Shown: positions 1 to 64,000 of the stretch, in pieces
Layout: every line of letters begins with the position of its first letter
How positions within the stretch are numbered: the first letter of the stretch is position 1
IMG/VR virus record: IMGVR_UViG_3300021256_000097
Strand: one strand, 5' to 3'
Source of the DNA: a virus
Length of the DNA stretch: 64,000 nt
The notes under the pieces: model-generated
What the model was told of the DNA's origin: nothing
What the model saw: the letters and a program-made list of their open reading frames with translations, nothing else
Database searches by the model: none
Translations under genes and position numbers: made by a program

Positions 1-138
1 CATTAATTAATATAACTACAACTGCAGAAAATTCACATTTAAAACATAACATATCAGTGTAGCGACAGAGCTTGCTCTGGAGCGGAACATAACATGTTTC
101 GCAGAAACTGGTATGTTTATAAAAAAATGTATTTTTAA

Positions 139-233
139 AATGTTTCAAAAAAAATGGTTAATTAGCTATATTAATTAATATATATTAATTAATATATACA
201 TACTAAGTAACCATTTTTTTTGAAACATTTAAA
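139..233. repeat. Perfect 22-bp inverted repeat (aatgtttcaaaaaaaatggtta / taaccattttttttgaaacatt). It flanks a tandem tattaattaatatata x2 spacer. A third half-site lies at about 259-277.
   Basis: Read directly from the sequence: the two arms are exact reverse complements. The site is AT-rich and lies upstream of tdk. Confidence 0.7.
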
Positions 234-340
234 TTAATATATTTTTTTATAAAAAAGCCATATTTTTTGAAACATGTTACAGTTTGGCTTTTGTTTTGCT
301 TTTTATATAAAGGTACTATATTACATGTTATTATATAAAT

Positions 341-898
341 ATGATAACATTGATATGTGGACCTATGTTTAGTGGTAAAAGTACTGAGTTAATCAGACAA
401 CTTGAACGTAAACATATTGCAGGCAAAAAAGTTCTTTATATACGACCTAATAAAGACTCTCGTAACTTTGTTGCAAGAGGCTATAAGGGAGACTTGAAAA
501 AACTGGCAAGTCTTGAGTATGTAAATGACTTCAGTAAAAACCATGATAAGTTGGTTGAGTGGATATCTGAGTATGATGCTATTTTTGTAGATGAATACTT
601 TATGATTGAAAACTGTGATCTATTATGTAAGGTTTTACCTGAAGAAGATCATAAGTGTGATATATACTTTGGTGGACTGCTTGCAACCGCAGAAAATGTT
701 ACTTGGCCCGAGGCAGTCAAAATATTGCCATATTGTGATGAAATCATCAAATTGAACGCAGTCTGTACAAATTGTGGTTCAGAACATGGTAATTATTCTC
801 TCTTTAAGGGGGAGAAGAAAGAAGCACTTGTTATAGGCGACAATACTTATATGGCCGTTTGTAGAAAGTGTTATGGCTTGCTTAAAGGACATTTATAA
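341..898 (+). CDS. tdk: Thymidine kinase
   Basis: ICGPMFSGKSTELIR P-loop typical of TK. C-terminal CTNCG...CRKC zinc ribbon. Confidence 0.9.
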   Translation: MITLICGPMFSGKSTELIRQLERKHIAGKKVLYIRPNKDSRNFVARGYKGDLKKLASLEYVNDFSKNHDKLVEWISEYDAIFVDEYFMIENCDLLCKVLPEEDHKCDIYFGGLLATAENVTWPEAVKILPYCDEIIKLNAVCTNCGSEHGNYSLFKGEKKEALVIGDNTYMAVCRKCYGLLKGHL

Positions 899-955
899 AC
901 CTATACTTGTTGGATTTTGTCCACATATTATTATATATGTGAGGACAAATATTTT

Positions 956-1186
956 ATGAATATTGTTTTATCTAAGAAGGATACGGATTATATTCGTAGC
1001 TTAGTTCCGAACAATATGGTAAGTCTCGTTAATCGTAGAATGCCTATTGGAGATGCTGATGTTGTACGACAGTATCTTGAAGGAGCATCCATCGAGAACG
1101 CCACAATCAACATTTTGTTGTATGGTAGCAAACTCGCCAAAAAAGTAAATTTTTATAATAGTCTTATCGGAGGACAACACAGATGA
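956..1186 (+). CDS. Hypothetical protein. The likely start is M14 of the track ORF 917..1186.
   Basis: GAGGA RBS lies ahead of ATG at 956. Its stop overlaps the start of the next gene. Confidence 0.4.
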   Translation: MNIVLSKKDTDYIRSLVPNNMVSLVNRRMPIGDADVVRQYLEGASIENATINILLYGSKLAKKVNFYNSLIGGQHR

Positions 1187-1818
1187 AAATCGGACAGTTT
1201 TTCCATCATCTCAAGAGAAAGGCAGAATCAGGCCTCGACAAACTCATTGACGCAGAGACACGCGTAAACACAGCTCTTCAGGACACAATGGAGAACCTTA
1301 ATAAGCAGGCAGAGAATGCTAAGAAACTTGAAGCTTCCCGCTTGGAATTTAAGGCTAACATGAAGAAGATTGAAAACGAGACAACTCGTTACAAGACAAA
1401 TTGTGAAGTCCTCAAGAATAAGGGTGTCGCTAAAGAGTCTGAGGAATTCCAGATTGCTGGTATGCAGTATATCGAGCATAAAAAGATGCTTGAAGACCTT
1501 AAGAGCCAGGAAAAGCAGATTGATGAAACTTGGGAGCGCGTTCAGAAAGCACTCAAGACTCTCAATTTGAATAAGAGCCTTCTCAATGCCAAGGCAGAAA
1601 TGCTCAAAACAAAGATCAACATGTACAAAGTTATGGAAAATATCACAGACTCAGGTATTGTTGATATCAACACAACATTTGCAGAAGTTGATGAAATGGT
1701 TAACAAGATGCAGTTCCAGAATGAGGCAAGCCGCACAGTTGACAACATTGTTAACGGCCGCGACACATCAAACGCTATGAAAATGGCAGAAGTTGATGAC
1801 CTCTTCGACTCGCTCTAA
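1183..1818 (+). CDS. PspA/IM30 (Vipp1)-like coiled-coil protein
   Basis: About 210 aa of all-helical heptad sequence. An N-terminal DKLIDAE...ALQD segment resembles the PspA N-terminal helix. A GGAGGA RBS is present. A terminator follows at 1852-1880. Confidence 0.45.
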   Translation: MKIGQFFHHLKRKAESGLDKLIDAETRVNTALQDTMENLNKQAENAKKLEASRLEFKANMKKIENETTRYKTNCEVLKNKGVAKESEEFQIAGMQYIEHKKMLEDLKSQEKQIDETWERVQKALKTLNLNKSLLNAKAEMLKTKINMYKVMENITDSGIVDINTTFAEVDEMVNKMQFQNEASRTVDNIVNGRDTSNAMKMAEVDDLFDSL

Positions 1819-1851
1819 TAAGCCAATAAAAGCAAACTAAGCTTTGTTATA

Positions 1852-1880
1852 AGACCCAGTATTTTGCTGGGTCTTTTTTA
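1852..1880 (+). terminator. Intrinsic terminator
   Basis: agacccag...ctgggtc hairpin followed by a T-run. Confidence 0.6.
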
Positions 1881-1972
1881 TACTTTAGTGAAGTTTTTAA
1901 CATATTATTTATATACATTTTATTATAAAAATATTTTAAAGTACAAATATTAAAATTTGTATTGGAGGAAAA

Positions 1973-4663
1973 ATGACAGGACTTACATCTAGTCAGGTTG
2001 AAGCTTCTCGTGCAAAACATGGAAGCAACGTTATTCCAGATTCAGAACCAACAACATTCTGGGCTGAATTTAAGGAAGCACTTGGTGATCCAATGATTAA
2101 GATTCTTATGGCAATTGCCGCTCTTATGATTGGATTGTTCGTAATTGGCGACAATTGTCTTCATCTTGTAAAAGGTATTGATCAGACATTGTTTGAACCA
2201 CTTGGTACTTTGATTGCCGTATTCTTGGTAGCAACAATCTCTGCTAAGACAGCTGTTGGTAGCGACCAGAAGTATCGCGACCTTAAATCACGTTCTGAAA
2301 AGGACAAGGTAAAGGTTCTTCGTGATGGTAAAGTTCAGGTAATTGATGCTGATGACATTGTAGTTGACGATATTGTGCTGCTTCAGTCTGGCGATAAGAT
2401 TCCAGCTGATGGTACTCTTATTGAAGGTAAGCTTAAGGTAAATAACGCAGCTTTGAATGGTGAGACAGAAGAAGCTAAAAAGACTGGCGATGAAAAGTCA
2501 CATATTCCTGAAAATCTTACTGGTGATACATTCGTTGATAAGTCATCACTTTTCCGTGGCGCAATTGTAACAGATGGGGAAGGTTACTTCCGTGTTGAAG
2601 CAGTTGGTCTTGCTACTATGATGGGTAAAATGGCTGAAGAGATGAATGGTGAACAAGTTGATTCACCACTTAAGGTTAAGCTCTCTAAGCTTGCTAACCA
2701 GATTTCAGTATTTGGCTATATTTCAGCTGTTGCAATTGTAGTTCTTTACCTTGTTATGGGTATTGTACATGCTGGTGGTTTTGCTCCATTCTTTACCAAC
2801 TGGCAGGGACTTGTTCATACTATCGTACAAGCCGCAAACCTTGCAATTTTGATTATTGTTTGTGCTGTTCCAGAGGGACTTCCATTGATGATTTCTTTGG
2901 TACTCATGCAGAATACATCTAAGATGCTTGACCATAATGTATTGGTTCGTAAAGCTCAGGGTATTGAAACAGCTGGTTCTTTGAACATTTTGTTCTCTGA
3001 TAAAACTGGTACAATTACAAAAGGACATCTTGAAGTAGTTGAACTTTTTGATGGCGCTGGTAAAGCAACAAAGCCTGCTGAAGCATTCCTTGAATGTGTT
3101 ACAAAGAATACACAGGCTATTATCGAAGGCGACAAAGTAATTGGTGGTAATATGACTGACCAGGCTTTGATGCGCTATGTACTTGAAAACAAGCTTACAG
3201 CCCCTGAAGTTTCTATTGTTAAAGAACAGGGATTCAACTCAGCTAACAAGTTTAGCCAGGCGCAGCTTTCAGATAAAAAGCTTGTATATAAGGGTGCTCC
3301 TGAACGTCTTCTTCCAAACTGTACAAAGTATCTTGATGCAGATGGAAATCTTCAGGATTTCGATGTTAAGCAGCTTGAGCCAAAGATTGACGAAATGGCA
3401 AATAAAGCTATGCGTATGCTCGCATTCGCTTACAAAGCTGACGCAACACTTAAAGAAGATAAAGTACAGGAAGAACTTGTACTTGTAGGTATTGCAGCTA
3501 TTCGTGATGATGTTCGTCCTGAAGCTCGTGATGCTATTGCTGAAGTAAATCGTGCTGGTATCCAGGTTGTAATGATTACTGGTGACCGTCTTGAGACAGC
3601 TGTTGCAATCGCAAAAGATGCTAATCTTCTTGATGAATCTGCAACAATCTTGACTGAAGAAAACAAAGATGAAATGCTTAAGCGTTACAAGGATACTGAA
3701 ACATCAACTGACCGTAAGGGTATCGCAGTTTCTTCTGCAATGCTTAGTACACTTTCAGATGATGAAATCAAGATTCTTGTATCTGGTATCCGTGTAATTG
3801 CGCGTGCTCTCCCAACAGATAAATCTCGTATGGTTCGTATCTGCCAGGAAATGGGACTTGTATGTGGTATGACAGGTGATGGTGTAAACGATTCTCCAGC
3901 TCTTAAAGCTGCTGATGTTGGTTTCGCTATGGGTTCTGGTACAGAAGCTGCAAAGGAAGCTGGCGATTTGGTTATCATTGATGATAACTTTAAGTCAATC
4001 AAAGACGCAATCTTGTTTGGTCGTACAATCTACCACAACATCTTGAAGTTTGTAAGATTCCAGCTTAGTATGAACGTACTTGCAGTACTTGCAACATTGT
4101 TAAGCCCTATCCTTGGTTTCAATGCGCCACTTACAGTTGTAATGTTGCTCTTTGTAAACCTCTGTTGTGATTCATTGGCATCACTTATGTTTGGTCCTGA
4201 ACCAGCTCTTGAAAAGTATATGGATGAAAAGCCACGTAGACGTACAGAATCTATCGTTAGTGGTAAGATGCTTACAAATATCGTTCTTACATCCGTATGG
4301 CTTGCTGCTGTAGGATTTGTAATGATGGCACGTAATGCTGGTACATTGTCAGTATATCAGATGCAGGCTATGTATTTTGTATTCTATATCTGGGGATCAT
4401 TGTTCAATGGATTCCAGTGTCGTTCAGATGGATTTGATATCTTCACTGGTATCAAAGAAAATAAGAACTTCATTAAGATTCCTTTGATTATTGTTGCTGC
4501 TCAGGCTGCAATCGTATGTATTGGTCTTATCCCAGCACTTGCTCCTGTAGGACTTGTATTTGGATGTGAACCAATTGCTGCTAATCTCTGGATTGAAGCA
4601 ATTGTTCTTGGTTTGACTGTACTTCCTATCGGCTGTATCACAAAGATTGGCCGTAAGCGCTAA
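1973..4663 (+). CDS. P-type cation-transporting ATPase (P2-type, Ca2+/Mg2+-like)
   Basis: DKTGTIT phosphorylation motif, MITGD, GDGVNDSPALKAADVGFAMG, and multiple TM segments. 896 aa. Confidence 0.9.
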   Translation: MTGLTSSQVEASRAKHGSNVIPDSEPTTFWAEFKEALGDPMIKILMAIAALMIGLFVIGDNCLHLVKGIDQTLFEPLGTLIAVFLVATISAKTAVGSDQKYRDLKSRSEKDKVKVLRDGKVQVIDADDIVVDDIVLLQSGDKIPADGTLIEGKLKVNNAALNGETEEAKKTGDEKSHIPENLTGDTFVDKSSLFRGAIVTDGEGYFRVEAVGLATMMGKMAEEMNGEQVDSPLKVKLSKLANQISVFGYISAVAIVVLYLVMGIVHAGGFAPFFTNWQGLVHTIVQAANLAILIIVCAVPEGLPLMISLVLMQNTSKMLDHNVLVRKAQGIETAGSLNILFSDKTGTITKGHLEVVELFDGAGKATKPAEAFLECVTKNTQAIIEGDKVIGGNMTDQALMRYVLENKLTAPEVSIVKEQGFNSANKFSQAQLSDKKLVYKGAPERLLPNCTKYLDADGNLQDFDVKQLEPKIDEMANKAMRMLAFAYKADATLKEDKVQEELVLVGIAAIRDDVRPEARDAIAEVNRAGIQVVMITGDRLETAVAIAKDANLLDESATILTEENKDEMLKRYKDTETSTDRKGIAVSSAMLSTLSDDEIKILVSGIRVIARALPTDKSRMVRICQEMGLVCGMTGDGVNDSPALKAADVGFAMGSGTEAAKEAGDLVIIDDNFKSIKDAILFGRTIYHNILKFVRFQLSMNVLAVLATLLSPILGFNAPLTVVMLLFVNLCCDSLASLMFGPEPALEKYMDEKPRRRTESIVSGKMLTNIVLTSVWLAAVGFVMMARNAGTLSVYQMQAMYFVFYIWGSLFNGFQCRSDGFDIFTGIKENKNFIKIPLIIVAAQAAIVCIGLIPALAPVGLVFGCEPIAANLWIEAIVLGLTVLPIGCITKIGRKR

Positions 4664-4685
4664 GTTAAAGGCTAAGTAAAATAAA

Positions 4686-4721
4686 AAGCCAGTTTGAGAA
4701 ATCAGACTGGCTATTTTTTTG
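4686..4721 (+). terminator. Intrinsic terminator
   Basis: gccagtttgagaaatcagactggc hairpin plus a T-run. Confidence 0.6.
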
Positions 4722-4926
4722 GATATATTATGTTTTGGTTTACACAAGTATTAATCTTTATTGGTGGGATTACATTATTATTCTCAGTAAAAGTCAGTAA
4801 ACCTGAAGATTTAATCAGTACTTTAATTGTAGGCCTCTATTATTTCTTTGTTACTGTGCTTATACTCGAACCCGTACTAGCATTTATACTTATAAAGACT
4901 AAAATAATTTATCTATTTTTATAAAT

Positions 4927-4960
4927 AAAAAAACTCCCAAATTAGGGAGCTTTATTTTTT
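4927..4960. terminator. Bidirectional terminator between the + block and the - block
   Basis: aaaaaactccc aaatta gggag ttt...ttttt. Confidence 0.55.
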
Positions 4961-5648
4961 AGATTGTATCATCACCACGCCGCATATCAACACTTATTGA
5001 TGATCCCATCATTTGAGCATTGACATTCTTAGAAAGCTGTCCAAGAATAAATGCGTAGTTTTCCCAACCCTTAAGAAGGCGTTCTACTGTAGAACGTTGG
5101 CCTTCCGCTTTTATTGTTTCCGCTTTAAGTTTAGCAGCTTCCTTTCTGTAGATCTTAAACAATGTTGCATCAATCTCTTTTGATGAAAGCCACTGTGCAG
5201 TTTTTACATCTTTTGTATTATAGGTATTTCTGATTTCCATATACTTATCATAATACCATTCATTATACTTTTCCTTAGCTACTTCAGCATCAAATCGAGC
5301 TTGTTCATACAAAGCTGTAAGAGCAAATAGGGTTGGCTCATAAGTAGAAAGCGCAACATCAAGCTCATAAAGTGTAATATTACCACTATTAAATGATACT
5401 TTACTGTTCATACGCTGAATTTGCTTATCAACATATGCAAGAAGCTCTTCACCCGCCTTAGTAGTTTCACGCTCAATATCAGAATCAGTTTCTGCAAATG
5501 CTGTCCAAGGATTTGGTTCTGGAGCAGCTTGATTTGTAGTTACAGTAGCTGTTTGCATATTATCAAAGTTTATATTTGTAGCTGTTACTGGCTGCTCAAC
5601 CGTAATAGGCGTGCGAGTTGCACGAGTAGCTCTAATTTGTTCACCCAT
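4959..5648 (-). CDS. Hypothetical protein
   Basis: Long ORF with a compatible codon pattern. It belongs to a minus-strand operon. Confidence 0.5.
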   Translation of the reverse strand: MGEQIRATRATRTPITVEQPVTATNINFDNMQTATVTTNQAAPEPNPWTAFAETDSDIERETTKAGEELLAYVDKQIQRMNSKVSFNSGNITLYELDVALSTYEPTLFALTALYEQARFDAEVAKEKYNEWYYDKYMEIRNTYNTKDVKTAQWLSSKEIDATLFKIYRKEAAKLKAETIKAEGQRSTVERLLKGWENYAFILGQLSKNVNAQMMGSSISVDMRRGDDTI

Positions 5649-6132
5649 TTTTTGCCTCGTTATTCATAATACTATTTACTAAATCCAAATATTGGCCTTT
5701 AACGCCATTATACAATGCTTCAGTACCAGAATAAGGATTATCTATCATTCCAAAGCCACCAAGGTCTTTTATTTTATTTACACAAAGTCTGTCACGTTGT
5801 GGCTTTTCTTTTATCTCTGTTAAAGTTTTTCTTTCTCTATCATAGAAGAATGGAACACCCAACTCGCGACAAGCATTGCTTAGCCTATCAGCCTCGTCCT
5901 TACCACAAGTATCTTTTATTTTTTGGTAGAACTCCTCAAAGGCATACCATGTATGATACTCACCCTGGTCAATATATACCTCAACCATTCTAGTTTGTGT
6001 ATTAGGGATAAAAAGCAGGAACATAAACTGTCCCATAGCTTCTTCTGTTCTCTGATATATTTCATCTTGAGCTTCAGCAAACTCTTCTTTTTCTTTATCA
6101 GTCATATAGTAATGGACTCCAAGATGAATCAT
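5641..6132 (-). CDS. Hypothetical protein
   Basis: ORF in the minus-strand operon. It overlaps the neighbouring start and stop codons. Confidence 0.5.
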   Translation of the reverse strand: MIHLGVHYYMTDKEKEEFAEAQDEIYQRTEEAMGQFMFLLFIPNTQTRMVEVYIDQGEYHTWYAFEEFYQKIKDTCGKDEADRLSNACRELGVPFFYDRERKTLTEIKEKPQRDRLCVNKIKDLGGFGMIDNPYSGTEALYNGVKGQYLDLVNSIMNNEAKNG

Positions 6133-6730
6133 GTAATGTATCCATCATAGTTTTAATATTAGCATCTCCCTCTTCTAGAAGGCGGTTAGCTACCAATTGT
6201 GCGTCTCTATTAAGCATCTCAGCGTATTCAATAGCTTTAGTAAGCATTGGGGTTGCACCACAAAGAGACTTAATTTTTCCTGTTAGAGAATCCTTAAAAA
6301 ACTTTGTTTTAGATTGCTTATAATAGTAAAAGGGCATTCCTGGACGAGCAGTAACTGGTCTATGCTGCCGCATTGTTTCATCTGATAAAAATTGCGATAA
6401 TCCAGTACTATTTCCAGCTGAACATCTTTCCAAATAGAATGTAGGCGTTGTACCTTGATGAATAAGATAAGGCGCAGCTAATAATCCGAAATAGAATAAG
6501 TTAAAGTTATCTCTATATAAAAAATCAACTTCTTTTTCGCCTACAAGCTGCAACTCTTGGCCAAATGTTTGAAGGTAGACTTCTCTAAAGTCAGGATTCA
6601 TTGCATACAAGTAGTGGCCATTTAATAATATTTGGTCAACTGCATATTGTTCATTAATAGTTTTATATGTAAATCTATTAGGTGTTACTTCCTCAAATGG
6701 AGTAAGACACCATTCCTTATTTAATATCAT
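6098..6730 (-). CDS. Hypothetical protein
   Basis: ORF in the minus-strand operon. Confidence 0.5.
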   Translation of the reverse strand: MILNKEWCLTPFEEVTPNRFTYKTINEQYAVDQILLNGHYLYAMNPDFREVYLQTFGQELQLVGEKEVDFLYRDNFNLFYFGLLAAPYLIHQGTTPTFYLERCSAGNSTGLSQFLSDETMRQHRPVTARPGMPFYYYKQSKTKFFKDSLTGKIKSLCGATPMLTKAIEYAEMLNRDAQLVANRLLEEGDANIKTMMDTLHDSSWSPLLYD

Positions 6731-7791
6731 TTTGTACCTTCTCTTAAATTAAACTTAAGACCACGCGCTTGCCTAAATCCCATGTCATAAGAACATTTAC
6801 AGCCGGGGAATCCGGTAGTTTCATCTGGTATTGCTCCCAAATATGGACAATAAGAACAAGAAAACTTTGTATAAGTACCAAGATTTGGAATATCAATAGT
6901 TGACCATGGTAATGAATCTGCTTCACGAACTACGGAAATATTATGCTTAATTACTTCATCAACATCTTCTGGTTTATAGTTAACACGTTTTACAGATGCT
7001 AACATATTATCATAATCATTATTATGTTTTTGATCTGAGAATGGGAAGAAAATAAAACAATCTATATTTTCATAGATTTGCTGGCTATTCCAACCTTGTG
7101 TCTGACCAACCATATAAGCATAAAGTACAATCTGTTTCTTATAAGATGCTGCTGAGCTACTTTTAGGACTTTTGTAGTCAAATATGATTACGTGCTCAAG
7201 TGACCCGTCAGGTTTATATTTATAAAGTGACAAGTCAAGGTTTCCTGTATAGAGATGATTATCAATATTTGACTTAAAAGTAAACTCTTTACGGGTTACA
7301 TATCCCTCAGCCTCTTTCTTTGTTACATATTCCGGCCAAAATAGCATAAAACGTCTGAAAGCTTCATCTTCTGAATATTTTGTTCTATCAACCTTATGCT
7401 CAAGAATCTTATCTTCAAGAATCTGTTGCATTTCTTCCATTGTCTTGCCAGATTCCATTTGTTCGGCCATTTCGTGGAAACAAGAACCTTTATGCGCTGC
7501 TTCAGTATTAGCTTCCTGATTAGGATCAAAAGGGCGTACATAACGATAATAATACTTAAGCATACACGCATCAAATGTAGAAATACGGCTATAACTCCAT
7601 TTAGGCGCAACTGTTATAAGGCCATCTTTTACCATAATCCAGTCGCCATCAGTGAGATGCTTTTTAATTTTATCTTTATTTTCCTTATCAAGGGGCAATT
7701 CAATATATGCATCACCTTTTACTACCCAATAGTCACCTTCATGTCCTACGGGTAATGGGTCTGTAACTTTCCAATCATTTATATATTGCAT
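6727..7791 (-). CDS. PD-(D/E)XK nuclease, Cas4/RecB-like with a C-terminal Cys cluster
   Basis: IIFDYKS (D/ExK), QIVLY (QxxxY), and C-terminal CSYCPY...CKC, which could be Fe-S cysteines. Confidence 0.55.
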   Translation of the reverse strand: MQYINDWKVTDPLPVGHEGDYWVVKGDAYIELPLDKENKDKIKKHLTDGDWIMVKDGLITVAPKWSYSRISTFDACMLKYYYRYVRPFDPNQEANTEAAHKGSCFHEMAEQMESGKTMEEMQQILEDKILEHKVDRTKYSEDEAFRRFMLFWPEYVTKKEAEGYVTRKEFTFKSNIDNHLYTGNLDLSLYKYKPDGSLEHVIIFDYKSPKSSSAASYKKQIVLYAYMVGQTQGWNSQQIYENIDCFIFFPFSDQKHNNDYDNMLASVKRVNYKPEDVDEVIKHNISVVREADSLPWSTIDIPNLGTYTKFSCSYCPYLGAIPDETTGFPGCKCSYDMGFRQARGLKFNLREGTK

Positions 7792-7802
7792 AGTAAAATC
7801 CT

Positions 7803-8111
7803 TTAATTAAAATAAACTTCTGAAATATCATCTTCTCCACTTAATATAGGCCCTTCTAAGGTTATACTATCAGAAGTTTCTATCTTATTCCATGCGTCCC
7901 CAAAATATATAAGAGTCGATCCACGGTCAAATTTAGAGTTTCCATTTGATACAACGCAGTAGTCACCCTCATTTGCTGATAAGGGTAAACTATTAGCATC
8001 ATATGTCCCAGTAAAATAGAGACCACTACGTGTATTAGAGATAGAGGAAGAAGTACATACTTCGTGTTCAATAACACTGAACGGAGCTTTATGTGCCATA
8101 TCACAAAGCAC
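7803..8111 (-). CDS. Hypothetical protein
   Basis: ORF in the minus-strand operon. Confidence 0.4.
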   Translation of the reverse strand: MLCDMAHKAPFSVIEHEVCTSSSISNTRSGLYFTGTYDANSLPLSANEGDYCVVSNGNSKFDRGSTLIYFGDAWNKIETSDSITLEGPILSGEDDISEVYFN

Positions 8112-8436
8112 CTTGGCCTTTATTTACATACGGACTGATTGGTGTATTTTCAATATCATTATCCGATATTTTTCTACCAGCAGCTTCATTTAATGCAACA
8201 AGAAGTTTAATAGCATTATCATTTTCAGTAGTTGTCTTAAATGCATCACCATTTTTAGGAAATCTTACATCACCAACTGAGCCACAAACTGTACAATAAT
8301 AATTAAATATATGAGGCTTTTCACATACAGTAGAAATAAAAGTTGCGCAGCCACATTTACATGTGCCGATCAGCTTCATTCCATTAGCCATTTTTTCTTC
8401 TAAATGTTTTAATTTTATTTGTTGTTTTCTATTCAT
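8101..8436 (-). CDS. Zinc-ribbon protein
   Basis: CKCGC...CTVCGS cysteine pairs. It is the first gene of the minus operon. An ATGTTATTATAT promoter variant lies upstream. Confidence 0.45.
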   Translation of the reverse strand: MNRKQQIKLKHLEEKMANGMKLIGTCKCGCATFISTVCEKPHIFNYYCTVCGSVGDVRFPKNGDAFKTTTENDNAIKLLVALNEAAGRKISDNDIENTPISPYVNKGQGAL

Positions 8437-8507
8437 ATTAAATATAATAACATTTTTAGAAAAATAATACCTAACTGTAGAATTTTTGTACTAATTGCAA
8501 ATTGACG

Positions 8508-8517
8508 ACATATTATA
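8508..8517 (+). promoter_or_regulatory. Conserved phage promoter core ACATATTATA. The upstream element is TGTACT-N15.
   Basis: One instance of a motif seen more than 35 times directly upstream of an RBS and start codon. Confidence 0.6.
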
Positions 8518-8620
8518 AAAGCGAAACGTGGGTTTCGAAGGTAAGATATGTTTTTTTGGGATTGCTAATTCTAAGATTACATATTTTATATGTAAACTTT
8601 TATAATTAAGGAGCTTTATT

Positions 8621-8797
8621 ATGAATATGATTATCAAATGGATTTTAACAGTAGTTTCAATTATTTTAATTGCTGCTGGTATTGGACTTTTTCTTTTAGG
8701 AAAAGCTGTTATTGACTTCTGTGGTGGCTGGATGGACTTTGTAAGCATGGCATTAGGTATTAGCATGCTTATCTTTGCTTGGACAAAGGATAATTAA
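8621..8797 (+). CDS. Small membrane protein (58 aa), not in the ORF track
   Basis: AGGAG RBS and a hydrophobic MNMIIKWILTVVSIILIAAGIGLFLLG sequence. Confidence 0.35.
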   Translation: MNMIIKWILTVVSIILIAAGIGLFLLGKAVIDFCGGWMDFVSMALGISMLIFAWTKDN

Positions 8798-8821
8798 TTT
8801 TTTAGATAGGAGGTTAGCAAT

Positions 8822-9349
8822 ATGGTATTAGTTGAAGTAGATAAAAGAATTAGTACAGCAGTTGTTTTCAAAGATAACACTATTTTAACACGTATTGCTT
8901 TTTTTGAAAGTAACGGCCGTATCGCTGGTAAATCATATGATACTGGCACAAGTACTGGAAATAAGGTTAGATTCAGAACAATTGATGAAGCCAGAAATTG
9001 GGTTCATGAGATTGCTCCTGAAAATGCAGAGTTTGCTGCTAATAAACAGTTTAGTGAAGACCACTATGATAATATTGGAAAAAATCGTAGAGATTTTGAA
9101 GAAATGTGGGGTATTCATAATGAGCCAAAGGATATGGTTCGTTTGTTAAACGGTAGCGAAACATATTTTGACAGATGTGTTGGCTATTGTGCTCACCACA
9201 AAAATTATCTTACTAAGCAGCAGCTACAAACAAAAAAGTGCTTGCAGAAAGAATGCAATCGTTTGATTAAAATTGAGTGTAATTTCTGGAAAGAACGCGA
9301 TGCTAAACAGGTTGAGAAGCGACTTAAAAAAGCTTTGGAGGTAATGTAA
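8822..9349 (+). CDS. Hypothetical protein
   Basis: GGAGG RBS. Confidence 0.5.
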   Translation: MVLVEVDKRISTAVVFKDNTILTRIAFFESNGRIAGKSYDTGTSTGNKVRFRTIDEARNWVHEIAPENAEFAANKQFSEDHYDNIGKNRRDFEEMWGIHNEPKDMVRLLNGSETYFDRCVGYCAHHKNYLTKQQLQTKKCLQKECNRLIKIECNFWKERDAKQVEKRLKKALEVM

Positions 9350-9751
9350 TTGCAATCCTTTGAGGTGCAGAAAGATACAATTCAATTTTTTTATGAGATT
9401 GATAAATATTGGCAAGACCATATAAAAGAAAAACAAAATAAAATAATTAAAAAACTTAAACCTCTCTATAAAGGAATCACAGGTCATATGATCTCTCCTA
9501 GTAGAGAGGCATTTCTATATAGAAAACTAGATCGTCTCCTATCATATAAACTTGTAAAAAGCACAATGTCTAAAGAAGATTTCGTAGAGTACATCTTAAC
9601 TAAAGGCGAATTTTTTAATGGCTTTTATAATGCTTTATGTGATTATTATTTTAAGCGTTTAAACGGAGATGATATTAAAGCAATCCATGAGACATATAAA
9701 GATGTAAAGTTTGATTTATTGGAAGATACATATAATAAATGTGTTAAATAA
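9350..9751 (+). CDS. Hypothetical protein (TTG start)
   Basis: GGAGG lies 10 nt upstream of TTG. Confidence 0.4.
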   Translation: MQSFEVQKDTIQFFYEIDKYWQDHIKEKQNKIIKKLKPLYKGITGHMISPSREAFLYRKLDRLLSYKLVKSTMSKEDFVEYILTKGEFFNGFYNALCDYYFKRLNGDDIKAIHETYKDVKFDLLEDTYNKCVK

Positions 9752-9817
9752 TCCATAAATTGGGATTCTACAATTGCTAATATATGCTTATCAATTAAAT
9801 TATTGGAGAAGCATAAT

Positions 9818-10987
9818 ATGCAATGGTCAATTTCAATGAGGCCTCATACCTTTAGTGATATGTATGGCTGTAAGAACATTAAAAGTTATTTTTATGGATT
9901 AAGAGCTAGTGGGCAGCCATACCCTAAGGCAGTTTTGTTTGAGGGTATTTTTGGTGGTGGAAAGACAACGTCCGCAAAGATTCTCGCACAGATGATTATG
10001 TGTACTAATCCAAAAGAAAATGGTGATCCATGTTGTGAGTGTGCTTCTTGCCAATCAATTATTGATGAAACCTTTGATATGGACTGTAAGCAGATTGATG
10101 GTGGTCAGGTAGGAAAAGATGAAGTAATCGATATTATTTCTAATTTTGCATCAAAGCCTTCTTATCGTGGAAACCATCAGAAAGTTGTAATTCTTGAAGA
10201 AGTTCAGGAATTATCAACAAAAGCAAAGAATGCTATATTAAAGATGCTTGAGAAACCACGTGAGAATTTCCATTTTATTTTTACATCAATGGAAACTCTT
10301 CCAGCGGGTGGTCTTAAATCACGTTGTGTTACTTTCCCATTTAAGCCAGCAGGTATGGGTGATATAATGTATTATCTTAAAGACTTGCTTGAGAAAACTG
10401 GAAATTGGGAAAATAAAGATATTATTGGTACAGCTGGTCCTGTTGAATTCTGGGGACCAGTTATTCAAGCCGTGGCTACAAATGCCTCAGGTTCTTATAG
10501 ACAAGCTACGCAGCTTATTGAGCAGTGTATTCATTGTAATTCATTTACAGCCGAAGAAATTCGTGATAATACTGGCTTAGTAGACATGAATACTTGGTAT
10601 GAGATGCTTACTGCGGTAATGGATGGACAAGCAAATGATCTTGTTCTTAACAATCTGCTCGAAGGTGACTATCAGTCAAACTTTAGCCTTGCATATAAGG
10701 TTGTTGCTGATGCAGTTACTTATGATACCTTCGGTAAGATTGTTAAACAGAATTCCTATTTCTTAGCGCAAGCTAAACAGCTTGCTTCACATAAGAACTT
10801 TCCATTACTCAGAGATACATATATGCATATCTCTGAGAATGGAGGAAAGTTTATTGCAAAATCGGATTATATTATTGAAATGTGTAAGCTTATTAAAGCT
10901 TGTCAGGCATCAAATTCAAAGCCTAATTTAACAAAGTTTGCAGAAGCAACTCCGGTTCGTGCAACTCGAACACCGGTTGGAGTGTAG
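9818..10987 (+). CDS. Clamp-loader AAA+ ATPase (DnaX/gp44-like)
   Basis: GGGKTT Walker A, CCECASCQ zinc module, and SRC motif (LKSRC). The start was moved to the ATG after the GGAGAAG RBS. Confidence 0.75.
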   Translation: MQWSISMRPHTFSDMYGCKNIKSYFYGLRASGQPYPKAVLFEGIFGGGKTTSAKILAQMIMCTNPKENGDPCCECASCQSIIDETFDMDCKQIDGGQVGKDEVIDIISNFASKPSYRGNHQKVVILEEVQELSTKAKNAILKMLEKPRENFHFIFTSMETLPAGGLKSRCVTFPFKPAGMGDIMYYLKDLLEKTGNWENKDIIGTAGPVEFWGPVIQAVATNASGSYRQATQLIEQCIHCNSFTAEEIRDNTGLVDMNTWYEMLTAVMDGQANDLVLNNLLEGDYQSNFSLAYKVVADAVTYDTFGKIVKQNSYFLAQAKQLASHKNFPLLRDTYMHISENGGKFIAKSDYIIEMCKLIKACQASNSKPNLTKFAEATPVRATRTPVGV

Positions 10988-10988
10988 T

Positions 10989-11237
10989 ATGAATAAAGGA
11001 TTAAAAGATACCCTTGAGAGCCTCTTGAAGGCTTATGGTGGAACCAATTATAAAAATTATACATTGGAACAGATTAAAACTCAGGTAGGAGATGCATTGG
11101 ATAAAACTCCTATTAAGAGCCCAGCCGAAAAAGCAATTATTATTAAATTTAAGGCAAAGCTCTTAAAAATGAAATCCGCTGAAGCTATTCTTACCGAGAT
11201 TACAGAAAAAATGTTTGGACTAACTGCATCACTTTAA
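10989..11237 (+). CDS. Hypothetical protein
   Basis: GGAGTG RBS ahead of ATG 10989. Confidence 0.4.
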   Translation: MNKGLKDTLESLLKAYGGTNYKNYTLEQIKTQVGDALDKTPIKSPAEKAIIIKFKAKLLKMKSAEAILTEITEKMFGLTASL

Positions 11238-11254
11238 CTACTAATTTTAATATT

Positions 11255-12457
11255 ATGAGATTAAATGAAGCATTAGATTTATCAACTCTCGATAAAGCTG
11301 TAGAAGGCATAAAATCCGGCTCAATTGGTGAAAAAGTACCAACTGAGCTTAAATTATATATAGGTCCAGAAGGTGGAATTAAAGATATAGAGAATTATCT
11401 TAAAGGAGCCGAAGAAGCTCATGCGGATAAAACAAAAACTATTCAGATGGCTGTAAGAGTTGCAGCACATTCTGAAAATCCAGTTGAAGGATTCCACCTT
11501 TGGTCAACTCGTGAACTTTGCCAGAATTTAGCTAAATATGGACAATCAGATTGGCTTAAGAATAATGAAAAATATAAATCTTTAAGTGTAAAAGGCACAG
11601 TATTTACCCGTCATGATTTTGAGGAACTTAGAGCTTTTATACGTTCTGAGTCAATGAAACATGGTAAGAATACTAAAGGTACTGGCGCTAAAAAGAATAA
11701 TGATGTTGAGCTCTTGTATAAAGATGCAAATTGGATCCTTTTAAGACCAAAATCTTGGGAAGCAGAAAAGAAAATTGCTTTCTTTACAAATGATATGGGC
11801 GAAAAAGAAAAGTGCCACTGGTGTACTGCATCTGGTAATGATATTTCTTGGTATAACAGATATACTTATTCTAATACTAAACCATTATATGTAATGATTA
11901 ATAAGGAAGATCAAGCATGGCAGCTTGCTTATTATCCATCCGAAAAAAGAGTTGAGTTCTTAAATGAATTTGATCAAAAAGATGTCTTTACAAAAGGCGG
12001 TTGGATGGATGAGCTTCCAATGGAAATGCAGGAAAAAATTGTAAATGAGTTCAATGGTAGGTCTTTGGCAGACTATACTAGAGCAAAAAATGGCCAGATT
12101 GGAATGGAAGAAGAGCCATTTACAGTTAAGTTTTTACCTTATGTCGAAATATCTGGTAAGCCTGACCTTGGAGAAGATTTTGATGCATTTATGTTGGATA
12201 CACAATCCAAGCTTATAAAATCTAAACTTGCACTTTATATTCGTATAAGAACTCGACCAAATAACTTCTTTAGATTTAGCATTACTGAAGCAGGCCCAAA
12301 AGTAATGGATGATATGAGCATGCTTTTCCCACAAGAAAAGAAGTTTATAAAGACTGCATTGCTACAATATATGGCTGAAGCTATGGGCTTAGATGTAGAT
12401 TATACTAAGCGCTTTGATGCATTGCTAGAAGAAATTAAGAAATTAAAGATTAGATAA
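11255..12457 (+). CDS. Hypothetical protein (400 aa)
   Basis: Long ORF with a bidirectional terminator after it. Confidence 0.5.
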   Translation: MRLNEALDLSTLDKAVEGIKSGSIGEKVPTELKLYIGPEGGIKDIENYLKGAEEAHADKTKTIQMAVRVAAHSENPVEGFHLWSTRELCQNLAKYGQSDWLKNNEKYKSLSVKGTVFTRHDFEELRAFIRSESMKHGKNTKGTGAKKNNDVELLYKDANWILLRPKSWEAEKKIAFFTNDMGEKEKCHWCTASGNDISWYNRYTYSNTKPLYVMINKEDQAWQLAYYPSEKRVEFLNEFDQKDVFTKGGWMDELPMEMQEKIVNEFNGRSLADYTRAKNGQIGMEEEPFTVKFLPYVEISGKPDLGEDFDAFMLDTQSKLIKSKLALYIRIRTRPNNFFRFSITEAGPKVMDDMSMLFPQEKKFIKTALLQYMAEAMGLDVDYTKRFDALLEEIKKLKIR

Positions 12458-12464
12458 AAAAAGG

Positions 12465-12492
12465 GACTCATATGAGTCCCTTCATTATTTTA
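12465..12492. terminator. Bidirectional terminator
   Basis: gggactcatatgagtccc hairpin with flanking A-runs and T-runs. Confidence 0.6.
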
Positions 12493-12499
12493 AGCTAGA

Positions 12500-13651
12500 T
12501 TACCAATCTTCATCATCAATTTCAGCTTTATGAGCATCTTTATATTTAGAAGACATTTTCTTAAATGTTGTGTATCCATCACCACGTTTTTTAGCAGTAG
12601 CAACACGAGGAATTACAGCGCCTTCACCCTCAATAGCATAATCATCTTCTGAATCTTTTTGATTCATAGACTTTCTTAATGCAGCTAAGTCTGTAAAATA
12701 CTCAGCATCGTCATTTTCAAGTTTATCAAGCTTATCAATAGTATAGTTCTTCATGTCTTTGATTAAAGCTAAAGCAACCGTAGTTCTTTGTGGCTTCATT
12801 TTAAGATTACCTGATCCACGAGCTGTTGCGCGATGTGCCAATGGAGAAGATGTTCCAAGACGTTTTTTAGCTACTTTGTCAGCTGCAAATCTTACGATAT
12901 CCATCTTAGTAGCATCGTTACAAGTAATGTTATCAATAGAGTCAAACATATCTACAAGCATTAGTTCGATTTCGGTAACAAGGTCAACTTCGGCCCAGTC
13001 TTCTTCTGCGCCTGTAAACGGTTTCGCACCACTACGAATAGTAGCTGCAGTCTCAGCTTCTTGCTCAGATGTTGCATAAGGCGTTAAGTCCTGACCATAT
13101 CTGTCAGTGGCATTTCCTTTGTATTTATCAACAGGAATAGATGCAATTTCTTTTAAGATTGCTTGTTCCTGACGATATAATTCTCCAACATACCGAGAGA
13201 ATTCAGCATAAGTATATAATGTCTTTTCAAGATGGCCTGTTGCTCCAACTTTTACCATATCAATGAGGTATTTAGTATCACGAGGATCACCATCTTTATA
13301 GTCTGGATTAGGAACAACATATTTTTCTCTAATATCCGATTCAAATTCATCATCAGCCATATGCTTGTATTCACGACGAACATGGTAGAAATGACCGAAA
13401 TCAATTGCGCGATCAGCGGTTTTATTTACTTCAGATGTAAAATCTGTAAAAGACTGTTTTACGCTGTATCCCATAAATTTGAGAGTACCATCAGATTCCT
13501 CATGATAGTCAGCATATACCTGACCATATCCGCGGTATTTACCACGTACAGTTCTTACATCATTTTTGTCTAAATCAATTGCCTCTTTAAGCTCATTTTC
13601 AAAATTTTGAGCTAATTCACCTTCAGATAAACGAATAACTTTCTTTTCCAT
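12500..13651 (-). CDS. Hypothetical protein (383 aa)
   Basis: GGAGGA RBS on the minus strand. It appears translationally coupled to a small upstream ORF. Confidence 0.5.
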   Translation of the reverse strand: MEKKVIRLSEGELAQNFENELKEAIDLDKNDVRTVRGKYRGYGQVYADYHEESDGTLKFMGYSVKQSFTDFTSEVNKTADRAIDFGHFYHVRREYKHMADDEFESDIREKYVVPNPDYKDGDPRDTKYLIDMVKVGATGHLEKTLYTYAEFSRYVGELYRQEQAILKEIASIPVDKYKGNATDRYGQDLTPYATSEQEAETAATIRSGAKPFTGAEEDWAEVDLVTEIELMLVDMFDSIDNITCNDATKMDIVRFAADKVAKKRLGTSSPLAHRATARGSGNLKMKPQRTTVALALIKDMKNYTIDKLDKLENDDAEYFTDLAALRKSMNQKDSEDDYAIEGEGAVIPRVATAKKRGDGYTTFKKMSSKYKDAHKAEIDDEDW

Positions 13652-13800
13652 TATTCTTCCTCCGGTCCAAGGACTTGTTCTACTTTCGCATAGAAGTTGT
13701 CAGCAAGTACATCAAGAACATCATCTAGCGATTCTTGCATTGGTTCACGAGCTGCGCATGCTTGTGAATAAATGCTTTCAAATAATTCGGTTTCATTCAT
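13651..13800 (-). CDS. Small acidic protein (49 aa). Its stop overlaps the start of the 383-aa gene (TAATG).
   Basis: AGGAG RBS. Not in the ORF track because it is under 60 aa. Confidence 0.35.
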   Translation of the reverse strand: MNETELFESIYSQACAAREPMQESLDDVLDVLADNFYAKVEQVLGPEEE

Positions 13801-13889
13801 TTTGTGTTCTCCTATATAGAATTATTCATATGAATTAATATTAAAATTAGTAGCTACATAAGCTAATATAATCATTAGTTGGAGTTATT

Positions 13890-14687
13890 ATGATTAAATT
13901 TATTCCTTGTAGAAAATGCATTGGTAAGAATGGCCGTAATCCAGAAGGTTATATTATTAAACAGGTCCCTTCGGGAAATGGTCAGGGAACTACAACTGTT
14001 GCGGTAGAATGTGAATGCCATAAAGCTTGGCGTGAGGCCACTAAGCTTGAAGTTTATATGCAAAAAGCGGGTATAGCAGCAGATGCAGCAAAATATAATA
14101 TTAGCGATTATGTTGGCACAAAATCTTTAGCTAATGTTAATCGATTAAAAACTTTTACAGAAAGATCTTTGGATAAGAATGAAACCCCAGAAGTAAAATC
14201 TGCTTTAGCTGCAAGTAGCCTATACATTTATGGCCCTAATGGCACACAGAAAACGACCTTATCAATGTGGATGGGCTATGAGTTTTTAAGATCTGGGAAG
14301 AAAGTAAAATATATTCTCATGAATGAGCTTATAAAGCTTTTAATGAAAGCAGACCGTGATGAGGAAATTCAGGCACAATTAGAAAAAATATCAGATGTTG
14401 ATTTATTAATTATAGATGAATCTTTTATGAAAGAGCGTGTTACCCTTTATCGCTCTGGATATCAATTAAGCTTTTTGGATACTTTTTTAAGAAACAGAAT
14501 GCAAACAAATAAAAAGGGTGTTGTATTTATTTCAAATATCAGTATTGAAGAAATTGATAGAAATCTGTTTGGAGAGGGCTTAATTGATCTAGTAAAACGA
14601 AATGTTTATCTATGTAAAGGTGATTTGTTATTTGAAGACAATTATCTTGAAAATAAGTCAAGTATTGATACAAGTGCGTTATTTTAA
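13890..14687 (+). CDS. DnaC/IstB-like AAA+ helicase loader with an N-terminal zinc ribbon
   Basis: GPNGTQKTT Walker A and LLIIDE Walker B. N-terminal CRKC...CECH. Confidence 0.6.
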   Translation: MIKFIPCRKCIGKNGRNPEGYIIKQVPSGNGQGTTTVAVECECHKAWREATKLEVYMQKAGIAADAAKYNISDYVGTKSLANVNRLKTFTERSLDKNETPEVKSALAASSLYIYGPNGTQKTTLSMWMGYEFLRSGKKVKYILMNELIKLLMKADRDEEIQAQLEKISDVDLLIIDESFMKERVTLYRSGYQLSFLDTFLRNRMQTNKKGVVFISNISIEEIDRNLFGEGLIDLVKRNVYLCKGDLLFEDNYLENKSSIDTSALF

Positions 14688-14714
14688 TTAATAACAATGG
14701 AAAGGAGCTTTTAA

Positions 14715-16133
14715 ATGAGCGATTTACAGACTATAGATAATAGTCAAGCAGTAGTATTGTCTGAATATAGATTATTAAATGCAATCTATCTTAATCCAAG
14801 CATACTAGACGATACAGATTATTCAGAAGACTTATATATACACTCAACTTGTAAAGCACTTCATAAAGCTTTTACCAATTTGGTAAAAGAGAAGATTCCT
14901 ATTAATGACTTGTCATTATTTACAGAAGCTTCAAAATATGAAATGACAATATCTAAAGATGTTATTGATGAGGTTATTCATATTAATGATAAACCAGTCA
15001 CTACCATTAAAGATATGACTACAATTCTTAAAACTGCAAAGCGTACAATGGACGCAATGGATAGGCTTTCCCGAGCTCAAACTGCGCTTGCTACAAATAC
15101 GGTTTTAACTCCAGAAATAAAAGAGTCATTACGTAATGAGCTTTATGAAGCTGAAGATTTAATACTTTCAGATTCAGAAGATACATTCAAGAAGTCCCTA
15201 ACAACAAAAGAATGGACTGATATGTATCTTGAATCATATAAAAAACGTAAAGATGGTAAACAATATTGGTTTAATGAGCCGGTTCTTGATAAAATTGTAG
15301 TTGATGGTCCAATTCCAGAGACTGGAGGCATTATTGCTGCTCAGTCTGGTATGGGTAAGTCAACATTTGTTTTAAGCTTAGTAAATAAGCTTATTGATTC
15401 TGGCATTCCATGTATGTACTTTTCTTTGGAAATGGGCCAGGAATCAACAATGGACCGTTTATTAGCGTCAAGACTTCAGATTCCATATTCTGATATTGTT
15501 AATCCGCCAGATTCTGAAACTTTCTATACAATTTATCAGAGAATTTTGGAAGAGAAGAAAAAGTTAGAAATGAATAAAAACTTTAGATTCTCTGAAAATC
15601 CGGATATTTCAATTAATGACCTTAAAAAGGAAATTAAAAAGTTCCAGAATGAAATTGGGCAACAGTACTGTATTGTAATTCTTGACTTGATTACGATGGT
15701 AAAGGATTTCTGTATTGGGGGAAGTTCCGGGGCTTCATTAGCTACAACAATAGAAATGGCAATTAATAAAATGAATGCACTTTCTAAGGAGCTCAAGATT
15801 CACTACATTGGAACTGCTCAGCTTAACCGTGTCGGTGAATCGGCTACTGTAACAGATATTGAAGATATTGAAAAGCTTAGACCATCACGTCATCAGATTA
15901 AAAACTCTGGTGCTTTGCTTGAACGTTGTCGTTATGCTATTTCATTATTTAGACCAAAGTTTTATATCGACCAGAATTTCCCAGATGACCCGGTTGCGCA
16001 GACTGTGGATGATATAGTTGAAGTTCAGCTTTTGAAGCAGAGTAATGGTGAATGTAAAAGATATAAAGAATTATTCAATGGACAGTGTTTTACTGTAACA
16101 CCATTGAATATTGAAGAGGATGTAGAGGAATAA
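14715..16133 (+). CDS. dnaB: DnaB-family replicative helicase
   Basis: AAQSGMGKST Walker A and an SLEM motif. Length 472 aa. Confidence 0.8.
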   Translation: MSDLQTIDNSQAVVLSEYRLLNAIYLNPSILDDTDYSEDLYIHSTCKALHKAFTNLVKEKIPINDLSLFTEASKYEMTISKDVIDEVIHINDKPVTTIKDMTTILKTAKRTMDAMDRLSRAQTALATNTVLTPEIKESLRNELYEAEDLILSDSEDTFKKSLTTKEWTDMYLESYKKRKDGKQYWFNEPVLDKIVVDGPIPETGGIIAAQSGMGKSTFVLSLVNKLIDSGIPCMYFSLEMGQESTMDRLLASRLQIPYSDIVNPPDSETFYTIYQRILEEKKKLEMNKNFRFSENPDISINDLKKEIKKFQNEIGQQYCIVILDLITMVKDFCIGGSSGASLATTIEMAINKMNALSKELKIHYIGTAQLNRVGESATVTDIEDIEKLRPSRHQIKNSGALLERCRYAISLFRPKFYIDQNFPDDPVAQTVDDIVEVQLLKQSNGECKRYKELFNGQCFTVTPLNIEEDVEE

Positions 16134-16136
16134 TTT

Positions 16137-17153
16137 ATGGTAATACGCGCTGTAAAACCACAGAGCGCTCCTGTTATTAGGAAAACAAGAGCTACCAGAA
16201 AAGTTAAGCCTGCATATAAACACTTAAATCTTGCAGGCGTTGACTGCAATATTTTGGCGGATAATCCCGTTCCATCATATAAAAATAAATATGATATGAC
16301 ACCACATTTTATACAAAAAAATGATGATGAATTTATTTGTGCGGCTGTATTTAATGAAGCAGCAATGAAAATGTATACTTGTGGTGAAGTAGGATCTGAT
16401 AATTTTAAGAATGGGAAGTTAAGACGTATTGACCAAAATATGACTCCATACTTTTTTGTATATGAGTCTGATAGTCTTTCATTAGATGAGCAGCTTAAGC
16501 TTATTGATGATATTCTTGATGGTCCTGCTGCATCAGCTATAACCTCTGTTACTTTTTCTGGAAGTAAGTCTATTCATGTCTTAGTTAAGATTCCTGAGAG
16601 ATTCCGAGAAGACATAAAGAAAGACTTTAAGTATTATTGGGATTCAGTTGCTCAGTATATTTTCCAGGAAAATAAAGATAAATTAGATAAAGCCTGCGCT
16701 TCGGTATCTAGGTTAACAAGACAACCAAATGGTACACGAGACTCAGGAGTTAAGCAAACATGTTACTATTATAACAAAAATGCATGTTTGTTAGATTCAC
16801 AGTTTGAATGGTCTGTTCCAATGCACAATGAAGAGCTTAGACAGCTCGAATTGGAAATGGCTGAAAAAGAGAGAAAGCGTATGATGAAAGCAGACGCTTT
16901 GAAAGAGACTGATGAATTTGAAAAGCTTGAATGTATGCATCGTAAAGTAAAGATTGGCGCTTTTGATGTAGCATATAATGCAATCCATGGTGATTGTCCC
17001 GCTGGAGAAAATTATGTAGCTGCGTTAAGAAGCTTGCGTGCTAGGGGCTTTTCTAAGGATATTCAAAGGATAATGCTTGAAAATGTTTCAGCAGCACATC
17101 CTACGAATATCTCTAAAGCAAGAGTTAAATACTTATTGGAACATGACGATTAG
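16137..17153 (+). CDS. Primase, probably of the archaeo-eukaryotic (AEP/PrimPol) type
   Basis: SGSKSIHVLV (AEP motif II-like) and R.PNGTR (motif III-like). It sits directly after the helicase gene. Confidence 0.45.
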   Translation: MVIRAVKPQSAPVIRKTRATRKVKPAYKHLNLAGVDCNILADNPVPSYKNKYDMTPHFIQKNDDEFICAAVFNEAAMKMYTCGEVGSDNFKNGKLRRIDQNMTPYFFVYESDSLSLDEQLKLIDDILDGPAASAITSVTFSGSKSIHVLVKIPERFREDIKKDFKYYWDSVAQYIFQENKDKLDKACASVSRLTRQPNGTRDSGVKQTCYYYNKNACLLDSQFEWSVPMHNEELRQLELEMAEKERKRMMKADALKETDEFEKLECMHRKVKIGAFDVAYNAIHGDCPAGENYVAALRSLRARGFSKDIQRIMLENVSAAHPTNISKARVKYLLEHDD

Positions 17154-17180
17154 TTCCAAATAAAATAGGAGTCTGTAAAA

Positions 17181-17624
17181 ATGGCTAAAAAGAAGAATAC
17201 CACTGAATCAGCAACAGCTGATGTATTGAAGAAGGAATCTTCGGATACAAGTATGCCGATTGATAGTGGGGATTGGGTAAACAATCTCAAAAATGGAGAT
17301 TATCTTTATTCCGCAGGATATGAGCGTAATAAGGACGGCGATGAGCGTGTAAAAATATTGACGCTTAAATTTGTAGAGTATGATTCAAAGGCAGTAGTCG
17401 ATGAAAATACTCGTATGGCAACTTTGATTCCAATTGTTGATGGAAAGGAAGCTGAATCTGTTAAGCTTCCAAGTCAGAATATCCGTTCAGGATATTTCCC
17501 ATCAAAGATTGAAGCAATTAGGGCATTCCAGAATGCGCTTGAGCACATGGTGTCAGTAGTTAAAGAAACAGCTGATAGATTGGAAGTTGAGACAAAGTCC
17601 AACAAAGTTAAAGTAAATGTATAA
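17181..17624 (+). CDS. Hypothetical protein
   Basis: RBS plus ORF. Confidence 0.45.
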   Translation: MAKKKNTTESATADVLKKESSDTSMPIDSGDWVNNLKNGDYLYSAGYERNKDGDERVKILTLKFVEYDSKAVVDENTRMATLIPIVDGKEAESVKLPSQNIRSGYFPSKIEAIRAFQNALEHMVSVVKETADRLEVETKSNKVKVNV

Positions 17625-17635
17625 GGGAGATTAAA

Positions 17636-17923
17636 ATGCAGACATTTGAGAACGAAGAACTTTTAGGCCTTTTTGAGGCAATTGATGATAATAACGAAAA
17701 GATTGATACTCATAAAGAGACAATCAAAATGATTAATGCCGATACAGCAGAGCAGCTTAAGACTTTTGCATCTGAAAAAGAAATTAAGGTTCAGGACCTT
17801 AAAGATGCTTACAAGTATTATCAGAAACGCCATAATGATGGAGAAGCTGCAAATGAGGATTATTTCACACTTTGTGCAATGATCGATACTGCAACTGATA
17901 CCGATGAAGATGAAGCAGAGTAG
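17636..17923 (+). CDS. Small, highly acidic protein
   Basis: 95 aa, rich in D/E. Confidence 0.45.
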   Translation: MQTFENEELLGLFEAIDDNNEKIDTHKETIKMINADTAEQLKTFASEKEIKVQDLKDAYKYYQKRHNDGEAANEDYFTLCAMIDTATDTDEDEAE

Positions 17924-18542
17924 TAAAGATATGAGACTTACTTCTAAAAATGGAAAAAAATGGATAAGTGACTCTATTGACAAGCTACATGCATATTTAG
18001 ATAGAGCACCTATTTTGGTATCTGATATTATCAGTACTGAAAATTGTGTAGATGGCGTATACATTATCCATGAGGAAACAAAGCAGAAATTCTTTTTTCC
18101 TTTTGATTATGATAGCGAACCTAAGATTTGGGTACATAATATAAAAGAAAGGCTTATGCCATTGTATCCGCGTATTATTGAAAATATTTGTGAAGAACGC
18201 GCTTCAACACCAGCTGAAATGGCTGAGTTTGTACTTCAAGGTGGAGACCCATCTAAAGTACCAGTTCTTACAAAGGATACAAAGTCGCAGAAACTTTGGC
18301 GTATTGATAAGGTACAACTTTATAAAGATATTTTTATTTTGCAGCTTGAGGGTACTCGTGAGTTAGGTGAGGAAGTCTGGAAGACTGATGTTACTCCAGC
18401 ACAGCATCGCTTTAAGTTCCAGGGTGGATGTTCAGTACTTTATCTTACAAAGTACAGAAATAAAGAGTTTGCAAATCAGATTGAAGCGGGAAAATATTTC
18501 TTTGATAATTCAATTTTTATTGATGAACTTCAGCAGAAATAG
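17904..18542 (+). CDS. Hypothetical protein (start uncertain)
   Basis: ORF. The RBS is weak. Confidence 0.4.
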   Translation: MKMKQSSKDMRLTSKNGKKWISDSIDKLHAYLDRAPILVSDIISTENCVDGVYIIHEETKQKFFFPFDYDSEPKIWVHNIKERLMPLYPRIIENICEERASTPAEMAEFVLQGGDPSKVPVLTKDTKSQKLWRIDKVQLYKDIFILQLEGTRELGEEVWKTDVTPAQHRFKFQGGCSVLYLTKYRNKEFANQIEAGKYFFDNSIFIDELQQK

Positions 18543-18561
18543 AAAACAACATTTCTTATCT

Positions 18562-18590
18562 AAGGCAGTAGTTAACCCTACTGCCTTTTT
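18562..18590 (+). terminator. Intrinsic terminator
   Basis: aaggcagtag...ctactgcctt hairpin plus a T-run. Confidence 0.6.
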
Positions 18591-18638
18591 ACTTTTAAAG
18601 CACTTGTCTACATATTATAATATGAATATGGAGAAGAT

Positions 18639-19298
18639 ATGCATTTAACAGTAGAAGATAAAGATTGGAACCGTATGTATGACTTAATCGTAGACGGTAA
18701 AGATGGCGCTGGCGTAGCACGCTCAATTAAATCTAAAGAAAAAGCTGTTGCAAGATATGTTGCTGCAATGCGACTTTTAAGTCGAAATCCCGCAGATTAT
18801 TATGAGGATGATACCTACAATAAATATTTTAAGGGTGATTTCGCGGATTTTGCTAATAAAGCGCTTGACTTAGGTGCAACATATGATGACATCTATTCGG
18901 TATGGGATAATTGTCCAGCACCAATTGATTTGATTGAAAAGATTAAAGGGTATTTCGGAGCTGTGGATGTTCGAGCAAATATTCCCGATAATTTCTTTAA
19001 GGAATTGCGCCATAGAAATATTCCAATTATGACAAAACTTACACCTGGTAAATCCATTATGGATACACTGGGCATAAAAGAGGTTCCAATGGATATTGTT
19101 TTTTATCCAGGCGAGTTTGCTGAGTGCTCAGTAAGTATTAAAGTTACAGTCCATAAAAATGGAGAAGCGAATGAATATGCTTTGGTGAAGACAGATGGAC
19201 TTAAAGTTAATGACTTTAGCCATTGTGGTTATAATTTTTTCCGTGAACAGATTTTTAATGCTCTTGATAACAGAGAAGAGCCTGAATCTTACTTTTAA
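18639..19298 (+). CDS. Hypothetical protein
   Basis: Promoter core at 18610-18619 and an RBS. Confidence 0.5.
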   Translation: MHLTVEDKDWNRMYDLIVDGKDGAGVARSIKSKEKAVARYVAAMRLLSRNPADYYEDDTYNKYFKGDFADFANKALDLGATYDDIYSVWDNCPAPIDLIEKIKGYFGAVDVRANIPDNFFKELRHRNIPIMTKLTPGKSIMDTLGIKEVPMDIVFYPGEFAECSVSIKVTVHKNGEANEYALVKTDGLKVNDFSHCGYNFFREQIFNALDNREEPESYF

Positions 19299-19341
19299 TT
19301 TTACTTTATAATTTACATATTATAAATAATAGGAGATATAT

Positions 19342-20799
19342 GTGCGTAGTTCTAGCGTAGATGTGGATGAAGTAAAGCCTTTTGAAAATGTTTTTGGAAA
19401 TAATAAAAAGGCTAATAAAAATAGACTTAGAGATACAATAATCTCAGCTGTGGAACTTTCACGTAGAACGAAAGTTCCAATGTTATTTTTTAGCAATCCA
19501 GGTTTTGGTAAGACAACAACAATTTATAATATTGCACAGAGACTTGGAATGCATGTTGAAGTTGTTTGTGGTTCTCAGTACTCTCAGGATGAAATTTTGG
19601 GATTCCAGACAAATGAGCCAGGTCAGACCTCATTGGTAATTAAAGAGCCAGAATGGTTTGCTCGTATTAATGAATTTGAATCACGAAAAATTCCATCTAT
19701 TCTTTTTATGGATGAACTTTCAACTGTATCAGGTCCTACTCAAGGTGCTTGTTTGCAGGTTATTTTTGAGAGACGCATTCGTGGTGGTAAGGCTTTGCCA
19801 GACGATTGTTTGATTATTGCTGCGGCCAACTATAAAGGAAACTTGTCTGGTTGGTCTGAAATTATTGCTCCAACTTTGAATCGTTTCTGTATTATTAACC
19901 TTCTTCCAGAAGATCCTGTTGAAGCTATTATGGAGTTTACGCAGGATGTCCATGAAAATCAGGATAATTGGCCAGAGTTTGACAATAATAATATAACAGA
20001 CGCAGTAAAAAATACCCTTGTTTCAGAATGTGGCTTGATTTTCCAGAACTTATTTAGAACTTATCAGGCTGGGTCAAATCGTGGCTTCTTGAATATCCGT
20101 AATACAATGTATGATGGCATCTATGACCGCGACGATGGAAATCCAGAAGTATTGAACTTTATTTCTGGTCGTACAATGTCATATTTAACACGCTGCCTTA
20201 TTGGTATGACAGAAATGGGATTGGATAGCCATTCAGATGTTTTCAAAAAAGTAATTGGTGGGCTTATTGGTTTAGGCACAAATACTTGGTCAGAAGATGG
20301 TAATATACAGACCCAGACAGCTCGTCTTGAGAAGTATCTTACAGATGTTACAGCTAAGTTCTCCAAGATTTTGGATAAGGCAGTTTCAAAAGTTAATTCT
20401 AGTAAGTCATCAGACGGAGATAAAGCAGCTATAAATCGTCTTAACGAACTTGTAGGTGAGGACAACTTTACAAATCATGTAACTGCATTTATTGCAAATC
20501 AGGACCCAAATAAATATGCATCAACTGATTTTACAACTCTGTTTAAGGAAGCTTGTGAATTATTCCCTTCAGTTGAAGGTATGAAAGATTCATTAAACGC
20601 TAGCTTCCAGAGCCAGGAAGAGATGCTGTTGTTCAAGTCTAATATGGAATGGCTTGCAAAGCTTTATGATGAAGTTGATTATGCAAACTCTGTAACGGGT
20701 TACTTAAAGCCATATATGCTTGAAATTGATAAGATGTATAGAACATATGAGTTCTATTATAACACAGCTTGTGTTTTACTTAATGAGGAAGAAGACTAA
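19342..20799 (+). CDS. MoxR/AAA_5-type AAA+ ATPase
   Basis: NPGFGKTT Walker A and ILFMDEL Walker B. GTG start after AGGAG. Confidence 0.7.
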   Translation: MRSSSVDVDEVKPFENVFGNNKKANKNRLRDTIISAVELSRRTKVPMLFFSNPGFGKTTTIYNIAQRLGMHVEVVCGSQYSQDEILGFQTNEPGQTSLVIKEPEWFARINEFESRKIPSILFMDELSTVSGPTQGACLQVIFERRIRGGKALPDDCLIIAAANYKGNLSGWSEIIAPTLNRFCIINLLPEDPVEAIMEFTQDVHENQDNWPEFDNNNITDAVKNTLVSECGLIFQNLFRTYQAGSNRGFLNIRNTMYDGIYDRDDGNPEVLNFISGRTMSYLTRCLIGMTEMGLDSHSDVFKKVIGGLIGLGTNTWSEDGNIQTQTARLEKYLTDVTAKFSKILDKAVSKVNSSKSSDGDKAAINRLNELVGEDNFTNHVTAFIANQDPNKYASTDFTTLFKEACELFPSVEGMKDSLNASFQSQEEMLLFKSNMEWLAKLYDEVDYANSVTGYLKPYMLEIDKMYRTYEFYYNTACVLLNEEED

Positions 20800-21044
20800 T
20801 GGCAAGAGAAAAGAAGATTGTAGAAATAGTAGACATGGTATTAGTAAACCATGCTGAAGTTGGCGATATTCCATTGATTTATTATCAGGATAAATTCTAT
20901 GAAGCCGCTTTTACTCTTAAGCTTTCACAGCAGGTAGACGTTTCAAGTATTAAGGGTGTATATTTCCCTTCTAAAAAAGGCATGGAACTTCTGAGTGTAA
21001 AAGACTTCGCAAAAAAATATAAGAACGTTAAAGCATTAAGCTAA
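20799..21044 (+). CDS. Hypothetical small protein, coupled to the AAA+ gene (TAATG)
   Basis: Overlapping stop and start. Confidence 0.45.
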   Translation: MAREKKIVEIVDMVLVNHAEVGDIPLIYYQDKFYEAAFTLKLSQQVDVSSIKGVYFPSKKGMELLSVKDFAKKYKNVKALS

Positions 21045-21060
21045 GGGATAAGTAGTTAGA

Positions 21061-22713
21061 ATGAACGCAAGAGCTAAACGTATTGCTAAAAAAATTAAAG
21101 AGCCTCTCGTAGTTAAAGACCCATCATTGTTAGATGCTGCTGAAGCAGAAATGGCAAAATTGGTATGGGTTCCAATTGAGGATGATTTCCCTCCAATGAA
21201 AATGGCTTTTGCAACTAAAACTAATGATAACTGCTATAAAGTTTTTGTAAATAATAAGATTCCTGAAAGGTACCGAAACCAGTTTAAGTTGCATGAGTAT
21301 GGTCATATTCTTTTCGGACACCTCTTAGATCTTGATGAAAATAATCAGCAGCTAAAACATAAGTTTACGCAGTTTTGGCCAAAGATTAAAAAGCATATTG
21401 AGCTTGAGCCAGAAGATGAAAATAAAGATATTTTGGATATATTCCAAAAATATTTACTTCCCGTTCAGAATCTTTTTGAAAACTACGCTATGGATATGGA
21501 AGTAAACTCTAAGCTCTTTACCAATGCTGCTGAAAGAAAACAAATGCGTGAAATTACAAGTATTGCCTTAGTATTAGCAATACTTAATGATGACTCTACT
21601 TCAGACAGTGTACTTGACCAAATTGAGGACCATATAAAGAATAAGCCTGATGAGCCACATGCTAAGCCAATTTATCCAGAAGACTATGGTTTTCCAGATA
21701 AGAAGTCTTTCACTGAATATCTTGATTTAATGTTCTTAAATCTCGATAAGTTTATGGACTTGCTAAAGCAACAAGCTAAGGACCTGGACCTAGGTCCTTC
21801 TAATGGTAATTCTGGTAATAATGGCGATGGCGATGGTGGTAGCGGATCTAAGCTCTCACTAGAAGAAATCGAAGCATTAAGAAAAGCAGCTAATGCATCT
21901 GATACTGATAAAGAAGAAAATAATAAAATTGCTGAAAAAGCAGGCCATGGAGAAGGTGCGGATGACTTTAGTGATGGTGACAGTGAAAGTGAAGACTCTG
22001 ACCCAGCTGATGGTGAAGGTGCTGGTAGCGGCTGGACAGGCAATAGAGGCTTTGGTGCAGTAGGGCATGGTCACAAAGAAGAAGTTATCGAGTTAGGCAA
22101 TGGTAAATCCCTAGCTAAATATTTAGAAAAAGAAGTATTTTCTAAGCATGTAAGTAACACTCGTGTAAATGAAATGTATTACTATAATCGTAGAAAATAT
22201 GGCGATAAAGATGTTGTTGCGAAGTTGACAAAAGAAGAGCTTTATAGGCCAGGAAATCTTATCCTTGTAATTGACTGTTCTGGCTCAATTGATAAGAAAG
22301 CAATTAGAATTATGATTAGCGTAATTCGTCAGCTTTCTAAAAAGTGTGGGCCAAGATCAAGAGTAATTTGGTGGGATACAAGATTATGTGGCGATACATT
22401 TTTGAGACAGGAACAGGAGCCTTGTAGTGGAGGATGTACTGATATTGCTGGTGGTATTAAATATGCTGCTGAGCATTATCTTAAGCATTCCAATGATAAA
22501 CTTGTAGTTATTAGCGATTATTGTGATACGCTTTCTAGATGGCTAGAGGAAGCTGAAAAGTTTAAGAATGACATTATTGGTATTGGATGGACATATCAAG
22601 CGTCAGGATCTGTTAGTGAATTTATTCGTAGCAACTACTGGACAGGGTCTGTTGATGCTGATAAGTTTATGAAACGAATTCGTACTAAAATCGTTAGAAT
22701 AGATAATAGATAG
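21061..22713 (+). CDS. Metallopeptidase-like (HEYGH) N-domain plus a C-terminal von Willebrand A domain
   Basis: HEYGHILFGH (HExxH) and LVIDCSGS MIDAS motif. An acidic G/D/S-rich linker separates them. It sits next to the MoxR-like ATPase. Confidence 0.65.
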   Translation: MNARAKRIAKKIKEPLVVKDPSLLDAAEAEMAKLVWVPIEDDFPPMKMAFATKTNDNCYKVFVNNKIPERYRNQFKLHEYGHILFGHLLDLDENNQQLKHKFTQFWPKIKKHIELEPEDENKDILDIFQKYLLPVQNLFENYAMDMEVNSKLFTNAAERKQMREITSIALVLAILNDDSTSDSVLDQIEDHIKNKPDEPHAKPIYPEDYGFPDKKSFTEYLDLMFLNLDKFMDLLKQQAKDLDLGPSNGNSGNNGDGDGGSGSKLSLEEIEALRKAANASDTDKEENNKIAEKAGHGEGADDFSDGDSESEDSDPADGEGAGSGWTGNRGFGAVGHGHKEEVIELGNGKSLAKYLEKEVFSKHVSNTRVNEMYYYNRRKYGDKDVVAKLTKEELYRPGNLILVIDCSGSIDKKAIRIMISVIRQLSKKCGPRSRVIWWDTRLCGDTFLRQEQEPCSGGCTDIAGGIKYAAEHYLKHSNDKLVVISDYCDTLSRWLEEAEKFKNDIIGIGWTYQASGSVSEFIRSNYWTGSVDADKFMKRIRTKIVRIDNR

Positions 22714-22717
22714 ATTT

Positions 22718-22749
22718 AAGCCGGTATTTTCTACCGGCTATTTTTTTGC
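22718..22749 (+). terminator. Intrinsic terminator
   Basis: aagccggta...taccggctt hairpin plus T7. Confidence 0.65.
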
Positions 22750-22769
22750 TAATTTAAACTGGAGGAAAT

Positions 22770-23309
22770 ATGAAAGAGTTATACATTCGTGCGGGCAACT
22801 CCAGCGATACTAAAAGAGTACTGATTATTGGAGAAGAAGATATTTTAGGTGCCCGAGATAATTCAGGATATAAACCAAGTAAAGGACAAATATTTGAAAG
22901 CCTTATAGAAATTGATCCATATTCAGGCGGAAAAGATCTAACATATGTACATGTCACACCCAATATAAAATTGGATACAAATCTTTATTCTAGAGACTAT
23001 GATGTTCATAAGTTTATAAAACGCTCCTGCAAAGATTTAGTAAAATGGGACGGTGAAGCAGATGAAGGATTAGTACGGTCTAGAGAAGCTTTTATTGTAA
23101 AAGATGGCCTTGATGTGGATAAAGTTGCTAAAGAACTTTATAATAGAATTGAAAAAGAAATTCATTATAAAACTGTATCCGAGGCCGTATTTGAAGAGAT
23201 TAAAAGAAAAACTGTGGAAGAAGTTAAAAAACAGTATCACCTAGATGACTTGGAAAAGTCTTTAAGGCTACTTAAGGATTTAACTAAAATAGCAAAAACA
23301 TTAAGATAA
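22770..23309 (+). CDS. Hypothetical protein
   Basis: GGAGG RBS. Confidence 0.5.
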   Translation: MKELYIRAGNSSDTKRVLIIGEEDILGARDNSGYKPSKGQIFESLIEIDPYSGGKDLTYVHVTPNIKLDTNLYSRDYDVHKFIKRSCKDLVKWDGEADEGLVRSREAFIVKDGLDVDKVAKELYNRIEKEIHYKTVSEAVFEEIKRKTVEEVKKQYHLDDLEKSLRLLKDLTKIAKTLR

Positions 23310-23486
23310 ATAAAAGGGACAGTTCTGCTGTCCCTTCTTTTTTGTTCTCGTTATTATATTGATATCTAGAAAATGCTGATGTTGTAATTGGTGGAATGTA
23401 ACTAATTTAAACATCTCAACAGGGACATTAGTGCCCAGATATCACTTTAATGGAGTCATAGTACTCAAAAATAGGAGAACAAAAAC

Positions 23487-24971
23487 ATGGCAGATTATTC
23501 TGTTGCTAGCAACGATGCATTCGCTGCATTTGTTAAAAAGTCTGAAGAGGAAGAAGCAAAACTTCAGGCAAAATCTTCCGGAAATGGCGGCAAGTCATTT
23601 ACTTATGAAACTCAGCAGTGGGTAGGTCTTGATCAGGGACAGGCTCACATCCTTCGCTTAGTTGGCAATCCACCAGAATCACTTACACCTGGCTTTAAGG
23701 CTGGCCCTTATGATGCTCACGAAATCTACTTTGAAACAATCAAAGATGATAACGGTGACCGTATGCAGCTTCGTCTTCCTTGTCATGCAGAAGACATTAA
23801 TGATGAACACATTATGTGGCGTATCATCAATAAGGTAAAGGAAGTTGATTGGGTTGATGATCCAGCAAATCCAGGAAAACGTAAGAGAATTCCAAAGCAC
23901 GAAAAGACTTTGGTATATGACAAGATTACACACGGCGGTTTTAACCCAGCAGACCCAAAAGAAGCAGATTCATATCGCTATTCAAAAGGTTGGTCCGGAC
24001 AGCAGGTAACAATTATGAATGTTATCGACCGTGAAGACGACTGGTGTAAAACAAATAAGCATACAAAGCTTTTGTCAAAGAAAGTTTCATATAAAGACGG
24101 CGTTGCTTACCCTACAGTAGGTGTTCCTTCATACGGATTCCTTTCAACACTTAAGAAGCTTGTAAAGGTTTATGGTAGTTGGGAAAACTACGACGTTCAA
24201 GTTGTAAAAACTGGACAGATGAATACGCCTTATGAAGTAAAGAACGCTTCATATTACAAGAGTGTAGGTGTTCCTGAAATTGATCAGTCTAAGCTTGAGT
24301 ATATCTCACTTGACCAGTCACTTACAGCAGAAGAAAAAGCTTACGAACGTTATGATATTGCAAAGTTCTATTCACCAACATCTTACAAGAACTTGAAAGA
24401 GCGTCTTGGAAAAACAATCCAGGAAGTTGACTCAACATTCAACACACACTTCTATCAGGAACTTGTTTCTCTCGCAGAAAAAGAAGAAGCTGAAAGAAAA
24501 GCAGCTCAGGAAGAAGAAGCAGCAAACAATCCTGCTCCAGAAGCCCAGACAGCTGCTCCTGTTTACACAGCAGTTTCTGATCCAGCGCCAATTGTTGAAT
24601 CTACTCCTGCTTACCAGCCAGCTTCAATTCAGCAGCCAGCTCAGGTAGCTCCAGTTGTGGAACCAGCAAAAGTTGCAGAACCTGTAAAAGTTGCAGAACC
24701 AGTAACTCCTGCACAACCAGCTGTAGCAACACGTAGTACAGTAAACATTGGTACATTAGCACCAAACAAAATTGCAGCTCTTAAGGGCTGGATGAAGCTT
24801 ACAGAAGCTCAGAAGGCTCAGATTAAGGATGTAGTTTTGGATGCAAATGGCGCAGTTACAAATGTTATTTATACAGAAAACGCTGCTCCACAGTGCAACT
24901 GTAACAATTGTATGATGCCATCACCACAGGATTTCTTATCTTGTCCAGTTTGCGGTGCTGACTTCGAATAG
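23487..24971 (+). CDS. ssDNA-binding protein, T4 gp32-like
   Basis: GQAHILRLVG resembles gp32 GQAVIRFLP. A P/A/Q-rich linker (PAPEAQTAAPVY...) and a C-terminal Cys cluster are present. Confidence 0.4.
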   Translation: MADYSVASNDAFAAFVKKSEEEEAKLQAKSSGNGGKSFTYETQQWVGLDQGQAHILRLVGNPPESLTPGFKAGPYDAHEIYFETIKDDNGDRMQLRLPCHAEDINDEHIMWRIINKVKEVDWVDDPANPGKRKRIPKHEKTLVYDKITHGGFNPADPKEADSYRYSKGWSGQQVTIMNVIDREDDWCKTNKHTKLLSKKVSYKDGVAYPTVGVPSYGFLSTLKKLVKVYGSWENYDVQVVKTGQMNTPYEVKNASYYKSVGVPEIDQSKLEYISLDQSLTAEEKAYERYDIAKFYSPTSYKNLKERLGKTIQEVDSTFNTHFYQELVSLAEKEEAERKAAQEEEAANNPAPEAQTAAPVYTAVSDPAPIVESTPAYQPASIQQPAQVAPVVEPAKVAEPVKVAEPVTPAQPAVATRSTVNIGTLAPNKIAALKGWMKLTEAQKAQIKDVVLDANGAVTNVIYTENAAPQCNCNNCMMPSPQDFLSCPVCGADFE

Positions 24972-24996
24972 GCTTTGAATCTTTAGGTTATTTATA

Positions 24997-25030
24997 GAAA
25001 GACGCGTTTGAGATGACGCGTCTTTTTTTA
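24997..25030 (+). terminator. Intrinsic terminator
   Basis: gacgcgt...acgcgtc hairpin plus T7. Confidence 0.65.
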
Positions 25031-25098
25031 TGCGCATCTACTCGGCCTAAGAATAAAATAAGCTAATATATAATAAATTAAATTATTGGAGTCTTAAA

Positions 25099-25569
25099 AT
25101 GGACAAAAGTTGGGATAAAACGTTTATTGAGATTGCAGAAAAATATGCTGAGCATAGCTCTTGTGCAAAGTATCATGTTGGCGCAATTATAACAAGAGAT
25201 AGACGAATTATTAGTTCGGGCTACAATGGGGTTCCTAGCGGCAAGCCACATTGTAATAGCATCTTTAAGAACATTAATTTCAAAGAAGATAAAGTAATGA
25301 GCGAAAAGCATCATGAATGGTCTCTTAAGAATGAAATTCATGCTGAAATGAATGCTATTGGATTTGCCGCAAAATATGAAGCTCTTACAAGAGATGCTAC
25401 AATCTATATTACTTTAGCGCCTTGCTTGAATTGTTCAAAGGCTATTATCGCAGCTGGTATTAAGCGTGTTGTATATAAAGAAGCTTATGCTAGAGAACCA
25501 GAATCTATAGAGTTCCTTAAGTCCGCAGGGGTGGAAGTTGTCTGCCTCGAAGAAACTGAGCAGCGTTAG
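25099..25569 (+). CDS. dCMP/cytidine deaminase (zinc-dependent)
   Basis: HAEMNAI and PCLNCSKAI motifs. Confidence 0.85.
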   Translation: MDKSWDKTFIEIAEKYAEHSSCAKYHVGAIITRDRRIISSGYNGVPSGKPHCNSIFKNINFKEDKVMSEKHHEWSLKNEIHAEMNAIGFAAKYEALTRDATIYITLAPCLNCSKAIIAAGIKRVVYKEAYAREPESIEFLKSAGVEVVCLEETEQR

Positions 25570-25608
25570 TATAATATATAGAAATACTTAATTTGGGAGA
25601 AATTAAAA

Positions 25609-26637
25609 TTGGATTTATCGACTACTATAAATAAGGTTTGGGGAAATACTATTCAGAGTAAACAACCCATTTGGGCTACAAAAGAGATTATTGCAAAAGC
25701 AAATGATCTTTCGAAGAGAAATATAAGAGGAAATCTTGCTAAGTTTGTAAAACCTACAAATATTAGAATGTTTCCTGATGGTGGAATGGATGACCCACTT
25801 TTCGTAGATAGAAACGTTCGTCGTTATGGTACAGACATTTACTTTTTGGATGCAATTGATGATGAAACACAGTTGATTCTTCAGGTAATGCTTAAGCAAG
25901 CACAGGCTGAGTTCCTTGGTGACCATGTGCAGGATATTCTTACACAGACACTTTCTGATACAGTTACTATTCATTTGAATTCGCCAGGTGGATACGCTTA
26001 CTGTGGACTTGCACTCTATGATTTTATTAAGCAGATGCAGGTACCAGTTACTTGTGTAGTTGAAGGTTCTTGTGCATCAGCTGCCACACTTATATTGCTT
26101 GCTTGTGAAGAACGTCATATGCTTGATAACTCAGTATTCTTGATGCATCAGTGCTCTTGGGGCGCTTGGGGTGAAAATCGTTATATGCAGGATGAAGCAG
26201 AAAATAGCCGTAAGCTTATGTCTCGCCTCCGCAAAATTTATCTTGATGAAACAGAAATTGGAAAAGAGTATACTGATCCAAAAGAACGTGAAAGCTATAT
26301 TCAAGCTATTCTTGAACATGACAGATATTTCTCAAAAGAAGAATGTGAAAAGCTTGGTATCTTGAAATGTGATTGTGATGGTGAGCCACCACTTAGTGAA
26401 GCTTCAATTGCAAAGCTTAATGAGTTTGCTCAGAAGTTGTATGAGGAAGAACAGAAAGCTAAGGGAAAAGCTATACCAGCTAAAAAGGACGTAAAAGATA
26501 AAAAAGATACTAAAGAGAAAAAAGTTGATTCAGATGATGATGACAAACCAGCTAAAAAGCCTGGTAAGTCTAAAAAGACTGAAAAGGATTCAGTAGATAA
26601 AGATCCACCAGTTCGTAAGTCAACTAAAAAGGCTTAG
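25609..26637 (+). CDS. ClpP-family serine protease (possibly a prohead protease) with a K/D-rich C-terminal tail
   Basis: LNSPGG, GSCASAA (Ser) and FLMHQ (His) motifs. TTG start after GGGAG. Confidence 0.65.
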   Translation: MDLSTTINKVWGNTIQSKQPIWATKEIIAKANDLSKRNIRGNLAKFVKPTNIRMFPDGGMDDPLFVDRNVRRYGTDIYFLDAIDDETQLILQVMLKQAQAEFLGDHVQDILTQTLSDTVTIHLNSPGGYAYCGLALYDFIKQMQVPVTCVVEGSCASAATLILLACEERHMLDNSVFLMHQCSWGAWGENRYMQDEAENSRKLMSRLRKIYLDETEIGKEYTDPKERESYIQAILEHDRYFSKEECEKLGILKCDCDGEPPLSEASIAKLNEFAQKLYEEEQKAKGKAIPAKKDVKDKKDTKEKKVDSDDDDKPAKKPGKSKKTEKDSVDKDPPVRKSTKKA

Positions 26638-26640
26638 TTA

Positions 26641-26685
26641 AAAAAGTCCAGGTAGTTCAAAAAGTTACCTGGACTTTATTTTTGT
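26641..26685 (+). terminator. Intrinsic terminator
   Basis: gtccaggta...tacctggac hairpin plus a T-run. Confidence 0.65.
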
Positions 26686-26703
26686 AATGAACATATTATA
26701 GAT

Positions 26704-27000
26704 ATGAAGAAGAAAGAAAATACAGGCCTGACTTATGTACAGGCAGCTAGCATGATAAAAAGAAATCCATATGGAGTAGACTCAAAAGGTGGAAATGCGC
26801 CAAATCTCATTCGTCGTGACGATTGGACTGAAAATAAAGTCCTTACTATTGATAATAAGGGACAACTCCGTATGGCAGATGTAAGACTGAATCCGTCAAC
26901 AAAGAAGCATATGGTGCCTGAGTTTAACAGTCAGGTTACCGCGCGTGAAGACCTCTGGGCAACAGACTGGTGTTTCATTGATGCGGCAGATTATTTCTAA
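26704..27000 (+). CDS. Hypothetical protein
   Basis: Promoter core at 26691-26700. Confidence 0.45.
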   Translation: MKKKENTGLTYVQAASMIKRNPYGVDSKGGNAPNLIRRDDWTENKVLTIDNKGQLRMADVRLNPSTKKHMVPEFNSQVTAREDLWATDWCFIDAADYF

Positions 27001-27490
27001 TTTTCTCGATGATGAAGATAATCAGTTAGAACATCTAAATTTTGCTAGCACAACCGCGTATAAAAGCTTTTATAATTTCTATGATAAAAGCCTACAAATG
27101 TTTATGCCAGATTCACCTGCGGATTTTGCTTTTGTAAAAAAGTGGCTACAAACATTAGGCCTTGGAAAAGCTTTTAAAAAAGCTTTTAATGAAATTAAAA
27201 AAGTAGATGGAGAAGTAGCAGCATATAAGTTTGCTTCTTATGTTAAGGAATTACTAATCAAATGTTATCTAGTTGTTCATTGTCCTAATGAATATACTTA
27301 CCTTAATGAAAAGGCAGAAGAGCTATCTAAAATTAAACTCATGAAATTTATGAGAAGCCCCCTAATGCAAGAAGAAGCTAGTGACTTTCAATTAGAAAAA
27401 CTATTTGAACTTATAAAACTGATAAACTTTACATTTGATAAATACGCTTATAAATTTTTATTGAAACATGAGCACACAATTAAAGACTGA
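26945..27490 (+). CDS. Hypothetical protein in the +1 frame. It overlaps the 3' end of 26704..27000 and has no RBS of its own.
   Basis: ORF track. The start is unclear. Confidence 0.3.
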   Translation: MKTSGQQTGVSLMRQIISNFLDDEDNQLEHLNFASTTAYKSFYNFYDKSLQMFMPDSPADFAFVKKWLQTLGLGKAFKKAFNEIKKVDGEVAAYKFASYVKELLIKCYLVVHCPNEYTYLNEKAEELSKIKLMKFMRSPLMQEEASDFQLEKLFELIKLINFTFDKYAYKFLLKHEHTIKD

Positions 27491-27725
27491 ATTTGATTGG
27501 GTAAAGAAGAATAATATTATTGTGGTTTATAGTGACCACGCAAGATTCTTTAGGGATTCTTTGCTCTTTACCGAAGTTGACAAAAAAATAACGCCACATC
27601 AAGCAATAAAAATGAGTATTGCTGAGAATATTAAGATTGATCTAAGAATGCTTCCCTCTGATAAGAAAACATTTGTTAGTGAAATTTTAATTGGTCATGG
27701 CGTTTTAGCTGAAAATATAATTTAG
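27468..27725 (+). CDS. Hypothetical protein
   Basis: Overlapping coupled start. Confidence 0.4.
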   Translation: MSTQLKTEFDWVKKNNIIVVYSDHARFFRDSLLFTEVDKKITPHQAIKMSIAENIKIDLRMLPSDKKTFVSEILIGHGVLAENII

Positions 27726-27803
27726 AAAAAATTCTACGGAAGTTTTTTGACTTCCGTTTTTTTATTGACATATTATCTATAACATAACGCATAGGAGATA
27801 ATT

Positions 27804-28907
27804 ATGGACGAAATCAATGAAATCGTAAAAACATTGACAGAATGGCGGAATGCTTACTACAATGGTAGCCCAGTCGTATCAGACGCTGAGTTCGATGACC
27901 TTGAAGATAAGCTCAGACAGCTTGATCCAGATAACGAATACTTTAATGGAATTGGTGAAGATGAGCTGGATGGCTTTCCAAAAGCAAATCACACTATTCT
28001 TATGGGTAGCCAGGAAAAATGTAATACCGTTGAGGAAATTATCAAGAAGCTTAATCATTTTACTGGTAAAAAAGTTGCAATGCTTGTAGAGCCAAAATGT
28101 GATGGAATCAGTCTTGAATTGAACTACAAAGATGGAAAAGCAACAGCGCATATTACTCGTGGCAATGGTTATGTTGGTGATAACATTACTGTAAACGCTT
28201 CAAAAATGCAGGGTGTACCCGCGGGTATTCCTGTTTCGGAGGGTGTTGCTATTCGTGGCGAAATTATGCTGCTTCATTCTGATAAAGAAAAATATTTCCC
28301 AGAACTTAAGAACTGTCGTAATGGCGCTTCTGGTATTGCAAAGAATAAAGATGGAATCGGATGTGAGCATCTTACCGTTGTATGCTACGATTGCCAGTAT
28401 ACCGACGAGGATAAATCTTTCGGAACAGAAGCAAACAAACTCGACTTTCTTACTCAGTGTGGCTTTATGCGCGTAAATGCGGATATGGTTATTGCTGACT
28501 GTACAACTCCAGCTGGAATTAAAAAAGCTGCTGAAGATTTGATGGCAAAAATGAATGAGTTTACAATGACAGAACGTGAATATGACACTGATGGTGTTGT
28601 TGTTAAGCTCAACATTATCGATGACCACGATCTTCGTACAGAACTTCACCCAAAAACTCAGTGGGCCATTAAACCTGCTCGTGTAGAAGTTGAGACTACT
28701 CTTATCGATATTGAATGGAACATGACAAATGGTAGCCTGGTACCAGTAGCAATCTTTGAACCAGTTGTCCTGGATGGCGCAACAATCCAGCGTGCAAGCC
28801 TTGTAAATGTAGCAGAAATTGAACGTCTTGGCCTGTATATCGGCGCAAAGATTATGGTATCTCGAAGAAATCTTGTAATACCTAAAGTAGAGAGATTAGC
28901 TGCGTAA
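27804..28907 (+). CDS. ligA: NAD-dependent DNA ligase, N-terminal fragment (adenylation plus OB domain only)
   Basis: EPKCDGISLELNY (KxDG) and TRGNGYVGDNIT. It ends right after the OB-fold ...NLVIPKV, which matches LigA DVIPQV. Confidence 0.8.
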   Translation: MDEINEIVKTLTEWRNAYYNGSPVVSDAEFDDLEDKLRQLDPDNEYFNGIGEDELDGFPKANHTILMGSQEKCNTVEEIIKKLNHFTGKKVAMLVEPKCDGISLELNYKDGKATAHITRGNGYVGDNITVNASKMQGVPAGIPVSEGVAIRGEIMLLHSDKEKYFPELKNCRNGASGIAKNKDGIGCEHLTVVCYDCQYTDEDKSFGTEANKLDFLTQCGFMRVNADMVIADCTTPAGIKKAAEDLMAKMNEFTMTEREYDTDGVVVKLNIIDDHDLRTELHPKTQWAIKPARVEVETTLIDIEWNMTNGSLVPVAIFEPVVLDGATIQRASLVNVAEIERLGLYIGAKIMVSRRNLVIPKVERLAA

Positions 28908-28991
28908 GTTAAAAATAATTGCCAGAGTTCTATACTCTGGCTATTTATTTTACATATTATAATTGTTAACCTTATACAGAAGGAGGCAATT

Positions 28992-29333
28992 ATGTCTTAT
29001 GTTTTACCTAGAGAAATCGATGTAAAGATGCTTGCTGCAGTAGAGAAAGATAAGCAGGCTATTATCAAAGCTCTCTGGCCAAATGGCAGTTTTGATCCAG
29101 TACCAAATGAAGCTTTTGTAAAAAAATTCATGTCAATTAAGGACCCAATAAGACTCGCACGTCGTGCTAGAGCTTATGTATCTCTTGTTGGAAAGCCTTA
29201 TGTAAATGAAACCACTTTCACAAGCGAGTTTGCCTTGATAGTAAATCAGCTATGGAAAGCTGGATTTGATGGTCAGCAAATTCATGATATTGCACAAACA
29301 AAAGCTAATATTCCTGTTCTTATGAACATTTAG
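28992..29333 (+). CDS. Hypothetical protein
   Basis: Promoter 28952-28961 and a GGAGG RBS. Confidence 0.5.
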   Translation: MSYVLPREIDVKMLAAVEKDKQAIIKALWPNGSFDPVPNEAFVKKFMSIKDPIRLARRARAYVSLVGKPYVNETTFTSEFALIVNQLWKAGFDGQQIHDIAQTKANIPVLMNI

Positions 29334-29342
29334 GAGTTTAAT

Positions 29343-29876
29343 ATGAATCTTATCGTGGATAAGCCAAAATATTCTAATTGTCTCTTTGAAGCCATTAGGT
29401 ATAAGTGGAAAACACATGGTAAGATTTATTCACTTGATCGATTCTATCAGAATACCTTTTATAATGCACTTCGTAGAGATGACGAAGAAACTAACATACT
29501 TACCAAACATTACTTTGTAGTTACACCAGATTTTGAAAATGGTGAGATGGGGTATATTTACCAGTTTAAGTCAGCTAAGGCGAGAGTAAGGTTTCCTCTT
29601 CTTTTTAAGGGAAGCATTACAGCTATGTATAAAGATGATGGCTTTAATACCATGCTTTTCAATTTAGCTTGGGCCATGAATAAGCTTGGTTATTCAACAG
29701 AAGAGATTAAGAATAAAATTCTCGATTATGAAAATAAATGGCACTATAAATCTACTTTAGGAAGTCTTATTTGTAGAGGCATAAAAAAAGACTTGGAGCA
29801 AACTTATCGAGAAGCTTATCCAAGTCTTATTGCTGATTTAGAAGCAATTAAACTTACAATTGTGACGGTTTCCTAG
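29343..29876 (+). CDS. Hypothetical protein
   Basis: RBS plus ORF. Confidence 0.5.
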   Translation: MNLIVDKPKYSNCLFEAIRYKWKTHGKIYSLDRFYQNTFYNALRRDDEETNILTKHYFVVTPDFENGEMGYIYQFKSAKARVRFPLLFKGSITAMYKDDGFNTMLFNLAWAMNKLGYSTEEIKNKILDYENKWHYKSTLGSLICRGIKKDLEQTYREAYPSLIADLEAIKLTIVTVS

Positions 29877-30111
29877 AAGTATATGTTATTGTGCTATTAG
29901 GAAACTCTTTTTTAAGTTCAGCATATTTCTTTTTTGCTTCTGACTTAACATAGCTGCCTTTCTGTAAATTACCATCTACATAGAACAAATAAACACTTTC
30001 GAAATCATCATCTGGATTTCCAGTAATCTCGTGTCCATGTAAGCCTTTTTCAGCTGTAAGTTCTCTAAGGTGATTAGCCTTTTCGTAAATAGATTCAAAA
30101 ATTTTATCCAT
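29854..30111 (-). CDS. Possible minus-strand small protein
   Basis: ORF only. No clear RBS. Confidence 0.25.
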   Translation of the reverse strand: MDKIFESIYEKANHLRELTAEKGLHGHEITGNPDDDFESVYLFYVDGNLQKGSYVKSEAKKKYAELKKEFPNSTITYTSRKPSQL

Positions 30112-30178
30112 AATACATAATTAGCTTATACTTTCCAATTTTATTCTACATATTATAGATACTTAAAGGAGGAAGAAA

Positions 30179-30670
30179 GTGCTTAGAGAAGACGAAATTC
30201 AGATTATGCTCTATGCTATGAATCAGTATTGCGACGCAAACTTTATTGGTGAACGACGCCAGTATGCTAAGGCTTTCATAGCTGAGCTTGATCTTCAGAT
30301 TAACGCTGAATCATTCAGAAAAATAATTCAGGAAGTTGAGGAAAAATTTTCTAACAGAACTTTATGGGATGTTTACCGTAATGTTGCTATGAATCAGAAT
30401 TGGCCACTTAAAAAACATTTACGATGGGTTCACAATCACACTATTGATATGGACCTACTTTATACATATATGAATGACTTAATGCATAAAGAACTACCAA
30501 AAGCATGTTTTGACAATTTCGTTGTAAATTACCTTCAGCCTAAAGCTGAAACATACGTAAAGGTAATTGCGCCAGAAGCTGAAGCAGCTCGCGAAAAGTT
30601 GGAAGAAGCAAAGGATGAATCCAAGAGAGCATTGGAACGTGAAGAAGCATTTTTTAAGGGAGCCTATTGA
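30179..30670 (+). CDS. Hypothetical protein
   Basis: Promoter 30148-30157 and a GGAGG RBS. GTG start. Confidence 0.5.
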   Translation: MLREDEIQIMLYAMNQYCDANFIGERRQYAKAFIAELDLQINAESFRKIIQEVEEKFSNRTLWDVYRNVAMNQNWPLKKHLRWVHNHTIDMDLLYTYMNDLMHKELPKACFDNFVVNYLQPKAETYVKVIAPEAEAAREKLEEAKDESKRALEREEAFFKGAY

Positions 30671-30957
30671 TGGAAAAGTCTGATGGGATATTTGAAGAGT
30701 TTGAATCAAGTATGAATCAGATGCTTAAAGATGGTAAAGACTTCTGGCATGCGGCCAGAGTTATTGCGGGTAATCTTATTGAAAAATATTCAGAAGATAC
30801 TGTATCTGAAGCGTCCGTACTGATAAGAACAATGCCAAATAAAAATGCAAGCCTTGTATCTAGCTTGCTTCAATCCGAACTTGCAATGATGCATATGAAG
30901 TTTGTTAAGCCAGATGGTAAAGAATACCCTATGACTTATCAAAGAGTTTTCAAATAA
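30667..30957 (+). CDS. Hypothetical protein
   Basis: Coupled start. Confidence 0.45.
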   Translation: MMEKSDGIFEEFESSMNQMLKDGKDFWHAARVIAGNLIEKYSEDTVSEASVLIRTMPNKNASLVSSLLQSELAMMHMKFVKPDGKEYPMTYQRVFK

Positions 30958-31008
30958 TTTTTGGACTATAGAACTTTTGTAAACATATAATATATAATTG
31001 GAGGAATT

Positions 31009-31839
31009 ATGAATATTAAAGATTTTATCAAGGCAAATCCAAATGCGCAGAAATGGAATCTTCCATCAGTCTGTCCAGTTTGTGGAGCTGATCTTGAACT
31101 TAATGAAAATCATACAGACATCGTTTGTACGAATGAGGGCTGCAAATCAAAGCTTATCGGACGCTTAAAAAAGTGGGCTGAGAAACTTGAAATCAGAGAG
31201 CTTGCTCCTACAACTCTGGAAAAGTTCATTGATGGTGGTCTGATTAAGAATGTATCTGACCTTTATAAAGCAGACTTTTCTGTTATTGCAAATTGGCCCG
31301 GATTTGGTGAGCGTTCCGCTGAAATCTACAAGAAAAACATTTCAAAAGCAACAACTGCAACTCTTGCTCAGTTTATCGCAGGTTATAATATTGGTGATGT
31401 TGGTGAAAAAGTTGTTCAGAAGATTATTGATGCAAAAGGTATCCGCGAACTTTCTGAATTTGCAAATCTCAGAGCAGAAGATCTTGTTTGTGAAGGCGCT
31501 GGTATTACAACCACAAGAAAGCTTATTGATGGAATCTCAGCTGTCTGGGATGATATGCTTGAAACATCTAAGTACGTAGCAATCGAAGTACCAGCAGAAA
31601 AAGATTCTAACAAGCTCGCTGGAATGGTATTCTGCTTCACAGGAAAAGCTTGTCTTCCACGTCCGCAGCTTCAGGCAATGGCGGAAGCAAATGGTGGAAA
31701 GTGTGCTTCTTCAGTATCTAAGAATACAACTTATCTTGTAACTGATGATACAGACACTGGATCAAGCAAGAACAAGAAAGCTGCTGAGCTTGGTATCCCT
31801 GTAATCACATCAGAACAGTTCTTGGAGCTTGTAAAATAA
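31009..31839 (+). CDS. ligA: NAD-dependent DNA ligase, C-terminal fragment (Cys4 zinc finger, HhH, BRCT)
   Basis: CPVCGADL...CTNEGC zinc finger, HhH region, and BRCT (FCFTGK...LVTDD). It has its own promoter at 30983-30992 and its own RBS. Confidence 0.8.
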   Translation: MNIKDFIKANPNAQKWNLPSVCPVCGADLELNENHTDIVCTNEGCKSKLIGRLKKWAEKLEIRELAPTTLEKFIDGGLIKNVSDLYKADFSVIANWPGFGERSAEIYKKNISKATTATLAQFIAGYNIGDVGEKVVQKIIDAKGIRELSEFANLRAEDLVCEGAGITTTRKLIDGISAVWDDMLETSKYVAIEVPAEKDSNKLAGMVFCFTGKACLPRPQLQAMAEANGGKCASSVSKNTTYLVTDDTDTGSSKNKKAAELGIPVITSEQFLELVK

Positions 31840-32229
31840 ATGAATCTATCTAAGTTCATATTTCTATCATGCGTATGGGCTTTTTTATTCTATAATCTGC
31901 GTATTTATTGCGCAGATGGTAGATATGCTTATGCAAAAATCTTATGTGACTTTCGGGATAAAGTGTCTAATCTTATCGAAAAAGGACTTAAGTTAACTGA
32001 GCATCTGGATCAAGAAGAAGGTAAAACAACACCTGATGATATTGAAAGCATTATATTGATTGCTGGCTTAACTGGAATCCTTGATGAGCTTACTACGGAA
32101 ATGGTCTTTATTAGGAAGTTTCCTTTTATTTATATCCGTAATCCTGAAAAGCGCTTAAGACGCAGATATGAAAGGTACTTAGAGATCTTGAATGCAGCAC
32201 ATGAAAAGTTTTTAGGAAAAACAGCTTAG
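31840..32229 (+). CDS. Hypothetical protein
   Basis: Coupled to the ligase C-fragment (TAAATG). Confidence 0.4.
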   Translation: MNLSKFIFLSCVWAFLFYNLRIYCADGRYAYAKILCDFRDKVSNLIEKGLKLTEHLDQEEGKTTPDDIESIILIAGLTGILDELTTEMVFIRKFPFIYIRNPEKRLRRRYERYLEILNAAHEKFLGKTA

Positions 32230-32246
32230 ATATAGGAGGAGTACTT

Positions 32247-32735
32247 ATGGCACAAGAAAATGATATTATTGAAGTAATGCAGCGACGGCAGCAAGTATTG
32301 CAGGAAGCTGCTGAACGTAAAGCAAGATTCTTTGAAGTTGCAGTCAATAAAATGACGCCATTTATTGAGAATCTGAAAAAGTATAAAATGCAGTACTTGC
32401 AGATGCAATTTGAACATGGCCAGGATTTTGGTGATTTTTCTATGGGAGGCAAAAGTCTTCTTATGGTTACGCCAAAAGGTGTATGTGTCGTTGATATGAC
32501 AAAAGACGTTAAAGACGCCGGGCGTTATGTTGACATGTCATTGGTATCTTTCAATAAGATAACCGAAGAAGAACGGCGTGGCCATTTGTTAAATATTACA
32601 ACATATGTTGCGCAGAATCTGGATAAACTAGTAAGCCAGGAAATAGAAGATATTTATAGCTTCTATAAGAATCAGCTTATTGAAGCCCAGGATAATTCAG
32701 ATGGATGGGAGCAGCTGACACAGAACATAGCTTAA
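32247..32735 (+). CDS. Hypothetical protein
   Basis: GGAGG RBS. Confidence 0.5.
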   Translation: MAQENDIIEVMQRRQQVLQEAAERKARFFEVAVNKMTPFIENLKKYKMQYLQMQFEHGQDFGDFSMGGKSLLMVTPKGVCVVDMTKDVKDAGRYVDMSLVSFNKITEEERRGHLLNITTYVAQNLDKLVSQEIEDIYSFYKNQLIEAQDNSDGWEQLTQNIA

Positions 32736-32758
32736 CTGACTTGTCTATATAGTAAATA

Positions 32759-32825
32759 AAACCCGCTTTAATTCCTACGTTAAATAAGTAGGTTAGGCGG
32801 GTTATTTTTTTTTTATTTTTTTTTG
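32759..32825 (+). terminator. Strong intrinsic terminator
   Basis: aacccgc...gcgggtt hairpin followed by a long T-run. Confidence 0.65.
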
Positions 32826-32902
32826 ATCGGTTTTTATACTCTGCATAAACTATAAACATATAATATATGTAAACTAAAACAATTACTTTGGAGGTAATAC
32901 TT

Positions 32903-33895
32903 ATGATTATGTCAACTGAAAAGAACAAAGTTCTTACAAATGCAAGTGACGCAGAGACAAGAAACTTTACAATTGCTTGTAACGAAAATATTCTTGATAC
33001 CTTGTCAAGACGTCTTTACACAAACATTCCACGTGCTGTAATTCGTGAGCTTGTGTCAAATGCAATCGATGCAAATATTGAAGCTGGTGTTGATGAAAAA
33101 ATCCTGCTTCACCTGCCAAGCGGACTTGAGCCAGAGTTTTATGTTGAAGACCATGGTATCGGTATGAATGAAGAGACAATCTACAACGTTTATACTCAGT
33201 ATGGTAACTCAACTAAGAATGGCTCAAACAATTGTATCGGTGGACTTGGACTTGGTTCAAAAACTCCATTCGCTTACACAGACCAGTTTTTCGTAATTTC
33301 TTCAAAAGATGGTGTTAAGAATACTTTTGTCTGCTTTAGAAATGAGCAGGGAGAAGCTTGTATCACTAAAATGGCATCTGAAGCATGTTCTGAAACTGGT
33401 ACAAAGGTATCATTCCCAGTAAAGGAAAATGACATTCGCAGCTTTACTAACGAGGCTGTCATAACTTTACTCTTCACTATGAAGATGCCAGAACTTGTTG
33501 GTGAAAAGGATCGTTTCTTAAGAGTAGCTGGTGTTGAGTCTCTTGAAGAATATGAAGCACTTCGTAAAGAACTTGCTGAGAACACTTACATCACAAATGA
33601 AAAGCTGCGTTCACTCATCAACTACTCGTCTTCTTATGGTAAACTTATCGTTGAAATGGGCGGAGTTGCTTACAAAGTAGATTCTAACGAAATCTTCGAA
33701 GATGGTAACTACAATCCTGTTCTGGAATATATCTGCAAGAAAAGCGATCTTCAGGTATTCCACTTGCCAATCGGCGCAGTTCAGATCCAGTCTTCTCGTG
33801 AAGCGCTCAACTACACACGTTTCACAAAAGAAGCTCTTACTAAGCTGTTTATTCAGGAATTCTTGGCAGATGCTAAGAAGGTAATTGCAGCTTAA
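32903..33895 (+). CDS. GHKL-superfamily ATPase (Hsp90-like N-domain)
   Basis: RELVSNAIDA (N box), EDHGIGM (G1) and GGLGLGSK (G2). Confidence 0.6.
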   Translation: MIMSTEKNKVLTNASDAETRNFTIACNENILDTLSRRLYTNIPRAVIRELVSNAIDANIEAGVDEKILLHLPSGLEPEFYVEDHGIGMNEETIYNVYTQYGNSTKNGSNNCIGGLGLGSKTPFAYTDQFFVISSKDGVKNTFVCFRNEQGEACITKMASEACSETGTKVSFPVKENDIRSFTNEAVITLLFTMKMPELVGEKDRFLRVAGVESLEEYEALRKELAENTYITNEKLRSLINYSSSYGKLIVEMGGVAYKVDSNEIFEDGNYNPVLEYICKKSDLQVFHLPIGAVQIQSSREALNYTRFTKEALTKLFIQEFLADAKKVIAA

Positions 33896-33970
33896 GTCAA
33901 GACAAGTCAGTTCAGTTAAAAAAATAATTTAAAAAAGTTGCGCAGATTTTATACTCTGCGCAGCATATTT

Positions 33971-33980
33971 ACATATTATA
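33971..33980 (+). promoter_or_regulatory. Promoter core ACATATTATA. The TATACT element lies 15 nt upstream, inside the loop of the preceding terminator hairpin.
   Basis: ttgcgcagattttatactctgcgcag hairpin, then the core motif. Confidence 0.6.
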
Positions 33981-34014
33981 AATGTAAACGATTAAACATC
34001 AAGGAGGAATTAAG

Positions 34015-35427
34015 ATGAATAAAATCGGCACAGCGTTGACAATTTTTAACAACAACGGTTTTGAAGCTGCTTTCAAAGAAGCTCAGAAGTACACTGGTTA
34101 TTTGACAGACGAAGACCGTGCATTGCTTAGCCAGTTAGACGCTTCAGTTAAGGCAAAAGAAGAGGCTTTTACAAAGACTGTCGCAAAGTTTGCAGCTAAT
34201 GGCTTCAAAGTTCTTACTCTTACAAATACAAAATCTGGAAAGAATACTTCTTCAAGCGTTCTTTCACTCAAGTCAGAAACTTCTCGTAACTTGTTCGGCT
34301 TGTCTATGGAATTGAGCAAGTTCCAGAATACTGATGTATTAGTAGCTGATGATGCTCGTTTTCAGGACGACTTGTTTGCAAGAGGCCTTGCTAAGGTTCT
34401 TCGTGAAACTCTTAATTTTGATGGCTGTTATGCAAAAAAGAGCTTTATTGCTCTTCCAGCAAGTAAGCTCAAGTCTTACGAAAAGGTTTTCGATATTGGT
34501 ACAGTTTACAACTTGTCTAGCCTTCTTGATGCAGCAAAAGAAAAGGCAAGACAGGCACGTAAGGTAGCAGCTACTGGTGAACGTTGCGAAGCTGGTGATG
34601 CAGAGCTTTTTTATCAGGTGCTCTATTTTGATACAGCTTCTAATGGCTGGAAATCAAAATACAATATGTCTTATAACAAGCTCAAAGCTGAGTTTGCTGG
34701 AAAGACAATTGTTGCAGCTATTCGTGGAAAAAATGGTGATAACAGCTATGACTATTACGCAGACGTTCGTATTCCTACCGATAAGGCTTCTGAAAAGACA
34801 TTTACAACTTCTGATATTAGCATAAAAAGTCTTCATAACGGTATGTACTACGTTGCCAAGAACTTCGGAGTAGCTGAAAATTATGTTTTGGCTTACTTGT
34901 CTGGTGGTAGTTACAAGCGTCTTAAACTCTGGCGTGATACAGATATTTTGCTTGAAAAACAGACACTTATTGACATCTACCGCGAAAAACTTGCAAATCT
35001 TAAGCCAGTTGAAATTGTGAATTACACAGATAACTTGCTTAACGAGAATAACATTACAGACGTTAAGGCTTGTATTGACAAATACTCAACATTGGCCGAT
35101 CGTCAGACAAAGTTCTACAAGAGATTTGCAATGGCTGTAACAAAGCTTGAACAGCAGGAAACTCTTCGTCAGAGTGACGAGTACGCAACATACTTCAGAA
35201 ATCAGAGTGACTTGAGAGAACTTGGATTTAATGAGCTGGTAACTTACAAGACTGTAACACCAGAACTCTTCGCTGACTACCCAATGCTTAAGCACTTCGG
35301 TTATAGTTATGGTTCTGATCTGCGTCTTTCAAGAGATGGCGCAGTTAGAGAAATGTTCGACTACGTTTCTATGGTAGAAGAACTTCAGGCTATGAAAGCT
35401 GCATCTGTAACTGAACAGGTTGCGTAA
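34015..35427 (+). CDS. Hypothetical protein (470 aa)
   Basis: Promoter, GGAGG RBS and long ORF. Confidence 0.55.
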   Translation: MNKIGTALTIFNNNGFEAAFKEAQKYTGYLTDEDRALLSQLDASVKAKEEAFTKTVAKFAANGFKVLTLTNTKSGKNTSSSVLSLKSETSRNLFGLSMELSKFQNTDVLVADDARFQDDLFARGLAKVLRETLNFDGCYAKKSFIALPASKLKSYEKVFDIGTVYNLSSLLDAAKEKARQARKVAATGERCEAGDAELFYQVLYFDTASNGWKSKYNMSYNKLKAEFAGKTIVAAIRGKNGDNSYDYYADVRIPTDKASEKTFTTSDISIKSLHNGMYYVAKNFGVAENYVLAYLSGGSYKRLKLWRDTDILLEKQTLIDIYREKLANLKPVEIVNYTDNLLNENNITDVKACIDKYSTLADRQTKFYKRFAMAVTKLEQQETLRQSDEYATYFRNQSDLRELGFNELVTYKTVTPELFADYPMLKHFGYSYGSDLRLSRDGAVREMFDYVSMVEELQAMKAASVTEQVA

Positions 35428-35514
35428 GTTAAATAAGTTTTGAAAAAAGTTCGGAAGTTTTGTGCTTCCGAACTACTATAGACATATTATATATGTACAA
35501 TGGAGGTACACGTT

Positions 35515-36630
35515 ATGGAAAACAAAATGCGTTACATGGTAACATCGAATGGCTTGTCAGTATTCTTTGCTGGTAAGAAACCTTTTATGGTTGCAAAAGA
35601 CCATCCAAACTTCAATGCAATTCTTGAGGCTGTAACAGCTGATAAGGCTCCTTCTTATGAAGACATTGAAAAGTTGGCTGAGATCAAGAAGTCTTTGACA
35701 ACTCTGTCTTATGACAATGTTGAAATTGCTCTTGATGAAAATGACGAACTGATCTTGAAGCTTGACGGAAAAGTAACTGAAGTTCTTTCTTCTGCTCTTA
35801 TCGGCCGTTTGGTTGGTATGCTTCGTGAATCAGAAAGCCCACTCCGCAAGGCAGTATTCCAGTCATTCGCAAAGTTCATTTCGAACCTTTACAAGAATCC
35901 TTCTTACCGCTCTGTAAAGCAGATGTACGGCTTCCTTGAAGCAAACAACTTGCCAATCACTCAGAATGGTACATTCTTGGCTTACAAGAAAGTTCGCGGT
36001 GACTATTTTGACATTCATTCAGGCACATTCGACAATTCAGTTGGAAAAGTTGTTGAAATGCCTCGTAATCAGGTTGAAGACAACCCAGAAATCACTTGTT
36101 CACACGGCTTGCACGTTTGTTCATATGGTTACTTGAAACATTACTCATCAGCTTCTGATGACCGTATTGTAATCTGCGAAGTAAACCCAGCAGATGTTGT
36201 ATCAATTCCAACTGACTACGACAACGCAAAAATGCGTGTATGCAAGTACACTGTAGTTGATGAAGTTCCAAGCCACTTCACAGCACAGCTTTCATCTTAC
36301 GTTTACGGTAAGCATTCAGATGGCTGGATCAACGAGACTTACAAGAAGCTTGAAACACTCTTCAAGAAGTTCTTCGCTGTTGAGCATGTTGATTTTGATC
36401 ACTTGCCTAACACAATCAGCTATAACGACATGACACCACCAGTTATCGAAGACTTCTACAAAGAAGCAGAAGCTGTTGGCTTGAATGTTCCAACTAAGTT
36501 GAAGGACCTTTCTCTTGAAAAAGAATGTGTACCTACAATGAAGACAATGTTCCAGTGGCTCGCTAAGTACGACTCAAACTGGGTACGTCCTACAGCTGCT
36601 GACACAGAAGACGAAGCTGACGCTGAATAG
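35515..36630 (+). CDS. Hypothetical protein (372 aa)
   Basis: Promoter 35482-35491 and GGAGG RBS. The start was moved to the ATG after the RBS. Confidence 0.55.
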   Translation: MENKMRYMVTSNGLSVFFAGKKPFMVAKDHPNFNAILEAVTADKAPSYEDIEKLAEIKKSLTTLSYDNVEIALDENDELILKLDGKVTEVLSSALIGRLVGMLRESESPLRKAVFQSFAKFISNLYKNPSYRSVKQMYGFLEANNLPITQNGTFLAYKKVRGDYFDIHSGTFDNSVGKVVEMPRNQVEDNPEITCSHGLHVCSYGYLKHYSSASDDRIVICEVNPADVVSIPTDYDNAKMRVCKYTVVDEVPSHFTAQLSSYVYGKHSDGWINETYKKLETLFKKFFAVEHVDFDHLPNTISYNDMTPPVIEDFYKEAEAVGLNVPTKLKDLSLEKECVPTMKTMFQWLAKYDSNWVRPTAADTEDEADAE

Positions 36631-36635
36631 CAAAA

Positions 36636-36700
36636 CTGACTGGCTTAAGCCAGTCTAGTCAGCCAAGACCGGAGCTAGTTCTCCGGTTTTTTTATTTTAA
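36636..36700 (+). terminator. Tandem hairpin terminator
   Basis: ctgactggc...gccagtc hairpin and ccggag...ctccgg hairpin, then T7. Confidence 0.6.
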
Positions 36701-36766
36701 AATTTTTATATAAGTTTTAGGATATAGAACTTTTATTTACATATTATAATTGTACAGGAGATTATT

Positions 36767-36940
36767 ATGGAAGAAACTAAAATTATTGCTAACAACCCTT
36801 GGGTGCGCCACCACTTCAATTCTGTGTCTGAAGCAGCTGCTTACTTCGGTATTTCAGAGGATGCTGTAAAAAGCGCAATTGAAACTGGTAAGCCAGTTGG
36901 TATCGGTGTTCGTTACTGGACTTTTGATGAGGCACTCTAA
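36767..36940 (+). CDS. Small protein (57 aa), not in the ORF track
   Basis: Promoter 36739-36748 and an AGGAG RBS. Confidence 0.35.
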   Translation: MEETKIIANNPWVRHHFNSVSEAAAYFGISEDAVKSAIETGKPVGIGVRYWTFDEAL

Positions 36941-37110
36941 TGGAATATATTGTAACTGTTAAGTGTACCGCGTATGACGAAACAGAGCTACAGGAATTCC
37001 GAGTAGCTGCAGTTGGTCCAGAAGAAGCTATCGATAAAGCAATGGAGCTTGCACAGGAAAATGGATCAGAAGAATGCGAATACGAATATGATTCGATCCG
37101 TGAAGCCTAA
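36940..37110 (+). CDS. Small acidic protein (56 aa), coupled (TAATG)
   Basis: Overlapping stop and start. Confidence 0.3.
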   Translation: MEYIVTVKCTAYDETELQEFRVAAVGPEEAIDKAMELAQENGSEECEYEYDSIREA

Positions 37111-37121
37111 CTAATTACTTT

Positions 37122-37766
37122 ATGGACGAATCAATTGTAAAAGAACACTGGGAAGGTGGTATTTGCCCAATGGCAAAACAAGCTGCTGATGTAGCGACAC
37201 GCTATCCAGAAGCTGCTGCGGAAGATCTTGAAAAAGATTTCTATGAAGCATATAAAGCTGGTATATCTGGCGAAACTTGCCCAACCCCAAGTCATTTGGG
37301 AGATATTGAAGAAGCTAAACGCAGACGTTATGATAACATGTGTAGAAACTTCTTTGAGCTTGGTAAAGACGCAGCAGACGAAATAAAGCGCAATACATTT
37401 GATGCAACTTATGAAATAAACGACGAATATAATATCGGTATTAAGAATAGTAAAGACCCTGAAAAGTGTACAATCTATTTCTTACATAAGAATAACAAGC
37501 CCGCTGGCTATAGTTATTATGCATCAACTCTAGCAGACCACAAAAAAGACGTTGGTTTGTATCTTGACATGGGACGTGATATTAAGATCAATGGTCAGGA
37601 TATGAATGAAGTTATCAGAATTGCAAAAGCTTACGTAGGTAAGGAAGATGATCCAGAAGAAGATTACGAAGACGAAGCTGCTTTGGTAAGACAGACACAG
37701 GCTTTGTATGATGCTGGCGAAATTGATGACGACGAATATGAACGTCGTATGGACTTTCTTTTGTAA
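37122..37766 (+). CDS. Hypothetical protein
   Basis: ORF. Confidence 0.45.
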   Translation: MDESIVKEHWEGGICPMAKQAADVATRYPEAAAEDLEKDFYEAYKAGISGETCPTPSHLGDIEEAKRRRYDNMCRNFFELGKDAADEIKRNTFDATYEINDEYNIGIKNSKDPEKCTIYFLHKNNKPAGYSYYASTLADHKKDVGLYLDMGRDIKINGQDMNEVIRIAKAYVGKEDDPEEDYEDEAALVRQTQALYDAGEIDDDEYERRMDFLL

Positions 37767-37796
37767 CTTTGTCAAATAAGTTAATTAAGTTGAATC

Positions 37797-37826
37797 AAGA
37801 CCGGATTTTTTCCGGTCTTTTTTTAT
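37797..37826 (+). terminator. Intrinsic terminator
   Basis: gaccgga...tccggtc hairpin plus T7. Confidence 0.65.
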
Positions 37827-37880
37827 ACTATGCAGAAGTTATCTACATATTATAAATACAATAAAGAATTGGAGGAAATT

Positions 37881-38231
37881 ATGCCAAGAAGTATGGAAAT
37901 TAAGAACATCAATAAAAAGCCATTTATTGAGATTCTGGACGACCACAAGTATATTGCTGAAATGAAGCTTGCAGATGGTGATGACATTGTTAAGATCGGC
38001 TTCCCAAAGAAGGATAGCTGTGATAGAGATTACTATCCAGTATTTGTAAATAATCAGGAGGTCTTTGGTACGGGTACAGAGTCCTTCGGTCAGGCAATTA
38101 TTTGGGGTGAAACTTACCTGTCACGAAAAGAAGACCCTGTTGAAACTCTCATGGGTAAAGTAAGAGCTATCAGTCATGAAGCAAACTTTCTGGAATTTGT
38201 TTTGGAAAAAACTAAAGTAAGCGAAATGTAA
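37881..38231 (+). CDS. Hypothetical protein
   Basis: Promoter 37845-37854 and a GGAGG RBS. Confidence 0.5.
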   Translation: MPRSMEIKNINKKPFIEILDDHKYIAEMKLADGDDIVKIGFPKKDSCDRDYYPVFVNNQEVFGTGTESFGQAIIWGETYLSRKEDPVETLMGKVRAISHEANFLEFVLEKTKVSEM

Positions 38232-38297
38232 TTTGTGCTTCACTAAAACTGAAGACATATTATATATACAATAAATAAATATTTAGGAGCCCATTAA

Positions 38298-38570
38298 ATG
38301 GCAAAAAAGTCAACAAAAACAGTGTCTAAGTATGTAGCAAATCGTCAGACACCTCGTGCTGTAAAAGCACAGAAAATTCTTAAGAGCGGCAAAGTAAGCG
38401 CTTCAGCAAAGTCTTTTGCTTCAATTAGCGAAGCAGCTACTTGGGCTGTAAAGCAGGGTCTTACTGATAAGGCTCAGAATGCAGAGTTCAATATCTGTGT
38501 TGCTGCTCAGGGATATGATCGCGACACAGTTCGTAAGTCAGCTTACGGATATGTTTGGAGCCATGCATAG
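38298..38570 (+). CDS. Hypothetical basic protein
   Basis: Promoter 38255-38264 and a GGAG RBS. Confidence 0.5.
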   Translation: MAKKSTKTVSKYVANRQTPRAVKAQKILKSGKVSASAKSFASISEAATWAVKQGLTDKAQNAEFNICVAAQGYDRDTVRKSAYGYVWSHA

Positions 38571-38630
38571 TTTTTGTTTATAATCGGAGCGCTTCCTGGT
38601 GAGGCGTTCCGATTTTCTTTTGTTGATTTT

Positions 38631-38921
38631 ATGAAGAAACTGTTAATTTTAATAAGTCTGGTAAGCTGCTTGTTTATCAGCTGCGCAAAACCAGTACATA
38701 AAGAAGACCCAGTTAATTCTGCTATTCAGTTTTCAGAAAGTGATTTTATCAATCTTAAAAAGATAGCGGGCAGAGTATATGTGGATCTTAATTCGGATGT
38801 ACTTTATTACTATGATAGTCGCTATAGTGACCGGTCTGCTATATCACCTATTATGAAAGCTGATGGAACTTGTCTAACATTTTCTGAATGGAAAAGTAAA
38901 CAATCCTTATATGTTTTTTAA
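38631..38921 (+). CDS. Putative lipoprotein
   Basis: MKKLLILISLVSCLFISC signal peptide with a lipobox Cys. Confidence 0.5.
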   Translation: MKKLLILISLVSCLFISCAKPVHKEDPVNSAIQFSESDFINLKKIAGRVYVDLNSDVLYYYDSRYSDRSAISPIMKADGTCLTFSEWKSKQSLYVF

Positions 38922-39033
38922 GATGTGTTCATTAGGTAGTATTCCCTTAAACATTATTAAATGGAAATCTACAAGTCTGATTCAAGAGACAATCTAACAG
39001 TAAGTCACTCTTGTTGAAAGGCGAATCTTTATT

Positions 39034-39597
39034 ATGGTTTACGGATTTAACTTATATAAATATACTGTAATAGAACGCGTATACGATATTGATTTGAGAC
39101 AAACAGCATCAATGCTTCTATTTGATCGTCCTGGTTATCCATTCAGAGTTTATTTTAAGTTTGATCCTGAATATAAAGAAATTAAAGAAGTATATCCTCT
39201 TCTTTTAGACGGTGATGTTAAAAAGTCTATTAAAGTGTTTAAGTCTGAGAAACCTTATAAAGGAACTTTTGATTTTAACAAATACAGTTATTTAAGCTGG
39301 GACTTGAAGACAGAACCAAATCAGGTTTATTTTGATAGCCCAACGGGATTAAAACGTTTTGCTGGTGACGACTTAGCTCAAGATATGGAATATGAAAATG
39401 TTTCATTGGATGAGTTAGTTGAGAGAACAGATATTCCTGATAATATAAAAGAGTTTGCTGATGAAAAAAATGCGGAGTATATATTTCTTTACTGGCGAGG
39501 TAAAAAGCTCGTTAAATTCTTAATTGGAATAACAATGTTCCATCCTGCTTATCTGATCTTGAGAAAGGATATAGATAGTAAGTTGGCACATTTTTAG
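39034..39597 (+). CDS. Hypothetical protein
   Basis: ORF. A tRNA gene starts immediately downstream. Confidence 0.45.
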   Translation: MVYGFNLYKYTVIERVYDIDLRQTASMLLFDRPGYPFRVYFKFDPEYKEIKEVYPLLLDGDVKKSIKVFKSEKPYKGTFDFNKYSYLSWDLKTEPNQVYFDSPTGLKRFAGDDLAQDMEYENVSLDELVERTDIPDNIKEFADEKNAEYIFLYWRGKKLVKFLIGITMFHPAYLILRKDIDSKLAHF

Positions 39598-39603
39598 ATA
39601 CAT

Positions 39604-39676
39604 TCGGGAGTCGGCAAGCGGTAAGCCCCCGGCTTTTGGTGCCGGTATTCCACAGGTTCGAATCCTGTCTCCCGAA
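39604..39676 (+). tRNA. tRNA-Gln (anticodon TTG). CCA is not encoded.
   Basis: Acceptor tcgggag/ctcccga. Anticodon stem ccggc/gccgg with loop ttTTGgt. T-arm acagg-ttcgaat-cctgt. Confidence 0.7.
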
Positions 39677-39834
39677 CAAGGCCAATAACAGGCCGTATAA
39701 TAACATATTTACATAAAAAAGTTTTCAACTTTTTTCTCTCCTAAGAGCCCTATAATTTTTATAGGGCTCTTTTTTACTTTCTATAGTATTGTAGACATAT
39801 TATATATACAAAATAAATATATGGAGGCTTAAAA

Positions 39835-40788
39835 GTGAATAAGCGAATTATTAAATGGACAGCACTTGGTGTTATTGGAATTTTGGTTCTTATAACCGGG
39901 CTTAATTGTTGTTCTGTAATTGATCCTACAGAAGAGGCTGTAACTGTAACATTGGGTTCTCTTGGTAATGATAACATTGGTCAGGGATTGCATTTCAAAG
40001 CGCCTTATGTGCAGACATTCCGCAAGATTGACAAAAACCCTATTGAATATAAGAAGTCAATTCCGCTCGGTGAAAAGGCTCTTATTACTAAAGATGGCCA
40101 GTCACTTGGTGTTGATTTTACTATGACATGGAAATATACTGATGGTTCAGCAGTACTAGTAGCTAAGCGATTCAGTGATAAAAACTCTTTATATAATTTG
40201 ATTTCAAATCCTTGTAAACAGGCGTTTAAGTCAGAAATTGGTAAGCTTGAAGCACTTGAGTTTGTAGGTAAGCAGGATGAAGTAATAAGTAAAGTAATGG
40301 ATCGTGTTACTGCTGAAACGGCCCGTTTGCAGTTGCCTATTGAGATTCTTAATATTGTAATTGAAAATATTAACTGGGACCCTGGTTTTGAGGCTCAGAT
40401 TAAGAAAACTGCTGAGATGCGTGCGCAGGTAGAACAGGCTAATCAGGCTGCTGACCAGGCTGCTGCTATTGCCCAGAAGAAAGTACGTGAAGCCAAAGCT
40501 GATGCTGACGCGGCTCTTGAAAAGAAACGTATGACTGAAGCAGAAGCTGAAGCAGAAGCTAATGCGGAATTGATTAAAGCACAGAAAGCTGCTGATGCAA
40601 AGCGCGTCGAAGCTGATGCTCTTGCCTATTACAATGCAAAAGTTGCGCAGAACTATCAGGTAGAAATTAAGCTTAAAGAACTTGAAATTGAGCTTGAGCG
40701 TGCTAAGAAATGGGATGGACGACAGGTACCTGAATATATTCCATTGACAGCTGCTGGTGGTATTGTAAATCTTCCGGAGAAGAAATAG
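39835..40788 (+). CDS. SPFH/band-7 (HflK/C, stomatin)-like membrane protein
   Basis: N-terminal TM segment, SPFH-like core, and an Ala/Glu-rich coiled coil (AEAEAEAEANAE). Confidence 0.55.
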   Translation: MNKRIIKWTALGVIGILVLITGLNCCSVIDPTEEAVTVTLGSLGNDNIGQGLHFKAPYVQTFRKIDKNPIEYKKSIPLGEKALITKDGQSLGVDFTMTWKYTDGSAVLVAKRFSDKNSLYNLISNPCKQAFKSEIGKLEALEFVGKQDEVISKVMDRVTAETARLQLPIEILNIVIENINWDPGFEAQIKKTAEMRAQVEQANQAADQAAAIAQKKVREAKADADAALEKKRMTEAEAEAEANAELIKAQKAADAKRVEADALAYYNAKVAQNYQVEIKLKELEIELERAKKWDGRQVPEYIPLTAAGGIVNLPEKK

Positions 40789-40792
40789 AAAT

Positions 40793-41047
40793 ATGACAAA
40801 GAAAGAGAACTTTATTAGCATGATGGCCAAGAAGTTCCGTTTGTCTGATGCAACATCAAAAGCAATTTATGAAGCGTCAGACAAGCTCTTCAAGGACAAA
40901 GATACTTTGAAATACAATTCTTTTAAGAATTGCTATTCAGAGCACTTTCAGAAGGTAATTGAAGAGGCTACATTCTTCATGCAGGAAAGTCCAGAATATT
41001 CAGTTGAAGGAAATATGGACGAAGAAATCCTTGCGCCTTGTTCGTAA
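40793..41047 (+). CDS. Hypothetical protein
   Basis: ORF. Confidence 0.4.
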   Translation: MTKKENFISMMAKKFRLSDATSKAIYEASDKLFKDKDTLKYNSFKNCYSEHFQKVIEEATFFMQESPEYSVEGNMDEEILAPCS

Positions 41048-41062
41048 TGTAAGTTAAGTAGG

Positions 41063-41096
41063 AAATGCCACATTAGGTTGTGGCATTTTTATTTTA
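41063..41096 (+). terminator. Intrinsic terminator
   Basis: atgccacat...gtggcat hairpin plus a T-run. Confidence 0.6.
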
Positions 41097-41146
41097 AAAT
41101 GGTATTCTACATAATTGTGAACATATTATAGTAAATAGGAGGAACT

Positions 41147-41428
41147 ATGACTGCGATTGAAAAACCACACACAATTGAAGCGGTTTTCTGGGATGGCACG
41201 AATCAGGAAGAAGTTGAAAAAGTATTTCCTATGGTTCGTTGGGTTAAGTATCAGGTAGGAGAAGATGCTCCAGTTGAACTTCAGGTCTTATTTGACGGCT
41301 CTAGAGTAATGTCAGTCTCTAGAAATATGTATCTTTGCTGGGATATTCTAGAAGCAAATACAGACCTAAAGGGCTATTTCTGTTTAACAAAGGAAGAGTT
41401 TGAAAAACATTATACAATAGTAGATTAA
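41147..41428 (+). CDS. Hypothetical protein
   Basis: Promoter 41121-41130 and an AGGAGG RBS. Confidence 0.5.
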   Translation: MTAIEKPHTIEAVFWDGTNQEEVEKVFPMVRWVKYQVGEDAPVELQVLFDGSRVMSVSRNMYLCWDILEANTDLKGYFCLTKEEFEKHYTIVD

Positions 41429-41448
41429 AAAGCACTACTAATTTTATA

Positions 41449-42027
41449 TTGAACCTATATAGGAGACTTATAATGAAAGAAACTGTTTATTTGATTACAG
41501 ATAGATATGAACACGCAGAATTTTATGATTTCTACGGTAAGGGAATATATTCTACAGAAGATGAAGCAAACGCTGATCTTAAAAAGGAATATTTCGAGTT
41601 TGTAAAATACGGCCCCGATGACTGTCATACATTCCGCCTTACTAAACATACTCTTCTTCCAGAGGTATTGGCTCAGCTTAAGAAATACTATGAAGCTTAC
41701 AGAGAATCTCAGTCAGATTCAGCTAAGTATGACGTTCGCTATATGAACGACTTTACAGACTTCATGGAAAAGCTCATGAATCTTTCTTCAACTGTTGTTC
41801 TTTTTGAATCTGATGGTTGTTCAGACGCACTTGAAATTGTTGAGAAAGCTGAAGCAAATGGTGAAGACTTCCAGGATGATGAAGTATTCGCAAAATACTT
41901 TGAGGAAATCTGGAATAGCTCAGACAAAGAAGAGACTGAGTTTTTCTGTCCTGATTGTGGAGCAAAAGTTACAAAAGATGCTGACAAATGCCCAAAATGT
42001 GGATGTGAGTTTGATAACGAAGAATAA
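41449..42027 (+). CDS. Hypothetical protein with a C-terminal zinc ribbon
   Basis: CPDCG...CPKCGC. Confidence 0.5.
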   Translation: MNLYRRLIMKETVYLITDRYEHAEFYDFYGKGIYSTEDEANADLKKEYFEFVKYGPDDCHTFRLTKHTLLPEVLAQLKKYYEAYRESQSDSAKYDVRYMNDFTDFMEKLMNLSSTVVLFESDGCSDALEIVEKAEANGEDFQDDEVFAKYFEEIWNSSDKEETEFFCPDCGAKVTKDADKCPKCGCEFDNEE

Positions 42028-42048
42028 ACTTAAGTAAGTTAAGATAGT

Positions 42049-42083
42049 AAAGCCGCAAATAATTGCGGCTTTTTTATTTTTAA
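42049..42083 (+). terminator. Intrinsic terminator
   Basis: agccgcaaataattgcggct plus T6. Confidence 0.65.
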
Positions 42084-42132
42084 ATAGGCTTTCTGCATAG
42101 AAAATTACATATTATAAATACAGGAGAAAATT

Positions 42133-42372
42133 ATGTTTAGAGTTGCAATGTATTTCGAAGATGCACAACATAGTGCGGGTGCTCATTACTTTTCAAAAAG
42201 TGGAGACGGCACAATTACGCAAAACGAAAATAATGCAATTACACATAATTCAGCTTCTGAAGCAGAAGACTATGTAATCAACCAGACTATTGGTACTGAT
42301 AATTACTTTCAGAATATGGGCTATATAATCGAGCATCAGCTAGACAATGGGTCTTGGGAAGAATGCGAGTAG
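42133..42372 (+). CDS. Hypothetical protein
   Basis: Promoter 42107-42116 and a GGAG RBS. Confidence 0.45.
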   Translation: MFRVAMYFEDAQHSAGAHYFSKSGDGTITQNENNAITHNSASEAEDYVINQTIGTDNYFQNMGYIIEHQLDNGSWEECE

Positions 42373-42381
42373 GAGGAAATT

Positions 42382-42882
42382 ATGAATAGCAAAGTTTGGC
42401 CAGAATTAGGAACATCAAAAAAGCTTGGGCATCAAATTATGGAAGAGTTTATTGATAAGGCTTCAAGAACAGAGCTTGCTGAAAAGATTTGGGCAACTAT
42501 TAAGCTTAATCCTAATGACGAAGACGTGATCTCAGATATACTTTACATGATGGAATACATTATCGGAAACTACCGCTGTAAAGAGCTTTATGCGAATCTT
42601 AAAAATACAGTTACGCCATTCCGTACTGTAATTACAGCTAAAAACTCAGATACTGTTCTTTATCTTGATGAAAACGGTAAGTTTACAGACAGAGAAAATG
42701 AATGCGCGCAGTTTGCTGAAAACAATGAAGCTTGTTGCTTTTTGGAAAATTCCACTGAAAAATGTGCTGGTCTCTTTGATGTAATTACTGGAACACTGGA
42801 CTGGCATTTGGAAGAATTCAAAGATGGAATTTGGGTAAAAGCTGAGCCAGATGATGAGTTTCCTGGCTATTTGCCCTTTTAG
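42382..42882 (+). CDS. Hypothetical protein
   Basis: GGAGG RBS. Confidence 0.5.
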   Translation: MNSKVWPELGTSKKLGHQIMEEFIDKASRTELAEKIWATIKLNPNDEDVISDILYMMEYIIGNYRCKELYANLKNTVTPFRTVITAKNSDTVLYLDENGKFTDRENECAQFAENNEACCFLENSTEKCAGLFDVITGTLDWHLEEFKDGIWVKAEPDDEFPGYLPF

Positions 42883-42892
42883 GATATAAAAT

Positions 42893-43159
42893 ATGAGAGA
42901 TATGCAAATAACTTTAATTTCAGCTATTACAGCGGCTGGTCTTTACTTTCTTATAAGTCTTTTACCGGAACGTGTAAAAATTATTGTTATGCTAGTATTC
43001 TGCGGAACTGGCTTTGGATTTTGTCTTTATCCAATAGTTACAATGGGCGCTACTGATCCTAGACTTAAGCTTGGTGTATTCTTTTGTGCTATAGGAACTA
43101 TATCTTGGGTTTTAGTTTTAATAAGAAATATTAAAGGAGGAAAACATGGTCGAAGATAA
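42893..43159 (+). CDS. Small membrane protein
   Basis: Two hydrophobic segments. Confidence 0.4.
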   Translation: MRDMQITLISAITAAGLYFLISLLPERVKIIVMLVFCGTGFGFCLYPIVTMGATDPRLKLGVFFCAIGTISWVLVLIRNIKGGKHGRR

Positions 43160-43670
43160 AGTTAAGGTATTTGACTTTCCACTTGAATGTCATACGGCTT
43201 ATTACTTTGCAAAGTGTAAACATGGGGAGGTTCACCAGACTAGAAAAGGAACTGGCGTGCCCTATTTTATTCATCCAAAAGGTGTAGCTTTAATTGTTAA
43301 GCAGCATGGTGGAAACAATGATCAAATAAAAGCAGCACTGCTCCATGATACCCTCGAAGATACGCATACCTCAGATGAAGAATTACGGGTATGCTTTGGA
43401 GAGCATGTTCAGTCTTTGGTACGTGAGCTTACTAACCAGCGATATAAAATTGAAGAGATTGGTAAAGAAGCCTATATGACAGATAAACTTATGCATCTGT
43501 CAAATGAAGCCCTGTTGGTTAAGTTGGCTGATATGCTCTATAATATTTCAGACAATCCAACTGAAGCACAGGAAGTTAGAATGCTTCATAATATTTCTGC
43601 TTTGATTGCAAACAGAAAAGACTTAACTGACAATACAAAACGCCTTGCAGTAATGGTGTTTGGGAGCTAA
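43146..43670 (+). CDS. HD-domain (p)ppGpp hydrolase (small alarmone hydrolase, RelA/SpoT-HD type)
   Basis: RKGTGVPYFIHP...AALLHDTLEDT matches the SpoT hydrolase HD motif. AGGAGG RBS. Confidence 0.7.
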   Translation: MVEDKVKVFDFPLECHTAYYFAKCKHGEVHQTRKGTGVPYFIHPKGVALIVKQHGGNNDQIKAALLHDTLEDTHTSDEELRVCFGEHVQSLVRELTNQRYKIEEIGKEAYMTDKLMHLSNEALLVKLADMLYNISDNPTEAQEVRMLHNISALIANRKDLTDNTKRLAVMVFGS

Positions 43671-43674
43671 AAAA

Positions 43675-43836
43675 TGGATAAGAAAGACTTTTATAAGGAC
43701 ATGTGGAACCCTAAGCTTGAGCTTATCCTGGTAGAATTGGTAATAAACCTTCTAATAAAGGCTTATGTTGGTACACAGATGGTACTAAAAATATTATGGC
43801 TTCTAGTTGCCCAAGTGGTTTTAGAAAGGGAATGAC
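43675..43836 (+). CDS. Small protein (53 aa), not in the ORF track
   Basis: GGGAG RBS. Confidence 0.25.
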
Positions 43837-43876
43837 GAAAATAATTAAATAAAAATATACTTTACAATAATAAATT

Positions 43877-43886
43877 ACATATTATA
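43877..43886 (+). promoter_or_regulatory. Promoter core ACATATTATA. It starts the transcript of about 420 nt that runs into tRNA-Leu.
   Basis: Core motif. No ORF lies downstream until the tRNA. Confidence 0.55.
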
Positions 43887-44304
43887 ATTGTTAGGTGATA
43901 AACCTAATCGACCTAAGGCGTGGTAGCCTAAATAGTGATGAAGTATAGGATAGCGGTGTGCTTAAGAGCTACGCGACAATTACGTTTCCTATATGGAGCT
44001 ATGGAAGAAAAGCTCAGAGTTTCCTAATTGGGCTCTAGACTTGGACCATACAGACCAAGAGATCCTAACCCTAGAGTTAGGGGATGCAACGGTACGGTTA
44101 TAAACAACGAGAAGCTTCAGAGTGAGCTAATCGGGTCCAGTTTCAAACGTGGGAACATCCGTATTCCGTGAGTTTACACGGACACATTAGAATTGAAGAG
44201 TAGGGTCATACGGGATACCGAAATTCGTATTATTGCTGGTCAGTGAAAAGTTAGAAGCCCTAGCATATGGCGTCTGGCTTGGAGACCGAAATATATGCTA
44301 ATCT
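43887..44304 (+). ncRNA. ORF-free structured leader of about 420 nt, a candidate ncRNA, between the promoter and tRNA-Leu
   Basis: Several hairpins, for example ttaggtgataaacctaa, cttggaccatacagaccaag and ccctagagttaggg. No ORF or RBS. Confidence 0.3.
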
Positions 44305-44339
44305 GCGTGAGTGGCGGAATTGGTAGACGCCCAGGACTT

Positions 44340-45026
44340 TGAAGTCTAGAATGTTTACAAACAATTTGTACTAATTTAATTATGATTAGTAATGAAGAGT
44401 TTATAAGCATTGTAGAAAAATGTCAAACAATGGCACTAGCTGCCAAAAAAGTTGGTATGGCCTATACTTCCTTTATTAGGAAGGCAAAAAAACTTGGTTG
44501 TTATAAACCAAATCAAGGCCATAAAGGTGTTAAAACTGGTCATCCATCAAATTGGATCCGGACAGAAGACATCTTAGCTGGTAAGTACCCACAGTATCAA
44601 ACATATAAGTTAAAAGCTAGACTTATAACTGAGGGGTATTTAGAGGACAAATGTTCTTTATGTGGTTGGGATAAAAAGCCAGAAGGAGCAAGATTTACTC
44701 CTTGTGAGCTTGACCATATAAATGGAAATCCAACGGATCACAGATTTGAGAACTTAAGATTGATTTGTCCTAATTGCCATTCTCTTACTGAGACATATCG
44801 TTTCAGAAGAGGTAAGACAAATGAGTCACAAGGTAGGAAACTCCTTGATGAGAATGAGGCTAATTCGACGAACCCTTAACGATAGTTAAAGCGTTATGGC
44901 AACGACGAGCTAAGCAAAATGTGTAGAGACTATACACCTCGTACCTAAACAGAAATGCATGGTAATGAAATAGTCCAGACCACAAACCTTTTGTTTGATA
45001 AGGGTAATGAAAGTTATGGTGGTAAG
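44340..45026 (+). mobile_element. Group I intron in the tRNA-Leu anticodon loop, carrying an HNH homing endonuclease ORF
   Basis: The 5' exon ends in U and the intron ends in G (ggtaag|aaaa). The IGS aagtc pairs with exon gactt. P7 R/S-like elements tagagacta (about 44925) and aatagtcc (about 44970) are present. The insertion site is the same as in the classic tRNA-Leu(UAA) intron. Confidence 0.7.
44382..44879 (+). CDS. HNH homing endonuclease (intron-encoded)
   Basis: CSLCGW...ELDHINGNPTDHRFENLRLICPNCHS is an HNH motif with zinc cysteines. Confidence 0.85.
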   Translation: MISNEEFISIVEKCQTMALAAKKVGMAYTSFIRKAKKLGCYKPNQGHKGVKTGHPSNWIRTEDILAGKYPQYQTYKLKARLITEGYLEDKCSLCGWDKKPEGARFTPCELDHINGNPTDHRFENLRLICPNCHSLTETYRFRRGKTNESQGRKLLDENEANSTNP

Positions 45027-45165
45027 AAAATCCTGTGCTCGCTAAGGGCGTACGGGTTCAAGTCCCGTCTCGCGCAATGCACAGTAAAGTCTTTTGAAAT
45101 AATAAAGGCCATGGGACACTTAAGCTGTACGCTTTAGCCTGCTTTTCTTTGGTGTAGCCCAAGTC

Positions 45166-45207
45166 GCGGATTGAGGTGAAAGATGGTTCGACTCCATCCG
45201 TTCCGCA
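45166..45207 (+). ncRNA. tRNA-like module with an acceptor-like stem and a T-arm but no D-arm or anticodon arm (tRNA mimic, possibly YrlA-like)
   Basis: gcgga...tccgc stem. T-arm gatgg-ttcgact-ccatc. Only 9 nt separate the 5' stem strand from the T-arm. Confidence 0.3.
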
Positions 45208-45574
45208 TACGTGGCATAGAATTGAGGAGTAAATTGATCCTATGTGCATTTAGTGGATATCCCTACTTGCGCAATAAAAATAGGGGATTTTGAACGATTT
45301 TGTGTCCGCATACGTCGAGGCGACGTCATATTGTAACAGGTATGACAGGCGGTGCAACTCTCGCTATGTATGCATAGTGTTCAGGCATGCCTAACACGAA
45401 TTGAAAATCGCCAGGAGTAATTGACGAAAATTACGCGCGTTAAAGTAGTTGATGAATTATACTGGGAGCCTTAGAAAAACAACTGAGCCGCACTTGGTTG
45501 CTAAGGTATTGGGACTCGTACCAATTGAATATCCTACGATAAAGGCAGGGATAGCCACAACATCCAACCTTTAT

Positions 45575-45659
45575 GTATCAGTGGTCGAGAGGTCGAAGAC
45601 AGCAGACTGTTAATCTGCCGAGCGAAAGCCCACCACAGGTTCGAACCCTGTCTGATACG
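45575..45659 (+). tRNA. tRNA with anticodon GTT (Asn-like) and an atypically long 16-nt variable region. Identity is uncertain.
   Basis: Acceptor gtatcag/ctgatac. Anticodon stem gcaga/tctgc with loop ctGTTaa. T-arm acagg-ttcgaac-cctgt. Confidence 0.5.
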
Positions 45660-46151
45660 CTAAAAATCCAGGATCTAATACCTGGTTAGAAGTGTATTAG
45701 AGACCTAATATGAGCGGATGGTTTTACCAGATGAAACTTGTATTAGAAGGCTATTACTTTACAAATACTGTACGCTTGTGTCAGTCCTTGCGTTAACGAT
45801 GCGCAGGTATAACGGCTGGGAAGGTTCGTAGAAAGCCTAAGCTTAGAGTACTATGCTCAATACCGTAAGTCCGTCGCCTCAAGTTTGATTCTACCTATTA
45901 TATGATAAGGGTCGACTGACAGCCTACGGAAGTTTAGGGATTGATAGTAGGTGACCAATTATACGAGTCGTAATCCCTTTATAAATAACCATTATATGGA
46001 AGAGTCCTTAGGGAATGGCCTACCGAAATGGTAACAATGGGAATTGAAGTACTATTGGGGAGTGAACCGATTATAGGAACATTGTAGTATAGTGGTATTT
46101 ATAAACGATTTTTGTTAGTTATGTTAGTTTTATACTTTATTTGGTAAGCTA

Positions 46152-46161
46152 ACATATTATA
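46152..46161 (+). promoter_or_regulatory. Promoter core ACATATTATA. It drives a transcript of about 260 nt that ends at the terminator at 46393-46424.
   Basis: Core motif with no ORF downstream. Confidence 0.55.
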
Positions 46162-46164
46162 AAT

Positions 46165-46428
46165 ATGAAATTATGCGTATAATATGAAAGTTGAAATTTC
46201 ATAAAATACGCTAATATAAATATAACAGAAAATGCTGTAGGATTAGGTTTACTTAGATTCTATTTTTGGTTTAGAAAAAACAAAGAGCCTATCCGATTTT
46301 TCGCTTTTCTTAATTTTGGAATTATATGTAAGCCGACTCCCTATTACCAAATCGGGACCCCTCCTTGTCGGATTCATATGAGACATAGTTACGGGAAGCA
46401 TGCGAATGCTTCCTTTTTTTTTATTTAT
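46165..46428 (+). ncRNA. Candidate small ncRNA, about 260 nt from promoter to terminator, immediately upstream of the Ro60-like gene (possible Y-RNA-like RNA)
   Basis: The unit is bounded by the promoter and the gggaagcatgcgaatgcttcc+T9 terminator. An internal 13-bp hairpin gcgtataatatgaaa/tttcataaaatacgc is present. No ORF or RBS. Confidence 0.35.
46393..46424 (+). terminator. Intrinsic terminator
   Basis: gggaagcat gcga atgcttcc plus T9. Confidence 0.7.
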
Positions 46429-46471
46429 AAAATTATTTAATAAACTTCAGTTTGAAGTGAGGAGAAATAAA

Positions 46472-47917
46472 GTGAGTAAGGTTAATCAGAAAGCCAGTGT
46501 AGCAGAAGCTAAGAAGGTTTATGTACCGGGCGTTAAGGAAGATGCAAGACGTACTCTTATGACTTGTCTCTTGTGGGAAGATGAATACTATGAAAATGGT
46601 GTTTCAATTGCTGACCGCCTTAGGGGATATGTAAAACGCCTTAGCGAGCAGGATTGTCGTGAATTGTTATTGGAAGCAAAGTTCCAGAACAAGCTTCGCC
46701 ACGCTCCATTATTCTGGGCTGTTCAGATGGCAAAAGAAGGAAAGCTTAAGGCAGACGATGTTGCAAAGATTTGTGACCGTGTAGATACAATGGCTGACCT
46801 TTTGGCTATTTACTTTGATGAAAACCCTCTTTCAGACTCAGAAAAGTCAAAGTGTTATAAAAACGGAAATCGTGTGCACCGTGATAACAAAGCGGTACCA
46901 AAAGCAATTACAAAGGGCCTTCAGAAAGCAATTGAAAACCCAAGATTCGACGAATACGCTTTTGCAAAGTATCGTCTTGAGGATAAAGCAATCAAGACTC
47001 GCGACGTAATTCGTCTTGCACACGTAAAGCCATCAACCCCAGAACGTTCAGCTTTGTATAAGAAAGTACTTGATGGCACACTTGCGACTCCAGATACATG
47101 GGAAGTAGCTATCTCTGCTGCAGGTTCAGACATGAACGCTAAGCGTGACGCTTGGACTCGTTTGCTTTCAGAGAATAAGCTTGGTGTATTGGCATTGCTT
47201 CGTAACCTTAATGGTATGAGCCGTGCAGGTGTTGACCAGGCTAAGATTCGTAAGGCAGTAAAAGCAGCTTCAATTGGTCGTGTACTCCCATTCCAGATTG
47301 TAACTGCTTCAAGACACGCGCCAGAATTGGCAGATGTATTGAACACAAAGTTCATGGAATCTGTTGAAAACGTTGAAAAGCTTGAGGGAGAATCTCTTGT
47401 ACTTGTAGATGTTTCTGGTTCTATGAATGCTCCATTGTCAGCTAAGTCTGATACAAAACGTGTAGACGTAGCTGCTGCTCTTGGAGCTCTTGTAAAGGAA
47501 GTAAGTAAGGGTAGCGTAATCTACGCATTCGACGACAGCCTTAGACCAGTATCAACTGACCTTGCTGGATTGCCACTTGTACGTGAGCTTTCAAGAAATG
47601 GTGGTTGTACTGCAGTAGCAGAGTGTACAGAAAGAGCTATTAAAAACTACAGAAATTCACATGGCGGACGTGATCCAGCTCGTGTTATTGTAGTAACAGA
47701 CGCTCAGGACAACTCTTCTTACAACCGCGGTTGGGGCTGTGAATACGATGTAGCACGTATGCCAAAGGTTCCTTATGGAACTGGTTACATTGTAAATGTT
47801 GGAGCTCAGAAGAATGGCGTTGAATACGCGCTTCACTCTGGCTGGATGACTGTTTACGGATGGTCAGACAATATTGTTAAGTACATTGCAGCTTTGGAAA
47901 ATGAAAGACGCAAGTAA
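46472..47917 (+). CDS. rsr: Ro60/Rsr-like protein (TROVE plus vWA)
   Basis: CLLWEDEYYENG (TROVE-like), ALLRNLNG (Ro60 ALLRNLG signature), and vWA MIDAS LVDVSGSM. GTG start after GAGGAG. Confidence 0.6.
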   Translation: MSKVNQKASVAEAKKVYVPGVKEDARRTLMTCLLWEDEYYENGVSIADRLRGYVKRLSEQDCRELLLEAKFQNKLRHAPLFWAVQMAKEGKLKADDVAKICDRVDTMADLLAIYFDENPLSDSEKSKCYKNGNRVHRDNKAVPKAITKGLQKAIENPRFDEYAFAKYRLEDKAIKTRDVIRLAHVKPSTPERSALYKKVLDGTLATPDTWEVAISAAGSDMNAKRDAWTRLLSENKLGVLALLRNLNGMSRAGVDQAKIRKAVKAASIGRVLPFQIVTASRHAPELADVLNTKFMESVENVEKLEGESLVLVDVSGSMNAPLSAKSDTKRVDVAAALGALVKEVSKGSVIYAFDDSLRPVSTDLAGLPLVRELSRNGGCTAVAECTERAIKNYRNSHGGRDPARVIVVTDAQDNSSYNRGWGCEYDVARMPKVPYGTGYIVNVGAQKNGVEYALHSGWMTVYGWSDNIVKYIAALENERRK

Positions 47918-47937
47918 GCTCTAATTGAGTTTAAAAA

Positions 47938-47966
47938 TAAAGGAGGCTTCGGCCTCCTTTTGTTAT
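47938..47966 (+). terminator. Intrinsic terminator
   Basis: aggaggcttcggcctcct plus T4. Confidence 0.6.
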
Positions 47967-47975
47967 TATTAAATT

Positions 47976-48530
47976 ATGATTACCTATTCAAAAGTATTTT
48001 ACGATAAAAATACAGATAATTTTTATAATAGCCTCACATGTGGAAAAGATACCAAAGATATGATTCCAGTAGATGATTTATGGATTATACATAATGAAGC
48101 TACAATTCTTGGTAAAAGTGCTATAAATACTTATACAAGGTATCTTAACAATATTTCCAGAAACCCTTCTAACTATATTACTTGGAAAGTATCCAAGTAT
48201 GGTATACTTTCAAATAATGAAAATACTAAAAAGAGAATTAGAGTAATAGAAGCTGGACTTGGAAGCTCAGCTAGAAGTATTGTATACACAGAGCAAAATG
48301 AAAAATACATTGTATCTTTTATTCAGAATGGCAGGTGTAGACGGCGCTACTCTTATCCAAATAAGAAAGACTCTACATTTAATTTGGGGTATGTTCGATT
48401 CTTAGAAGAAAATAAAGAAGAACTATTAAGCCTTGGTTTTGAAGAATATATGGATATAAGATTTGAGCTTAAGCCAAGAAGAATACAGTATATGACTAAA
48501 GATGATGCTGCGGTTTATTTTGATGATTAA
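47976..48530 (+). CDS. Hypothetical protein with no promoter motif or RBS of its own
   Basis: The ORF starts 10 nt after the terminator. Confidence 0.4.
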   Translation: MITYSKVFYDKNTDNFYNSLTCGKDTKDMIPVDDLWIIHNEATILGKSAINTYTRYLNNISRNPSNYITWKVSKYGILSNNENTKKRIRVIEAGLGSSARSIVYTEQNEKYIVSFIQNGRCRRRYSYPNKKDSTFNLGYVRFLEENKEELLSLGFEEYMDIRFELKPRRIQYMTKDDAAVYFDD

Positions 48531-48660
48531 TCTATTTTCAGAAACATAACTAATTTAAAACCTAAAAATAAGTTAGCATATCGCAGCCGTATTGTCTCTA
48601 TTTAAGCTCGCTGCGGTGATTAGAATCTAACATTTAGGAAAGCTGCGTCCTAATTAACGT

Positions 48661-49344
48661 ATGAATCTAAGTAAGAAACATACGAAAAAACAAAAGAAGC
48701 CGCTTTCATGGTCAACACATTTCTGGGTTGTAGCATATACTATAGGTTACATGATTTTAACCCTTTTATACTGCTTACCTAGACTTATAGTTCAGCTAGC
48801 CGGACCTGGATTTAATCCATATTGGCTATCTGTAACGGCGACAAGTGGAATTCCATTGGAAATCTTTGCTTGGGGCTTGTTAGTAATCTGTGCTGGATAT
48901 TCTGGTATAGACAGAGCTTCATTAGCAACAAAGTCATCCATGATGGAAGTAGGATGCTGCGATATGGGCGATCCTGCAAAATTAAGAAGCGTAATTTATT
49001 TGCTGACGGCAGTATTCATTGAGAGTATTGCTTTGAACTTCTTCTTTGGGCAGGATTTTACAAAGATGACTGTTATTGCAGGAACTACGGAAGAAATAAC
49101 TAGGGTTTACCCTGGATTAAATCTTCCATTGGAAGGCGTGAGCTCCGCCTTAATGTCAACAGTTGTTGTATATGTTCTTGGTAACAAGTCTATACGTTTA
49201 ACTCAAACAATGGACCATACAAAAGCAGATGAGGATTGGGCTGATGAGAAAGAAGACCGAGTTTATGTAAAGAACGCGGAAAGTACTCAGCCAGCTGAAA
49301 AATCCGATCTAGGGTATCATGAAGATGAAATCCTAGGCATGTAG
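48661..49344 (+). CDS. Multi-pass membrane protein
   Basis: Several hydrophobic helices. Confidence 0.5.
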   Translation: MNLSKKHTKKQKKPLSWSTHFWVVAYTIGYMILTLLYCLPRLIVQLAGPGFNPYWLSVTATSGIPLEIFAWGLLVICAGYSGIDRASLATKSSMMEVGCCDMGDPAKLRSVIYLLTAVFIESIALNFFFGQDFTKMTVIAGTTEEITRVYPGLNLPLEGVSSALMSTVVVYVLGNKSIRLTQTMDHTKADEDWADEKEDRVYVKNAESTQPAEKSDLGYHEDEILGM

Positions 49345-49439
49345 ATTCATGTTGAGATATAAATAACCTTAAAGGTTCGCCGGTTCCACGACGAGCCTTT
49401 TTTTATTATTTATGCCAATATATAATTATTGGAGAGCTT

Positions 49440-49610
49440 ATGAAACCTATAATTTTATTTTTTGCTGGTTTCGTGATTTTAGGATTTTCACTAATGCTAA
49501 AGTCCGGATATACACCTATAAAAACTGTAGAGTCGGATAAGTCATATAAGCTTGAAGCAGTTTGTCCAAAGAAACATTGGAAAAATGAAATTCCTGTAAA
49601 AGATATTTAG
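49440..49610 (+). CDS. Small membrane protein (56 aa), not in the ORF track
   Basis: GGAGAG RBS and an N-terminal TM segment. Confidence 0.3.
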   Translation: MKPIILFFAGFVILGFSLMLKSGYTPIKTVESDKSYKLEAVCPKKHWKNEIPVKDI

Positions 49611-49669
49611 GATTCTACAGTAGAGGCTACATATTATATATGTAGCTTTTATTATATATGGAGGTAGCT

Positions 49670-50071
49670 ATGAGAACAAAAGAAAAGAAATACGTATTGG
49701 ATAATGGATCAGTACGCCTTCCAATTGCAAGCAAACTTGTTAAGAACATTTACAATGATAAGTTTGTTGGATGGTCCCGTTACGGAAGTTATGGTACTCT
49801 TGCATTCAATTTCACAAAGCCAAAGAACACTACCTATTTTCAGATTCTGAAGTCTTTCTACGACAATATGCTGCCTATGCGTATGGGTGATGCAAAACAG
49901 TCTGTTGGACTTCCGCGTAATTATTGGTCAACCTTTACTGGTGCAGTAACTGATTTTGGCCTTCTCCGTCGCGTTCCGGGTTCGTGGAACTATGAGCTTA
50001 CTTCAACTGGCATGATCTATGTCAAAGAAGTTCTTGCTGGCCGTGACGAGTTCCAGATTGTACAGGCCTAA
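49670..50071 (+). CDS. Hypothetical protein
   Basis: Promoter 49629-49638 and a GGAGG RBS. Confidence 0.5.
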   Translation: MRTKEKKYVLDNGSVRLPIASKLVKNIYNDKFVGWSRYGSYGTLAFNFTKPKNTTYFQILKSFYDNMLPMRMGDAKQSVGLPRNYWSTFTGAVTDFGLLRRVPGSWNYELTSTGMIYVKEVLAGRDEFQIVQA

Positions 50072-50074
50072 ATC

Positions 50075-50446
50075 ATGATTCAGCGAATGAAAACAAAAGC
50101 CCCGAAATATCGAGGTGTATCAGATAATATTAAAGCGCAGTTGCGACAGCTTGACGAGGGCCTTCACCAGTTTGACTATCTTGACAAGAATTGTATTTAT
50201 ATTAAGAAATGGCACTACAAGCAGCATCGTAACTGGTTTACTAAAACATATCGTACAAAGAGAAGTCGGGATATGATGGTAAGAACAGTAAGTTGTGTTC
50301 CGGGTTCTGATAGCATTAGAGACCAGATTTACGCAATTCTGGATAAGAATGTAAACCTGCCTCATACTAAAAAAGGGCTTGCTAAGTATTTGAATCGTAA
50401 ACTTAAGGAAGTCCAGTTGGATAGGTATTGGGTAATTTTTTACTAA
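50075..50446 (+). CDS. Hypothetical basic protein
   Basis: ORF, coupled to the upstream gene. Confidence 0.45.
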   Translation: MIQRMKTKAPKYRGVSDNIKAQLRQLDEGLHQFDYLDKNCIYIKKWHYKQHRNWFTKTYRTKRSRDMMVRTVSCVPGSDSIRDQIYAILDKNVNLPHTKKGLAKYLNRKLKEVQLDRYWVIFY

Positions 50447-50498
50447 TCACTTATACTTCTGCAGTTTTATTTACATATAATATTTGTATGGAGGAATT

Positions 50499-50723
50499 AT
50501 GAAAAAGGTATTCAATATTCTTGTTCAGGTATCAGTTGAAGATACAGGTCGAGAAAACATCATCAAGCATTTGGATAACATTTGTAATAATGTAAACAAT
50601 TGCTGTCAGACGGAACCTGAAAGTGATGTTACTGGCGAAGCAATTATTGATGGCTACTGGAATTCAGAGGAAGACTATATGGCGGGTCAAGATTGCCGTG
50701 ATGATGATAACTGGGAGGAATAA
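50499..50723 (+). CDS. Small acidic protein
   Basis: Promoter 50473-50482 and a GGAGGA RBS. Confidence 0.45.
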   Translation: MKKVFNILVQVSVEDTGRENIIKHLDNICNNVNNCCQTEPESDVTGEAIIDGYWNSEEDYMAGQDCRDDDNWEE

Positions 50724-50996
50724 ATGGAAGAAGCTAAGTTAGAAGAAGTTCAGACATTAGCTGACTACACCCAGTTTGTAAAAAATATGGACCCAAAACT
50801 TAAAATAAGATTTGGTGGAATACATGGCGATCCAATGGTAGGTTTCCAGTTGGGTAATATTAAGCAGATGTACAGGATGGATTCCGGAAATAACTTTCCA
50901 AAGTTTGTTATGGATTCACATCTTAAGTTTATGCAGGATTTGGCTCTTAATCACTTAAAAGATCCAGATGCTCAGGAGGTAATTTTTGGCAAATAA
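50724..50996 (+). CDS. Hypothetical protein
   Basis: Coupled start. Confidence 0.45.
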   Translation: MEEAKLEEVQTLADYTQFVKNMDPKLKIRFGGIHGDPMVGFQLGNIKQMYRMDSGNNFPKFVMDSHLKFMQDLALNHLKDPDAQEVIFGK

Positions 50997-51210
50997 AGCA
51001 AGCGCTTCAGCTTCAAGCGGAATTGGTATTGGAACAGTATGTTTTATTGTATTCGTAATTTTGAAGGTTATGAATATCGCACCTATCGCAAGCTGGTCTT
51101 GGCTTAAGGTAATTCTTTTACCGGTAGCTATCAGTTTTATTCCAGCACTGATTGTAATGTTTTTCTGGATAATTGGTCTTCTTTTCCTTTGGCTTTTTTC
51201 AAGGAAATAG
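50986..51210 (+). CDS. Small membrane protein
   Basis: Two TM helices. Confidence 0.4.
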   Translation: MANKASASASSGIGIGTVCFIVFVILKVMNIAPIASWSWLKVILLPVAISFIPALIVMFFWIIGLLFLWLFSRK

Positions 51211-51228
51211 GCTAATCTATTATTGTAA

Positions 51229-51238
51229 ACATATTATA
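51229..51238 (+). promoter_or_regulatory. Promoter core ACATATTATA upstream of the tmRNA
   Basis: Core motif about 60 nt before the tmRNA 5' end. Confidence 0.55.
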
Positions 51239-51297
51239 CAAAGTTAAAAATATTTATTTAAAAAATATTACATTTAAAAAACGTATAAATATATTAT

Positions 51298-51663
51298 GGG
51301 CCTGACTTTGGAATCGATTGGTATCAGAGTAGTCTATGTATCATGCACAGTGGTTATTGTACCCTAAAAGCAACGTAAGTAATCGACGCACAGAACGAAT
51401 ATGCAATGGCTGCGTAAGCAACCTAGCATCTAGAGACTTCGAGAGCTCTAGCGCTTGAACCAACAGATGTAGGTGGTATGGTTTTAAGTGTGGCTACTAC
51501 CTTCTAGGAAGCAGTGAGAGGCGGAGCGAGAGCTTGTAACTGTAACGACAATACTAGGGCAGAATCCGGTTGCCGGTCCCGAATCGAAAAAAGGCTTAAG
51601 CATGTAGAGAAGTACATATTCAAAAAGGTAAGCAAGACGAGAGTTCGAAACTCTCCAGGTCCA
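51298..51663 (+). ncRNA. ssrA: tmRNA (SsrA), standard one-piece form. The tag reading frame is (D)AQNEYAMAA-stop at 51385/51388-51417.
   Basis: The 5' end GGGCCTGACTTTGGAATCGATTGG matches tmRNA GGGGCTGATTCTGGATTCGACGGG. The conserved TAAGCATGTAG motif is present. The 3' tRNA-like end is gagag-ttcgaaa-ctctc plus acceptor caggtcc, which pairs with the 5' gggcctg. The ORF gca cag aac gaa tat gca atg gct gcg taa is present. Confidence 0.8.
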
Positions 51664-51689
51664 GTTCGGTAAATATAACTAATTTAAGT

Positions 51690-52382
51690 ATGGAAACAGA
51701 AAGAATTAGATATATTTATCAAATTACAAATTTGGTTAATGGAAAAACTTATTTTGGTCAACGTACTAGAAGCTTAAAGTATACTTCTTCTTTAGCAGAT
51801 ATGTATTGGGGATCAGGAGTTTTATTAAAAAAAGCTAAAGAAAAATATGGCTTAGAAAATTTTGAGAAGAAAATTATAATAGAGGGTCATTTTTCTAAGG
51901 AACAGATAAATCGCTTTGAAAGATGTATAATACGTATTCAGCGTTTTATAGGTAAAGCAGAGTATAATCTTGCAGATGGTGGTGATGGTGGTGATACCTC
52001 AAGATTTATAGATTATTCCTCAATTGAACGTTCAGAAAATATTTCGAATGCAATGAAGGAAGCTTATAAAGAAGGTAAAATAAAACCACGCGGGTGGACC
52101 TTTCATAAGGGTATGAAAGGGAAACATCAATCTGATGATGCTAAAGAAAAAATTCGAAAGGCACAGTCAGGATGTAAAAATTCACAATATGGCAAGCATC
52201 GTTCTGAAGAAACAAAAAAGCGAATACGAACTGCTTTAGCGAGAGATTATAAAGCTGAATATAAAGAGCTGTATGAAGCTTTTTTAGACCATGTTTTATC
52301 TTCTGATGAAAAAAGGCTTTTTGCTAAGAAATATAATATTGCATATGACTCTATAAATAGAGTTTTAAGGCAATTTATATAG
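51690..52382 (+). CDS. GIY-YIG homing endonuclease (I-TevI/Seg-like, with NUMOD3 repeats), free-standing directly after the tmRNA
   Basis: YIYQITNLVNGKTYFGQ (GIY-YIG), YNLADGGDGGDT, and repeated KGMKGKHQSDDAKEKIRKA / QYGKHRSEETKKRIRTA NUMOD3-like motifs. Confidence 0.85.
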   Translation: METERIRYIYQITNLVNGKTYFGQRTRSLKYTSSLADMYWGSGVLLKKAKEKYGLENFEKKIIIEGHFSKEQINRFERCIIRIQRFIGKAEYNLADGGDGGDTSRFIDYSSIERSENISNAMKEAYKEGKIKPRGWTFHKGMKGKHQSDDAKEKIRKAQSGCKNSQYGKHRSEETKKRIRTALARDYKAEYKELYEAFLDHVLSSDEKRLFAKKYNIAYDSINRVLRQFI

Positions 52383-52483
52383 ATTTCCTTGTTTCAAAGT
52401 AAACAAGGTGGTGGAAGGTTGTATCTAACTGGATACATCCCTCAGTGTTTTTAGGACTTATCTTCTTTCTGCTAATATAGCAG

Positions 52484-52897
52484 TTGGAGGATATGGTTTT
52501 GAAAACATATTTTTTTGTAGCTGTTGTAGTTGCTGGTGTAACTGAATGGCTTAAGAATTTCCTTCCTGCAAAGGTAGTGGAAAACAATAAGGCAATGGCT
52601 GGAATTGCTGGCGCAATGTCAGTAATTGGATCTCTCGCTTACATCTTTATCAATAAAGCAATTAATCCAGATGTAGCTCTTACATGGCAGAATATTATAG
52701 TATTTACTGTAATGGTTGTTGGTCTTGTTCAGGTCAGCTATAATGTACTTGTACAGACTTTCAAAGCTGTTAAAACAAAGCTGACACAGAAAGCGGGTGT
52801 TGATCCAGAAACTGCTGCTGATGAGATTGCTGATAAGGTTATTGAGGGAATTACAAGCGAAGTAACAGGTTTGCCTACAACTAAAAAAGAAAAGTAA
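52484..52897 (+). CDS. Membrane protein, possibly holin-like (speculative)
   Basis: 2-3 TM helices and a charged C-terminus. Confidence 0.4.
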   Translation: MEDMVLKTYFFVAVVVAGVTEWLKNFLPAKVVENNKAMAGIAGAMSVIGSLAYIFINKAINPDVALTWQNIIVFTVMVVGLVQVSYNVLVQTFKAVKTKLTQKAGVDPETAADEIADKVIEGITSEVTGLPTTKKEK

Positions 52898-52967
52898 GTT
52901 TAGCTAGTTTTGTACTTCTACAGTAGAATAAACATATTATATATGTAATCTATTTGTGGAGGTACTT

Positions 52968-53291
52968 ATGGTTGAATTGAAATTCAAAAGTTGGGAAGCA
53001 TTTCAGAAAGTTCCCCTTCAGATTCTTAAGATGAAGTTTCTTGAGAAGCAGTGTCTTAATGAAAAGGGTGAACGTGAAATTGCAATCACAGTTGATGTAG
53101 CTGGTGATGAATTTACTTATGGCGTACGTTATTTTTCTAATATGAACGTTGCTATGAGATTTGAGATAATTTTCGAAATGTCACAGTTTGATGACAATAT
53201 TGAATGTTGTCCAGAACTTCGCCAGTGTCATACAGCAGATGAAGCTTGGGCTTTTCTTGAGGAGCAACTTAAAGAAAAGTTCGGCAACTGA
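52968..53291 (+). CDS. Hypothetical protein
   Basis: Promoter 52932-52941 and a GGAGG RBS. Confidence 0.5.
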   Translation: MVELKFKSWEAFQKVPLQILKMKFLEKQCLNEKGEREIAITVDVAGDEFTYGVRYFSNMNVAMRFEIIFEMSQFDDNIECCPELRQCHTADEAWAFLEEQLKEKFGN

Positions 53292-53493
53292 GAGCTAGGC
53301 TATGGCTGACTTGAACAACCTAAATGCCGTTAGTAACTAAAAAAGCCTTTACGGTTTTCTGGAGAAAACTACTTCGTATGTAGATGCTTGTCCTCTGAGG
53401 AGGCAAGTTAGACTTTAGTTTTAATTTAGTAAACATTTGGAACACGACGCTCGAAAAGGGTGTCGTGCTTTATTATTTCTGGAGGACTATTAT

Positions 53494-53679
53494 ATGTCTC
53501 AACTTATTGCCAATTTTATGGCTAATGTTCATGCATTTGGTGTTGACCCAATTTCAACAGCAATTGTCAGTTTTCTTATTGTAGATGTTCTTGTTATTGC
53601 GACATGTCTTATTAAAATTGCTATAATCTCAAGTAAAGAGAAAAAGCCACCAAAAGTGCGCAGATTCGGATCGTACTAA
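53494..53679 (+). CDS. Small membrane protein
   Basis: GGAGG RBS and one TM helix. Confidence 0.4.
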   Translation: MSQLIANFMANVHAFGVDPISTAIVSFLIVDVLVIATCLIKIAIISSKEKKPPKVRRFGSY

Positions 53680-53703
53680 ATTCATACTTATCAGAAAATA
53701 ATC

Positions 53704-53713
53704 ACATATTATA
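53704..53713 (+). promoter_or_regulatory. Promoter core ACATATTATA. An untranslated leader of about 280 nt follows before the sigma-factor gene.
   Basis: Core motif. The leader contains hairpins gtcttcaatagatagaagac and ctcaaccttgagtgttgagg. Confidence 0.5.
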
Positions 53714-53995
53714 TTTATAGTTACGCGATTAAATACGCGTACACGGTTAATCGATAGCTGGTCACGCTATAGCAGAGCTGTCTTCAATAGATAGAAGACA
53801 AAGCGGTTTTAGAGGATGACTGCTGGAGGTTTATTCAATGCTAGAACGTTTTTTGTCTCTCAACCTTGAGTGTTGAGGAAAGGCAACAAATGGCGCGGAT
53901 TAGTACTTACCGCTTAAAATAATAAGTAACATTCTTAAATATATAGTCTTCTATTCTTAACACTCAAGGCGAGTAAATTAAGATAGGAGACGCGA

Positions 53996-54697
53996 GTGTT
54001 TGAAGAAAAAACTGATTATGAGCTTTTCGCTCAGTACATTAAAAACCCAGGAGCAAATGAGGGAGACAAGAAAGCTGCTCTAACTCAACTCTGGATGCGT
54101 TATGAGGCGCTTACACACAAGATGGGACACGTACTTGAAGCGAGACGCAACAAAGGTAATTTCTACGGACTAGAAACAGAGACTTACTATTCCGATTTTT
54201 ATGATGCTTTCTTGAAGGCAGTTGATGGTTTGCAGCTCAGTAAAATTAAAACTGATCCAAAGACTTGGAAGTTCTGGATTCAGTATAATGGCTACTTGCG
54301 TTCTGCTAATCGTGATAAGATTAATGATTATTGCCGCATAACAAAGCATGAAAGACCAATTACGGTTACAAATGAAGATGGAGAGGAAGTCAGCATTGCA
54401 GATTTATGTGGTTCAGAATATTCTGCTACAATTGAAGATGATTACTTTAAGAGTGAAGAATCAGTAGTTCTTAAAGAAGCAATCAAAAATGCTTATTCAA
54501 AGTTTTCCGATAAGCAGAAGAAGATTTGGTCAATGCGTGAGGGTGGCGATACCTTTACAGCAATAGCTAAATCAATGAATGTATCATCTAGCTCCATTAA
54601 ATATCAGATGAATCGCATTAAAGACGTTTTACGCAGTGAGTTAAACGAGTCAAATAAGCGACATAACACTGAAATTCGTCCTGCTTGCTTAATGTAA
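53996..54697 (+). CDS. Sigma-70-family sigma factor (regions 2 and 4; small, FliA/ECF-like)
   Basis: FLKAVDGLQLSK...WKFWIQYNGYLRSA (region 2.2-2.3-like) and the C-terminal HTH FTAIAKSMNVSSSSIKYQMNRIKDVL (region 4). GTG start after AGGAG. Confidence 0.7.
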   Translation: MFEEKTDYELFAQYIKNPGANEGDKKAALTQLWMRYEALTHKMGHVLEARRNKGNFYGLETETYYSDFYDAFLKAVDGLQLSKIKTDPKTWKFWIQYNGYLRSANRDKINDYCRITKHERPITVTNEDGEEVSIADLCGSEYSATIEDDYFKSEESVVLKEAIKNAYSKFSDKQKKIWSMREGGDTFTAIAKSMNVSSSSIKYQMNRIKDVLRSELNESNKRHNTEIRPACLM

Positions 54698-54701
54698 AAT
54701 A

Positions 54702-54736
54702 AAAGCCCAGACTTAATGCCTGGGCTTTTGTTTTTA
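54702..54736. terminator. Bidirectional terminator between convergent genes
   Basis: aaaagcccagacttaatgcctgggctttt. Confidence 0.65.
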
Positions 54737-54743
54737 TTGGTGG

Positions 54744-54878
54744 CTAACGCCAGAGTAAAACTTCTGGGTTATTTACGATCTTGGTAGCTGCTCCTTCGAT
54801 TCCAGCTTTCCAATCATAAGTTCCATTCTTAATAGCTTTTTTAATAGCTTTAACCTTTTCTGATTTGATTTTTGGCAT
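54744..54878 (-). CDS. FlgM-like anti-sigma peptide (44 aa), not in the ORF track
   Basis: EKVKAIKKAIKNGTYDWKAGIEGAATKIV matches the FlgM C-terminal sigma-28-binding region ([27 protein letters not shown]). It has its own AGGAGG RBS and a minus-strand ACATATTATG promoter at 54891-54909. Confidence 0.4.
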   Translation of the reverse strand: MPKIKSEKVKAIKKAIKNGTYDWKAGIEGAATKIVNNPEVLLWR

Positions 54879-54928
54879 TATACCAATTCCTCCTGTTATA
54901 CATAATATGTATATATCTATGCAGAAGT

Positions 54929-55264
54929 CTAATTTTTTATATTTTCTTTTAAGAAATTACGATAAGCTTTATTAAAGATAGCTTTATTTACTCCGAGAGT
55001 AGCATAATTTATGCTAGTTGTACCAGGTGCCGGAGGTGGAGTAACATCGAGCTTATCAAATACTTTGTGAATAACTTTCTTTTCTGACTCAGAGAGTTTA
55101 TTAAAATCAAATCCTACTATAGATAACGCATCTTCATGTACTTTATACACATTACGGTTCGCTATTTCGCCCTTAGCATTTCTATACTTGAATGCTACCA
55201 TTTTTGAATCATCAGCTACGGCTTCTTCAGCAACTTGTGTTGAATCTAATACTTCTTCTTCCAT
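54929..55264 (-). CDS. Hypothetical protein, a paralog of 61320..61589. The true start is probably the internal M22.
   Basis: About 40% identity to the + strand paralog (NAKGE...VTP.P....S.DYA.LG). Confidence 0.5.
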   Translation of the reverse strand: MEEEVLDSTQVAEEAVADDSKMVAFKYRNAKGEIANRNVYKVHEDALSIVGFDFNKLSESEKKVIHKVFDKLDVTPPPAPGTTSINYATLGVNKAIFNKAYRNFLKENIKN

Positions 55265-55331
55265 AAAATTATTAGTAAGTTCTATGCTTCTGTAAATCTA
55301 CTGACATATTATGCGTAGAAAGGAGGATTAT

Positions 55332-55703
55332 ATGAATGAGCAGCTCTTAGACGCATTATTGGGCGACTATGGTGAATACTATGGCAGTATTTTGCGTCTT
55401 AATCTTGGATCATACGCTGGTACATCAAATATTGACCCTGAATTTGAAGTTGATACAAATGATGATGGAACAAAGTTTGTAAAAAATTGTAATTCAGACA
55501 AGATTGTTGAAGCATGTATTGACGGTTTCAAAAATCATCTTCGTGACGCTGATAAATATGAAGATTATGACATCGACGAAATCACAGTTGAGAATCTTGG
55601 TGATTACTTGGCAAGAGAAGAAACAATAGGCTATGCGATCTATCAGTATGAGACCTGGCTCAATGAAGACAATAATGACGAGTCAGACGAAAAAGTAAAA
55701 TAA
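55332..55703 (+). CDS. Small, highly acidic protein
   Basis: Promoter 55304-55313 and an AGGAGG RBS. Confidence 0.5.
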   Translation: MNEQLLDALLGDYGEYYGSILRLNLGSYAGTSNIDPEFEVDTNDDGTKFVKNCNSDKIVEACIDGFKNHLRDADKYEDYDIDEITVENLGDYLAREETIGYAIYQYETWLNEDNNDESDEKVK

Positions 55704-55751
55704 TTTCTGTACTTCTGTATAGATGACAACATATTATAAACAGAGGTAATT

Positions 55752-56039
55752 ATGAAAAACTATTTGGGAATCAAAACAAAGACATTCAAGTTTACACATC
55801 AGCTGGTAATTGAAGATAACCAGATTGGTACATTCTGCCAGGAATTGGTAGACGTACTTAATCCATGTGGTACATTCAAAATGGCAGTTGGTACTGCAAT
55901 GTATCCAATGGTAGAAATCCGCGTACCAGAAGATTATGGTGTACAATTTGAAACATTTTTGGATAAGTGGTTTGGAAAAGGAACTGCTGATAAATGGCGT
56001 CAGGATGTCCTGGATGATGACGAGGACGAAACCGACTAA
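55752..56039 (+). CDS. Hypothetical protein
   Basis: Promoter 55728-55737 and an RBS. Confidence 0.5.
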   Translation: MKNYLGIKTKTFKFTHQLVIEDNQIGTFCQELVDVLNPCGTFKMAVGTAMYPMVEIRVPEDYGVQFETFLDKWFGKGTADKWRQDVLDDDEDETD

Positions 56040-56138
56040 GTAGACTTTTTGGGCTTCTACGTAGTAGCCCACATATTATAAGTGTAAATGAGAAAGCCTG
56101 AACTCAGGCTTTTGGTTAATAGTTCAAAGGAGGATAAC

Positions 56139-56384
56139 ATGAACGAAAACACAAATCCAGCTGTAGCAGCAGCAGTAAACCAGGCAGTAAATGCACTCCG
56201 CTTCAAGGGTGTATCAGCAGCAGCAAAGTACCTTTCAAATGAAAAGGGAATCGATCTTATGAATGCGCGTGACTGTATCTACAAGTCACTTCGTACTGCA
56301 AAGGGTGGAAAGACACATGGCTACAAAACAGCTCGTGATGAAGTAACTCGTGAAGTAATTCTTACACGCGTTCAGCCAGAATAA
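56139..56384 (+). CDS. Hypothetical protein
   Basis: Promoter 56071-56080 and an AGGAGG RBS. Confidence 0.45.
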   Translation: MNENTNPAVAAAVNQAVNALRFKGVSAAAKYLSNEKGIDLMNARDCIYKSLRTAKGGKTHGYKTARDEVTREVILTRVQPE

Positions 56385-56418
56385 GTTTTTAAGCAGCTGG
56401 AAAAATTATGGAGAAAAA

Positions 56419-56450
56419 GAGGACCAGATTTACCGGTCCTTTTTTATTTT
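56419..56450. terminator. Bidirectional terminator
   Basis: ggaccagatttaccggtcc plus T6. Confidence 0.6.
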
Positions 56451-56967
56451 AGAAGAAATCGTAATACTCGTCGTCCATGTCGGCTTCATCCTGAGCCTGA
56501 ATTAACTTGGCTAAGTCAGAATGTGAGCCTCTGGAAACAATACTATAAAAATAATCACGCTCTTCCATTACTCGGTATGCATTCTTTGCAGTATACTTAC
56601 CAACAATTTCTTCAAAATCTGTTGAGTTCATTTCTTCAACAGAAGTAACTTCAAACTTGTGATCATTTCCAAAATTACCTGGCACAATACTATGCTGTAC
56701 TATATCCCGAAATCCATCAAATGGACTTGGAATCTCAATATCATATCCAACAAGATATTTAATTTCTTCGTTGTCATTAGAAACTTTTACTAGTGCAAAC
56801 TTTTTGTGTTCTGGTCCTGGCTCATGAATATCCCATGATTCTTTGAGCTTAGAAGCAGCTTTATATCCAGCTTCAAAAGCTTGAAGTCCGAACTTTAGCT
56901 CTTTTGTACCAAGAGTTAAATCAAGAGTGTCAAGCCAGTCATTATACATTTTTGTACATTTTCCCAT
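56449..56967 (-). CDS. Hypothetical protein
   Basis: Minus-strand ORF with an RBS. Confidence 0.5.
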   Translation of the reverse strand: MGKCTKMYNDWLDTLDLTLGTKELKFGLQAFEAGYKAASKLKESWDIHEPGPEHKKFALVKVSNDNEEIKYLVGYDIEIPSPFDGFRDIVQHSIVPGNFGNDHKFEVTSVEEMNSTDFEEIVGKYTAKNAYRVMEERDYFYSIVSRGSHSDLAKLIQAQDEADMDDEYYDFF

Positions 56968-57050
56968 AGTTATCTCCTATAAAAATTAGTCTACAGAATT
57001 AGACTTTATTCTACGCAGAATACATATTATATATGTAGATAGGAGGAATT

Positions 57051-57353
57051 ATGCTTATTGTTATGTTTGGCGCTTGGAATGATGAGCGACATGAATATAA
57101 AGACCTCAATGAATATTTAGAAAAGAATAAGGACCAATTTGTTTGGTACGTAAACGCTTTCTTAGAAGAACATCATCCAGAAATGCCAAAGTTTGAGCTT
57201 ACTGATGAATGCAAAAAATTCTGTGAACAGTACGTAGAAAAACATGGTGCTGAAGCGCCTTGGTTTGCTTTGAATAAGGATGGATATTCTTATGAGCATA
57301 TAAGACTTAACAATTTAATTGTTGATGCAATCGCTATATTTTTGAACGTGTAA
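57051..57353 (+). CDS. Hypothetical protein
   Basis: Promoter 57022-57031 and an AGGAGG RBS. Confidence 0.5.
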   Translation: MLIVMFGAWNDERHEYKDLNEYLEKNKDQFVWYVNAFLEEHHPEMPKFELTDECKKFCEQYVEKHGAEAPWFALNKDGYSYEHIRLNNLIVDAIAIFLNV

Positions 57354-57404
57354 TTCTAGGCTTGTTCTGCGTAGAATACATATTATATATGTTTGGAGTA
57401 CAAT

Positions 57405-58163
57405 ATGACTATTGAAGTTGAAAATAAACAATTTAAGCTTAATGAAATTGAATCTCTTACATTTCAAACATATTTGGCAACATTGAAGGAAACTAAGCCA
57501 AACAAGGATAGATTCCGGATTGTAGTCATTAGCGATGGTGTTCCACAAGAGTATTACCTTCGTCCAAAGTCGCTTGAATATGTTAAAACTAGATGGTGTC
57601 CTACGGGCTTACTCCGAAAATGTGAGCATGTATTACTTGCAAGCAAGCCTTATGTTAAAGGTGAAGTTAGCCATGCAGAAGCACTTTACAAGAGACGCGC
57701 ATCAAATGATGCACAGTTTAAGATACTTTTGAGTCATGTATCAGAAATTGAAGCTGCAATTGGCTATACATTTAATAATAAAAACTTAATTGCTCAGGCC
57801 TTTATCCCTAAGGGCTGCGAAACAAGTATGGTTAATAGTGCTGCATTGGAATTGATTGGTGACCGAGTTCTTTATACAATTGTAATCCAGCATCTTGCAA
57901 AAGTTTGGACTAAAAGCATTAATGGCTATGTAATGGCCGTAAATATGGCTACATTCTCTGATAAAGCAACTGGAGATATTAGTAATCATACTTTTGCAGC
58001 ATTCTTTAAGAAAGCTGATCTTACAAAGTTTTTGCTTTCTACAACAAAAACTTCAAAGAAGATACTTGCAAATGGCTTTGAATCTATTTTCGGGGCAGTT
58101 GCAATTGATACAAATTACAATTTTGATACACTTAATAAAGTGTACGATAAGCTTACTGCATAG
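57405..58163 (+). CDS. RNase III-domain protein
   Basis: AALELIGDRVL (ERLEFLGD-like signature) and ESIFGAVAID (the second catalytic motif). Confidence 0.6.
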   Translation: MTIEVENKQFKLNEIESLTFQTYLATLKETKPNKDRFRIVVISDGVPQEYYLRPKSLEYVKTRWCPTGLLRKCEHVLLASKPYVKGEVSHAEALYKRRASNDAQFKILLSHVSEIEAAIGYTFNNKNLIAQAFIPKGCETSMVNSAALELIGDRVLYTIVIQHLAKVWTKSINGYVMAVNMATFSDKATGDISNHTFAAFFKKADLTKFLLSTTKTSKKILANGFESIFGAVAIDTNYNFDTLNKVYDKLTA

Positions 58164-58172
58164 GAGAATCAT

Positions 58173-58388
58173 ATGACAAGTAGCGATTATGAGTGCTGTA
58201 AATGTGGAAATAATGTATCAGTTGATAATGTTGGATTTCCAGATGGTACCAGTAAAGTTTATTTACTTTCTGATGATGAACATAATAATGTTGAATCAGC
58301 CGATATTCATTGTCCAAAGTGCGGCTCAAAAAATATGGAGTTTCTTCAGGGTGATGAAAACAACTGGGGCAATTATGATTGTGAATAA
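58173..58388 (+). CDS. Zinc-ribbon protein
   Basis: CCKCG...CPKCG. Confidence 0.5.
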   Translation: MTSSDYECCKCGNNVSVDNVGFPDGTSKVYLLSDDEHNNVESADIHCPKCGSKNMEFLQGDENNWGNYDCE

Positions 58389-58480
58389 AAATAAATAAGT
58401 TTGTCAAGCTGTAGAAGTTTTTATACTTCTACAGTTTAGTTTACATATTATAAATACAAAACAAATAAATGGAGGCAATT

Positions 58481-58978
58481 ATGGGTTGGGTATTTTCTCG
58501 ACGAATTACATCAGAAAATGTTGATGATTTCCAGGCAGCTTTTGAACGCGAAGTTATGCCACAGGTAAAAGAGTTCCTTAAAAAGTATGAGCTTGGAGAA
58601 TGCTCATCTTATGTATCATACGGCGACAATGGCCTTAGTGTAAAGGTATCTTCTAAGTATACACTTGCAGGTGGCGCAAAACCTTGGGCTGAATCAACTA
58701 TGCGTGAAGATTTTGAACGCTGGGCAAAGAATGCTGATACTACTGACGAACATGGTAAACGAGTTATTGCATTCGTTGATGCGCTTCCTTCTGGTAATCT
58801 TATTGGAAGGCATGTTCATATTCCTGGCTCTTCAAAAAGATACCCAGATGAAACTTTCACACTTACTGGTTACAATCCACATGCAAGATACCCTCTTGAA
58901 GTTACACGTGACCGTGACGGTAAGAAGTGGTCTTGGGAAGTAAATCTTGATATGAGGTTTGTTGATTACTCCAAATAA
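58481..58978 (+). CDS. Hypothetical protein
   Basis: Promoter 58443-58452 and a GGAGG RBS. Confidence 0.5.
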   Translation: MGWVFSRRITSENVDDFQAAFEREVMPQVKEFLKKYELGECSSYVSYGDNGLSVKVSSKYTLAGGAKPWAESTMREDFERWAKNADTTDEHGKRVIAFVDALPSGNLIGRHVHIPGSSKRYPDETFTLTGYNPHARYPLEVTRDRDGKKWSWEVNLDMRFVDYSK

Positions 58979-59058
58979 GTTGGTAAGGCTGTAGAAGTTT
59001 TTAGGCTCTACAGCCTTTATTTACATATAATAAATGTAAACTTAATAAGGAGGCAACT

Positions 59059-59364
59059 ATGGCTGGAGATTATTGGAACGACAGACAGTTTGTATCAACA
59101 TTTCCAACAGACTTCTCAATAGCAAATGCTTTTGGAGAAGCAGCTGTAAGAGATACTTATAAGCGCGCTTTTGAGGGCTGGAAAGACGACTACAAGATGC
59201 TCACTGATCTTGTTATCACACTTAACTGGATGATCTGGGCGTTGTATAAGAAGAATGAGGCTCTTGCTCGTGTATATAACGAGCTCTGGGAAAAAGCTAA
59301 AAACTACGCTGAATCTCACCTTAAGGGTGAAGCCATGACATACTACTTTCAGGAGACTGACTAA
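59059..59364 (+). CDS. Hypothetical protein
   Basis: Promoter 59023-59032 and an AGGAGG RBS. Confidence 0.5.
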   Translation: MAGDYWNDRQFVSTFPTDFSIANAFGEAAVRDTYKRAFEGWKDDYKMLTDLVITLNWMIWALYKKNEALARVYNELWEKAKNYAESHLKGEAMTYYFQETD

Positions 59365-59513
59365 TGTTACGAGAATTTTCAATTCGAATCCAGAATACTA
59401 AAACTGGTAAAATCGATATTATGACAGTAAGCGCCTTCGATTATGATATGGCTCTTACTATGGTAAGCGAGTTTGCTGCAAGTGAACCGAATATTGCAGT
59501 TCTTGGCTTCTAG
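59364..59513 (+). CDS. Small protein (49 aa), coupled (TAATG), not in the ORF track
   Basis: Overlapping stop and start. Confidence 0.3.
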   Translation: MLREFSIRIQNTKTGKIDIMTVSAFDYDMALTMVSEFAASEPNIAVLGF

Positions 59514-59535
59514 CTAAATTTATTGGAGGATAAAA

Positions 59536-59712
59536 ATGAAAAAACTTCATAAATCAGGTGATGGTATGATTTGTGGAGTATGCAGTGGTATTGCGGAATA
59601 CCTGGATATTGATCCAACTATTGTTCGTGCACTTTGGCTTCTTGCTGTATTTGGATGTGGTGTTGGGCTTATAGCATACTTCGCGCTTGCTTTAATTATG
59701 CCAGAAGAATAA
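59536..59712 (+). CDS. PspC-domain membrane protein (58 aa), not in the ORF track
   Basis: GDGMICGVCSGIAEYLDIDPTIVRALWLL matches the PspC domain consensus. GGAGGA RBS. Confidence 0.5.
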   Translation: MKKLHKSGDGMICGVCSGIAEYLDIDPTIVRALWLLAVFGCGVGLIAYFALALIMPEE

Positions 59713-59785
59713 AAAACAAATTCTATGCAGAGCTTTTTAGGCTCTGCATTTTTTATTTACATATTATAAATGTTTGGAGGTAACT

Positions 59786-60124
59786 ATGGATTTAGCAACT
59801 TTTAAGCAAAAAGAATCCGCATGTATGGAATATCTTGCATCAAATCCTGGTGGTAGTACTTGCTTAGATAAAGAGCATACTGATTTGGTTTTCAAAGATA
59901 CACCGGATTATATCATAACATATTATAAAGGTGAAGAATCTTGTAAGTTTGCTAAGCGATACAAGTCGTCTTTCTTTGCTGCTATACCTAATCCGAAAAT
60001 GACTGAGTTAGTTCGTAGAATGACCTTTGGTAGCATTGTTCGTACTCAGGAAGAATTAGACCTTATTTTGGCTGAGCATGGTCTTATTTTGACAGATTCC
60101 AGCCTTTGTAAAATGGAGTTATAA
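59786..60124 (+). CDS. Hypothetical protein
   Basis: Promoter and GGAGG RBS. The start was set to the ATG after the RBS. Confidence 0.45.
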   Translation: MDLATFKQKESACMEYLASNPGGSTCLDKEHTDLVFKDTPDYIITYYKGEESCKFAKRYKSSFFAAIPNPKMTELVRRMTFGSIVRTQEELDLILAEHGLILTDSSLCKMEL

Positions 60125-60126
60125 TT

Positions 60127-60369
60127 ATGGACAAGAAAACTTTTGAAACAAATGCATCAGTGCATTTTATTTTGGATGGCTGGGAGTTTGAGTGTCGTCA
60201 GTCACACACAGTAAATGATGGAAAATGGTACTTGTATCATTATTCCATTTCACGTGGAGATGACCAGATTGGTGTTGTATCAAATCCCTTCAGTAACTAC
60301 AGCGATTTCCTTTTAAATGCCGGAATTGTTGCTAAGGCTTGGATAAAAAAGAACGGAAAAATCTCATAG
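60127..60369 (+). CDS. Hypothetical protein
   Basis: Coupled start. Confidence 0.45.
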   Translation: MDKKTFETNASVHFILDGWEFECRQSHTVNDGKWYLYHYSISRGDDQIGVVSNPFSNYSDFLLNAGIVAKAWIKKNGKIS

Positions 60370-60423
60370 GATTTATACTTCTACAGATTTATTTACATAT
60401 TATAAATACAAACGGAGGTAATT

Positions 60424-60873
60424 ATGGGACATTATTCAAAGTCATATGTTATGGTTGAAGCACCAAAAGATTTTGCTTCATTCTGGAAACGCACTCGTGC
60501 ATGTGACAGAGATGGCTGTCATACAGTTCATGTGCACACAACAAAGTATTCTGATATGAAGTCCACCAAAGCGCGTACCACTGCTTTTCTTAATGAAGCC
60601 AAGAAAAACGTAAAGGGCAAATATGACTTACTCGATTCGCCTAACAGCTATACAGTAGAAGCGTACGATGTAGGTATTACTCAATATCAGGTACGCCAGA
60701 AGAAAAACAAAATCGTAAATCATAAGCGTACTGAAGTAACAATCTGTAAGGAATACAAATCAAAACCGGCTCATATTCCTGCTGGAGCATGGCTTGTAGA
60801 AATGCACCAGTATGTTATTTCTTATGATGGTCGCTGTTATGAGCCACAGGAGCATGGTGATGTCGACTGGTAA
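60424..60873 (+). CDS. Hypothetical protein
   Basis: Promoter 60395-60404 and a GGAGG RBS. Confidence 0.5.
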   Translation: MGHYSKSYVMVEAPKDFASFWKRTRACDRDGCHTVHVHTTKYSDMKSTKARTTAFLNEAKKNVKGKYDLLDSPNSYTVEAYDVGITQYQVRQKKNKIVNHKRTEVTICKEYKSKPAHIPAGAWLVEMHQYVISYDGRCYEPQEHGDVDW

Positions 60874-61249
60874 AAAATCCTTAAAAATGCCCTATATGAC
60901 TGGTTCCATTAATTGGAACAAGATATATAGCGACGCAAACTATCCTAGGACGAGAGAGCCTATTAAAGTAACTAAAAACCGAGCTGCTTATAAGTTCATA
61001 GAAAAGTGGGCTGATAAAAACTGCCACAAATATATGGACGACGAAGCAATGCGTACTGGTGGCGATGCGTATGGACCATATGAAATGTGTAGTATTGCTG
61101 AGCATGCTTTCATGATGGGTAGACTTTACGGGCGTACTGAAAGGGCTGAAGAAAAGAATAAAGAAATTAAAAAACTTCAGGCTAAGATCAAACGTCTGCA
61201 AGGCAAGGTAGATGAGTATAGGAATGCGACAGAAATGAAAATTTTGTAA
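60860..61249 (+). CDS. Hypothetical protein
   Basis: AGGAG RBS. It overlaps the upstream stop. Confidence 0.45.
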   Translation: MSTGKKSLKMPYMTGSINWNKIYSDANYPRTREPIKVTKNRAAYKFIEKWADKNCHKYMDDEAMRTGGDAYGPYEMCSIAEHAFMMGRLYGRTERAEEKNKEIKKLQAKIKRLQGKVDEYRNATEMKIL

Positions 61250-61319
61250 GTTTTTTATACTTTCTACATAGTATCTACATATAATAAATGTAAAACAAAA
61301 TCATTTGGAGGATTTTATT

Positions 61320-61589
61320 ATGAACATTAAGTTTAATTATGTTAATGCAAAAGGTGAAAAGAAAGCCCGCAACGTAATTGTAGTTCATGAAAGTACTGGT
61401 AAGATCTCTGGATTCGATCTTAAGTCACTCACACGCAGCGAAGCAGCAAAAGTTCGTAAGACCTTCGGAGCAAAGCCAGTTACTCCTTTCCCAACTGAAA
61501 AGACTTCGGTTGATTATGCAAAGTTGGGTATCCCGAAGGATGTGTTCGTTCGCAGCTACCGAACATTTAACAAAGCAGACATCCAGTAG
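61320..61589 (+). CDS. Hypothetical protein, a paralog of 54929..55264
   Basis: Promoter 61277-61286 and GGAGG RBS, plus the homology noted above. Confidence 0.5.
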   Translation: MNIKFNYVNAKGEKKARNVIVVHESTGKISGFDLKSLTRSEAAKVRKTFGAKPVTPFPTEKTSVDYAKLGIPKDVFVRSYRTFNKADIQ

Positions 61590-61667
61590 TAGATAACTGG
61601 ACCCAGTCCTGAATGTAGCCAATAAGTCCACCATGCCGGGTGGGCTTTATTATTTATGGAGCGAATC

Positions 61668-61856
61668 ATGAAAAAATTATTATCTGCATTATCTACAACT
61701 GCAAAAGTAGTTGGAACAGTCAGTAAAGCTCTTGATGGTAAAGCAAAACAAAGAGACTTTGAGAATACTACTTTTCTTGGCTCAGTAAATGAAAATCTTG
61801 AGACATTCAACGCAACTATGGCTGTTGCTAAAAAAATCAAAAAATATCTAAAATAA
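61668..61856 (+). CDS. Small protein
   Basis: RBS plus ATG. Confidence 0.4.
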   Translation: MKKLLSALSTTAKVVGTVSKALDGKAKQRDFENTTFLGSVNENLETFNATMAVAKKIKKYLK

Positions 61857-61907
61857 TTTTACTTTCATTCTACAGAATACATATTATAAATGTAATTGGA
61901 GGTAATT

Positions 61908-62123
61908 ATGGACGAATTGAAAAATATTGTTTTTGATGTAGTCGGTGAATATGTTGACCCAAATTGTTTAATCATTAGTAACAAGGGTGACCATTACTGG
62001 GTTATTTCAAGAGTGCGCATTGATGACGCGCTCCAGCATATGGCGCAGGATGACTTGGATAAGCGTCTTGCTGGAACCCGCTTTGATGACAAAGTAGTTC
62101 TTTATTGGCCGGTAGAAAAATAA
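61908..62123 (+). CDS. Hypothetical protein
   Basis: Promoter 61879-61888 and a GGAGG RBS. Confidence 0.45.
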   Translation: MDELKNIVFDVVGEYVDPNCLIISNKGDHYWVISRVRIDDALQHMAQDDLDKRLAGTRFDDKVVLYWPVEK

Positions 62124-62132
62124 TCTCAGGAG

Positions 62133-62450
62133 ATGAATATGGTACGCTGCGAAGGTGAACTTATAATCAATCGGAATCCAAAAGATATTCCACATCTTGT
62201 GCCCTACATTTCAAAAAAAGAAATTGAAGGCAAAAACAAATGGGTATTCAAGATTGATGACGTATATGAATCAAAAGCTGACTTCCTGAGATGGTATGAG
62301 AATACTGTTAAGAAGCCAATTCTTTTGGATGGTAAAACCAGACTAAATGGCAAGATAGTCATGACAGATATGGAAGATATGAACCAGAGCGGAGATTGGC
62401 TTATTAAAAATAATTTTCCATCATTCCAGCCAGTTTTACCAATGTTTTAG
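62133..62450 (+). CDS. Hypothetical protein
   Basis: AGGAG RBS. Confidence 0.45.
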   Translation: MNMVRCEGELIINRNPKDIPHLVPYISKKEIEGKNKWVFKIDDVYESKADFLRWYENTVKKPILLDGKTRLNGKIVMTDMEDMNQSGDWLIKNNFPSFQPVLPMF

Positions 62451-62492
62451 GCTTTCTACAGAATAGTCACATATTATATATGAGGTAAGAAT

Positions 62493-62888
62493 ATGACTAC
62501 TAAAACCAGAAAAAAGACTATTGAGGTAACGACTTATATTGCTGAAGATGGCAAGAAGTTTGATAATGAAAAAGATTGTCTTACTTATGAAGCAAAATGT
62601 TGGCTTAAAAAACATGAAGTAGCCTATAGTACTCATGATTGGACTGGCTATGTGATCAATAAGTCTGAGTGTCCAACTTTTTTGGATGTATATAGAAGAT
62701 TTGGAGAAGCTTATGGATATTATGCTAACCATATTCCAGCAGACTTAGAGAATGCGGATGGAGACAATTGGAAGTTTTTATTTAAGTTTGATAATGCTAG
62801 CCACAAGCTTTGTTTTTATGGAGCAGATTATGAGATGGCTTGTCTTAACTCAAGATATGAGAGCTTTTGTGAAGCTTTTAATCTTTAA
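62493..62888 (+). CDS. Hypothetical protein
   Basis: Promoter 62469-62478 and an RBS. Confidence 0.45.
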   Translation: MTTKTRKKTIEVTTYIAEDGKKFDNEKDCLTYEAKCWLKKHEVAYSTHDWTGYVINKSECPTFLDVYRRFGEAYGYYANHIPADLENADGDNWKFLFKFDNASHKLCFYGADYEMACLNSRYESFCEAFNL

Positions 62889-62954
62889 TAAAAGCTTTAT
62901 AGATTTTATACTTTCTACAGAATAATTACATATTATAAATGTTTGGAGGTGATT

Positions 62955-63407
62955 ATGTCATTAGAAGCTGAAAAGAACAAAATCATAAAAACCATGGATA
63001 AGGCTTATGAAGAGTCTGGTTACCATAAGGCTTATGAAGTATTCAATACTATGCAGCTTACATATCCTGTTAATCAGGTAAATGCTCGTGTACAGGAAGT
63101 GGAGGACAACTTTGTTGGTACTCTCAAAGAGATCAATGCTGAGAAAGAGCGTGTTAAAGCTCTTTACAAAGAGGCTTATCACAAAGACCTCTTGGAATAC
63201 AATAGAGCTATCAACGATATAAGAGACCATCTTATTGATCTTGCTGCAAAGGATGCTCTTCCTACAGAAGTTGCAAATAATGCTGAGTTTGTTAAAGCAA
63301 CTTGGTATTATGCTCTTTCAAAGGATGAGCCATATAACTGGGCTTCTGAGTATTCAGATTTCTGGGATACTTTTGAAGCTGGCATGAAAGCACTTAAGGG
63401 AGAGTAA
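62955..63407 (+). CDS. Hypothetical protein
   Basis: Promoter 62928-62937 and a GGAGG RBS. Confidence 0.5.
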   Translation: MSLEAEKNKIIKTMDKAYEESGYHKAYEVFNTMQLTYPVNQVNARVQEVEDNFVGTLKEINAEKERVKALYKEAYHKDLLEYNRAINDIRDHLIDLAAKDALPTEVANNAEFVKATWYYALSKDEPYNWASEYSDFWDTFEAGMKALKGE

Positions 63408-63410
63408 GCC

Positions 63411-63701
63411 ATGTGGAAGCCAACAGCTGAGAGAGCTAAAGAACTTAGAGCCTGGTATAAGGAAAACCTTGGCTTAAATCGTAATGATGTTTCAGTTACT
63501 AAGCAGCATGAAGGCTGTCTTAGAATTGAAATGAAAAATCCTAACTTGTCTGTAGAAACTAAAGACAAGATTTGGCAGGCTGCAAAAGGCCACGAGGACA
63601 TTCGCCGTGATGAATACACAGGTGAAATACTTCAGGGTGCAAATGACTTCGTATTTGTTTATGGTCCTGATGGTCGGACATATTGGCCATCCAAAAGATA
63701 G
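63411..63701 (+). CDS. Hypothetical protein
   Basis: Coupled start. Confidence 0.45.
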   Translation: MWKPTAERAKELRAWYKENLGLNRNDVSVTKQHEGCLRIEMKNPNLSVETKDKIWQAAKGHEDIRRDEYTGEILQGANDFVFVYGPDGRTYWPSKR

Positions 63702-63708
63702 AGGATAT

Positions 63709-63885
63709 ATGTGCCAAGCAAAAAGCTGTAAGAAATACAAAGATTGCAAATTAAAAGCTGGTTGTCAGGACTTCCGCTGTTCTAGCTATAAAAAAGCAGA
63801 AGGTAAGGAAGAAGAAGCAAATTATAAGTATAATCCAAATGGCAAGGTTAGTAACCTTAGTCAGGCTATTGGATATTGGTTGTAA
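63709..63885 (+). CDS. Small Cys/Lys-rich protein
   Basis: GAGGA RBS. CQAKSCKKYKDCKLKAGCQDFRC. Confidence 0.35.
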   Translation: MCQAKSCKKYKDCKLKAGCQDFRCSSYKKAEGKEEEANYKYNPNGKVSNLSQAIGYWL

Positions 63886-63945
63886 TTTAGGATTCATTCT
63901 TCTAAAGAACATATTATAAAAGTTCTTCAGAACAAGGAGTTTTAA

Positions 63946-64000
63946 ATGGCAAAAGCAAAATTTAATCGTGAAGACAACTTAATTGCAAAGTCTTTTAAGG
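63946..64000 (+). CDS. 5' end of an ORF that runs off the window
   Basis: Promoter 63909-63918 and an AAGGAG RBS. Confidence 0.35.
   Translation, partial: MAKAKFNREDNLIAKSFK

What the first reader, a model, noticed from the sequence alone, without database searches (positions are those of the whole stretch)
1973..4663. Phage-encoded P-type cation ATPase
A full-length (896 aa) P2-type ATPase with DKTGT, TGD and GDGxND motifs sits between pspA-like and tdk. It is transcribed in the phage context, with a similar AT-rich promoter variant and the same base composition. Ion-pump auxiliary genes are very rare in phages. It may alter host Ca2+/Mg2+ homeostasis during infection.
Basis: partly seen in the sequence, partly recalled or inferred. 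Interest (0 to 1): 0.55.

Follow-up and report, generated by a model that had tools for sequence, protein, structure and literature searches.

The report
Calcium pump gene in huge phage
A very large gut bacteriophage carries its own intact, selectively maintained calcium-export pump (a PMCA-type P-type ATPase) driven by a phage promoter; this kind of phage gene was first described in 2025-26, so this is a new example from a different phage lineage, not a new kind of thing.

Summary
ORF 1973-4663 (+) encodes an intact 896-aa P-type ATPase. It passes NCBIfam's equivalog cut-off for PMCA-type Ca2+-ATPases. All catalytic motifs and the single Ca2+ site (E301, N729, D733) are present.

It is a phage gene, not host flank:
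- Phage genes lie on both sides.
- An 89%-identical copy sits in the same synteny on a 579-kb scaffold, with dN/dS 0.15.
- Its GC3 matches the other phage genes.
- It has its own terminator-bounded unit behind a phage-specific bipartite promoter motif, shared with rIIA and nine other sites.

The kind is already published. Ca2+ P-type ATPases were reported in Jug phages and 81 other huge gut phages (Sci Adv 2026). This window is a different lineage: 36% GC, and an ATPase of the Clostridia/Treponema type rather than the Bacteroides type.

Three findings here were not found in the papers searched:
- A PspA/IM30-like gene precedes the pump in every phage lineage examined (directly, except for one inserted gene in L013).
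- The pump subfamily comes from a bacterial TelA-TerD-TerD-TerD-ATPase operon.
- All phage copies form one 100%-supported clade.

The role inferred is Ca2+ export from the infected cell as part of a membrane and Ca2+ stress module. Transport itself is untested.

The parts
341..898 (+). Thymidine kinase (tdk). It is the first gene of the conserved block tdk - small ORF - PspA-like - ATPase.
   Evidence: Pfam TK E=4.3e-31. The same order is seen in L001, L002 and L013.
956..1186 (+). Conserved 76-aa ORF of unknown function.
   Evidence: Called as a 76-aa gene in L001 and L002. It is 71% identical between the two lineages, with dN/dS 0.23. No Pfam or NCBIfam hit (scanned as the longer TTG-start form 917-1186).
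1183..1818 (+). 211-aa PspA/IM30-like helical protein, the conserved upstream partner of the ATPase in huge phages.
   Evidence: Homologues of 39-81% identity lie upstream of the ATPase in L002, L013, L011/L014, L008, L006 and L007 (directly, except in L013, where a DUF7487 gene intervenes). PF04012 matches 12 of 16 family members, best E=7e-7; the window copy scores 21.8 bits, below the 33.9 cut-off. The AF2 model (pLDDT 84.8) shows a long helical hairpin plus two helices. Vipp1/PspA structures are among the top Foldseek hits, but no hit reaches E<1e-3. It is not TelA (hhalign probability 0.4%).
1851..1875 (+). Intrinsic-terminator-like hairpin followed by a T-run, closing the PspA-like unit.
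   Evidence: 11-bp stem with 5 GC pairs, followed by TTTTATACTT.
1878..1912 (+). Phage-specific bipartite promoter-like motif (TTATAC-N16-ACATATTATTTAT) in front of the ATPase.
   Evidence: 11 exact occurrences of TTATAC-N16-ACATATWAT, all on the + strand with the same spacing, against 0.02 expected. The core motif occurs 58 times against 13.3 expected. L002 has a perfect core copy at the equivalent place, 9931-9943.
1965..1970 (+). Ribosome-binding site GGAGGA, 2 nt before the ATG.
   Evidence: Read directly from the sequence.
1973..4663 (+). PMCA-type (P2B-like) Ca2+-translocating P-type ATPase, 896 aa.
   Evidence: TIGR01517 scores 530.6 against a cut-off of 507.05. Pfam domains are listed and motifs. 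The AF2 model's best PDB matches are PMCA, ACA8, SPCA1 and LMCA1, with E down to 5.5e-48. dN/dS is 0.15 against L002.
4687..4712 (+). Intrinsic-terminator-like hairpin followed by a T-run, 24 nt after the ATPase stop codon.
   Evidence: 11-bp stem followed by ATTTTTTTGG. L002 appears to have a hairpin and T-run at the equivalent place, read by eye from the alignment.
4730..4924 (+). Small conserved membrane-protein ORF (64 aa) with two hydrophobic segments. Any functional link to the pump is speculative.
   Evidence: It is conserved in position and sequence in L002 (58 aa, 45-51% identity, shared motif VSKPxDxI..IVGxYYF). The gene callers behind L001 and L002 did not call it.
4930..4953 (.). 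Bidirectional terminator hairpin between the ATPase unit and the convergent minus-strand block.
   Evidence: Terminator-like sites on both strands. The hairpin sequence is conserved in L002.

Best explanation
The gene encodes a functional PMCA-type (P2B-like, single-site) Ca2+ pump that belongs to a huge gut bacteriophage. During infection it is transcribed as its own unit. A phage-specific promoter of the same class as rIIA and nine other sites in the window drives it, and intrinsic terminators bound it. The protein inserts into the host cytoplasmic membrane and uses ATP to export Ca2+ from the cytoplasm, probably in exchange for H+ as in LMCA1 and PMCA.

The gene descends from a bacterial subfamily that sits in TelA-TerD-TerD-TerD-ATPase operons of gut Clostridia. 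It was captured by huge phages and inherited or exchanged among them. In phages it is always paired with a PspA/IM30-like protein and often still followed by three TerD (Ca2+-binding) genes.

The most likely role is to keep cytosolic Ca2+ low and the membrane energised during a long infection cycle, as part of a membrane and Ca2+ stress module.

Shown: gene integrity, family, phage ownership, selection, promoter class and the gene associations. Inferred: the transported ion, the direction of transport and the benefit to the phage.
For: - **Family.** TIGR01517 (PMCA-type) scores above its equivalog cut-off; all other P-type classes score far below theirs. The best sequence matches in PDB are ACA8, LMCA1 and PMCA1/2. 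The AF2 model's best PDB matches are PMCA, ACA8, SPCA1 and LMCA1.
- **Residues.** D343 in DKTGT, E301 in PEGL (M4), N729 and D733 (M6), KGAPE, MITGD and GDGVND are conserved. The SERCA E771 position (M5) is Ala, and the PMCA-Gln (ACA8-aligned) position in M8, which from memory corresponds to SERCA E908, is Ser. So only site II is predicted, as in PMCA and LMCA1.
- **Phage ownership.** rIIA/rIIB, clamp loader, DnaB, primase, sigma factor and a homing endonuclease lie downstream. An SNF2 helicase and a dUTPase lie upstream of the window start. Synteny is kept on a 579-kb scaffold.
- **Selection and amelioration.** dN/dS is 0.15. GC3 is 0.278, like most of the phage genes measured, against 0.71 in the nearest cellular homologue.
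- **Expression signals.** Terminators lie at 1851-1875 and 4687-4712, with the bipartite promoter motif at 1878-1912. L002 keeps a perfect core-motif copy.
- **Module.** A PspA-like partner lies upstream in 7 of 7 distinct phage loci. TerD x3 follows the pump in L013, L008, L006 and L007. TerD is adjacent in 28 of 34 bacterial loci with >=50% identity. The operon TelA-TerDx3-ATPase is seen in Lachnospiraceae A4.
- **Independent literature.** Jug-phage Ca2+ ATPase genes are highly transcribed in human gut metatranscriptomes (PMC12880540).
Against: - No transport or phosphorylation assay exists for this protein or for any member of its subfamily that I could find.
- The actuator motif is NGET instead of the canonical TGES. 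This is shared by all bacterial and phage members of the subfamily, so it is not a phage-specific defect, but its kinetic consequences are unknown.
- TIGR01517 is passed by only about 24 bits.
- The window lineage lacks TerD genes next to the pump and anywhere in the 64 kb, so the 'module' is incomplete here.
- The PspA assignment is weak by sequence for the window copy, which scores below the Pfam cut-off. It is not significant by fold search.
- No capsid or terminase gene lies within the window. The 'phage' call therefore rests on rII, replication genes, the promoter motif and relatives in IMG/VR.
Confidence: 0.78

Rival explanations
1. The protein is an active P2-type pump, but its physiological substrate is not Ca2+. 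Candidates are Mn2+ (as in SPCA/PMR1-type pumps), Mg2+, Na+ or H+. In that case the phage manipulates a different ion.
For: Specificity within the P2 class cannot be read with certainty from sequence. TIGR01517 is passed only narrowly (530.6 against 507.05). The subfamily has an unusual NGE[A/S/T] actuator motif and is uncharacterised. SPCA1a in Ca and Mn states gives the highest TM-scores among the Ca2+-pump matches to the model. JGI labels some members 'magnesium-transporting ATPase'.
Against: The MgtA, H+, Na/K and PMR1 models all score far below their cut-offs. The site-II ligands E301, N729 and D733 are those of Ca2+ pumps. The tight genomic linkage to TerD proteins in bacteria and phages fits Ca2+; from memory of the Klebsiella TerD structure, not checked here, TerD domains bind Ca2+. 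The JGI label is probably a generic orthology name.
Confidence: 0.12
2. The pump works as predicted, but it was kept for a defensive or competitive purpose rather than general homeostasis. Two versions are possible. It could neutralise Ca2+ influx and depolarisation caused by host abortive-infection systems or by damage at injection. Or it could exclude superinfecting phages. In either case it would act together with the PspA-like protein, SPFH/Band-7 and rIIA/rIIB.
For: The strictly conserved pairing with a PspA/IM30-like membrane-repair protein is found only in phage loci. The same window encodes rIIA/rIIB and an SPFH protein. The pump shares its promoter class with rIIA. From textbook knowledge of T4, rII genes counter membrane-depolarising Rex exclusion.
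Against: This rests purely on association. No Ca2+-dependent abortive-infection system is identified for the unknown host. The TerD-ATPase linkage is inherited from bacteria, so it need not reflect a phage-specific function.
Confidence: 0.25
3. The region is host DNA: a flank, an assembly chimera or a mis-binned bacterial contig. The ATPase would then be an ordinary bacterial gene.
For: P-type ATPase hits in the deposited 'phage' collection are, where context could be inspected, host contamination or unannotated fragments. One 89%-identical fragment is labelled Erysipelotrichaceae MAG in NCBI. One contig that carries the gene is 940 kb long, larger than any phage reported in the papers read here.
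Against: Phage-like genes flank the gene on both sides for at least 10 kb upstream and 59 kb downstream. Independent assemblies share the synteny. GC3 and the promoter motif match the phage. Relatives sit on IMG/VR viral contigs of 308 kb and 355 kb.
Confidence: 0.02
4. The gene is a decaying or neutral passenger with no function for the phage.
For: TerD partners have been lost next to the gene in this lineage. The actuator motif is non-canonical.
Against: The 896-codon frame is intact. dN/dS is 0.15 at dS 0.5. All catalytic residues are invariant across phage clades that have diverged to 60% identity. A dedicated promoter, RBS and terminator are conserved in the sister lineage. The gene is retained in at least four diverged phage clades.
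Confidence: 0.03

Closest known systems
[quoted passage not shown]
   Same: Full-length Ca2+-type P-type ATPase with 10 TM helices and DKTGT, encoded by huge gut phages and acquired from gut bacteria. Those authors propose that it exports Ca2+ to remodel the host cytoplasm. Their paper also notes TerD and pspA-like genes in the Jug genomes.
   Different: Jug phages have 27-30% GC and 360-402 kb genomes. Their pump is closest to Bacteroides/Phocaeicola, and a 77-91-aa gene directly upstream is co-transcribed with it. Here the window is about 36% GC and the pump belongs to a Clostridia/Treponema-type clade. The upstream gene is a 211-aa PspA-like protein separated by a terminator. Relatives sit on contigs of 579-940 kb, above the 200-447 kb range listed in that paper. 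Whether this lineage is among the paper's '81 other' phages could not be checked, because table S24 is not held.
PMCA-type ATPase of the TelA-TerD-TerD-TerD-ATPase operons of gut Clostridia (e.g. Lachnospiraceae bacterium A4, L042)
   Same: Same subfamily at 55-58% identity, with the same NGE[A/S/T] actuator variant, the same Ca2+-site residues and the same linkage to TerD triplets.
   Different: The bacterial copies have TelA upstream and no PspA-like partner, with the TerD genes usually upstream. Phage copies have a PspA-like gene upstream and the TerD genes downstream or absent. The phage copies form a separate clade with 100% support.
LMCA1 (Listeria monocytogenes Ca2+-ATPase; PDB 6zhf, 6zhh, 9euq), together with PMCA1/2 and plant ACA8
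   Same: Closest solved structures by sequence (E 1e-90 to 7e-96) and by fold (E about 1e-45 to 5e-48). They share a single Ca2+ site (site II only). Like LMCA1, the phage protein has no large regulatory tail.
   Different: Identity is only 28-29%. The actuator motif is TGES in those proteins and NGET here. Eukaryotic PMCA and ACA carry calmodulin-binding autoinhibitory tails that are absent here. The Arg that occupies site I in LMCA1 aligns with Ser here.
Chlorovirus Ca2+-transporting ATPase (Bonza et al. 2010, PMC3052600; cited in PMC6163359 and PMC12880540)
   Same: A virus-encoded P-type Ca2+ pump. It is the only viral one shown experimentally to be functional.
   Different: It comes from a eukaryotic giant virus with a eukaryote-type pump. 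In the viral structure library only giant-virus P-type ATPases match the model, at 13-25% identity.

Membership tests
P-type ATPase superfamily (HAD-IC) | DKTGT motif carrying the phosphorylated Asp | tested here: met
   FSDKTGTITKG with D343, invariant in all 24 homologues aligned (and in the 29-sequence alignment).
P-type ATPase superfamily (HAD-IC) | Hinge and nucleotide motifs KGAPE, (M)ITGD and GDGxND | tested here: met
   All are present and conserved. The Pfam Hydrolase and Cation_ATPase domains score above their cut-offs.
P-type ATPase superfamily (HAD-IC) | TGES actuator (dephosphorylation) motif | tested here: inconclusive
   The motif reads NGET. The Gly-Glu core is kept, but Thr is replaced by Asn and Ser by Thr. 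The same NGE[A/S/T/P] variant occurs in every bacterial and phage member of the subfamily, so it is a subfamily trait rather than decay.
P2-type ATPase | Ten transmembrane helices (M1-M10) with the N- and C-terminal cation-ATPase domains | tested here: met
   Cation_ATPase_N and Cation_ATPase_C are present. The AF2 helices and hydropathy peaks are compatible with the ten-helix layout, with M8 seen only in the AF2 model. Full-length structural matches to PMCA and SERCA.
PMCA-type (P2B) Ca2+-ATPase | Score above the curated equivalog cut-off of TIGR01517 | tested here: met
   530.6 bits against a cut-off of 507.05. The SERCA, PMR1, MgtA, H+ and Na/K models are all far below their cut-offs.
PMCA-type (P2B) Ca2+-ATPase | Ca2+ site II ligands (Glu of PEGL in M4; Asn and Asp in M6), with no acidic site-I residues in M5 and M8 | tested here: met
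   E301, N729 and D733 are present. The M5 position is Ala and the M8 position is Ser.
PMCA-type (P2B) Ca2+-ATPase | Calmodulin-binding autoinhibitory tail (eukaryotic PMCA and ACA) | tested here: not met
   The protein ends within a few residues of M10 and has only about 40 residues before M1. This is as in bacterial homologues and LMCA1. The protein is therefore 'PMCA-type' in the NCBIfam sense, not a eukaryote-like regulated PMCA.
PMCA-type (P2B) Ca2+-ATPase | ATP-driven, vanadate-sensitive Ca2+ transport | not testable with these tools
   This needs biochemistry.
Phage auxiliary (host-derived) gene | Embedded in a phage genome with phage genes on both sides, and conserved in related phages | tested here: met
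Phage auxiliary (host-derived) gene | Phage-type expression signals and ameliorated composition | tested here: met
   Bipartite promoter motif, 11 occurrences against 0.02 expected, one at 1878-1908. GC3 of 0.278 matches most of the phage genes measured.
Jug phage clade (PMC12880540) | GC 27-30%, genome 360-402 kb, pump closest to Bacteroides/Phocaeicola, and a 77-91-aa co-transcribed gene directly upstream | tested here: not met
   The window is about 36% GC. Contigs are 579-940 kb. No Bacteroides homologue appears among the top 120 proteins or the top 80 genome loci. The upstream neighbour is a 211-aa PspA-like gene followed by a terminator.
PspA/IM30/ESCRT-III family (for the partner gene 1183-1818) | Match to PF04012 above the gathering score; helical-hairpin fold | tested here: inconclusive
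   The window copy scores 21.8 bits against a cut-off of 33.9, but the alignment spans the full length. 12 of 16 family members match, best E 7e-7. The AF2 topology fits. Vipp1 structures are among the top Foldseek hits, but none reaches E<1e-3. A profile search of PDB sequences found nothing.

The most novel reading that the evidence does not exclude
Huge gut phages of several lineages carry a dedicated envelope and Ca2+ stress module: a PspA/IM30-like protein, a PMCA-type pump and, in some lineages, a TerD triplet. The pump-TerD part would have been captured once from a Clostridial TelA-TerD-ATPase operon, and the bacterial TelA replaced by a phage-specific PspA-like protein. The module would actively hold down cytosolic Ca2+ and repair the membrane during infection, for example to defeat Ca2+-influx or depolarisation-based abortive infection. 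The cellular 'Treponema-like' copies nested inside the phage clade would then be phage-to-bacterium transfers. Together this would give a first physiological function to the long-enigmatic TerD/TelA 'tellurite resistance' genes, as a Ca2+-handling system.
Probability: 0.25. Interest if true: 0.65.

Novelty: new member of a known kind. Interest (0 to 1): 0.4.

Why it matters
Ion pumps are unusual cargo for viruses of bacteria. A phage that installs its own Ca2+ exporter implies that bacterial cytosolic Ca2+ matters for the outcome of infection, and bacterial Ca2+ signalling is itself poorly understood.

The phenomenon was published in 2025-26 for Jug phages, so the headline is not new. This locus adds three things.

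- It shows the trait in a separate, apparently larger phage lineage with a Clostridia/Treponema-type pump.
- It shows a strict phage-specific pairing with a PspA-like membrane-repair protein.
- It traces the pump to bacterial TelA-TerD-ATPase operons.

Together these make a concrete, testable link between TerD 'tellurite-resistance' proteins, Ca2+ export and phage infection.

Tried and rejected
- **Near-identical DNA in deposited phages.** None found. The phage DnaB has no relative above 29% identity there, so the phage could not be named.
- **tblastn of the pump against deposited phages.** It gave 127 records, but none is a credible phage example. All are below 60% identity. The best is an unannotated 4.5-kb faecal contig. 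Many are short, unannotated contigs from multi-contig 'Listeria phage' and 'Enterococcus phage' assemblies, or bacterial chromosome records. The only annotated phage-named record I inspected (Streptococcus phage MissG2) is plainly host chromosome: UvrA, then a Mg riboswitch and MgtA, then Spx and RuvX.
- **TGES to NGET as phage-specific degeneration.** Rejected, because the variant is universal in the bacterial subfamily.
- **The partner gene as a truncated TelA** (the gene at that position in bacteria). Rejected: hhalign probability 0.4% and no TelA Pfam hit.
- **Confirmation of PspA by PDB sequence profile and Foldseek.** No significant hit, so the assignment stays moderate.
- **TerD genes in the window.** None found by tblastn.
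- **The conserved inverted repeat just upstream of the RBS (TACAAAT-N6-ATTTGTA, 1943-1962) as a recurring motif.** It does not recur above chance.
- **Table S24 of PMC12880540**, which lists the other phages with the pump. It is not held, so overlap with this lineage is unknown.
- **The 940-kb contig.** It could not be inspected beyond the 10-kb flanks.
Full report
**1. The observation**

The window has a single uninterrupted ORF at 1973-4663 on the + strand, with an ATG start and 896 codons. Pfam finds all five P2-type domains above their cut-offs: Cation_ATPase_N, E1-E2_ATPase, the HAD hydrolase core, the Cation_ATPase N-domain and Cation_ATPase_C.

One detail is wrong. The gene does not lie between a pspA-like gene and tdk. 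The order is tdk (341-898), a 76-aa ORF (956-1186), the PspA-like gene (1183-1818), the ATPase, a small hydrophobic ORF, and then a block of convergent minus-strand genes.

**2. Which pump it is**

- NCBIfam places the protein in TIGR01517, 'calcium-translocating P-type ATPase, PMCA-type', at 530.6 bits against a curated cut-off of 507.05.
- Every other class (PMR1, SERCA, H+, Na/K, MgtA, heavy-metal, Kdp) scores far below its own cut-off.
- The best solved relatives by sequence are plant ACA8, Listeria LMCA1 and mammalian PMCA1/2.
- An AlphaFold model built on 29 homologues (pLDDT 77) matches PMCA, ACA8, SPCA1, SERCA2b and LMCA1, with Foldseek E-values down to 5.5e-48.

At residue level the following are conserved: the phosphorylated Asp (D343), the PEGL glutamate of M4 (E301), the M6 Asn/Asp pair (N729, D733), and KGAPE, MITGD and GDGVND. 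The M5 position equivalent to SERCA E771 is Ala, and the M8 position that holds Gln in ACA8 (from memory the SERCA E908 equivalent) is Ser. Only Ca2+ site II is therefore predicted, as in PMCA and LMCA1. There is no calmodulin-binding tail.

The one oddity is the actuator motif, which reads NGET instead of TGES. All bacterial and phage members of the subfamily carry NGE[A/S/T/P], so this is a subfamily trait and not phage-specific decay.

**3. Whether it is really a phage gene**

*Surrounding genes.* The rest of the window encodes a clamp loader, a DnaC-like loader, DnaB, primase, rIIA and rIIB. It also has a split NAD-ligase, a homing endonuclease, a sigma factor, a ClpP-like protease, Ro60/TROVE and an SPFH protein, plus many ORFans. 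It also carries two tRNAs and a tmRNA that passes Rfam's gathering score.

*Independent assemblies.* The exact protein is found on a 71.7-kb contig. That contig extends 10 kb upstream of the window and carries an SNF2 helicase and a dUTPase there. An 89%-identical copy lies on a 578,814-bp scaffold in the same order: dUTPase, SNF2 helicase, TK, 76-aa ORF, 211-aa gene, ATPase, then the PD-(D/E)XK nuclease block.

*Selection.* Between these two lineages the pump has dN/dS = 0.15 at dS = 0.51. Its neighbours have dS of about 1.0-1.9 or are saturated, with dN/dS of 0.09-0.23.

*Composition.* GC3 is 0.278, within the 0.21-0.34 range of most of the other window genes measured. The nearest cellular homologue has GC3 0.71.

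*Transcription unit.* A terminator hairpin at 1851-1875 closes the PspA-like gene. A GGAGGA ribosome-binding site precedes the ATG. Another terminator lies at 4687-4712.

The core ACATATTATAWAT occurs 58 times (up to 2 mismatches) against 13.3+-3.5 expected, almost always on the coding strand. The full bipartite form TTATAC-N16-ACATATWAT occurs 11 times with identical spacing, all on the + strand, against 0.02 expected. One copy is at 1878-1908 in front of the pump, and others precede rIIA and the gene after it. The 579-kb relative has a perfect core copy at the equivalent position.

The host-flank or chimera hypothesis is therefore rejected.

**4. Relatives and origin**

Close homologues fall into four groups.
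- (a) The window clade, 81-100% identical, on many metagenomic contigs.
- (b) A sister clade at about 60%, also on huge-phage contigs (393 kb and others), next to helicases and ORFans.
- (c) A high-GC clade at about 60% on contigs up to 475 kb, including two IMG/VR viral contigs of 308 kb and 355 kb.
- (d) A 63-66% clade that includes a copy in an ordinary chromosomal context of a Treponema MAG and one in an ambiguous plasmid-like or phage-like context.

They are almost all gut Clostridia: Lachnospiraceae, Ruminococcus, Flavonifractor, Anaerostipes and Oscillibacter.

In a bootstrapped NJ tree rooted on Enterococcus:
- clades a-d together have 100% support against the Lachnospiraceae/Oscillospiraceae group;
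- a+b has 78% support;
- a+b+d has 94% support.

This fits one capture from Clostridia-like bacteria followed by spread among huge phages. The Treponema-like copies would then be either the proximate donor or recipients. NJ on protein distances is a limited method, so this remains inference.

**5. Gene associations**

A 211-223-aa helical protein lies upstream of the pump in every phage locus examined: the window, L002, L013, L011/L014, L008, L006 and L007, at 39-81% identity. It is directly adjacent except in L013, where a DUF7487 gene intervenes. In IMG/VR it occurs only on the two contigs that also carry the pump, and next to it.

Twelve of sixteen members of this family match Pfam PspA_IM30, with a best E-value of 7e-7. 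The window copy scores 21.8 bits, below the cut-off. The AlphaFold model shows a long helical hairpin plus two shorter helices. Vipp1/PspA structures are among the top Foldseek hits, but none is significant. 'PspA/IM30-like' is therefore the best assignment, and only a moderately supported one.

Three TerD genes follow the pump in clades b (L013) and c (L008, L006, L007). The window has no TerD gene in its 64 kb.

The TerD link is ancestral. Of 34 bacterial loci with at least 50% identity, 28 have TerD genes beside the pump, usually three upstream on the same strand. In Lachnospiraceae bacterium A4 the operon reads TelA-TerD-TerD-TerD-ATPase-HAD.

The phage partner is not a TelA derivative (hhalign probability 0.4%), and no bacterial locus had a PspA-like hit. 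The pump subfamily thus belongs to a bacterial TelA/TerD cluster, and phages replaced TelA with a PspA-like protein.

**6. Mechanism**

Shown:
- an intact PMCA-type pump gene under purifying selection;
- its own phage promoter and terminators;
- linkage to PspA-like and, in relatives, TerD genes.

Inferred from the established mechanism of P2B pumps and LMCA1:
- the protein inserts into the host cytoplasmic membrane;
- it cycles through E1-Ca, E1P, E2P and E2;
- it exports one Ca2+ per ATP, with H+ counter-transport.

The benefit to the phage is inferred from context. The window also encodes a PspA-like protein, an SPFH protein and rIIA/rIIB, and relatives encode Ca2+-binding TerD proteins. 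This suggests a role in keeping cytosolic Ca2+ low and the membrane energised through a long, demanding infection. It might also counter defences that act through the membrane.

**7. Comparison with what is known**

- A 2018 survey of viral transporters listed P-type ATPases only for chloroviruses and mimiviruses, and none for phages (PMC6163359).
- In the BFVD viral structure library only giant-virus P-type ATPases match the model.
- A preprint of August 2025, published in Science Advances in February 2026 (PMC12880540), reports Ca2+-translocating P-type ATPases as 'not detected previously in phages'. It finds them in 60-74% of Jug phages (360-402 kb, 27-30% GC, Bacteroides/Phocaeicola hosts) and in 81 other huge and 4 smaller gut phages. 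Those pumps are most similar to Bacteroidaceae or Bacillota, and they are highly transcribed in vivo.

The kind is therefore known. This window is not a Jug phage, judged by GC content, contig size, pump phylogeny and upstream gene. It may or may not be among the '81 other' phages, because that table is not held.

Neither the PspA-like-pump pairing nor the bacterial TelA-TerDx3-ATPase origin turned up in the papers I could search.

**8. Verdict**

This is a real, correctly recognised phage-encoded PMCA-type Ca2+ pump. It is a new member of a recently described kind, and the module and origin findings above are additions to what is published. Transport activity, ion specificity, the host and the true genome size (579 kb, or the 940-kb contig) remain untested.

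Noticed in passing
window 51298-51666 (+): The phage encodes a tmRNA. ARAGORN predicts the tag peptide DAQNEYAMAA, and Rfam RF00023 scores 54.1 bits against a gathering score of 47. tRNA-Gln(TTG) lies at 39604-39677 and tRNA-Asn(GTT) at 45575-45660.
   Followed up: partly
window-wide; e.g. 1878-1908, 30126-30156, 32834-32864, 33949-33979, 58421-58451, 60373-60403, 62906-62936: A phage-specific bipartite promoter-like motif, TTATAC-N16-ACATATWAT(A)WAT, has fixed spacing. There are 11 exact copies against 0.02 expected, all on the + strand. The core occurs 58 times against 13.3 expected. The window also encodes a sigma factor (53996-54697). Which polymerase or sigma factor reads the motif is unknown.
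   Followed up: partly
window 27804-28907 and 31009-31839 (+): The NAD-dependent DNA ligase is split into an N-terminal ORF (phrog_3869 positions 8-380) and a C-terminal ORF (positions 377-653). About 2.1 kb separates them and contains other ORFs. This suggests an intron, intein or mobile insertion, or a two-subunit ligase.
   Followed up: no
window 39835-40788 (+), 32888-33895 (+), 35500-36630 (+): Further membrane-associated functions lie in the same window: an SPFH/Band-7 protein, rIIA and rIIB. The rIIA-like and rIIB-like ORFs are short (335 and 376 aa) compared with the PHROG profiles, and a 470-aa ORFan lies between them.
   Followed up: no
window 46400-47917 (+): A Ro60/TROVE-domain protein (Pfam E=2e-10; PHROG 'RNA-binding protein') lies just downstream of the tRNA-Asn. 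Cellular Ro60 pairs with Y RNAs. No Y RNA passed the Rfam gathering thresholds.
   Followed up: no
window 4730-4924 (+); L002 12768-12941: A small ORF (64 aa in the window, 58 aa in L002) with two hydrophobic segments lies directly after the pump's terminator. It is conserved between the two phage lineages (45-51% identity) but was not called by the gene callers. It could be a small membrane regulator of the pump, by analogy with sarcolipin or MgtR-type peptides. That idea is pure speculation.
   Followed up: partly
window 1183-1818 (+): The PspA-like gene has GC3 = 0.505, far above the other window genes measured (mostly 0.21-0.34, at most 0.41). It is also elevated in L002 (0.44) and L011 (0.46). 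Synonymous divergence from L002 is saturated (pS 0.77). This may be codon bias of a highly expressed gene.
   Followed up: partly
window 1973-4663 compared with neighbouring genes: Synonymous divergence of the pump between the window and the 579-kb relative (dS 0.51) is at least two-fold lower than that of all flanking genes (dS about 1.0-1.9 or saturated). This suggests either more recent exchange of the pump between the two phage lineages or unusual synonymous constraint.
   Followed up: no
L016-L049 (bacterial loci); L042 13-5655: Gut Clostridia carry a conserved TelA-TerD-TerD-TerD-PMCA-type ATPase operon; 28 of 34 loci with at least 50% identity have adjacent TerD genes. I found no paper that discusses a link between 'tellurite resistance' TerD/TelA genes and a Ca2+ pump.
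   Followed up: partly
contigs carrying the exact protein; L002 scaffold: The exact pump protein is recorded on a 940,564-bp contig, and the 89% relative on a 578,814-bp scaffold_1. If these are single phage genomes they are larger than any phage genome mentioned in the papers read here (up to 447 kb). Concatemer or chimeric assembly is not excluded.
   Followed up: no
L003 10001-12664 (Treponema MAG); L009 (RepA_C/ParA/NadABC/Tubulin_2/HSP70 context): A cellular 'Treponema-like' clade of the pump (63-66% identity) nests with the phage clades at 94% bootstrap support and has no TerD neighbours. It may be a phage-to-bacterium transfer or a clue to the host. L009 looks like a plasmid or another giant element.
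   Followed up: partly
L008 3057-4760 and 5602-6804: The high-GC huge phage that carries PspA-like-ATPase-TerDx3 also has an intein-containing DNA methylase and a TnpB/Cas12f-like gene near the module.
   Followed up: no

What the first reader, a model, noticed from the sequence alone, without database searches (positions are those of the whole stretch)
19342..22713. MoxR-type AAA+ ATPase paired with a metallopeptidase-like/vWA protein in a phage
The operon runs AAA+ (GFGKTT/ILFMDE), a coupled 81-aa ORF, then a 550-aa protein with an N-terminal HExxH (HEYGH) domain, an acidic G/D/S-rich linker and a C-terminal vWA (DCSGS MIDAS). MoxR-VWA pairs are cellular chaperone or metal-insertion systems. 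In a phage they are uncommon and uncharacterised. Possible roles are virion or complex maturation, or manipulation of host complexes. Note the second vWA protein in the window (Ro60-like).
Basis: partly seen in the sequence, partly recalled or inferred. Interest (0 to 1): 0.6.

Follow-up and report, generated by a model that had tools for sequence, protein, structure and literature searches.

The report
Phage MoxR ATPase with peptidase-vWA partner
A huge uncultured phage carries a very divergent copy of a gene pair, a MoxR-type ATPase plus a zinc-peptidase/vWA adaptor, that is already known to be common in phages (it equals N4 gp24/gp25) but whose job is still unsettled.

Summary
Three co-oriented genes encode a 485-aa AAA+ ATPase, a translationally coupled 81-aa protein, and a 550-aa protein with an HExxH domain, acidic disordered linkers and a vWA domain with a complete MIDAS site.

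That module is not rare. The ATPase family is in 492, and the partner in 685, of 50,697 phage records, where the partner is often mislabelled "HNH endonuclease". Both genes are among the 14 core genes of N4-like phages. The peptidase-fused form was described in jumbo phages in 2021.

The window copy belongs to a divergent subfamily of huge phages. In 50 of 51 related viral loci the ATPase lies upstream, and the small ORF is specific to one clade.

The likely mechanism is ATP-driven remodelling and cleavage of a protein held by the MIDAS site. The target is unknown. Published data point to counter-defence (Bas54) or to virion association (phAPEC6, ATV).

Verdict: a new member of a known kind, of modest interest.

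The parts
19330..19336 (+). Ribosome-binding site (AGGAG) ahead of the GTG start of the ATPase gene
   Evidence: Read directly from the sequence. The N-terminus that follows is conserved in homologues.
19342..20799 (+). MoxR-type AAA+ ATPase, 485 aa (N4 gp24-like): AAA+ core and lid (about residues 28-310) plus a family-specific C-terminal helical extension (about 322-484)
19501..19518 (+). Walker A motif GFGKTT (residues 54-59)
   Evidence: G54 and K57 are invariant in 40 homologues.
19699..19716 (+). Walker B motif ILFMDE (residues 120-125)
   Evidence: D124 and E125 are invariant. Sensor-1 N163, the 'LNRF' arginine R181 and the 'SGRT' sensor-2 R277 are also invariant.
20799..21044 (+). 81-aa accessory protein, translationally coupled to the ATPase gene by a TAATG overlap; clade-specific and fast-evolving
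   Evidence: Overlap read. Homologous ORFs lie in the same slot in L005 (E = 3e-11), the L010/L015/L046/L051 clade (5e-6) and L011. An HMM of this family hits only the ORF directly after the ATPase, in 10 loci. It is absent from the largest clade, where the gap is about 70 nt.
21061..21789 (+). N-terminal zincin-like (divergent DUF2201_N-type) peptidase domain of the 550-aa protein, residues 1-243
   Evidence: HExGHxxxxH (H78, E79, H82, H87) and D145-x-E147-x-N149 are invariant. phrog_87 'metallo-protease' E = 1.7e-4. DUF2201_N and Peptidase_M78 each hit only 2 of 40 members. hhalign global against canonical phage DUF2201_N domains: 81%, E = 1.4e-6, with both motifs in register. Well folded in the AF2 model.
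21292..21321 (+). Zinc-binding/catalytic motif HEYGHILFGH (residues 78-87)
   Evidence: Invariant in the family. The same HExxHxxxxH spacing is seen in PBECO4 gp009, KPP21 gp079 and 2L372X_049.
21790..22074 (+). Acidic G/D/S-rich disordered linkers flanking a conserved amphipathic helix (residues 244-338)
   Evidence: pLDDT below 50 at 244-261 and 298-338. The helix at 267-293 is conserved as 'KLSL(E/D)DIE.LRK.AN'.
22075..22713 (+). C-terminal vWA domain with a complete MIDAS site (residues about 339-550)
22273..22287 (+). MIDAS DxSxS motif DCSGS (residues 405-409)
   Evidence: D405, S407, S409, T460 and S485/D486 are invariant even among relatives of 20-28% identity.
22719..22739 (+). Terminator-like hairpin followed by a T-run, directly after the stop codon of the 550-aa gene
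   Evidence: Consensus scan only; not proof of function.

Best explanation
This is a very divergent, huge-phage version of the widespread phage module known as N4 gp24/gp25. It consists of a MoxR-type AAA+ ATPase and a two-domain partner with an N-terminal zincin-like peptidase (DUF2201_N type) and a C-terminal vWA/MIDAS domain (DUF2201 / CoxE type). In this clade a small coupled accessory protein is added.

Proposed mechanism:
- The ATPase forms a hexameric ring (inferred from MoxR relatives).
- The partner docks on the ring through its vWA region (inferred from RavA-ViaA, CbbQ-CbbO, NorQ-NorD and ATV p618-p892).
- The MIDAS metal grips an acidic residue of a target protein (inferred from a fully conserved MIDAS).
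- ATP hydrolysis remodels the target (catalytic motifs shown to be conserved).
- The zinc peptidase domain cleaves it (the catalytic HExxH glutamate and candidate metal ligands are invariant, so activity is likely retained).

The operon is compact and sits among replication and other early/middle-type genes.

On the biological role, I favour a host-directed or counter-defence target (about 40%) over virion or phage-complex maturation (about 30%).

Shown here: gene structure, motif conservation, folds, family links, gene pairing. Inferred: the physical complex, the proteolysis, and the target.
For: Identity:
- hhalign of the ATPase family against N4 gp24-like, Vequintavirus MoxR and PBECO4 ATPases gives 99.4%, E = 8e-22, over 223 columns reaching into the lid.
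- hhalign against the canonical phage partners gives 98.9% over the vWA domain and 81% for the N-domain, with both motifs in register.
- The canonical partners are DUF2201_N + DUF2201, well above Pfam's cut-offs.

Catalytic competence: all ATPase motifs, the HExxHxxxxH/DxExN set and the MIDAS are invariant.

Functional coupling: the ATPase lies upstream on the same strand in 50 of 51 IMG/VR loci, and the TAATG overlap couples translation.

Timing and context:
- DnaC-like loader, DnaB, primase-like gene, dCMP deaminase and NAD-ligase flank the module.
- The same synteny occurs on a 429-kb relative.
- DnaB, the loader and p494 stay nearby after rearrangement in another clade.
- In N4-like phages the module directly precedes gp37/gp39, and gp24/gp25 are middle transcripts (PMC4193335).

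Role: in Vequintavirinae phage Bas54 the MoxR ATPase is dispensable on E. coli K-12 but required to overcome the predicted defence system DS-28 (bioRxiv 10.1101/2025.11.20.689424). BASEL Vequintavirus orthologues belong to the ATPase family that matches ours.
Against: - The window proteins themselves fall below Pfam's curated cut-offs for AAA_5 (20.6 against 22), DUF2201 (17 against 26.4) and VWA. DUF2201_N gives no hit on the window protein.
- N-domain homology has only moderate profile support (81%). I could not run a fold search restricted to that domain.
- No physical interaction, ATPase activity or proteolysis has been shown for any bacteriophage member.
- The Bas54 result concerns only the ATPase, in a lineage about 27% identical to ours. 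The vWA partner was not reported as a hit, and the work is a preprint.
- Being a core gene pair of all N4-like phages fits a basic developmental role better than an accessory counter-defence role.
- The homologous ATPase was detected in purified phAPEC6 virions (PMC7247149), and ATV p618 is a virion protein (PMC4124505). Both favour the morphogenesis rival.
- A ClpP-type protease gene lies 3 kb downstream, so the neighbourhood is not purely a replication module.
Confidence: 0.6

Rival explanations
1. Virion-assembly chaperone-protease. The MoxR-vWA pair helps assemble the head or tail, or processes structural proteins. This was proposed for group 2.2 jumbo phages, by analogy with ATV p618/p892 in tail development.
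For: - Proposed explicitly for the same architecture in PMC7824862.
- ATV p618 is a virion protein that binds p892 and tail proteins, and its ATPase is stimulated by p892 (PMC4124505).
- The phAPEC6 'ATPase' gp265c (49.5 kDa, the size of the PBECO4 gp010 orthologue) was found in purified virions with 6 peptides.
- In PBECO4 the pair adjoins virion structural genes.
- A ClpP-type protease with a long basic tail lies 3 kb downstream in the window.
- Core-gene status in N4-like phages fits an essential developmental role.
Against: - In the window, in the 429-kb relative and in N4-like phages the module sits among replication or middle genes, not structural genes.
- The Bas54 MoxR ATPase is non-essential on K-12, which is hard to reconcile with an obligatory assembly factor.
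- The phAPEC6 virion list also contains thymidylate synthase, so carry-over of non-structural proteins is plausible.
- No structural genes were identified near the pair in L018.
Confidence: 0.3
2. Cofactor-insertion or complex-maturation chaperone for a phage or host enzyme, such as a replisome component, in the manner of NorQ/NorD, CoxD/CoxE, CbbQ/CbbO or the BchI/BchD and CobS/CobT chelatases.
For: - VWA_CoxE is the commonest Pfam match among distant relatives (22 of 39).
- An acidic linker before the vWA domain resembles BchD and midasin (my own knowledge).
- The module is stably linked to replication genes.
Against: - No BchH/CobN-type large subunit or obvious metalloenzyme client was found in the neighbourhood.
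- NCBIfam gives no chelatase, NorQ or CoxD hit.
- The invariant, apparently active zincin domain is not a feature of those systems.
- The vWA protein lacks the AAA-like N-domain of BchD.
Confidence: 0.08
3. A phage-borne conflict system of the vWA-MoxR type, for superinfection exclusion or defence against competing elements. The peptidase would be the effector and the small protein a third component.
For: - vWA-MoxR ternary systems with effector domains fused to the vWA protein, rarely a metallopeptidase, are known bacterial conflict systems (PMC7159879).
- bpMoxR (PF20030) matches 9 of 40 ATPase homologues.
- The third gene evolves fast.
Against: - No VMAP or other defining third component is present; the 81-aa protein has no detectable relative outside this slot.
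- PADLOC gives only marginal IetA P-loop matches.
- Core-gene status in a lytic phage family is atypical for an exclusion cassette.
Confidence: 0.07
4. The ATPase is a replication protein (clamp loader, helicase loader or MCM-like helicase), and its adjacency to the vWA protein is incidental.
For: - The gene lies in a replication gene cluster.
- There are weak NCBIfam and PHROG hits to RFC/clamp loader.
Against: - MoxR, BchI and RavA score higher than the MCMs.
- phrog_1297 (2e-22) far outscores the clamp-loader family (3.5e-7).
- A separate clamp-loader subunit, a DnaC-like loader and DnaB are already present.
- The pairing with the vWA gene holds in 50 of 51 loci across rearrangements.
Confidence: 0.02

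Closest known systems
Phage N4 gp24 / gp25 module (MoxR-like ATPase + DUF2201_N-DUF2201 protein), including its counterparts in Vequintavirinae, Rak2/121Q/PBECO4-type jumbo phages and Plateaulakevirus
   Same: - Same two-gene logic and order (ATPase upstream), often with a small ORF between.
- Same ATPase family (hhalign 99.4%).
- Same partner layout, with HExxHxxxxH, D-x3-N and DxSGS MIDAS motifs.
- Placed next to replication genes in N4-like phages.
   Different: - Only about 25-30% identity in the ATPase core, and no tblastn match at all for the partner.
- The window partner is below Pfam's cut-offs.
- It has an insertion of about 45 residues between the two zincin motifs and much longer acidic linkers.
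- The ATPase has a long C-terminal helical extension.
- The intervening small ORF is unrelated to those of N4-like or Vequintavirus phages.
MoxR-vWA(+metallopeptidase) pair of 'group 2.2' jumbo phages described by Iyer et al. 2021 (PMC7824862)
   Same: The same architecture was described in words: a MoxR AAA+ ATPase plus a vWA co-chaperone fused to an N-terminal metallopeptidase, in very large phages.
   Different: That work proposed a virion-assembly role. Here the module is embedded in a replication or early/middle-type neighbourhood. I did not compare directly with the accessions they cite. PBECO4, a member of that type of phage, served as proxy.
Acidianus two-tailed virus p618 (MoxR) / p892 (vWA)
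   Same: It is a viral MoxR ATPase with a vWA partner. It is the only viral pair with biochemistry: the proteins interact, and the partner stimulates the ATPase. ORF892 is a weak structural match (Foldseek E = 4e-3).
   Different: It is an archaeal virus. There is no peptidase domain on p892, p618 is a virion component, and the proposed role is extracellular tail growth.
Cellular MoxR-vWA systems (RavA-ViaA, CbbQ-CbbO, NorQ-NorD, CoxD-CoxE; BchI-BchD; midasin/Rea1)
   Same: The ATPase belongs to the same AAA+ clade, with these proteins as nearest structural neighbours. The vWA/MIDAS adaptor logic is shared, and an acidic segment precedes the MIDAS domain as in BchD and midasin (the latter point from my own knowledge).
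   Different: The client is unknown, a zincin domain is fused to the adaptor, there are no NCBIfam equivalog hits, and the setting is a phage genome.

Membership tests
MoxR-type AAA+ ATPases (helix-2-insert clade; Pfam AAA_5 / AAA_3) | Intact Walker A, Walker B, sensor 1, arginine finger and sensor 2 | tested here: met
   G54/K57, D124/E125, N163, R181 (LNRF) and R277 (SGRT) are invariant in 40 homologues.
MoxR-type AAA+ ATPases (helix-2-insert clade; Pfam AAA_5 / AAA_3) | Score above the curated Pfam cut-off for AAA_5 or AAA_3 | tested here: inconclusive
   The window protein scores AAA_5 20.6 bits against a cut-off of 22, and AAA_3 15.1 against 27. At family level, AAA_5 matches 37 of 40 and AAA_3 18 of 40 at E <= 0.01. 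Relative L018 passes AAA_5 at 30 bits.
MoxR-type AAA+ ATPases (helix-2-insert clade; Pfam AAA_5 / AAA_3) | The nearest solved structures are MoxR-family or close-clade ATPases | tested here: met
MoxR-type AAA+ ATPases (helix-2-insert clade; Pfam AAA_5 / AAA_3) | Beta-hairpin inserts at helix 2 and before sensor 1 | tested here: inconclusive
   The model's secondary structure shows short strands at 88-90 and 99-101 before helix 104-114, and at 145-151 before strand 157-162. This is consistent with both inserts, but coordinates were not inspected.
MoxR-type AAA+ ATPases (helix-2-insert clade; Pfam AAA_5 / AAA_3) | A genomically linked vWA/MIDAS partner | tested here: met
   The partner is adjacent in the window. 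The ATPase is upstream on the same strand in 50 of 51 IMG/VR loci.
DUF2201_N-DUF2201 proteins (N4 gp25-like; 'putative metallopeptidase + VWA-like') | C-terminal VWA-like domain with a DxSxS...T...D MIDAS | tested here: met
DUF2201_N-DUF2201 proteins (N4 gp25-like; 'putative metallopeptidase + VWA-like') | N-terminal DUF2201_N domain (HExxHxxxxH followed by a D-x3-N helix) | tested here: inconclusive
   Both motifs are present and invariant, with the same internal spacing. hhalign global gives 81%, E = 1.4e-6, in register; local gives 71%. Pfam DUF2201_N hits only 2 of 40 members, and there is an insertion of about 45 residues between the motifs.
DUF2201_N-DUF2201 proteins (N4 gp25-like; 'putative metallopeptidase + VWA-like') | Scores above the Pfam curated cut-offs | tested here: not met
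   The window protein scores DUF2201 17 bits against 26.4, and DUF2201_N gives no hit. It is therefore filed as a divergent relative, not a Pfam-defined member.
DUF2201_N-DUF2201 proteins (N4 gp25-like; 'putative metallopeptidase + VWA-like') | Encoded next to an N4 gp24-like ATPase | tested here: met
   Searches show the arrangement in canonical phages. links the window ATPase to that family.
vWA-MoxR ternary conflict systems (Kaur et al. 2020) | A VMAP or equivalent third component and an effector-position domain | tested here: not met
   No such protein is present. The 81-aa ORF has no relatives outside its slot, and PADLOC has no system-level hit.
Mg/Co chelatase (BchI-BchD-BchH; CobS-CobT-CobN) | A large porphyrin-binding subunit, and a D/T subunit with an AAA-like N-domain | tested here: not met
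   Neither was found in the window. There are no NCBIfam hits. The partner's N-domain is zincin-like.
HNH endonuclease (the label carried by phrog_1314 and many RefSeq records for the partner) | An HNH/His-Me finger nuclease domain | tested here: not met
   The proteins so labelled in PBECO4, KPP21 and 2L372X are DUF2201_N + DUF2201 with no HNH hit. The window protein matches phrog_1314 only through its vWA domain.

The most novel reading that the evidence does not exclude
The module is an ATP-powered, MIDAS-targeted protease that huge phages, N4-like phages and Vequintavirinae use during the early or middle phase to recognise and destroy a host immune or stress protein. The fast-evolving 81-aa protein would act as a specificity adaptor or a regulator. 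If so, N4 gp24/gp25-type genes would form one of the most widespread counter-defence machines in phages, hidden under 'HNH endonuclease' and 'ATPase' labels.
Probability: 0.3. Interest if true: 0.65.

Novelty: new member of a known kind. Interest (0 to 1): 0.3.

Why it matters
The pair itself is not new. It is a core module of N4-like phages and is present in hundreds of cultured phages, yet its function has never been established. Published hints point in different directions: virion association, middle-phase expression, and a requirement against one bacterial defence system.

This window adds three things:
- The module reaches a very divergent form in huge uncultured phages.
- The pairing and all the catalytic residues of the ATPase, the peptidase and the MIDAS site are kept across that divergence, so all three activities are probably needed.
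- A clade-specific third gene exists.

There is also a practical by-product. The partner is widely mislabelled "HNH endonuclease", which hides the module in annotation-based surveys. The biology is best tackled in N4, Bas54 or PBECO4-type phages rather than in this uncultured genome.

Tried and rejected
Searches that found nothing useful:
- Nucleotide search of the operon against 50,697 phage records: no match.
- tblastn of the 550-aa protein against the same records: no match.
- NCBIfam and PADLOC: only marginal P-loop hits.
- Sequence-profile search of the PDB: only generic AAA+ and MIDAS-strand matches, nothing for the N-domain.
- The afdb50 fold library was unavailable.
- p494 has no PDB, Pfam or PHROG relative. 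p179 is not detectably related to the ORF in the same position in L010.
- The sample accessions do not appear in the paper library.
- A search for 'N4-like + von Willebrand + ATPase' found no papers.

Results that corrected an early lead:
- My family HMMs (A1, A4) did not detect the Aeromonas 2L372X partner. The link was made only through Pfam and hhalign.
- The small ORFs after the ATPase in N4-like phages and Vequintavirus are unrelated to the 81-aa family.

Readings rejected:
- HNH endonuclease.
- Clamp loader or MCM-like helicase.
- Chelatase.
- VMAP-type ternary conflict system.


Full report
**What is in the sequence**

Three co-oriented ORFs lie on the + strand at the coordinates given:
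- 19342-20799, 485 aa, with a GTG start six bases after an AGGAG.
- 20799-21044, 81 aa.
- 21061-22713, 550 aa.

The stop of the first gene and the start of the second overlap as TAATG. A terminator-like hairpin with a T-run at 22719-22739 follows the third gene directly.

**Genome context**

The window matches a 940,564-bp ENA metagenomic scaffold exactly. It is phage DNA. It carries rIIB (phrog_609, E = 8e-68) preceded by a GHKL-ATPase gene of the rIIA type, a phage sigma factor, two tRNAs and a tmRNA. Almost every gene is on one strand.

The trio sits inside a cluster of replication and nucleotide-metabolism genes. Upstream are a DnaC/IstB-like loader, DnaB and a primase-like protein. Downstream are dCMP deaminase, a ClpP-type protease and an NAD-dependent ligase.

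**The ATPase**

- On the window protein alone, only the generic AAA family passes its Pfam cut-off. AAA_5 scores 20.6 bits against a cut-off of 22.
- Among 40 homologues, AAA_5 matches 37, AAA_3 matches 18 and bpMoxR matches 9.
- Walker A (G54, K57), Walker B (D124, E125), sensor 1 (N163), the LNRF arginine (R181) and the SGRT sensor-2 arginine (R277) are invariant.
- The AlphaFold model is confident (pLDDT 87).
- About 160 C-terminal residues form a family-specific helical extension.

**The 550-aa protein**

- The model has pLDDT 78, with both domains at 80-95 and the G/D/S-rich acidic stretches (244-261 and 298-338) disordered around a conserved helix.
- The MIDAS residues D405, S407, S409, T460, S485 and D486 are invariant, even among relatives of 20-28% identity.
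- In the N-terminal domain, H78, E79, H82 and H87 (HExGHxxxxH) and D145-x-E147-x-N149 are invariant.
- Curated families see this N-domain only faintly: phrog_87 'metallo-protease' at 1.7e-4, and DUF2201_N and Peptidase_M78 in 2 of 40 members each.

**Link to a known phage module**

The ATPase matches phrog_1297 (E = 2e-22). By tblastn it finds distant homologues in Vequintavirinae, Plateaulakevirus and other phages.

Starting from the Klebsiella KpS8 homologue, that ATPase family is present in 492 phage records. These include Vequintavirinae (several annotated 'MoxR ATPase'), N4-like phages and Rak2/121Q/PBECO4-type jumbo phages.

The gene arrangements in cultured phages are as follows:
- PBECO4: the ATPase is followed directly by a 474-aa 'HNH endonuclease'.
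- N4-like KPP21 and Ab09: the order is ATPase ('N4 gp24-like'), a small ORF of 153-164 aa, then a 395-408-aa protein ('HNH endonuclease' or 'N4 gp25-like'), then gp37-like and the gp39-like DNA polymerase.
- BASEL Vequintavirus genomes: the MoxR ATPase (bas48_0063, bas59_0062) lies beside rIIA/rIIB. A 'putative metallopeptidase' (bas48_0055) is about 3.6 kb away.

The 'HNH endonucleases' of PBECO4, KPP21 and Aeromonas phage 2L372X are in fact DUF2201_N (E = 2e-35, 2e-30, 2e-15) plus DUF2201 proteins. They carry the motifs HEILHCAYDH, HEIGHIVRLH and HELSHCIHDH, then ADYxIN, then DxSGS. These have the same spacing as the window's HEYGHILFGH, MDMEVN and DCSGS.

The partner family is in 685 phage records.

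Profile-profile comparison ties the window families to these canonical ones:
- ATPase: 99.4%, E = 8e-22, over 223 columns that run into the lid.
- vWA domain: 98.9%, E = 1e-17.
- N-domains alone: 81% in global mode and 71% in local mode, with both motifs in register and an insertion of about 45 residues in the window family.

I therefore file the window pair as a divergent relative of the N4 gp24/gp25-type module. Membership of the N-domain in DUF2201_N is probable but not proven.

**Distribution and conservation of the window's subfamily**

- An exhaustive profile search found 176 clusters at 50% identity with E <= 1e-30, and 1,199 with E <= 1e-3.
- IMG/VR holds 51 loci, and 38 of them lie on contigs of at least 200 kb.
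- In 50 of the 51 loci an ATPase of the same family lies upstream on the same strand. It is usually within 320 nt or overlapping, and in two loci it is separated by inserted genes.
- In the most divergent large clade, the pair passes Pfam's curated cut-offs outright: AAA_5 at 30 bits and VWA_CoxE at 41 bits.
- The 81-aa ORF is a real family but a clade-specific one. Homologues occupy the same slot in L005, in the L010/L015/L046/L051/L052 clade and in L011/L012. An HMM of the family finds nothing else in any locus. The largest clade has no room for it.
- Homologues of DnaB, the loader and p494 stay close to the pair in a second clade despite a rearranged order.
- The 429-kb relative keeps the full synteny and adds a 251-aa stand-alone copy of the N-domain.

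**What is already known**

- Iyer et al. [quoted passage not shown] They proposed virion assembly with peptidolytic processing (PMC7824862).
- Chan et al. 2014 list N4 gene 24 (unknown) and gene 25 (vWFA) among the 14 core genes of N4-like phages and note that they are middle transcripts (PMC4193335).
- ATV p618 is a MoxR ATPase in the virion. It binds the vWA protein p892 and tail proteins, and p892 stimulates it (PMC4124505).
- The phAPEC6 'ATPase' gp265c, of the size expected for the PBECO4 gp010 orthologue, was detected in purified virions. So was thymidylate synthase (PMC7247149).
- A 2025 preprint reports that the Bas54 MoxR ATPase (bas54_0063) is dispensable on K-12 but required, together with bas54_0140, to overcome the predicted defence system DS-28 (10.1101/2025.11.20.689424). 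I infer that bas54_0063 is orthologous to bas48_0063 and bas59_0062 from the annotation and the gene position. I did not read the Bas54 genome.

**Mechanism**

The conserved pairing is shown, as is the retention of every catalytic residue of three activities: ATP hydrolysis, zinc peptidase and MIDAS adhesion.

The rest is inferred from characterised MoxR-vWA systems:
- The ATPase forms a hexameric ring.
- The partner docks on the ring.
- The MIDAS metal binds an acidic residue of a client protein.
- ATP hydrolysis remodels the client.
- The zincin domain cleaves it.

The acidic linker might serve as an internal MIDAS ligand or as a ring-binding segment. That is speculation.

For the biological role, I favour a host-directed or counter-defence target (about 40%). 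The reasons are the Bas54 genetics, the early/middle genomic setting and the fast-evolving accessory gene. Virion or phage-complex maturation comes second (about 30%), supported by the virion detections and the core-gene status. Cofactor insertion, a phage-borne exclusion system and a direct replication role are less likely.

**Verdict**

The premise that such pairs are uncommon in phages is not.

This is a new, highly divergent member of a known, widespread and functionally unresolved phage module. The findings that are useful beyond the window are:
- The evidence that all three activities are under selection across deep divergence.
- The clade-specific third gene.
- The recurring link to replication-type neighbourhoods.
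- The widespread 'HNH endonuclease' mis-annotation of the partner.

Interest is modest (0.3).

Noticed in passing
whole window (ENA scaffold SHIW14-1_SAMN02144230-S004_METAG-scaffold_1, about positions 311173-375172): The window lies on a 940,564-bp metagenomic scaffold whose content here is clearly phage. From memory, this is larger than any published phage genome (about 735 kb). It could be a real giant phage, a concatemer or a chimera.
   Followed up: no
window 46400-47917 (+), with the tRNA gene at 45575-45660: This is a genuine TROVE/Ro60 protein (PF05731 E = 2e-10; phrog_850 E = 9e-36). An unusually long 86-nt tRNA-Asn gene lies about 740 nt upstream. No Y-RNA family reached Rfam's threshold, but a tRNA-like Ro60 partner RNA is worth checking.
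   Followed up: partly
window 51298-51666 (+): A phage-encoded tmRNA with tag peptide DAQNEYAMAA (ARAGORN; Rfam RF00023 at 54 bits). There is also a tRNA-Gln at 39604-39677.
   Followed up: partly
window 1973-4663 (+): An 896-aa P-type cation-transporting ATPase (E1-E2_ATPase E = 3e-35, Cation_ATPase_C E = 2e-29) encoded in a phage. This is an unusual auxiliary gene.
   Followed up: no
window 27804-28907 and 31009-31839 (+): The NAD-dependent DNA ligase appears split into two genes about 2 kb apart. One carries the adenylation and OB domains. The other carries the HhH/BRCT part (phrog_3869 positions 377-653 of 656). Several ORFs lie between them. The same split is seen on the 429-kb relative L005.
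   Followed up: partly
phage records PBECO4 gp009, KPP21 gp079, 2L372X_049 and hundreds more (loci L059, L060, L001): DUF2201_N + DUF2201 (peptidase-vWA) proteins are widely annotated 'HNH endonuclease', which is also the label of phrog_1314. No HNH domain is detectable, so this is an annotation error that has propagated.
   Followed up: yes
L005:12030-12785 (429-kb contig): A 251-aa stand-alone paralogue of the N-terminal peptidase-like domain (E = 9e-27 against the family profile) lies a few genes downstream of the full-length gene. The same contig also encodes ribosomal protein S21.
   Followed up: partly
window 23487-24971 (+) (p494) and 22770-23309 (p179): p494 has an N-terminal domain, an Ala/Pro/Glu-rich linker and a C-terminal CxxC...CxxC tail. 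It stays just downstream of the pair in two clades despite rearrangement of the other neighbours. It has no Pfam, PHROG or PDB relative. It could be a partner, a client or an SSB-like protein.
   Followed up: partly
window 32888-36630 (+): An rIIA-like gene (GHKL ATPase, HATPase_c_3 E = 3e-9), an unannotated 470-aa ORF and rIIB (E = 8e-68) lie about 10 kb downstream of the module. In Vequintavirus the MoxR gene sits directly beside rIIA/rIIB.
   Followed up: no
window 25609-26637 (+) and 39835-40788 (+): A ClpP-family protease with a long lysine-rich C-terminal tail, which may be a prohead protease/scaffold fusion or a true Clp subunit. An SPFH/Band-7 protein is also encoded.
   Followed up: no

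What the first reader, a model, noticed from the sequence alone, without database searches (positions are those of the whole stretch)
27804..31839. NAD-dependent DNA ligase split into two separately promoted genes 2.1 kb apart
27804-28907 encodes only the LigA adenylation and OB domains (KxDG motif EPKCDGISL, ending ...NLVIPKV). 31009-31839 encodes exactly the missing C-terminal portion: the Cys4 zinc finger CPVCG...CTNEGC, HhH and BRCT. The C-terminal gene has its own ACATATAATA promoter and GGAGG RBS. Five unrelated small genes, four of them with their own promoters, lie between the halves. This is not an intron or intein arrangement. The break falls precisely at the OB/Zn domain boundary. 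That suggests either a functional two-subunit ligase or an insertion that fractured ligA and was fixed by acquisition of a new start.
Basis: partly seen in the sequence, partly recalled or inferred. Interest (0 to 1): 0.65.

Follow-up and report, generated by a model that had tools for sequence, protein, structure and literature searches.

The report
Two-gene NAD-dependent DNA ligase in phage
A very large rumen-type phage makes its NAD-dependent DNA ligase from two separate genes 2.1 kb apart; the split is real and under selection, but the same kind of two-subunit ligase is already known from T5-like phages and has a solved structure.

Summary
27804-28907 (+) encodes domain Ia, the adenylation domain and the OB fold of LigA. 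31009-31839 (+) encodes the Cys4 zinc finger, HhH and BRCT. The break lies in the OB/Zn linker. Catalytic and zinc-binding residues are intact and invariant among relatives. Both halves are under strong purifying selection (dN/dS 0.03-0.05).

The split is not local damage. The 84 closest homologues of the N half and the 40 closest of the C half are all stand-alone proteins, many on 400-440 kb phage contigs. In that clade the two genes lie 49 nt, 0.4 kb, 1.7-2.8 kb, 5-8 kb, about 27 kb or about 172 kb apart. The genes between them change even between 95-99% identical relatives. The five genes seen here therefore did not cause the break. They occupy a fast-turnover slot between two conserved genes.

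Best reading: a ligase of two separately made subunits that assembles on nicked DNA. T5-like phages carry the same split (ligase subunits A and B), and PDB 9hu3 is a phage heterodimeric ligase on nicked DNA. I call this a new member of a known kind; the new points are that the genes are unlinked and that the split probably arose independently. No intron, intein or homing endonuclease was found. Only two of the five intervening genes carry the phage promoter motif, not four.

The parts
27736..27757 (+). Terminator-like hairpin plus T-run that ends the upstream transcription unit
   Evidence: 9-bp stem followed by TTTTTTT; sequence
27768..27777 (+). Promoter-like motif ACATATTATC, one mismatch to the phage motif ACATATWATA, 36 nt upstream of the LigN start; AGGAG RBS at about 27793
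27804..28907 (+). LigN: domain Ia, nucleotidyltransferase (adenylation) domain and OB fold of an NAD-dependent DNA ligase, 367 aa. Adenylation lysine K98 sits in EPKCDG. The protein ends 5 residues after the OB motif IPKV.
28921..28941 (+). Intrinsic-terminator-like hairpin (GCCAGAG...CTCTGGC plus T-run) directly after LigN
   Evidence: sequence
28952..28961 (+). Promoter-like motif ACATATTATA upstream of the 113-aa gene
28992..29333 (+). Intervening gene 1, 113 aa, no family match. Present in L173 and L174, absent from L002.
29343..29876 (+). Intervening gene 2, 177 aa, no family match. 47% identical homologue in L002; replaced by an unrelated 166-aa gene in L173.
29854..30111 (-). Intervening gene 3, 85 aa, on the opposite strand. 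Conserved in L002 (60%) and L174 (dN/dS 0.03); absent from L173.
30148..30157 (+). Promoter-like motif ACATATTATA upstream of the 163-aa gene
30179..30670 (+). Intervening gene 4, 163 aa, no family match
30670..30957 (+). Intervening gene 5, 95 aa (96 aa if it starts at TTG 30667). It abuts gene 4. No family match.
30983..30992 (+). Promoter-like motif ACATATAATA 26 nt upstream of the LigC start; GGAGG RBS at about 30999
31009..31839 (+). LigC: Cys4 zinc finger (C22, C25, C40, C45), HhH domain and BRCT domain of an NAD-dependent DNA ligase, 276 aa, with a 21-residue head predicted to be helical before the zinc finger

Best explanation
The two ORFs encode the two subunits of one NAD-dependent DNA ligase that is translated as separate polypeptides and assembles non-covalently. 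LigN (Ia-NTase-OB) reacts with NAD+ to form the lysyl-AMP intermediate at K98 and carries out nick adenylylation and sealing. LigC (Zn-HhH-BRCT) supplies the DNA-binding half that completes the clamp around the nick in single-chain LigA. Each gene has its own RBS and a copy of the same phage promoter-like motif, so the two are probably expressed in the same temporal class alongside the neighbouring replication genes. The fission is old and is inherited by a whole clade of very large phages. The space between the halves has since become a slot where small accessory genes are gained, lost and replaced. Shown here: domain content, intact residues, selection, clade-wide conservation, variable spacing. 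Inferred: heterodimer formation, NAD+ dependence, promoter function.
For: 1) Complementary coverage of LigA. N aligns to E. coli LigA 9-389 and C to 403-668. On phrog_3869 they cover positions 8-380 and 377-653.
2) Catalytic residues are present and invariant in 20 split relatives: Ia residues Y18, Y19, D27, D31; K98, D100, G101; R119; E153; R172; D263, G264, K268; K290. The zinc ligands C25, C40 and C45 and the BRCT residues T211 and G212 are invariant in 53 stand-alone C proteins, and C22 is conserved in at least 90% of them; all four Cys are invariant in the 16-sequence alignment.
3) dN/dS against L174 is 0.025 (N) and 0.041 (C); against L173 it is 0.047 and 0.046.
4) The 84 best N homologues (95% down to 39% identity) lack the C domains, and the 40 best C homologues (97% down to 33%) are stand-alone proteins of 263-286 aa.
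5) Both halves are found on the same contig wherever enough sequence is available, on the same strand where I compared strands (not done for the ~172 kb pair). Spacings are 49 nt (L009), 421 nt (L003), 1.7-2.8 kb (L002, L004, L173, L174, window), 5-8 kb (L008, L015, L043, L049), about 27 kb (three IMG/VR contigs) and about 172 kb (one contig).
6) Identity of the N and C halves to the window falls in parallel across relatives: 81/74, 58/51, 56/56, 43/44 %.
7) An AlphaFold2 model of LigC (pLDDT 90.8) matches LigA C-terminal regions and chain B of PDB 9hu3, titled 'PR1 phage heterodimeric DNA ligase in complex with 21-mer nicked DNA'.
9) ACATATWATA occurs 39 times against 0.75 expected, 38 of them on the coding strand. 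In 29 of the 38 a recognisable RBS and start codon follow, 23-47 nt downstream in 28 of those.
Against: No biochemical evidence exists for this protein pair. Physical association is inferred by analogy with a distantly related phage enzyme (31% and 26% identity by tblastn to the A and B subunits of the T5-like phage Shiner). The window's LigN has only a 5-residue tail after the OB fold, whereas most clade members have a conserved 15-residue tail, so any docking element may differ here. Only 64 kb of a 940 kb scaffold was available, so a second, complete ligase elsewhere in the genome cannot be excluded. Unlinked genes up to about 172 kb apart would also fit two proteins with partly independent roles.
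Confidence: 0.85

Rival explanations
1. The two proteins work independently. LigN would be a self-sufficient minimal ligase (NTase plus OB, like the small ATP-dependent viral ligases). LigC would be a free-standing HhH-BRCT DNA-binding or scaffold protein that serves other partners.
For: The genes are unlinked in several clade members, at about 27 kb and about 172 kb. They have separate promoters and a terminator follows LigN. BRCT domains mediate protein-protein contacts in other systems (PMC5052709).
Against: [quoted passage not shown] C proteins are found on the same contig as short N proteins wherever enough sequence is available. The two halves diverge in parallel. The T5-like counterpart crystallises as a heterodimer on nicked DNA.
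Confidence: 0.08
2. The five genes now lying between the halves, or a mobile element carrying them, inserted into an intact ligA and fractured it. A new start codon then rescued the C half. This is the reader's second alternative and resembles the mobE insertion that split nrdA in phage Aeh1.
For: Splitting of a gene by insertion, with retained function, is documented for Aeh1 nrdA (PMC3045599). Tail plus head at the break total a median of 33 residues in split forms, against a 17-residue linker in fused relatives, so extra sequence exists at the break.
Against: The split is shared by a clade that includes a member with only 49 nt between the halves (L009). Gap contents differ between relatives that are 58%, 81%, 95% and 99% identical. 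No endonuclease, transposase or other mobile-element family matches any gap gene. The present cassette therefore arrived after the split. An older insertion that has since been lost cannot be excluded as the original cause.
Confidence: 0.05
3. The halves are joined after transcription or translation, by a group I or II intron, trans-splicing, a split intein, or programmed frameshifting or read-through.
For: Fractured genes with split inteins and an intervening endonuclease gene are known from metagenomes (PMC2677866).
Against: Rfam finds nothing in 27500-32300. LigN ends 5 residues after the OB fold, and LigC has 21 residues before the zinc finger, with no HN-C/S/T junction and no Hint or intein Pfam match. 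The gap holds conserved genes under purifying selection, one of them on the other strand, plus a terminator and promoter motifs.
Confidence: 0.01
4. The ORFs are decaying remnants of a broken ligase, or an assembly or frameshift artefact.
For: None beyond the unusual gene structure.
Against: dN/dS is 0.03-0.05 for both halves. The same architecture appears in many independent assemblies from different samples. All catalytic residues are retained.
Confidence: 0.01

Closest known systems
[quoted passage not shown]
   Same: The break is in the same place, in the linker between the OB fold and the Cys4 zinc finger. Subunit A ends a few residues after the IPxV motif in both (IPRIVERVYE in the T5-like phage, IPKVERLAA here). 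Both have two separately translated ORFs. The domain content of each subunit is the same (PMC3632103).
   Different: In T5-like phages the genes are neighbours (about 200 nt apart in phage Shiner). Here they are 2.1 kb apart with five genes, a terminator and promoter motifs between them, and up to about 172 kb apart in relatives. Sequence identity is low (31% and 26% by tblastn). The T5-like N half never groups with the window's clade in 100 bootstrap NJ trees, so the fission is probably independent. LigC here has a 21-residue head predicted to be helical, against 8 residues in the T5-like subunit B.
Single-chain bacterial LigA (E. coli LigA, PDB 2owo; T. filiformis LigA, PDB 1dgs)
   Same: All domains (Ia, NTase, OB, Zn, HhH, BRCT) and all catalytic and zinc-binding residues are present when the two products are taken together.
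   Different: There are two polypeptides instead of one. Pfam scores for the Zn and HhH parts fall just below the curated cut-offs.
Genes-in-pieces ribonucleotide reductase of Aeromonas phage Aeh1 (nrdA split by mobE; PMC3045599)
   Same: An essential replication-related phage enzyme is encoded in two pieces with another gene between them, and the pieces function as separate polypeptides.
   Different: No endonuclease gene is present between the ligase halves. The Aeh1 split cuts within a domain and depends on insertion-derived tails. Here the cut lies at a natural domain boundary, and the window's N tail is only 5 residues.
Fractured genes with split inteins (PMC2677866)
   Same: A gene is split into two ORFs that are separated by other coding sequence.
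   Different: There are no intein halves at the break and no homing endonuclease, so nothing indicates protein splicing.

Membership tests
NAD-dependent DNA ligase (LigA) | Domain Ia with the NMN-binding residues (E. coli Y22, D32, Y35, D36) | tested here: met
   AYYNGSPVVSDAEFDD aligns to E. coli LYHVMDAPEIPDAEYDR. Y18, Y19, D27 and D31 are invariant in 20 split relatives. Y35 is replaced by F30.
NAD-dependent DNA ligase (LigA) | Nucleotidyltransferase motifs: motif I KxDG lysine, motif III E, motif IV D-G-K, motif V K | tested here: met
   K98-C-D100-G101 aligns to E. coli K115-L-D-G. RGE153 aligns to RGE173. DTDGVVVK268 aligns to DIDGVVIK290. K290 aligns to K314. All are invariant in the alignment. 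Pfam PF01653 gives 2.8e-29.
NAD-dependent DNA ligase (LigA) | LigA-type OB fold | tested here: met
   Pfam PF03120 gives 2.4e-16 at 59.8 bits, above the 32.9-bit cut-off.
NAD-dependent DNA ligase (LigA) | Cys4 zinc finger after the OB fold | tested here: met
   C22, C25, C40 and C45 align to the E. coli zinc-finger cysteines in the 403-668 alignment and are invariant in 16 relatives; in 53 relatives C25, C40 and C45 are invariant and C22 is conserved in at least 90%. Pfam PF03119 scores only 23.1 bits against a 25.8-bit cut-off.
NAD-dependent DNA ligase (LigA) | HhH DNA-binding domain | tested here: met
   phmmer against T. filiformis LigA residues 402-658 gives E 3e-22. The AlphaFold2 model (pLDDT 90.8) superposes on E. 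coli LigA-DNA (2owo) over 188 columns at rmsd 3.0. Pfam HHH_5 scores 24.6 bits against a 27-bit cut-off.
NAD-dependent DNA ligase (LigA) | C-terminal BRCT domain | tested here: met
   Pfam PF00533 gives 4.9e-18. T211, G212 and K254 are invariant.
NAD-dependent DNA ligase (LigA) | All domains on one polypeptide | tested here: not met
   A stop codon lies at 28905-28907, and 2101 nt holding five other genes precede the C ORF.
NAD-dependent DNA ligase (LigA) | NAD+-dependent nick-sealing activity | not testable with these tools
   This needs a biochemical assay.
Heterodimeric NAD-dependent ligase of T5-like phages (subunits A/B; PDB 9hu3) | Break between the OB fold and the zinc finger, giving an A subunit (Ia-NTase-OB) and a B subunit (Zn-HhH-BRCT) | tested here: met
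   N matches 9hu3_A (339 aa) up to residue 334 of that chain. C matches 9hu3_B (248 aa) from residue 2. The separate PHROG families phrog_3359 (N only) and phrog_3498 (C only) both match.
Heterodimeric NAD-dependent ligase of T5-like phages (subunits A/B; PDB 9hu3) | Subunit genes adjacent | tested here: not met
   The gap is about 200 nt in Klebsiella phage Shiner and 2101 nt with five genes here. Relatives range from 49 nt to about 172 kb.
Heterodimeric NAD-dependent ligase of T5-like phages (subunits A/B; PDB 9hu3) | Common descent of the split (same fission event) | tested here: not met
   In the NJ tree of 81 N-half sequences the T5-like sequence groups with the window's split clade in 0 of 100 bootstraps. 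Fused ligases lie between them. Deep nodes are weakly supported, so this is a probable result, not a proven one.
Heterodimeric NAD-dependent ligase of T5-like phages (subunits A/B; PDB 9hu3) | Physical heterodimer on nicked DNA | not testable with these tools
   No multimer prediction or experiment was available.
Fractured genes / split inteins | N- and C-intein halves flanking the break, with a nucleophile at +1 | tested here: not met
   The N tail is 5 residues (ERLAA). The C head is 21 residues with no HN-C/S/T junction. No Hint or intein Pfam match was found.
Genes-in-pieces by homing-endonuclease insertion (Aeh1 nrdA/mobE type) | Free-standing endonuclease gene between the pieces | tested here: not met
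   No Pfam or PHROG match for any gap gene in the window, L003, L004, L173 or L174.
Genes-in-pieces by homing-endonuclease insertion (Aeh1 nrdA/mobE type) | Insertion-derived tails at the break that are needed for assembly | tested here: inconclusive
   Split forms carry a median of 33 residues at the break, against 17 in fused forms. The C head has a conserved HxWN[LMV]PT motif predicted to be helical. Its function is untested, and the window's N tail is short.

The most novel reading that the evidence does not exclude
LigA may have been split at the OB/Zn linker several times independently in phages: in T5-like phages, in this clade of very large phages, and in at least two or three further IMG/VR groups. 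In this clade the halves have become fully unlinked genes, up to about 172 kb apart, that still co-evolve. The clade-specific sequence at the break would then be a previously undescribed docking module that replaces the covalent linker. This sequence is the helical HxWNLPT head on LigC and the TGKxxxGYEF tail on most LigN proteins. Separate genes might also let the phage tune ligase activity through subunit dosage or timing.
Probability: 0.3. Interest if true: 0.45.

Novelty: new member of a known kind. Interest (0 to 1): 0.3.

Why it matters
The result shows that the LigA clamp can be assembled from two free polypeptides in a second, probably independent phage lineage, and that the two genes need not even be neighbours. 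That supports the OB/Zn linker as a naturally permissive fission point, which is useful for engineering split ligases. It also warns annotators against calling such halves truncated or partial ligases. It identifies a fast-turnover accessory-gene slot in very large rumen-type phages. It does not reveal a new kind of enzyme or mechanism.

Tried and rejected
- Megablast of 27000-33000 against 50,697 phage records found no match. The phage has no close sequenced relative in that collection.
- Rfam at a permissive threshold over 27500-32300 returned only a chance lncRNA hit (E 0.93), so there is no intron.
- Pfam and PHROGs on the five gap genes, and on gap genes of L003, L004, L173 and L174, gave no significant family. 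The two sub-threshold hits are phrog_12159 (E 0.007) and ATP-synt_ab_C (E 0.0015, on the 129-aa gene downstream of LigC), and I treat both as noise.
- Literature searches for a paper on the T5 or PR1 heterodimeric ligase, or for any description of split LigA in jumbo phages, found only annotations in passing (PMC3632103). No dedicated paper is in the held library.
- A single-protein search for close relatives of the L020 C half did not find the missing C genes of L021-L024. A degenerate DNA pattern for WNxPT..CPxxCG did find them.
- The same pattern in 185,579 prokaryotic genomes gave one clade member, on a yak-omasum 'Clostridia' MAG contig that is probably a mis-binned phage. The other loci that matched either half are ordinary LigA-like genes, fused wherever both halves fall inside the fetched stretch; three loci matched neither half.
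- I did not try structure prediction of the complex, because the tool folds single chains only and accepts only unmodified window or database sequences.

Full report
**What is in the sequence**

- The first ORF matches Pfam DNA_ligase_aden (2.8e-29) and DNA_ligase_OB (2.4e-16).
- The second matches BRCT (4.9e-18). It also matches HHH_5 and the LigA C4 zinc-finger model, but just below their curated cut-offs.
- Against solved structures, the N product aligns to E. coli LigA residues 9-389 and the C product to residues 403-668. The C product also aligns to T. filiformis LigA residues 402-658 with E 3e-22.
- Against the full-length phage ligase profile phrog_3869 (656 positions), the two products cover positions 8-380 and 377-653.

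The two products are therefore exactly complementary, and the break lies in the linker between the OB fold and the zinc finger. The 64-kb window holds one copy of each half and no other ligase-like sequence.

**Are the halves intact?**

The alignment to E. coli LigA places the following residues on their counterparts:

| Window residue(s) | E. coli counterpart |
|---|---|
| K98 (in EPKCDG) | adenylation lysine K115 |
| R119 | R136 |
| E153 | E173 |
| R172 | R200 |
| D263, G264, K268 | motif IV |
| K290 | K314 |
| Y18, Y19, D27, F30, D31 | domain Ia NMN-binding residues |

Apart from F30, all of these are invariant in an alignment of 20 stand-alone N proteins that are 39-81% identical to the window.

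In LigC, the zinc ligands C25, C40 and C45 and the BRCT residues T211, G212 and K254 are invariant across 53 stand-alone C proteins; the fourth zinc ligand, C22, and the HhH glycines are conserved in at least 90% of them. An AlphaFold2 model of LigC is confident (mean pLDDT 90.8). Its best structural matches are LigA C-terminal regions and chain B of PDB 9hu3.

**Are they functional genes?**

I compared the window with two near relatives recovered from independent assemblies.

| Comparison | dN/dS LigN | dN/dS LigC | dS |
|---|---|---|---|
| L174 (99% and 97% aa identity) | 0.025 | 0.041 | 0.34-0.39 |
| L173 (95% and 90% aa identity) | 0.047 | 0.046 | not listed here |

Both halves are under strong purifying selection. 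This rules out pseudogene remnants and assembly artefacts.

**How widespread is the split?**

In a search of 5.8 billion proteins, the 84 best hits to LigN (95% down to 39% identity) are all 307-411 aa and carry only the adenylation and OB domains. Full-length ligases of 612-643 aa appear only from about 41% identity downward. The 40 best hits to LigC (97% down to 33%) are all 263-286 aa stand-alone proteins. Many sit on contigs of 400-440 kb. The window itself comes from a 940,564-bp metagenome scaffold.

Gene neighbourhoods show conserved synteny: dCMP deaminase, a ClpP-like protease, three small genes, LigN, a variable gap, LigC, an rIIA-like ATPase, a 470-aa protein, then rIIB.

The distance from the LigN stop to the LigC start varies widely.

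| Locus | Gap |
|---|---|
| L009 | 49 nt |
| L003 | 421 nt (one gene) |
| L002 | 1.7 kb |
| L004 | 2.0 kb |
| window | 2.1 kb |
| L173 | 2.5 kb |
| L174 | 2.8 kb |
| L008 | 7.9 kb (19 genes, including a sigma-70-like gene) |

Among 79 IMG/VR loci, about 50 ligases are fused, 13 are split with the C gene within 10 kb, and 12 have a short N gene with no C gene within 10 kb. For four of those 12 I found the C gene elsewhere on the same contig. In three it lies about 26.5-27.2 kb downstream on the same strand. In one it lies about 172 kb away.

**The genes between the halves**

The five ORFs (113, 177, 85 on the minus strand, 163 and 95 aa) match no Pfam or PHROG family. They are real genes, with dN/dS of 0.03-0.15 against L174. 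Their presence, however, is unstable.

- L174 is 99% identical in LigN but has an extra 217-aa gene, with its own terminator, inserted directly after LigN.
- L173 is 95% identical but has an unrelated 166-aa gene in place of the 177-aa gene and lacks the minus-strand gene.
- L002 is 81% identical, lacks the 113-aa gene, and its other four genes are only 38-62% identical.
- L004 is 58% identical and shares none of them.

Since L009 has the halves almost touching, the present cassette was added after the fission. It marks a fast-turnover slot and is not the cause of the split.

**Expression signals**

ACATATWATA occurs 39 times in the window against 0.75 expected, 38 times on the coding strand. 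In 29 of those 38 a GGAG-type RBS and start codon follow, 23-47 nt downstream in 28 of them. I read it as a phage promoter or another upstream control element; that function is inferred.

- Exact copies precede the 113-aa gene (28952), the 163-aa gene (30148) and LigC (30983).
- LigN has a one-mismatch copy (27768).
- Terminator-like hairpins lie just upstream of the LigN promoter motif (27736-27757) and directly after LigN (28921-28941).

LigN is thus a monocistronic unit, and LigC starts a separate unit.

**Comparison with what is known**

T5 has long been annotated with NAD-dependent DNA ligase subunits A and B (AAU05253, AAU05254; PMC3632103). In the T5-like Klebsiella phage Shiner the two genes (320 and 249 aa) are about 200 nt apart. 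PDB 9hu3/9i5i contains a 339-aa chain A and a 248-aa 'DNA ligase subunit B'. Both are close homologues of the Shiner subunits (E 3e-114 and 9e-73). The entry is titled 'PR1 phage heterodimeric DNA ligase in complex with 21-mer nicked DNA containing phage nick sequence', released 2026-01-14. PHROGs already holds separate N-only (phrog_3359) and C-only (phrog_3498) ligase families, and both match here.

The break in T5-like phages is in the same linker. Subunit A there ends IPRIVERVYE, and LigN here ends IPKVERLAA. A two-subunit NAD-dependent ligase split at the OB/Zn boundary is therefore an established kind of enzyme.

**Relationship to the T5-like split**

I built a neighbour-joining tree of 81 N-half sequences.

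- The window falls in a clade in which all 19 members are split (bootstrap 61/100).
- The window, L002, L003 and L004 group in 100/100 bootstraps.
- In the point-estimate tree a group of fused ligases is the sister of the split clade, but that grouping has only 29/100 support.
- The T5-like sequence never joins the split clade (0/100).
- Other split forms (L036, L052, L074 and the L033 group) are scattered among fused ones.

Deep nodes are weak, so repeated independent fission at this linker is likely but not proven.

Fused relatives have a median 17-residue linker. Split forms carry a median 15-residue N tail and 18-residue C head. In this clade the C head has a conserved HxWN[LMV]PT motif, and the model predicts residues 3-16 of the head to be helical at pLDDT 84-88. 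Most N tails read D..TGK...GYEF, but the window's subclade has only ERLAA. These could be docking elements; that is speculation.

**Mechanism proposed**

What is established for single-chain LigA:
- Domain Ia and the NTase domain carry out adenylylation with NAD+.
- The OB fold covers the nick.
- The zinc finger positions the HhH domain relative to the OB fold.
- The HhH domain binds both strands and closes the clamp against the NTase domain.
- BRCT strengthens DNA binding (PMC5052709, PMC7470946).

The most likely mechanism here is that LigN performs the chemistry and LigC supplies the other half of the clamp, with the two meeting on nicked DNA or as a pre-formed heterodimer. I give this 0.85 confidence.

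**Rivals**

- Independent functions for the two proteins: 0.08.
- Fracture by the present insertion: 0.05 as an origin story.
- Splicing or intein joining: 0.01. Rfam found nothing and there is no room for intein halves.
- Decay or artefact: 0.01.

**Verdict**

The feature is a new member of a known kind. What is new is modest. It is a second, probably independent lineage of split LigA, found in very large phages from what appear to be rumen-type samples. That sample origin is inferred from sample names and one yak-omasum contig and is not verified. The halves are not adjacent, and relatives show that they can be fully unlinked. The gap between them is a hot spot for accessory-gene turnover. 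Interest is about 0.3.

**Limits**

- There is no biochemistry for this protein pair.
- Only 64 kb of the scaffold was available.
- The NJ trees have weak deep support.
- No paper describing the PR1 or T5 heterodimer was in the searchable library, so that comparison rests on PDB entry titles and sequence matches.

Noticed in passing
whole window (positions about 311,173-375,172 of ENA ERZ28612970 scaffold_1): The window comes from a 940,564-bp metagenome scaffold with phage-type content: clamp loader, DnaB, dCMP deaminase, ClpP-like protease, rIIA/rIIB and a phage-specific promoter motif. Relatives' contigs are 411-442 kb. The scaffold could be an exceptionally large phage genome, a concatemer or a mis-assembly. 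One search reports two further similar places that were not shown.
   Followed up: no
32888-33895 and 34015-35427 (+): The rIIA-like gene (335 aa) covers only positions 1-293 of the 725-position rIIA profile phrog_612 (E 9e-88). The next ORF (470 aa) has no family match, and rIIB follows at 35500-36630. rIIA may also be encoded in two pieces. The same 337 + 465 + 361 aa arrangement is present in L004.
   Followed up: partly
38 sites on the + strand and one on the - strand, e.g. 28952, 30148, 30983, 32856, 33971: ACATATWATA occurs 39 times against 0.75 expected. In most + strand sites an RBS and start codon follow 23-47 nt downstream. It often sits inside a partly palindromic TACATATTATAaATGTA. 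It is probably a phage-specific promoter or operator.
   Followed up: partly
1973-4663 (+): An 896-aa P-type cation-transporting ATPase (E1-E2_ATPase 2.9e-35, Cation_ATPase_C 1.7e-29), an unusual gene for a phage genome.
   Followed up: no
46400-47917 (+): A 505-aa protein with a TROVE (Ro60-like) domain, E 2.1e-10.
   Followed up: no
L174:4114-4767 compared with window 28908-28951: A 217-aa gene of unknown function, with its own terminator, sits directly after LigN in L173 and L174, which are 95-99% identical to the window. It is absent from the window, so this is a very recent gene gain or loss at this spot.
   Followed up: partly
L008:17173-17991: In a 413-kb relative the 7.9-kb gap between the ligase halves includes a sigma-70-like gene (Sigma70_r2/r4) and a CTP_transf_like gene.
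   Followed up: no
21061-22713 (+): A 550-aa protein with a weak match to an HNH endonuclease family (phrog_1314, 2.7e-09, residues 375-497), about 5 kb upstream of LigN. In L004 and L005 a NUMOD3/GIY-YIG-type gene lies about 7 kb downstream of LigC.
   Followed up: no
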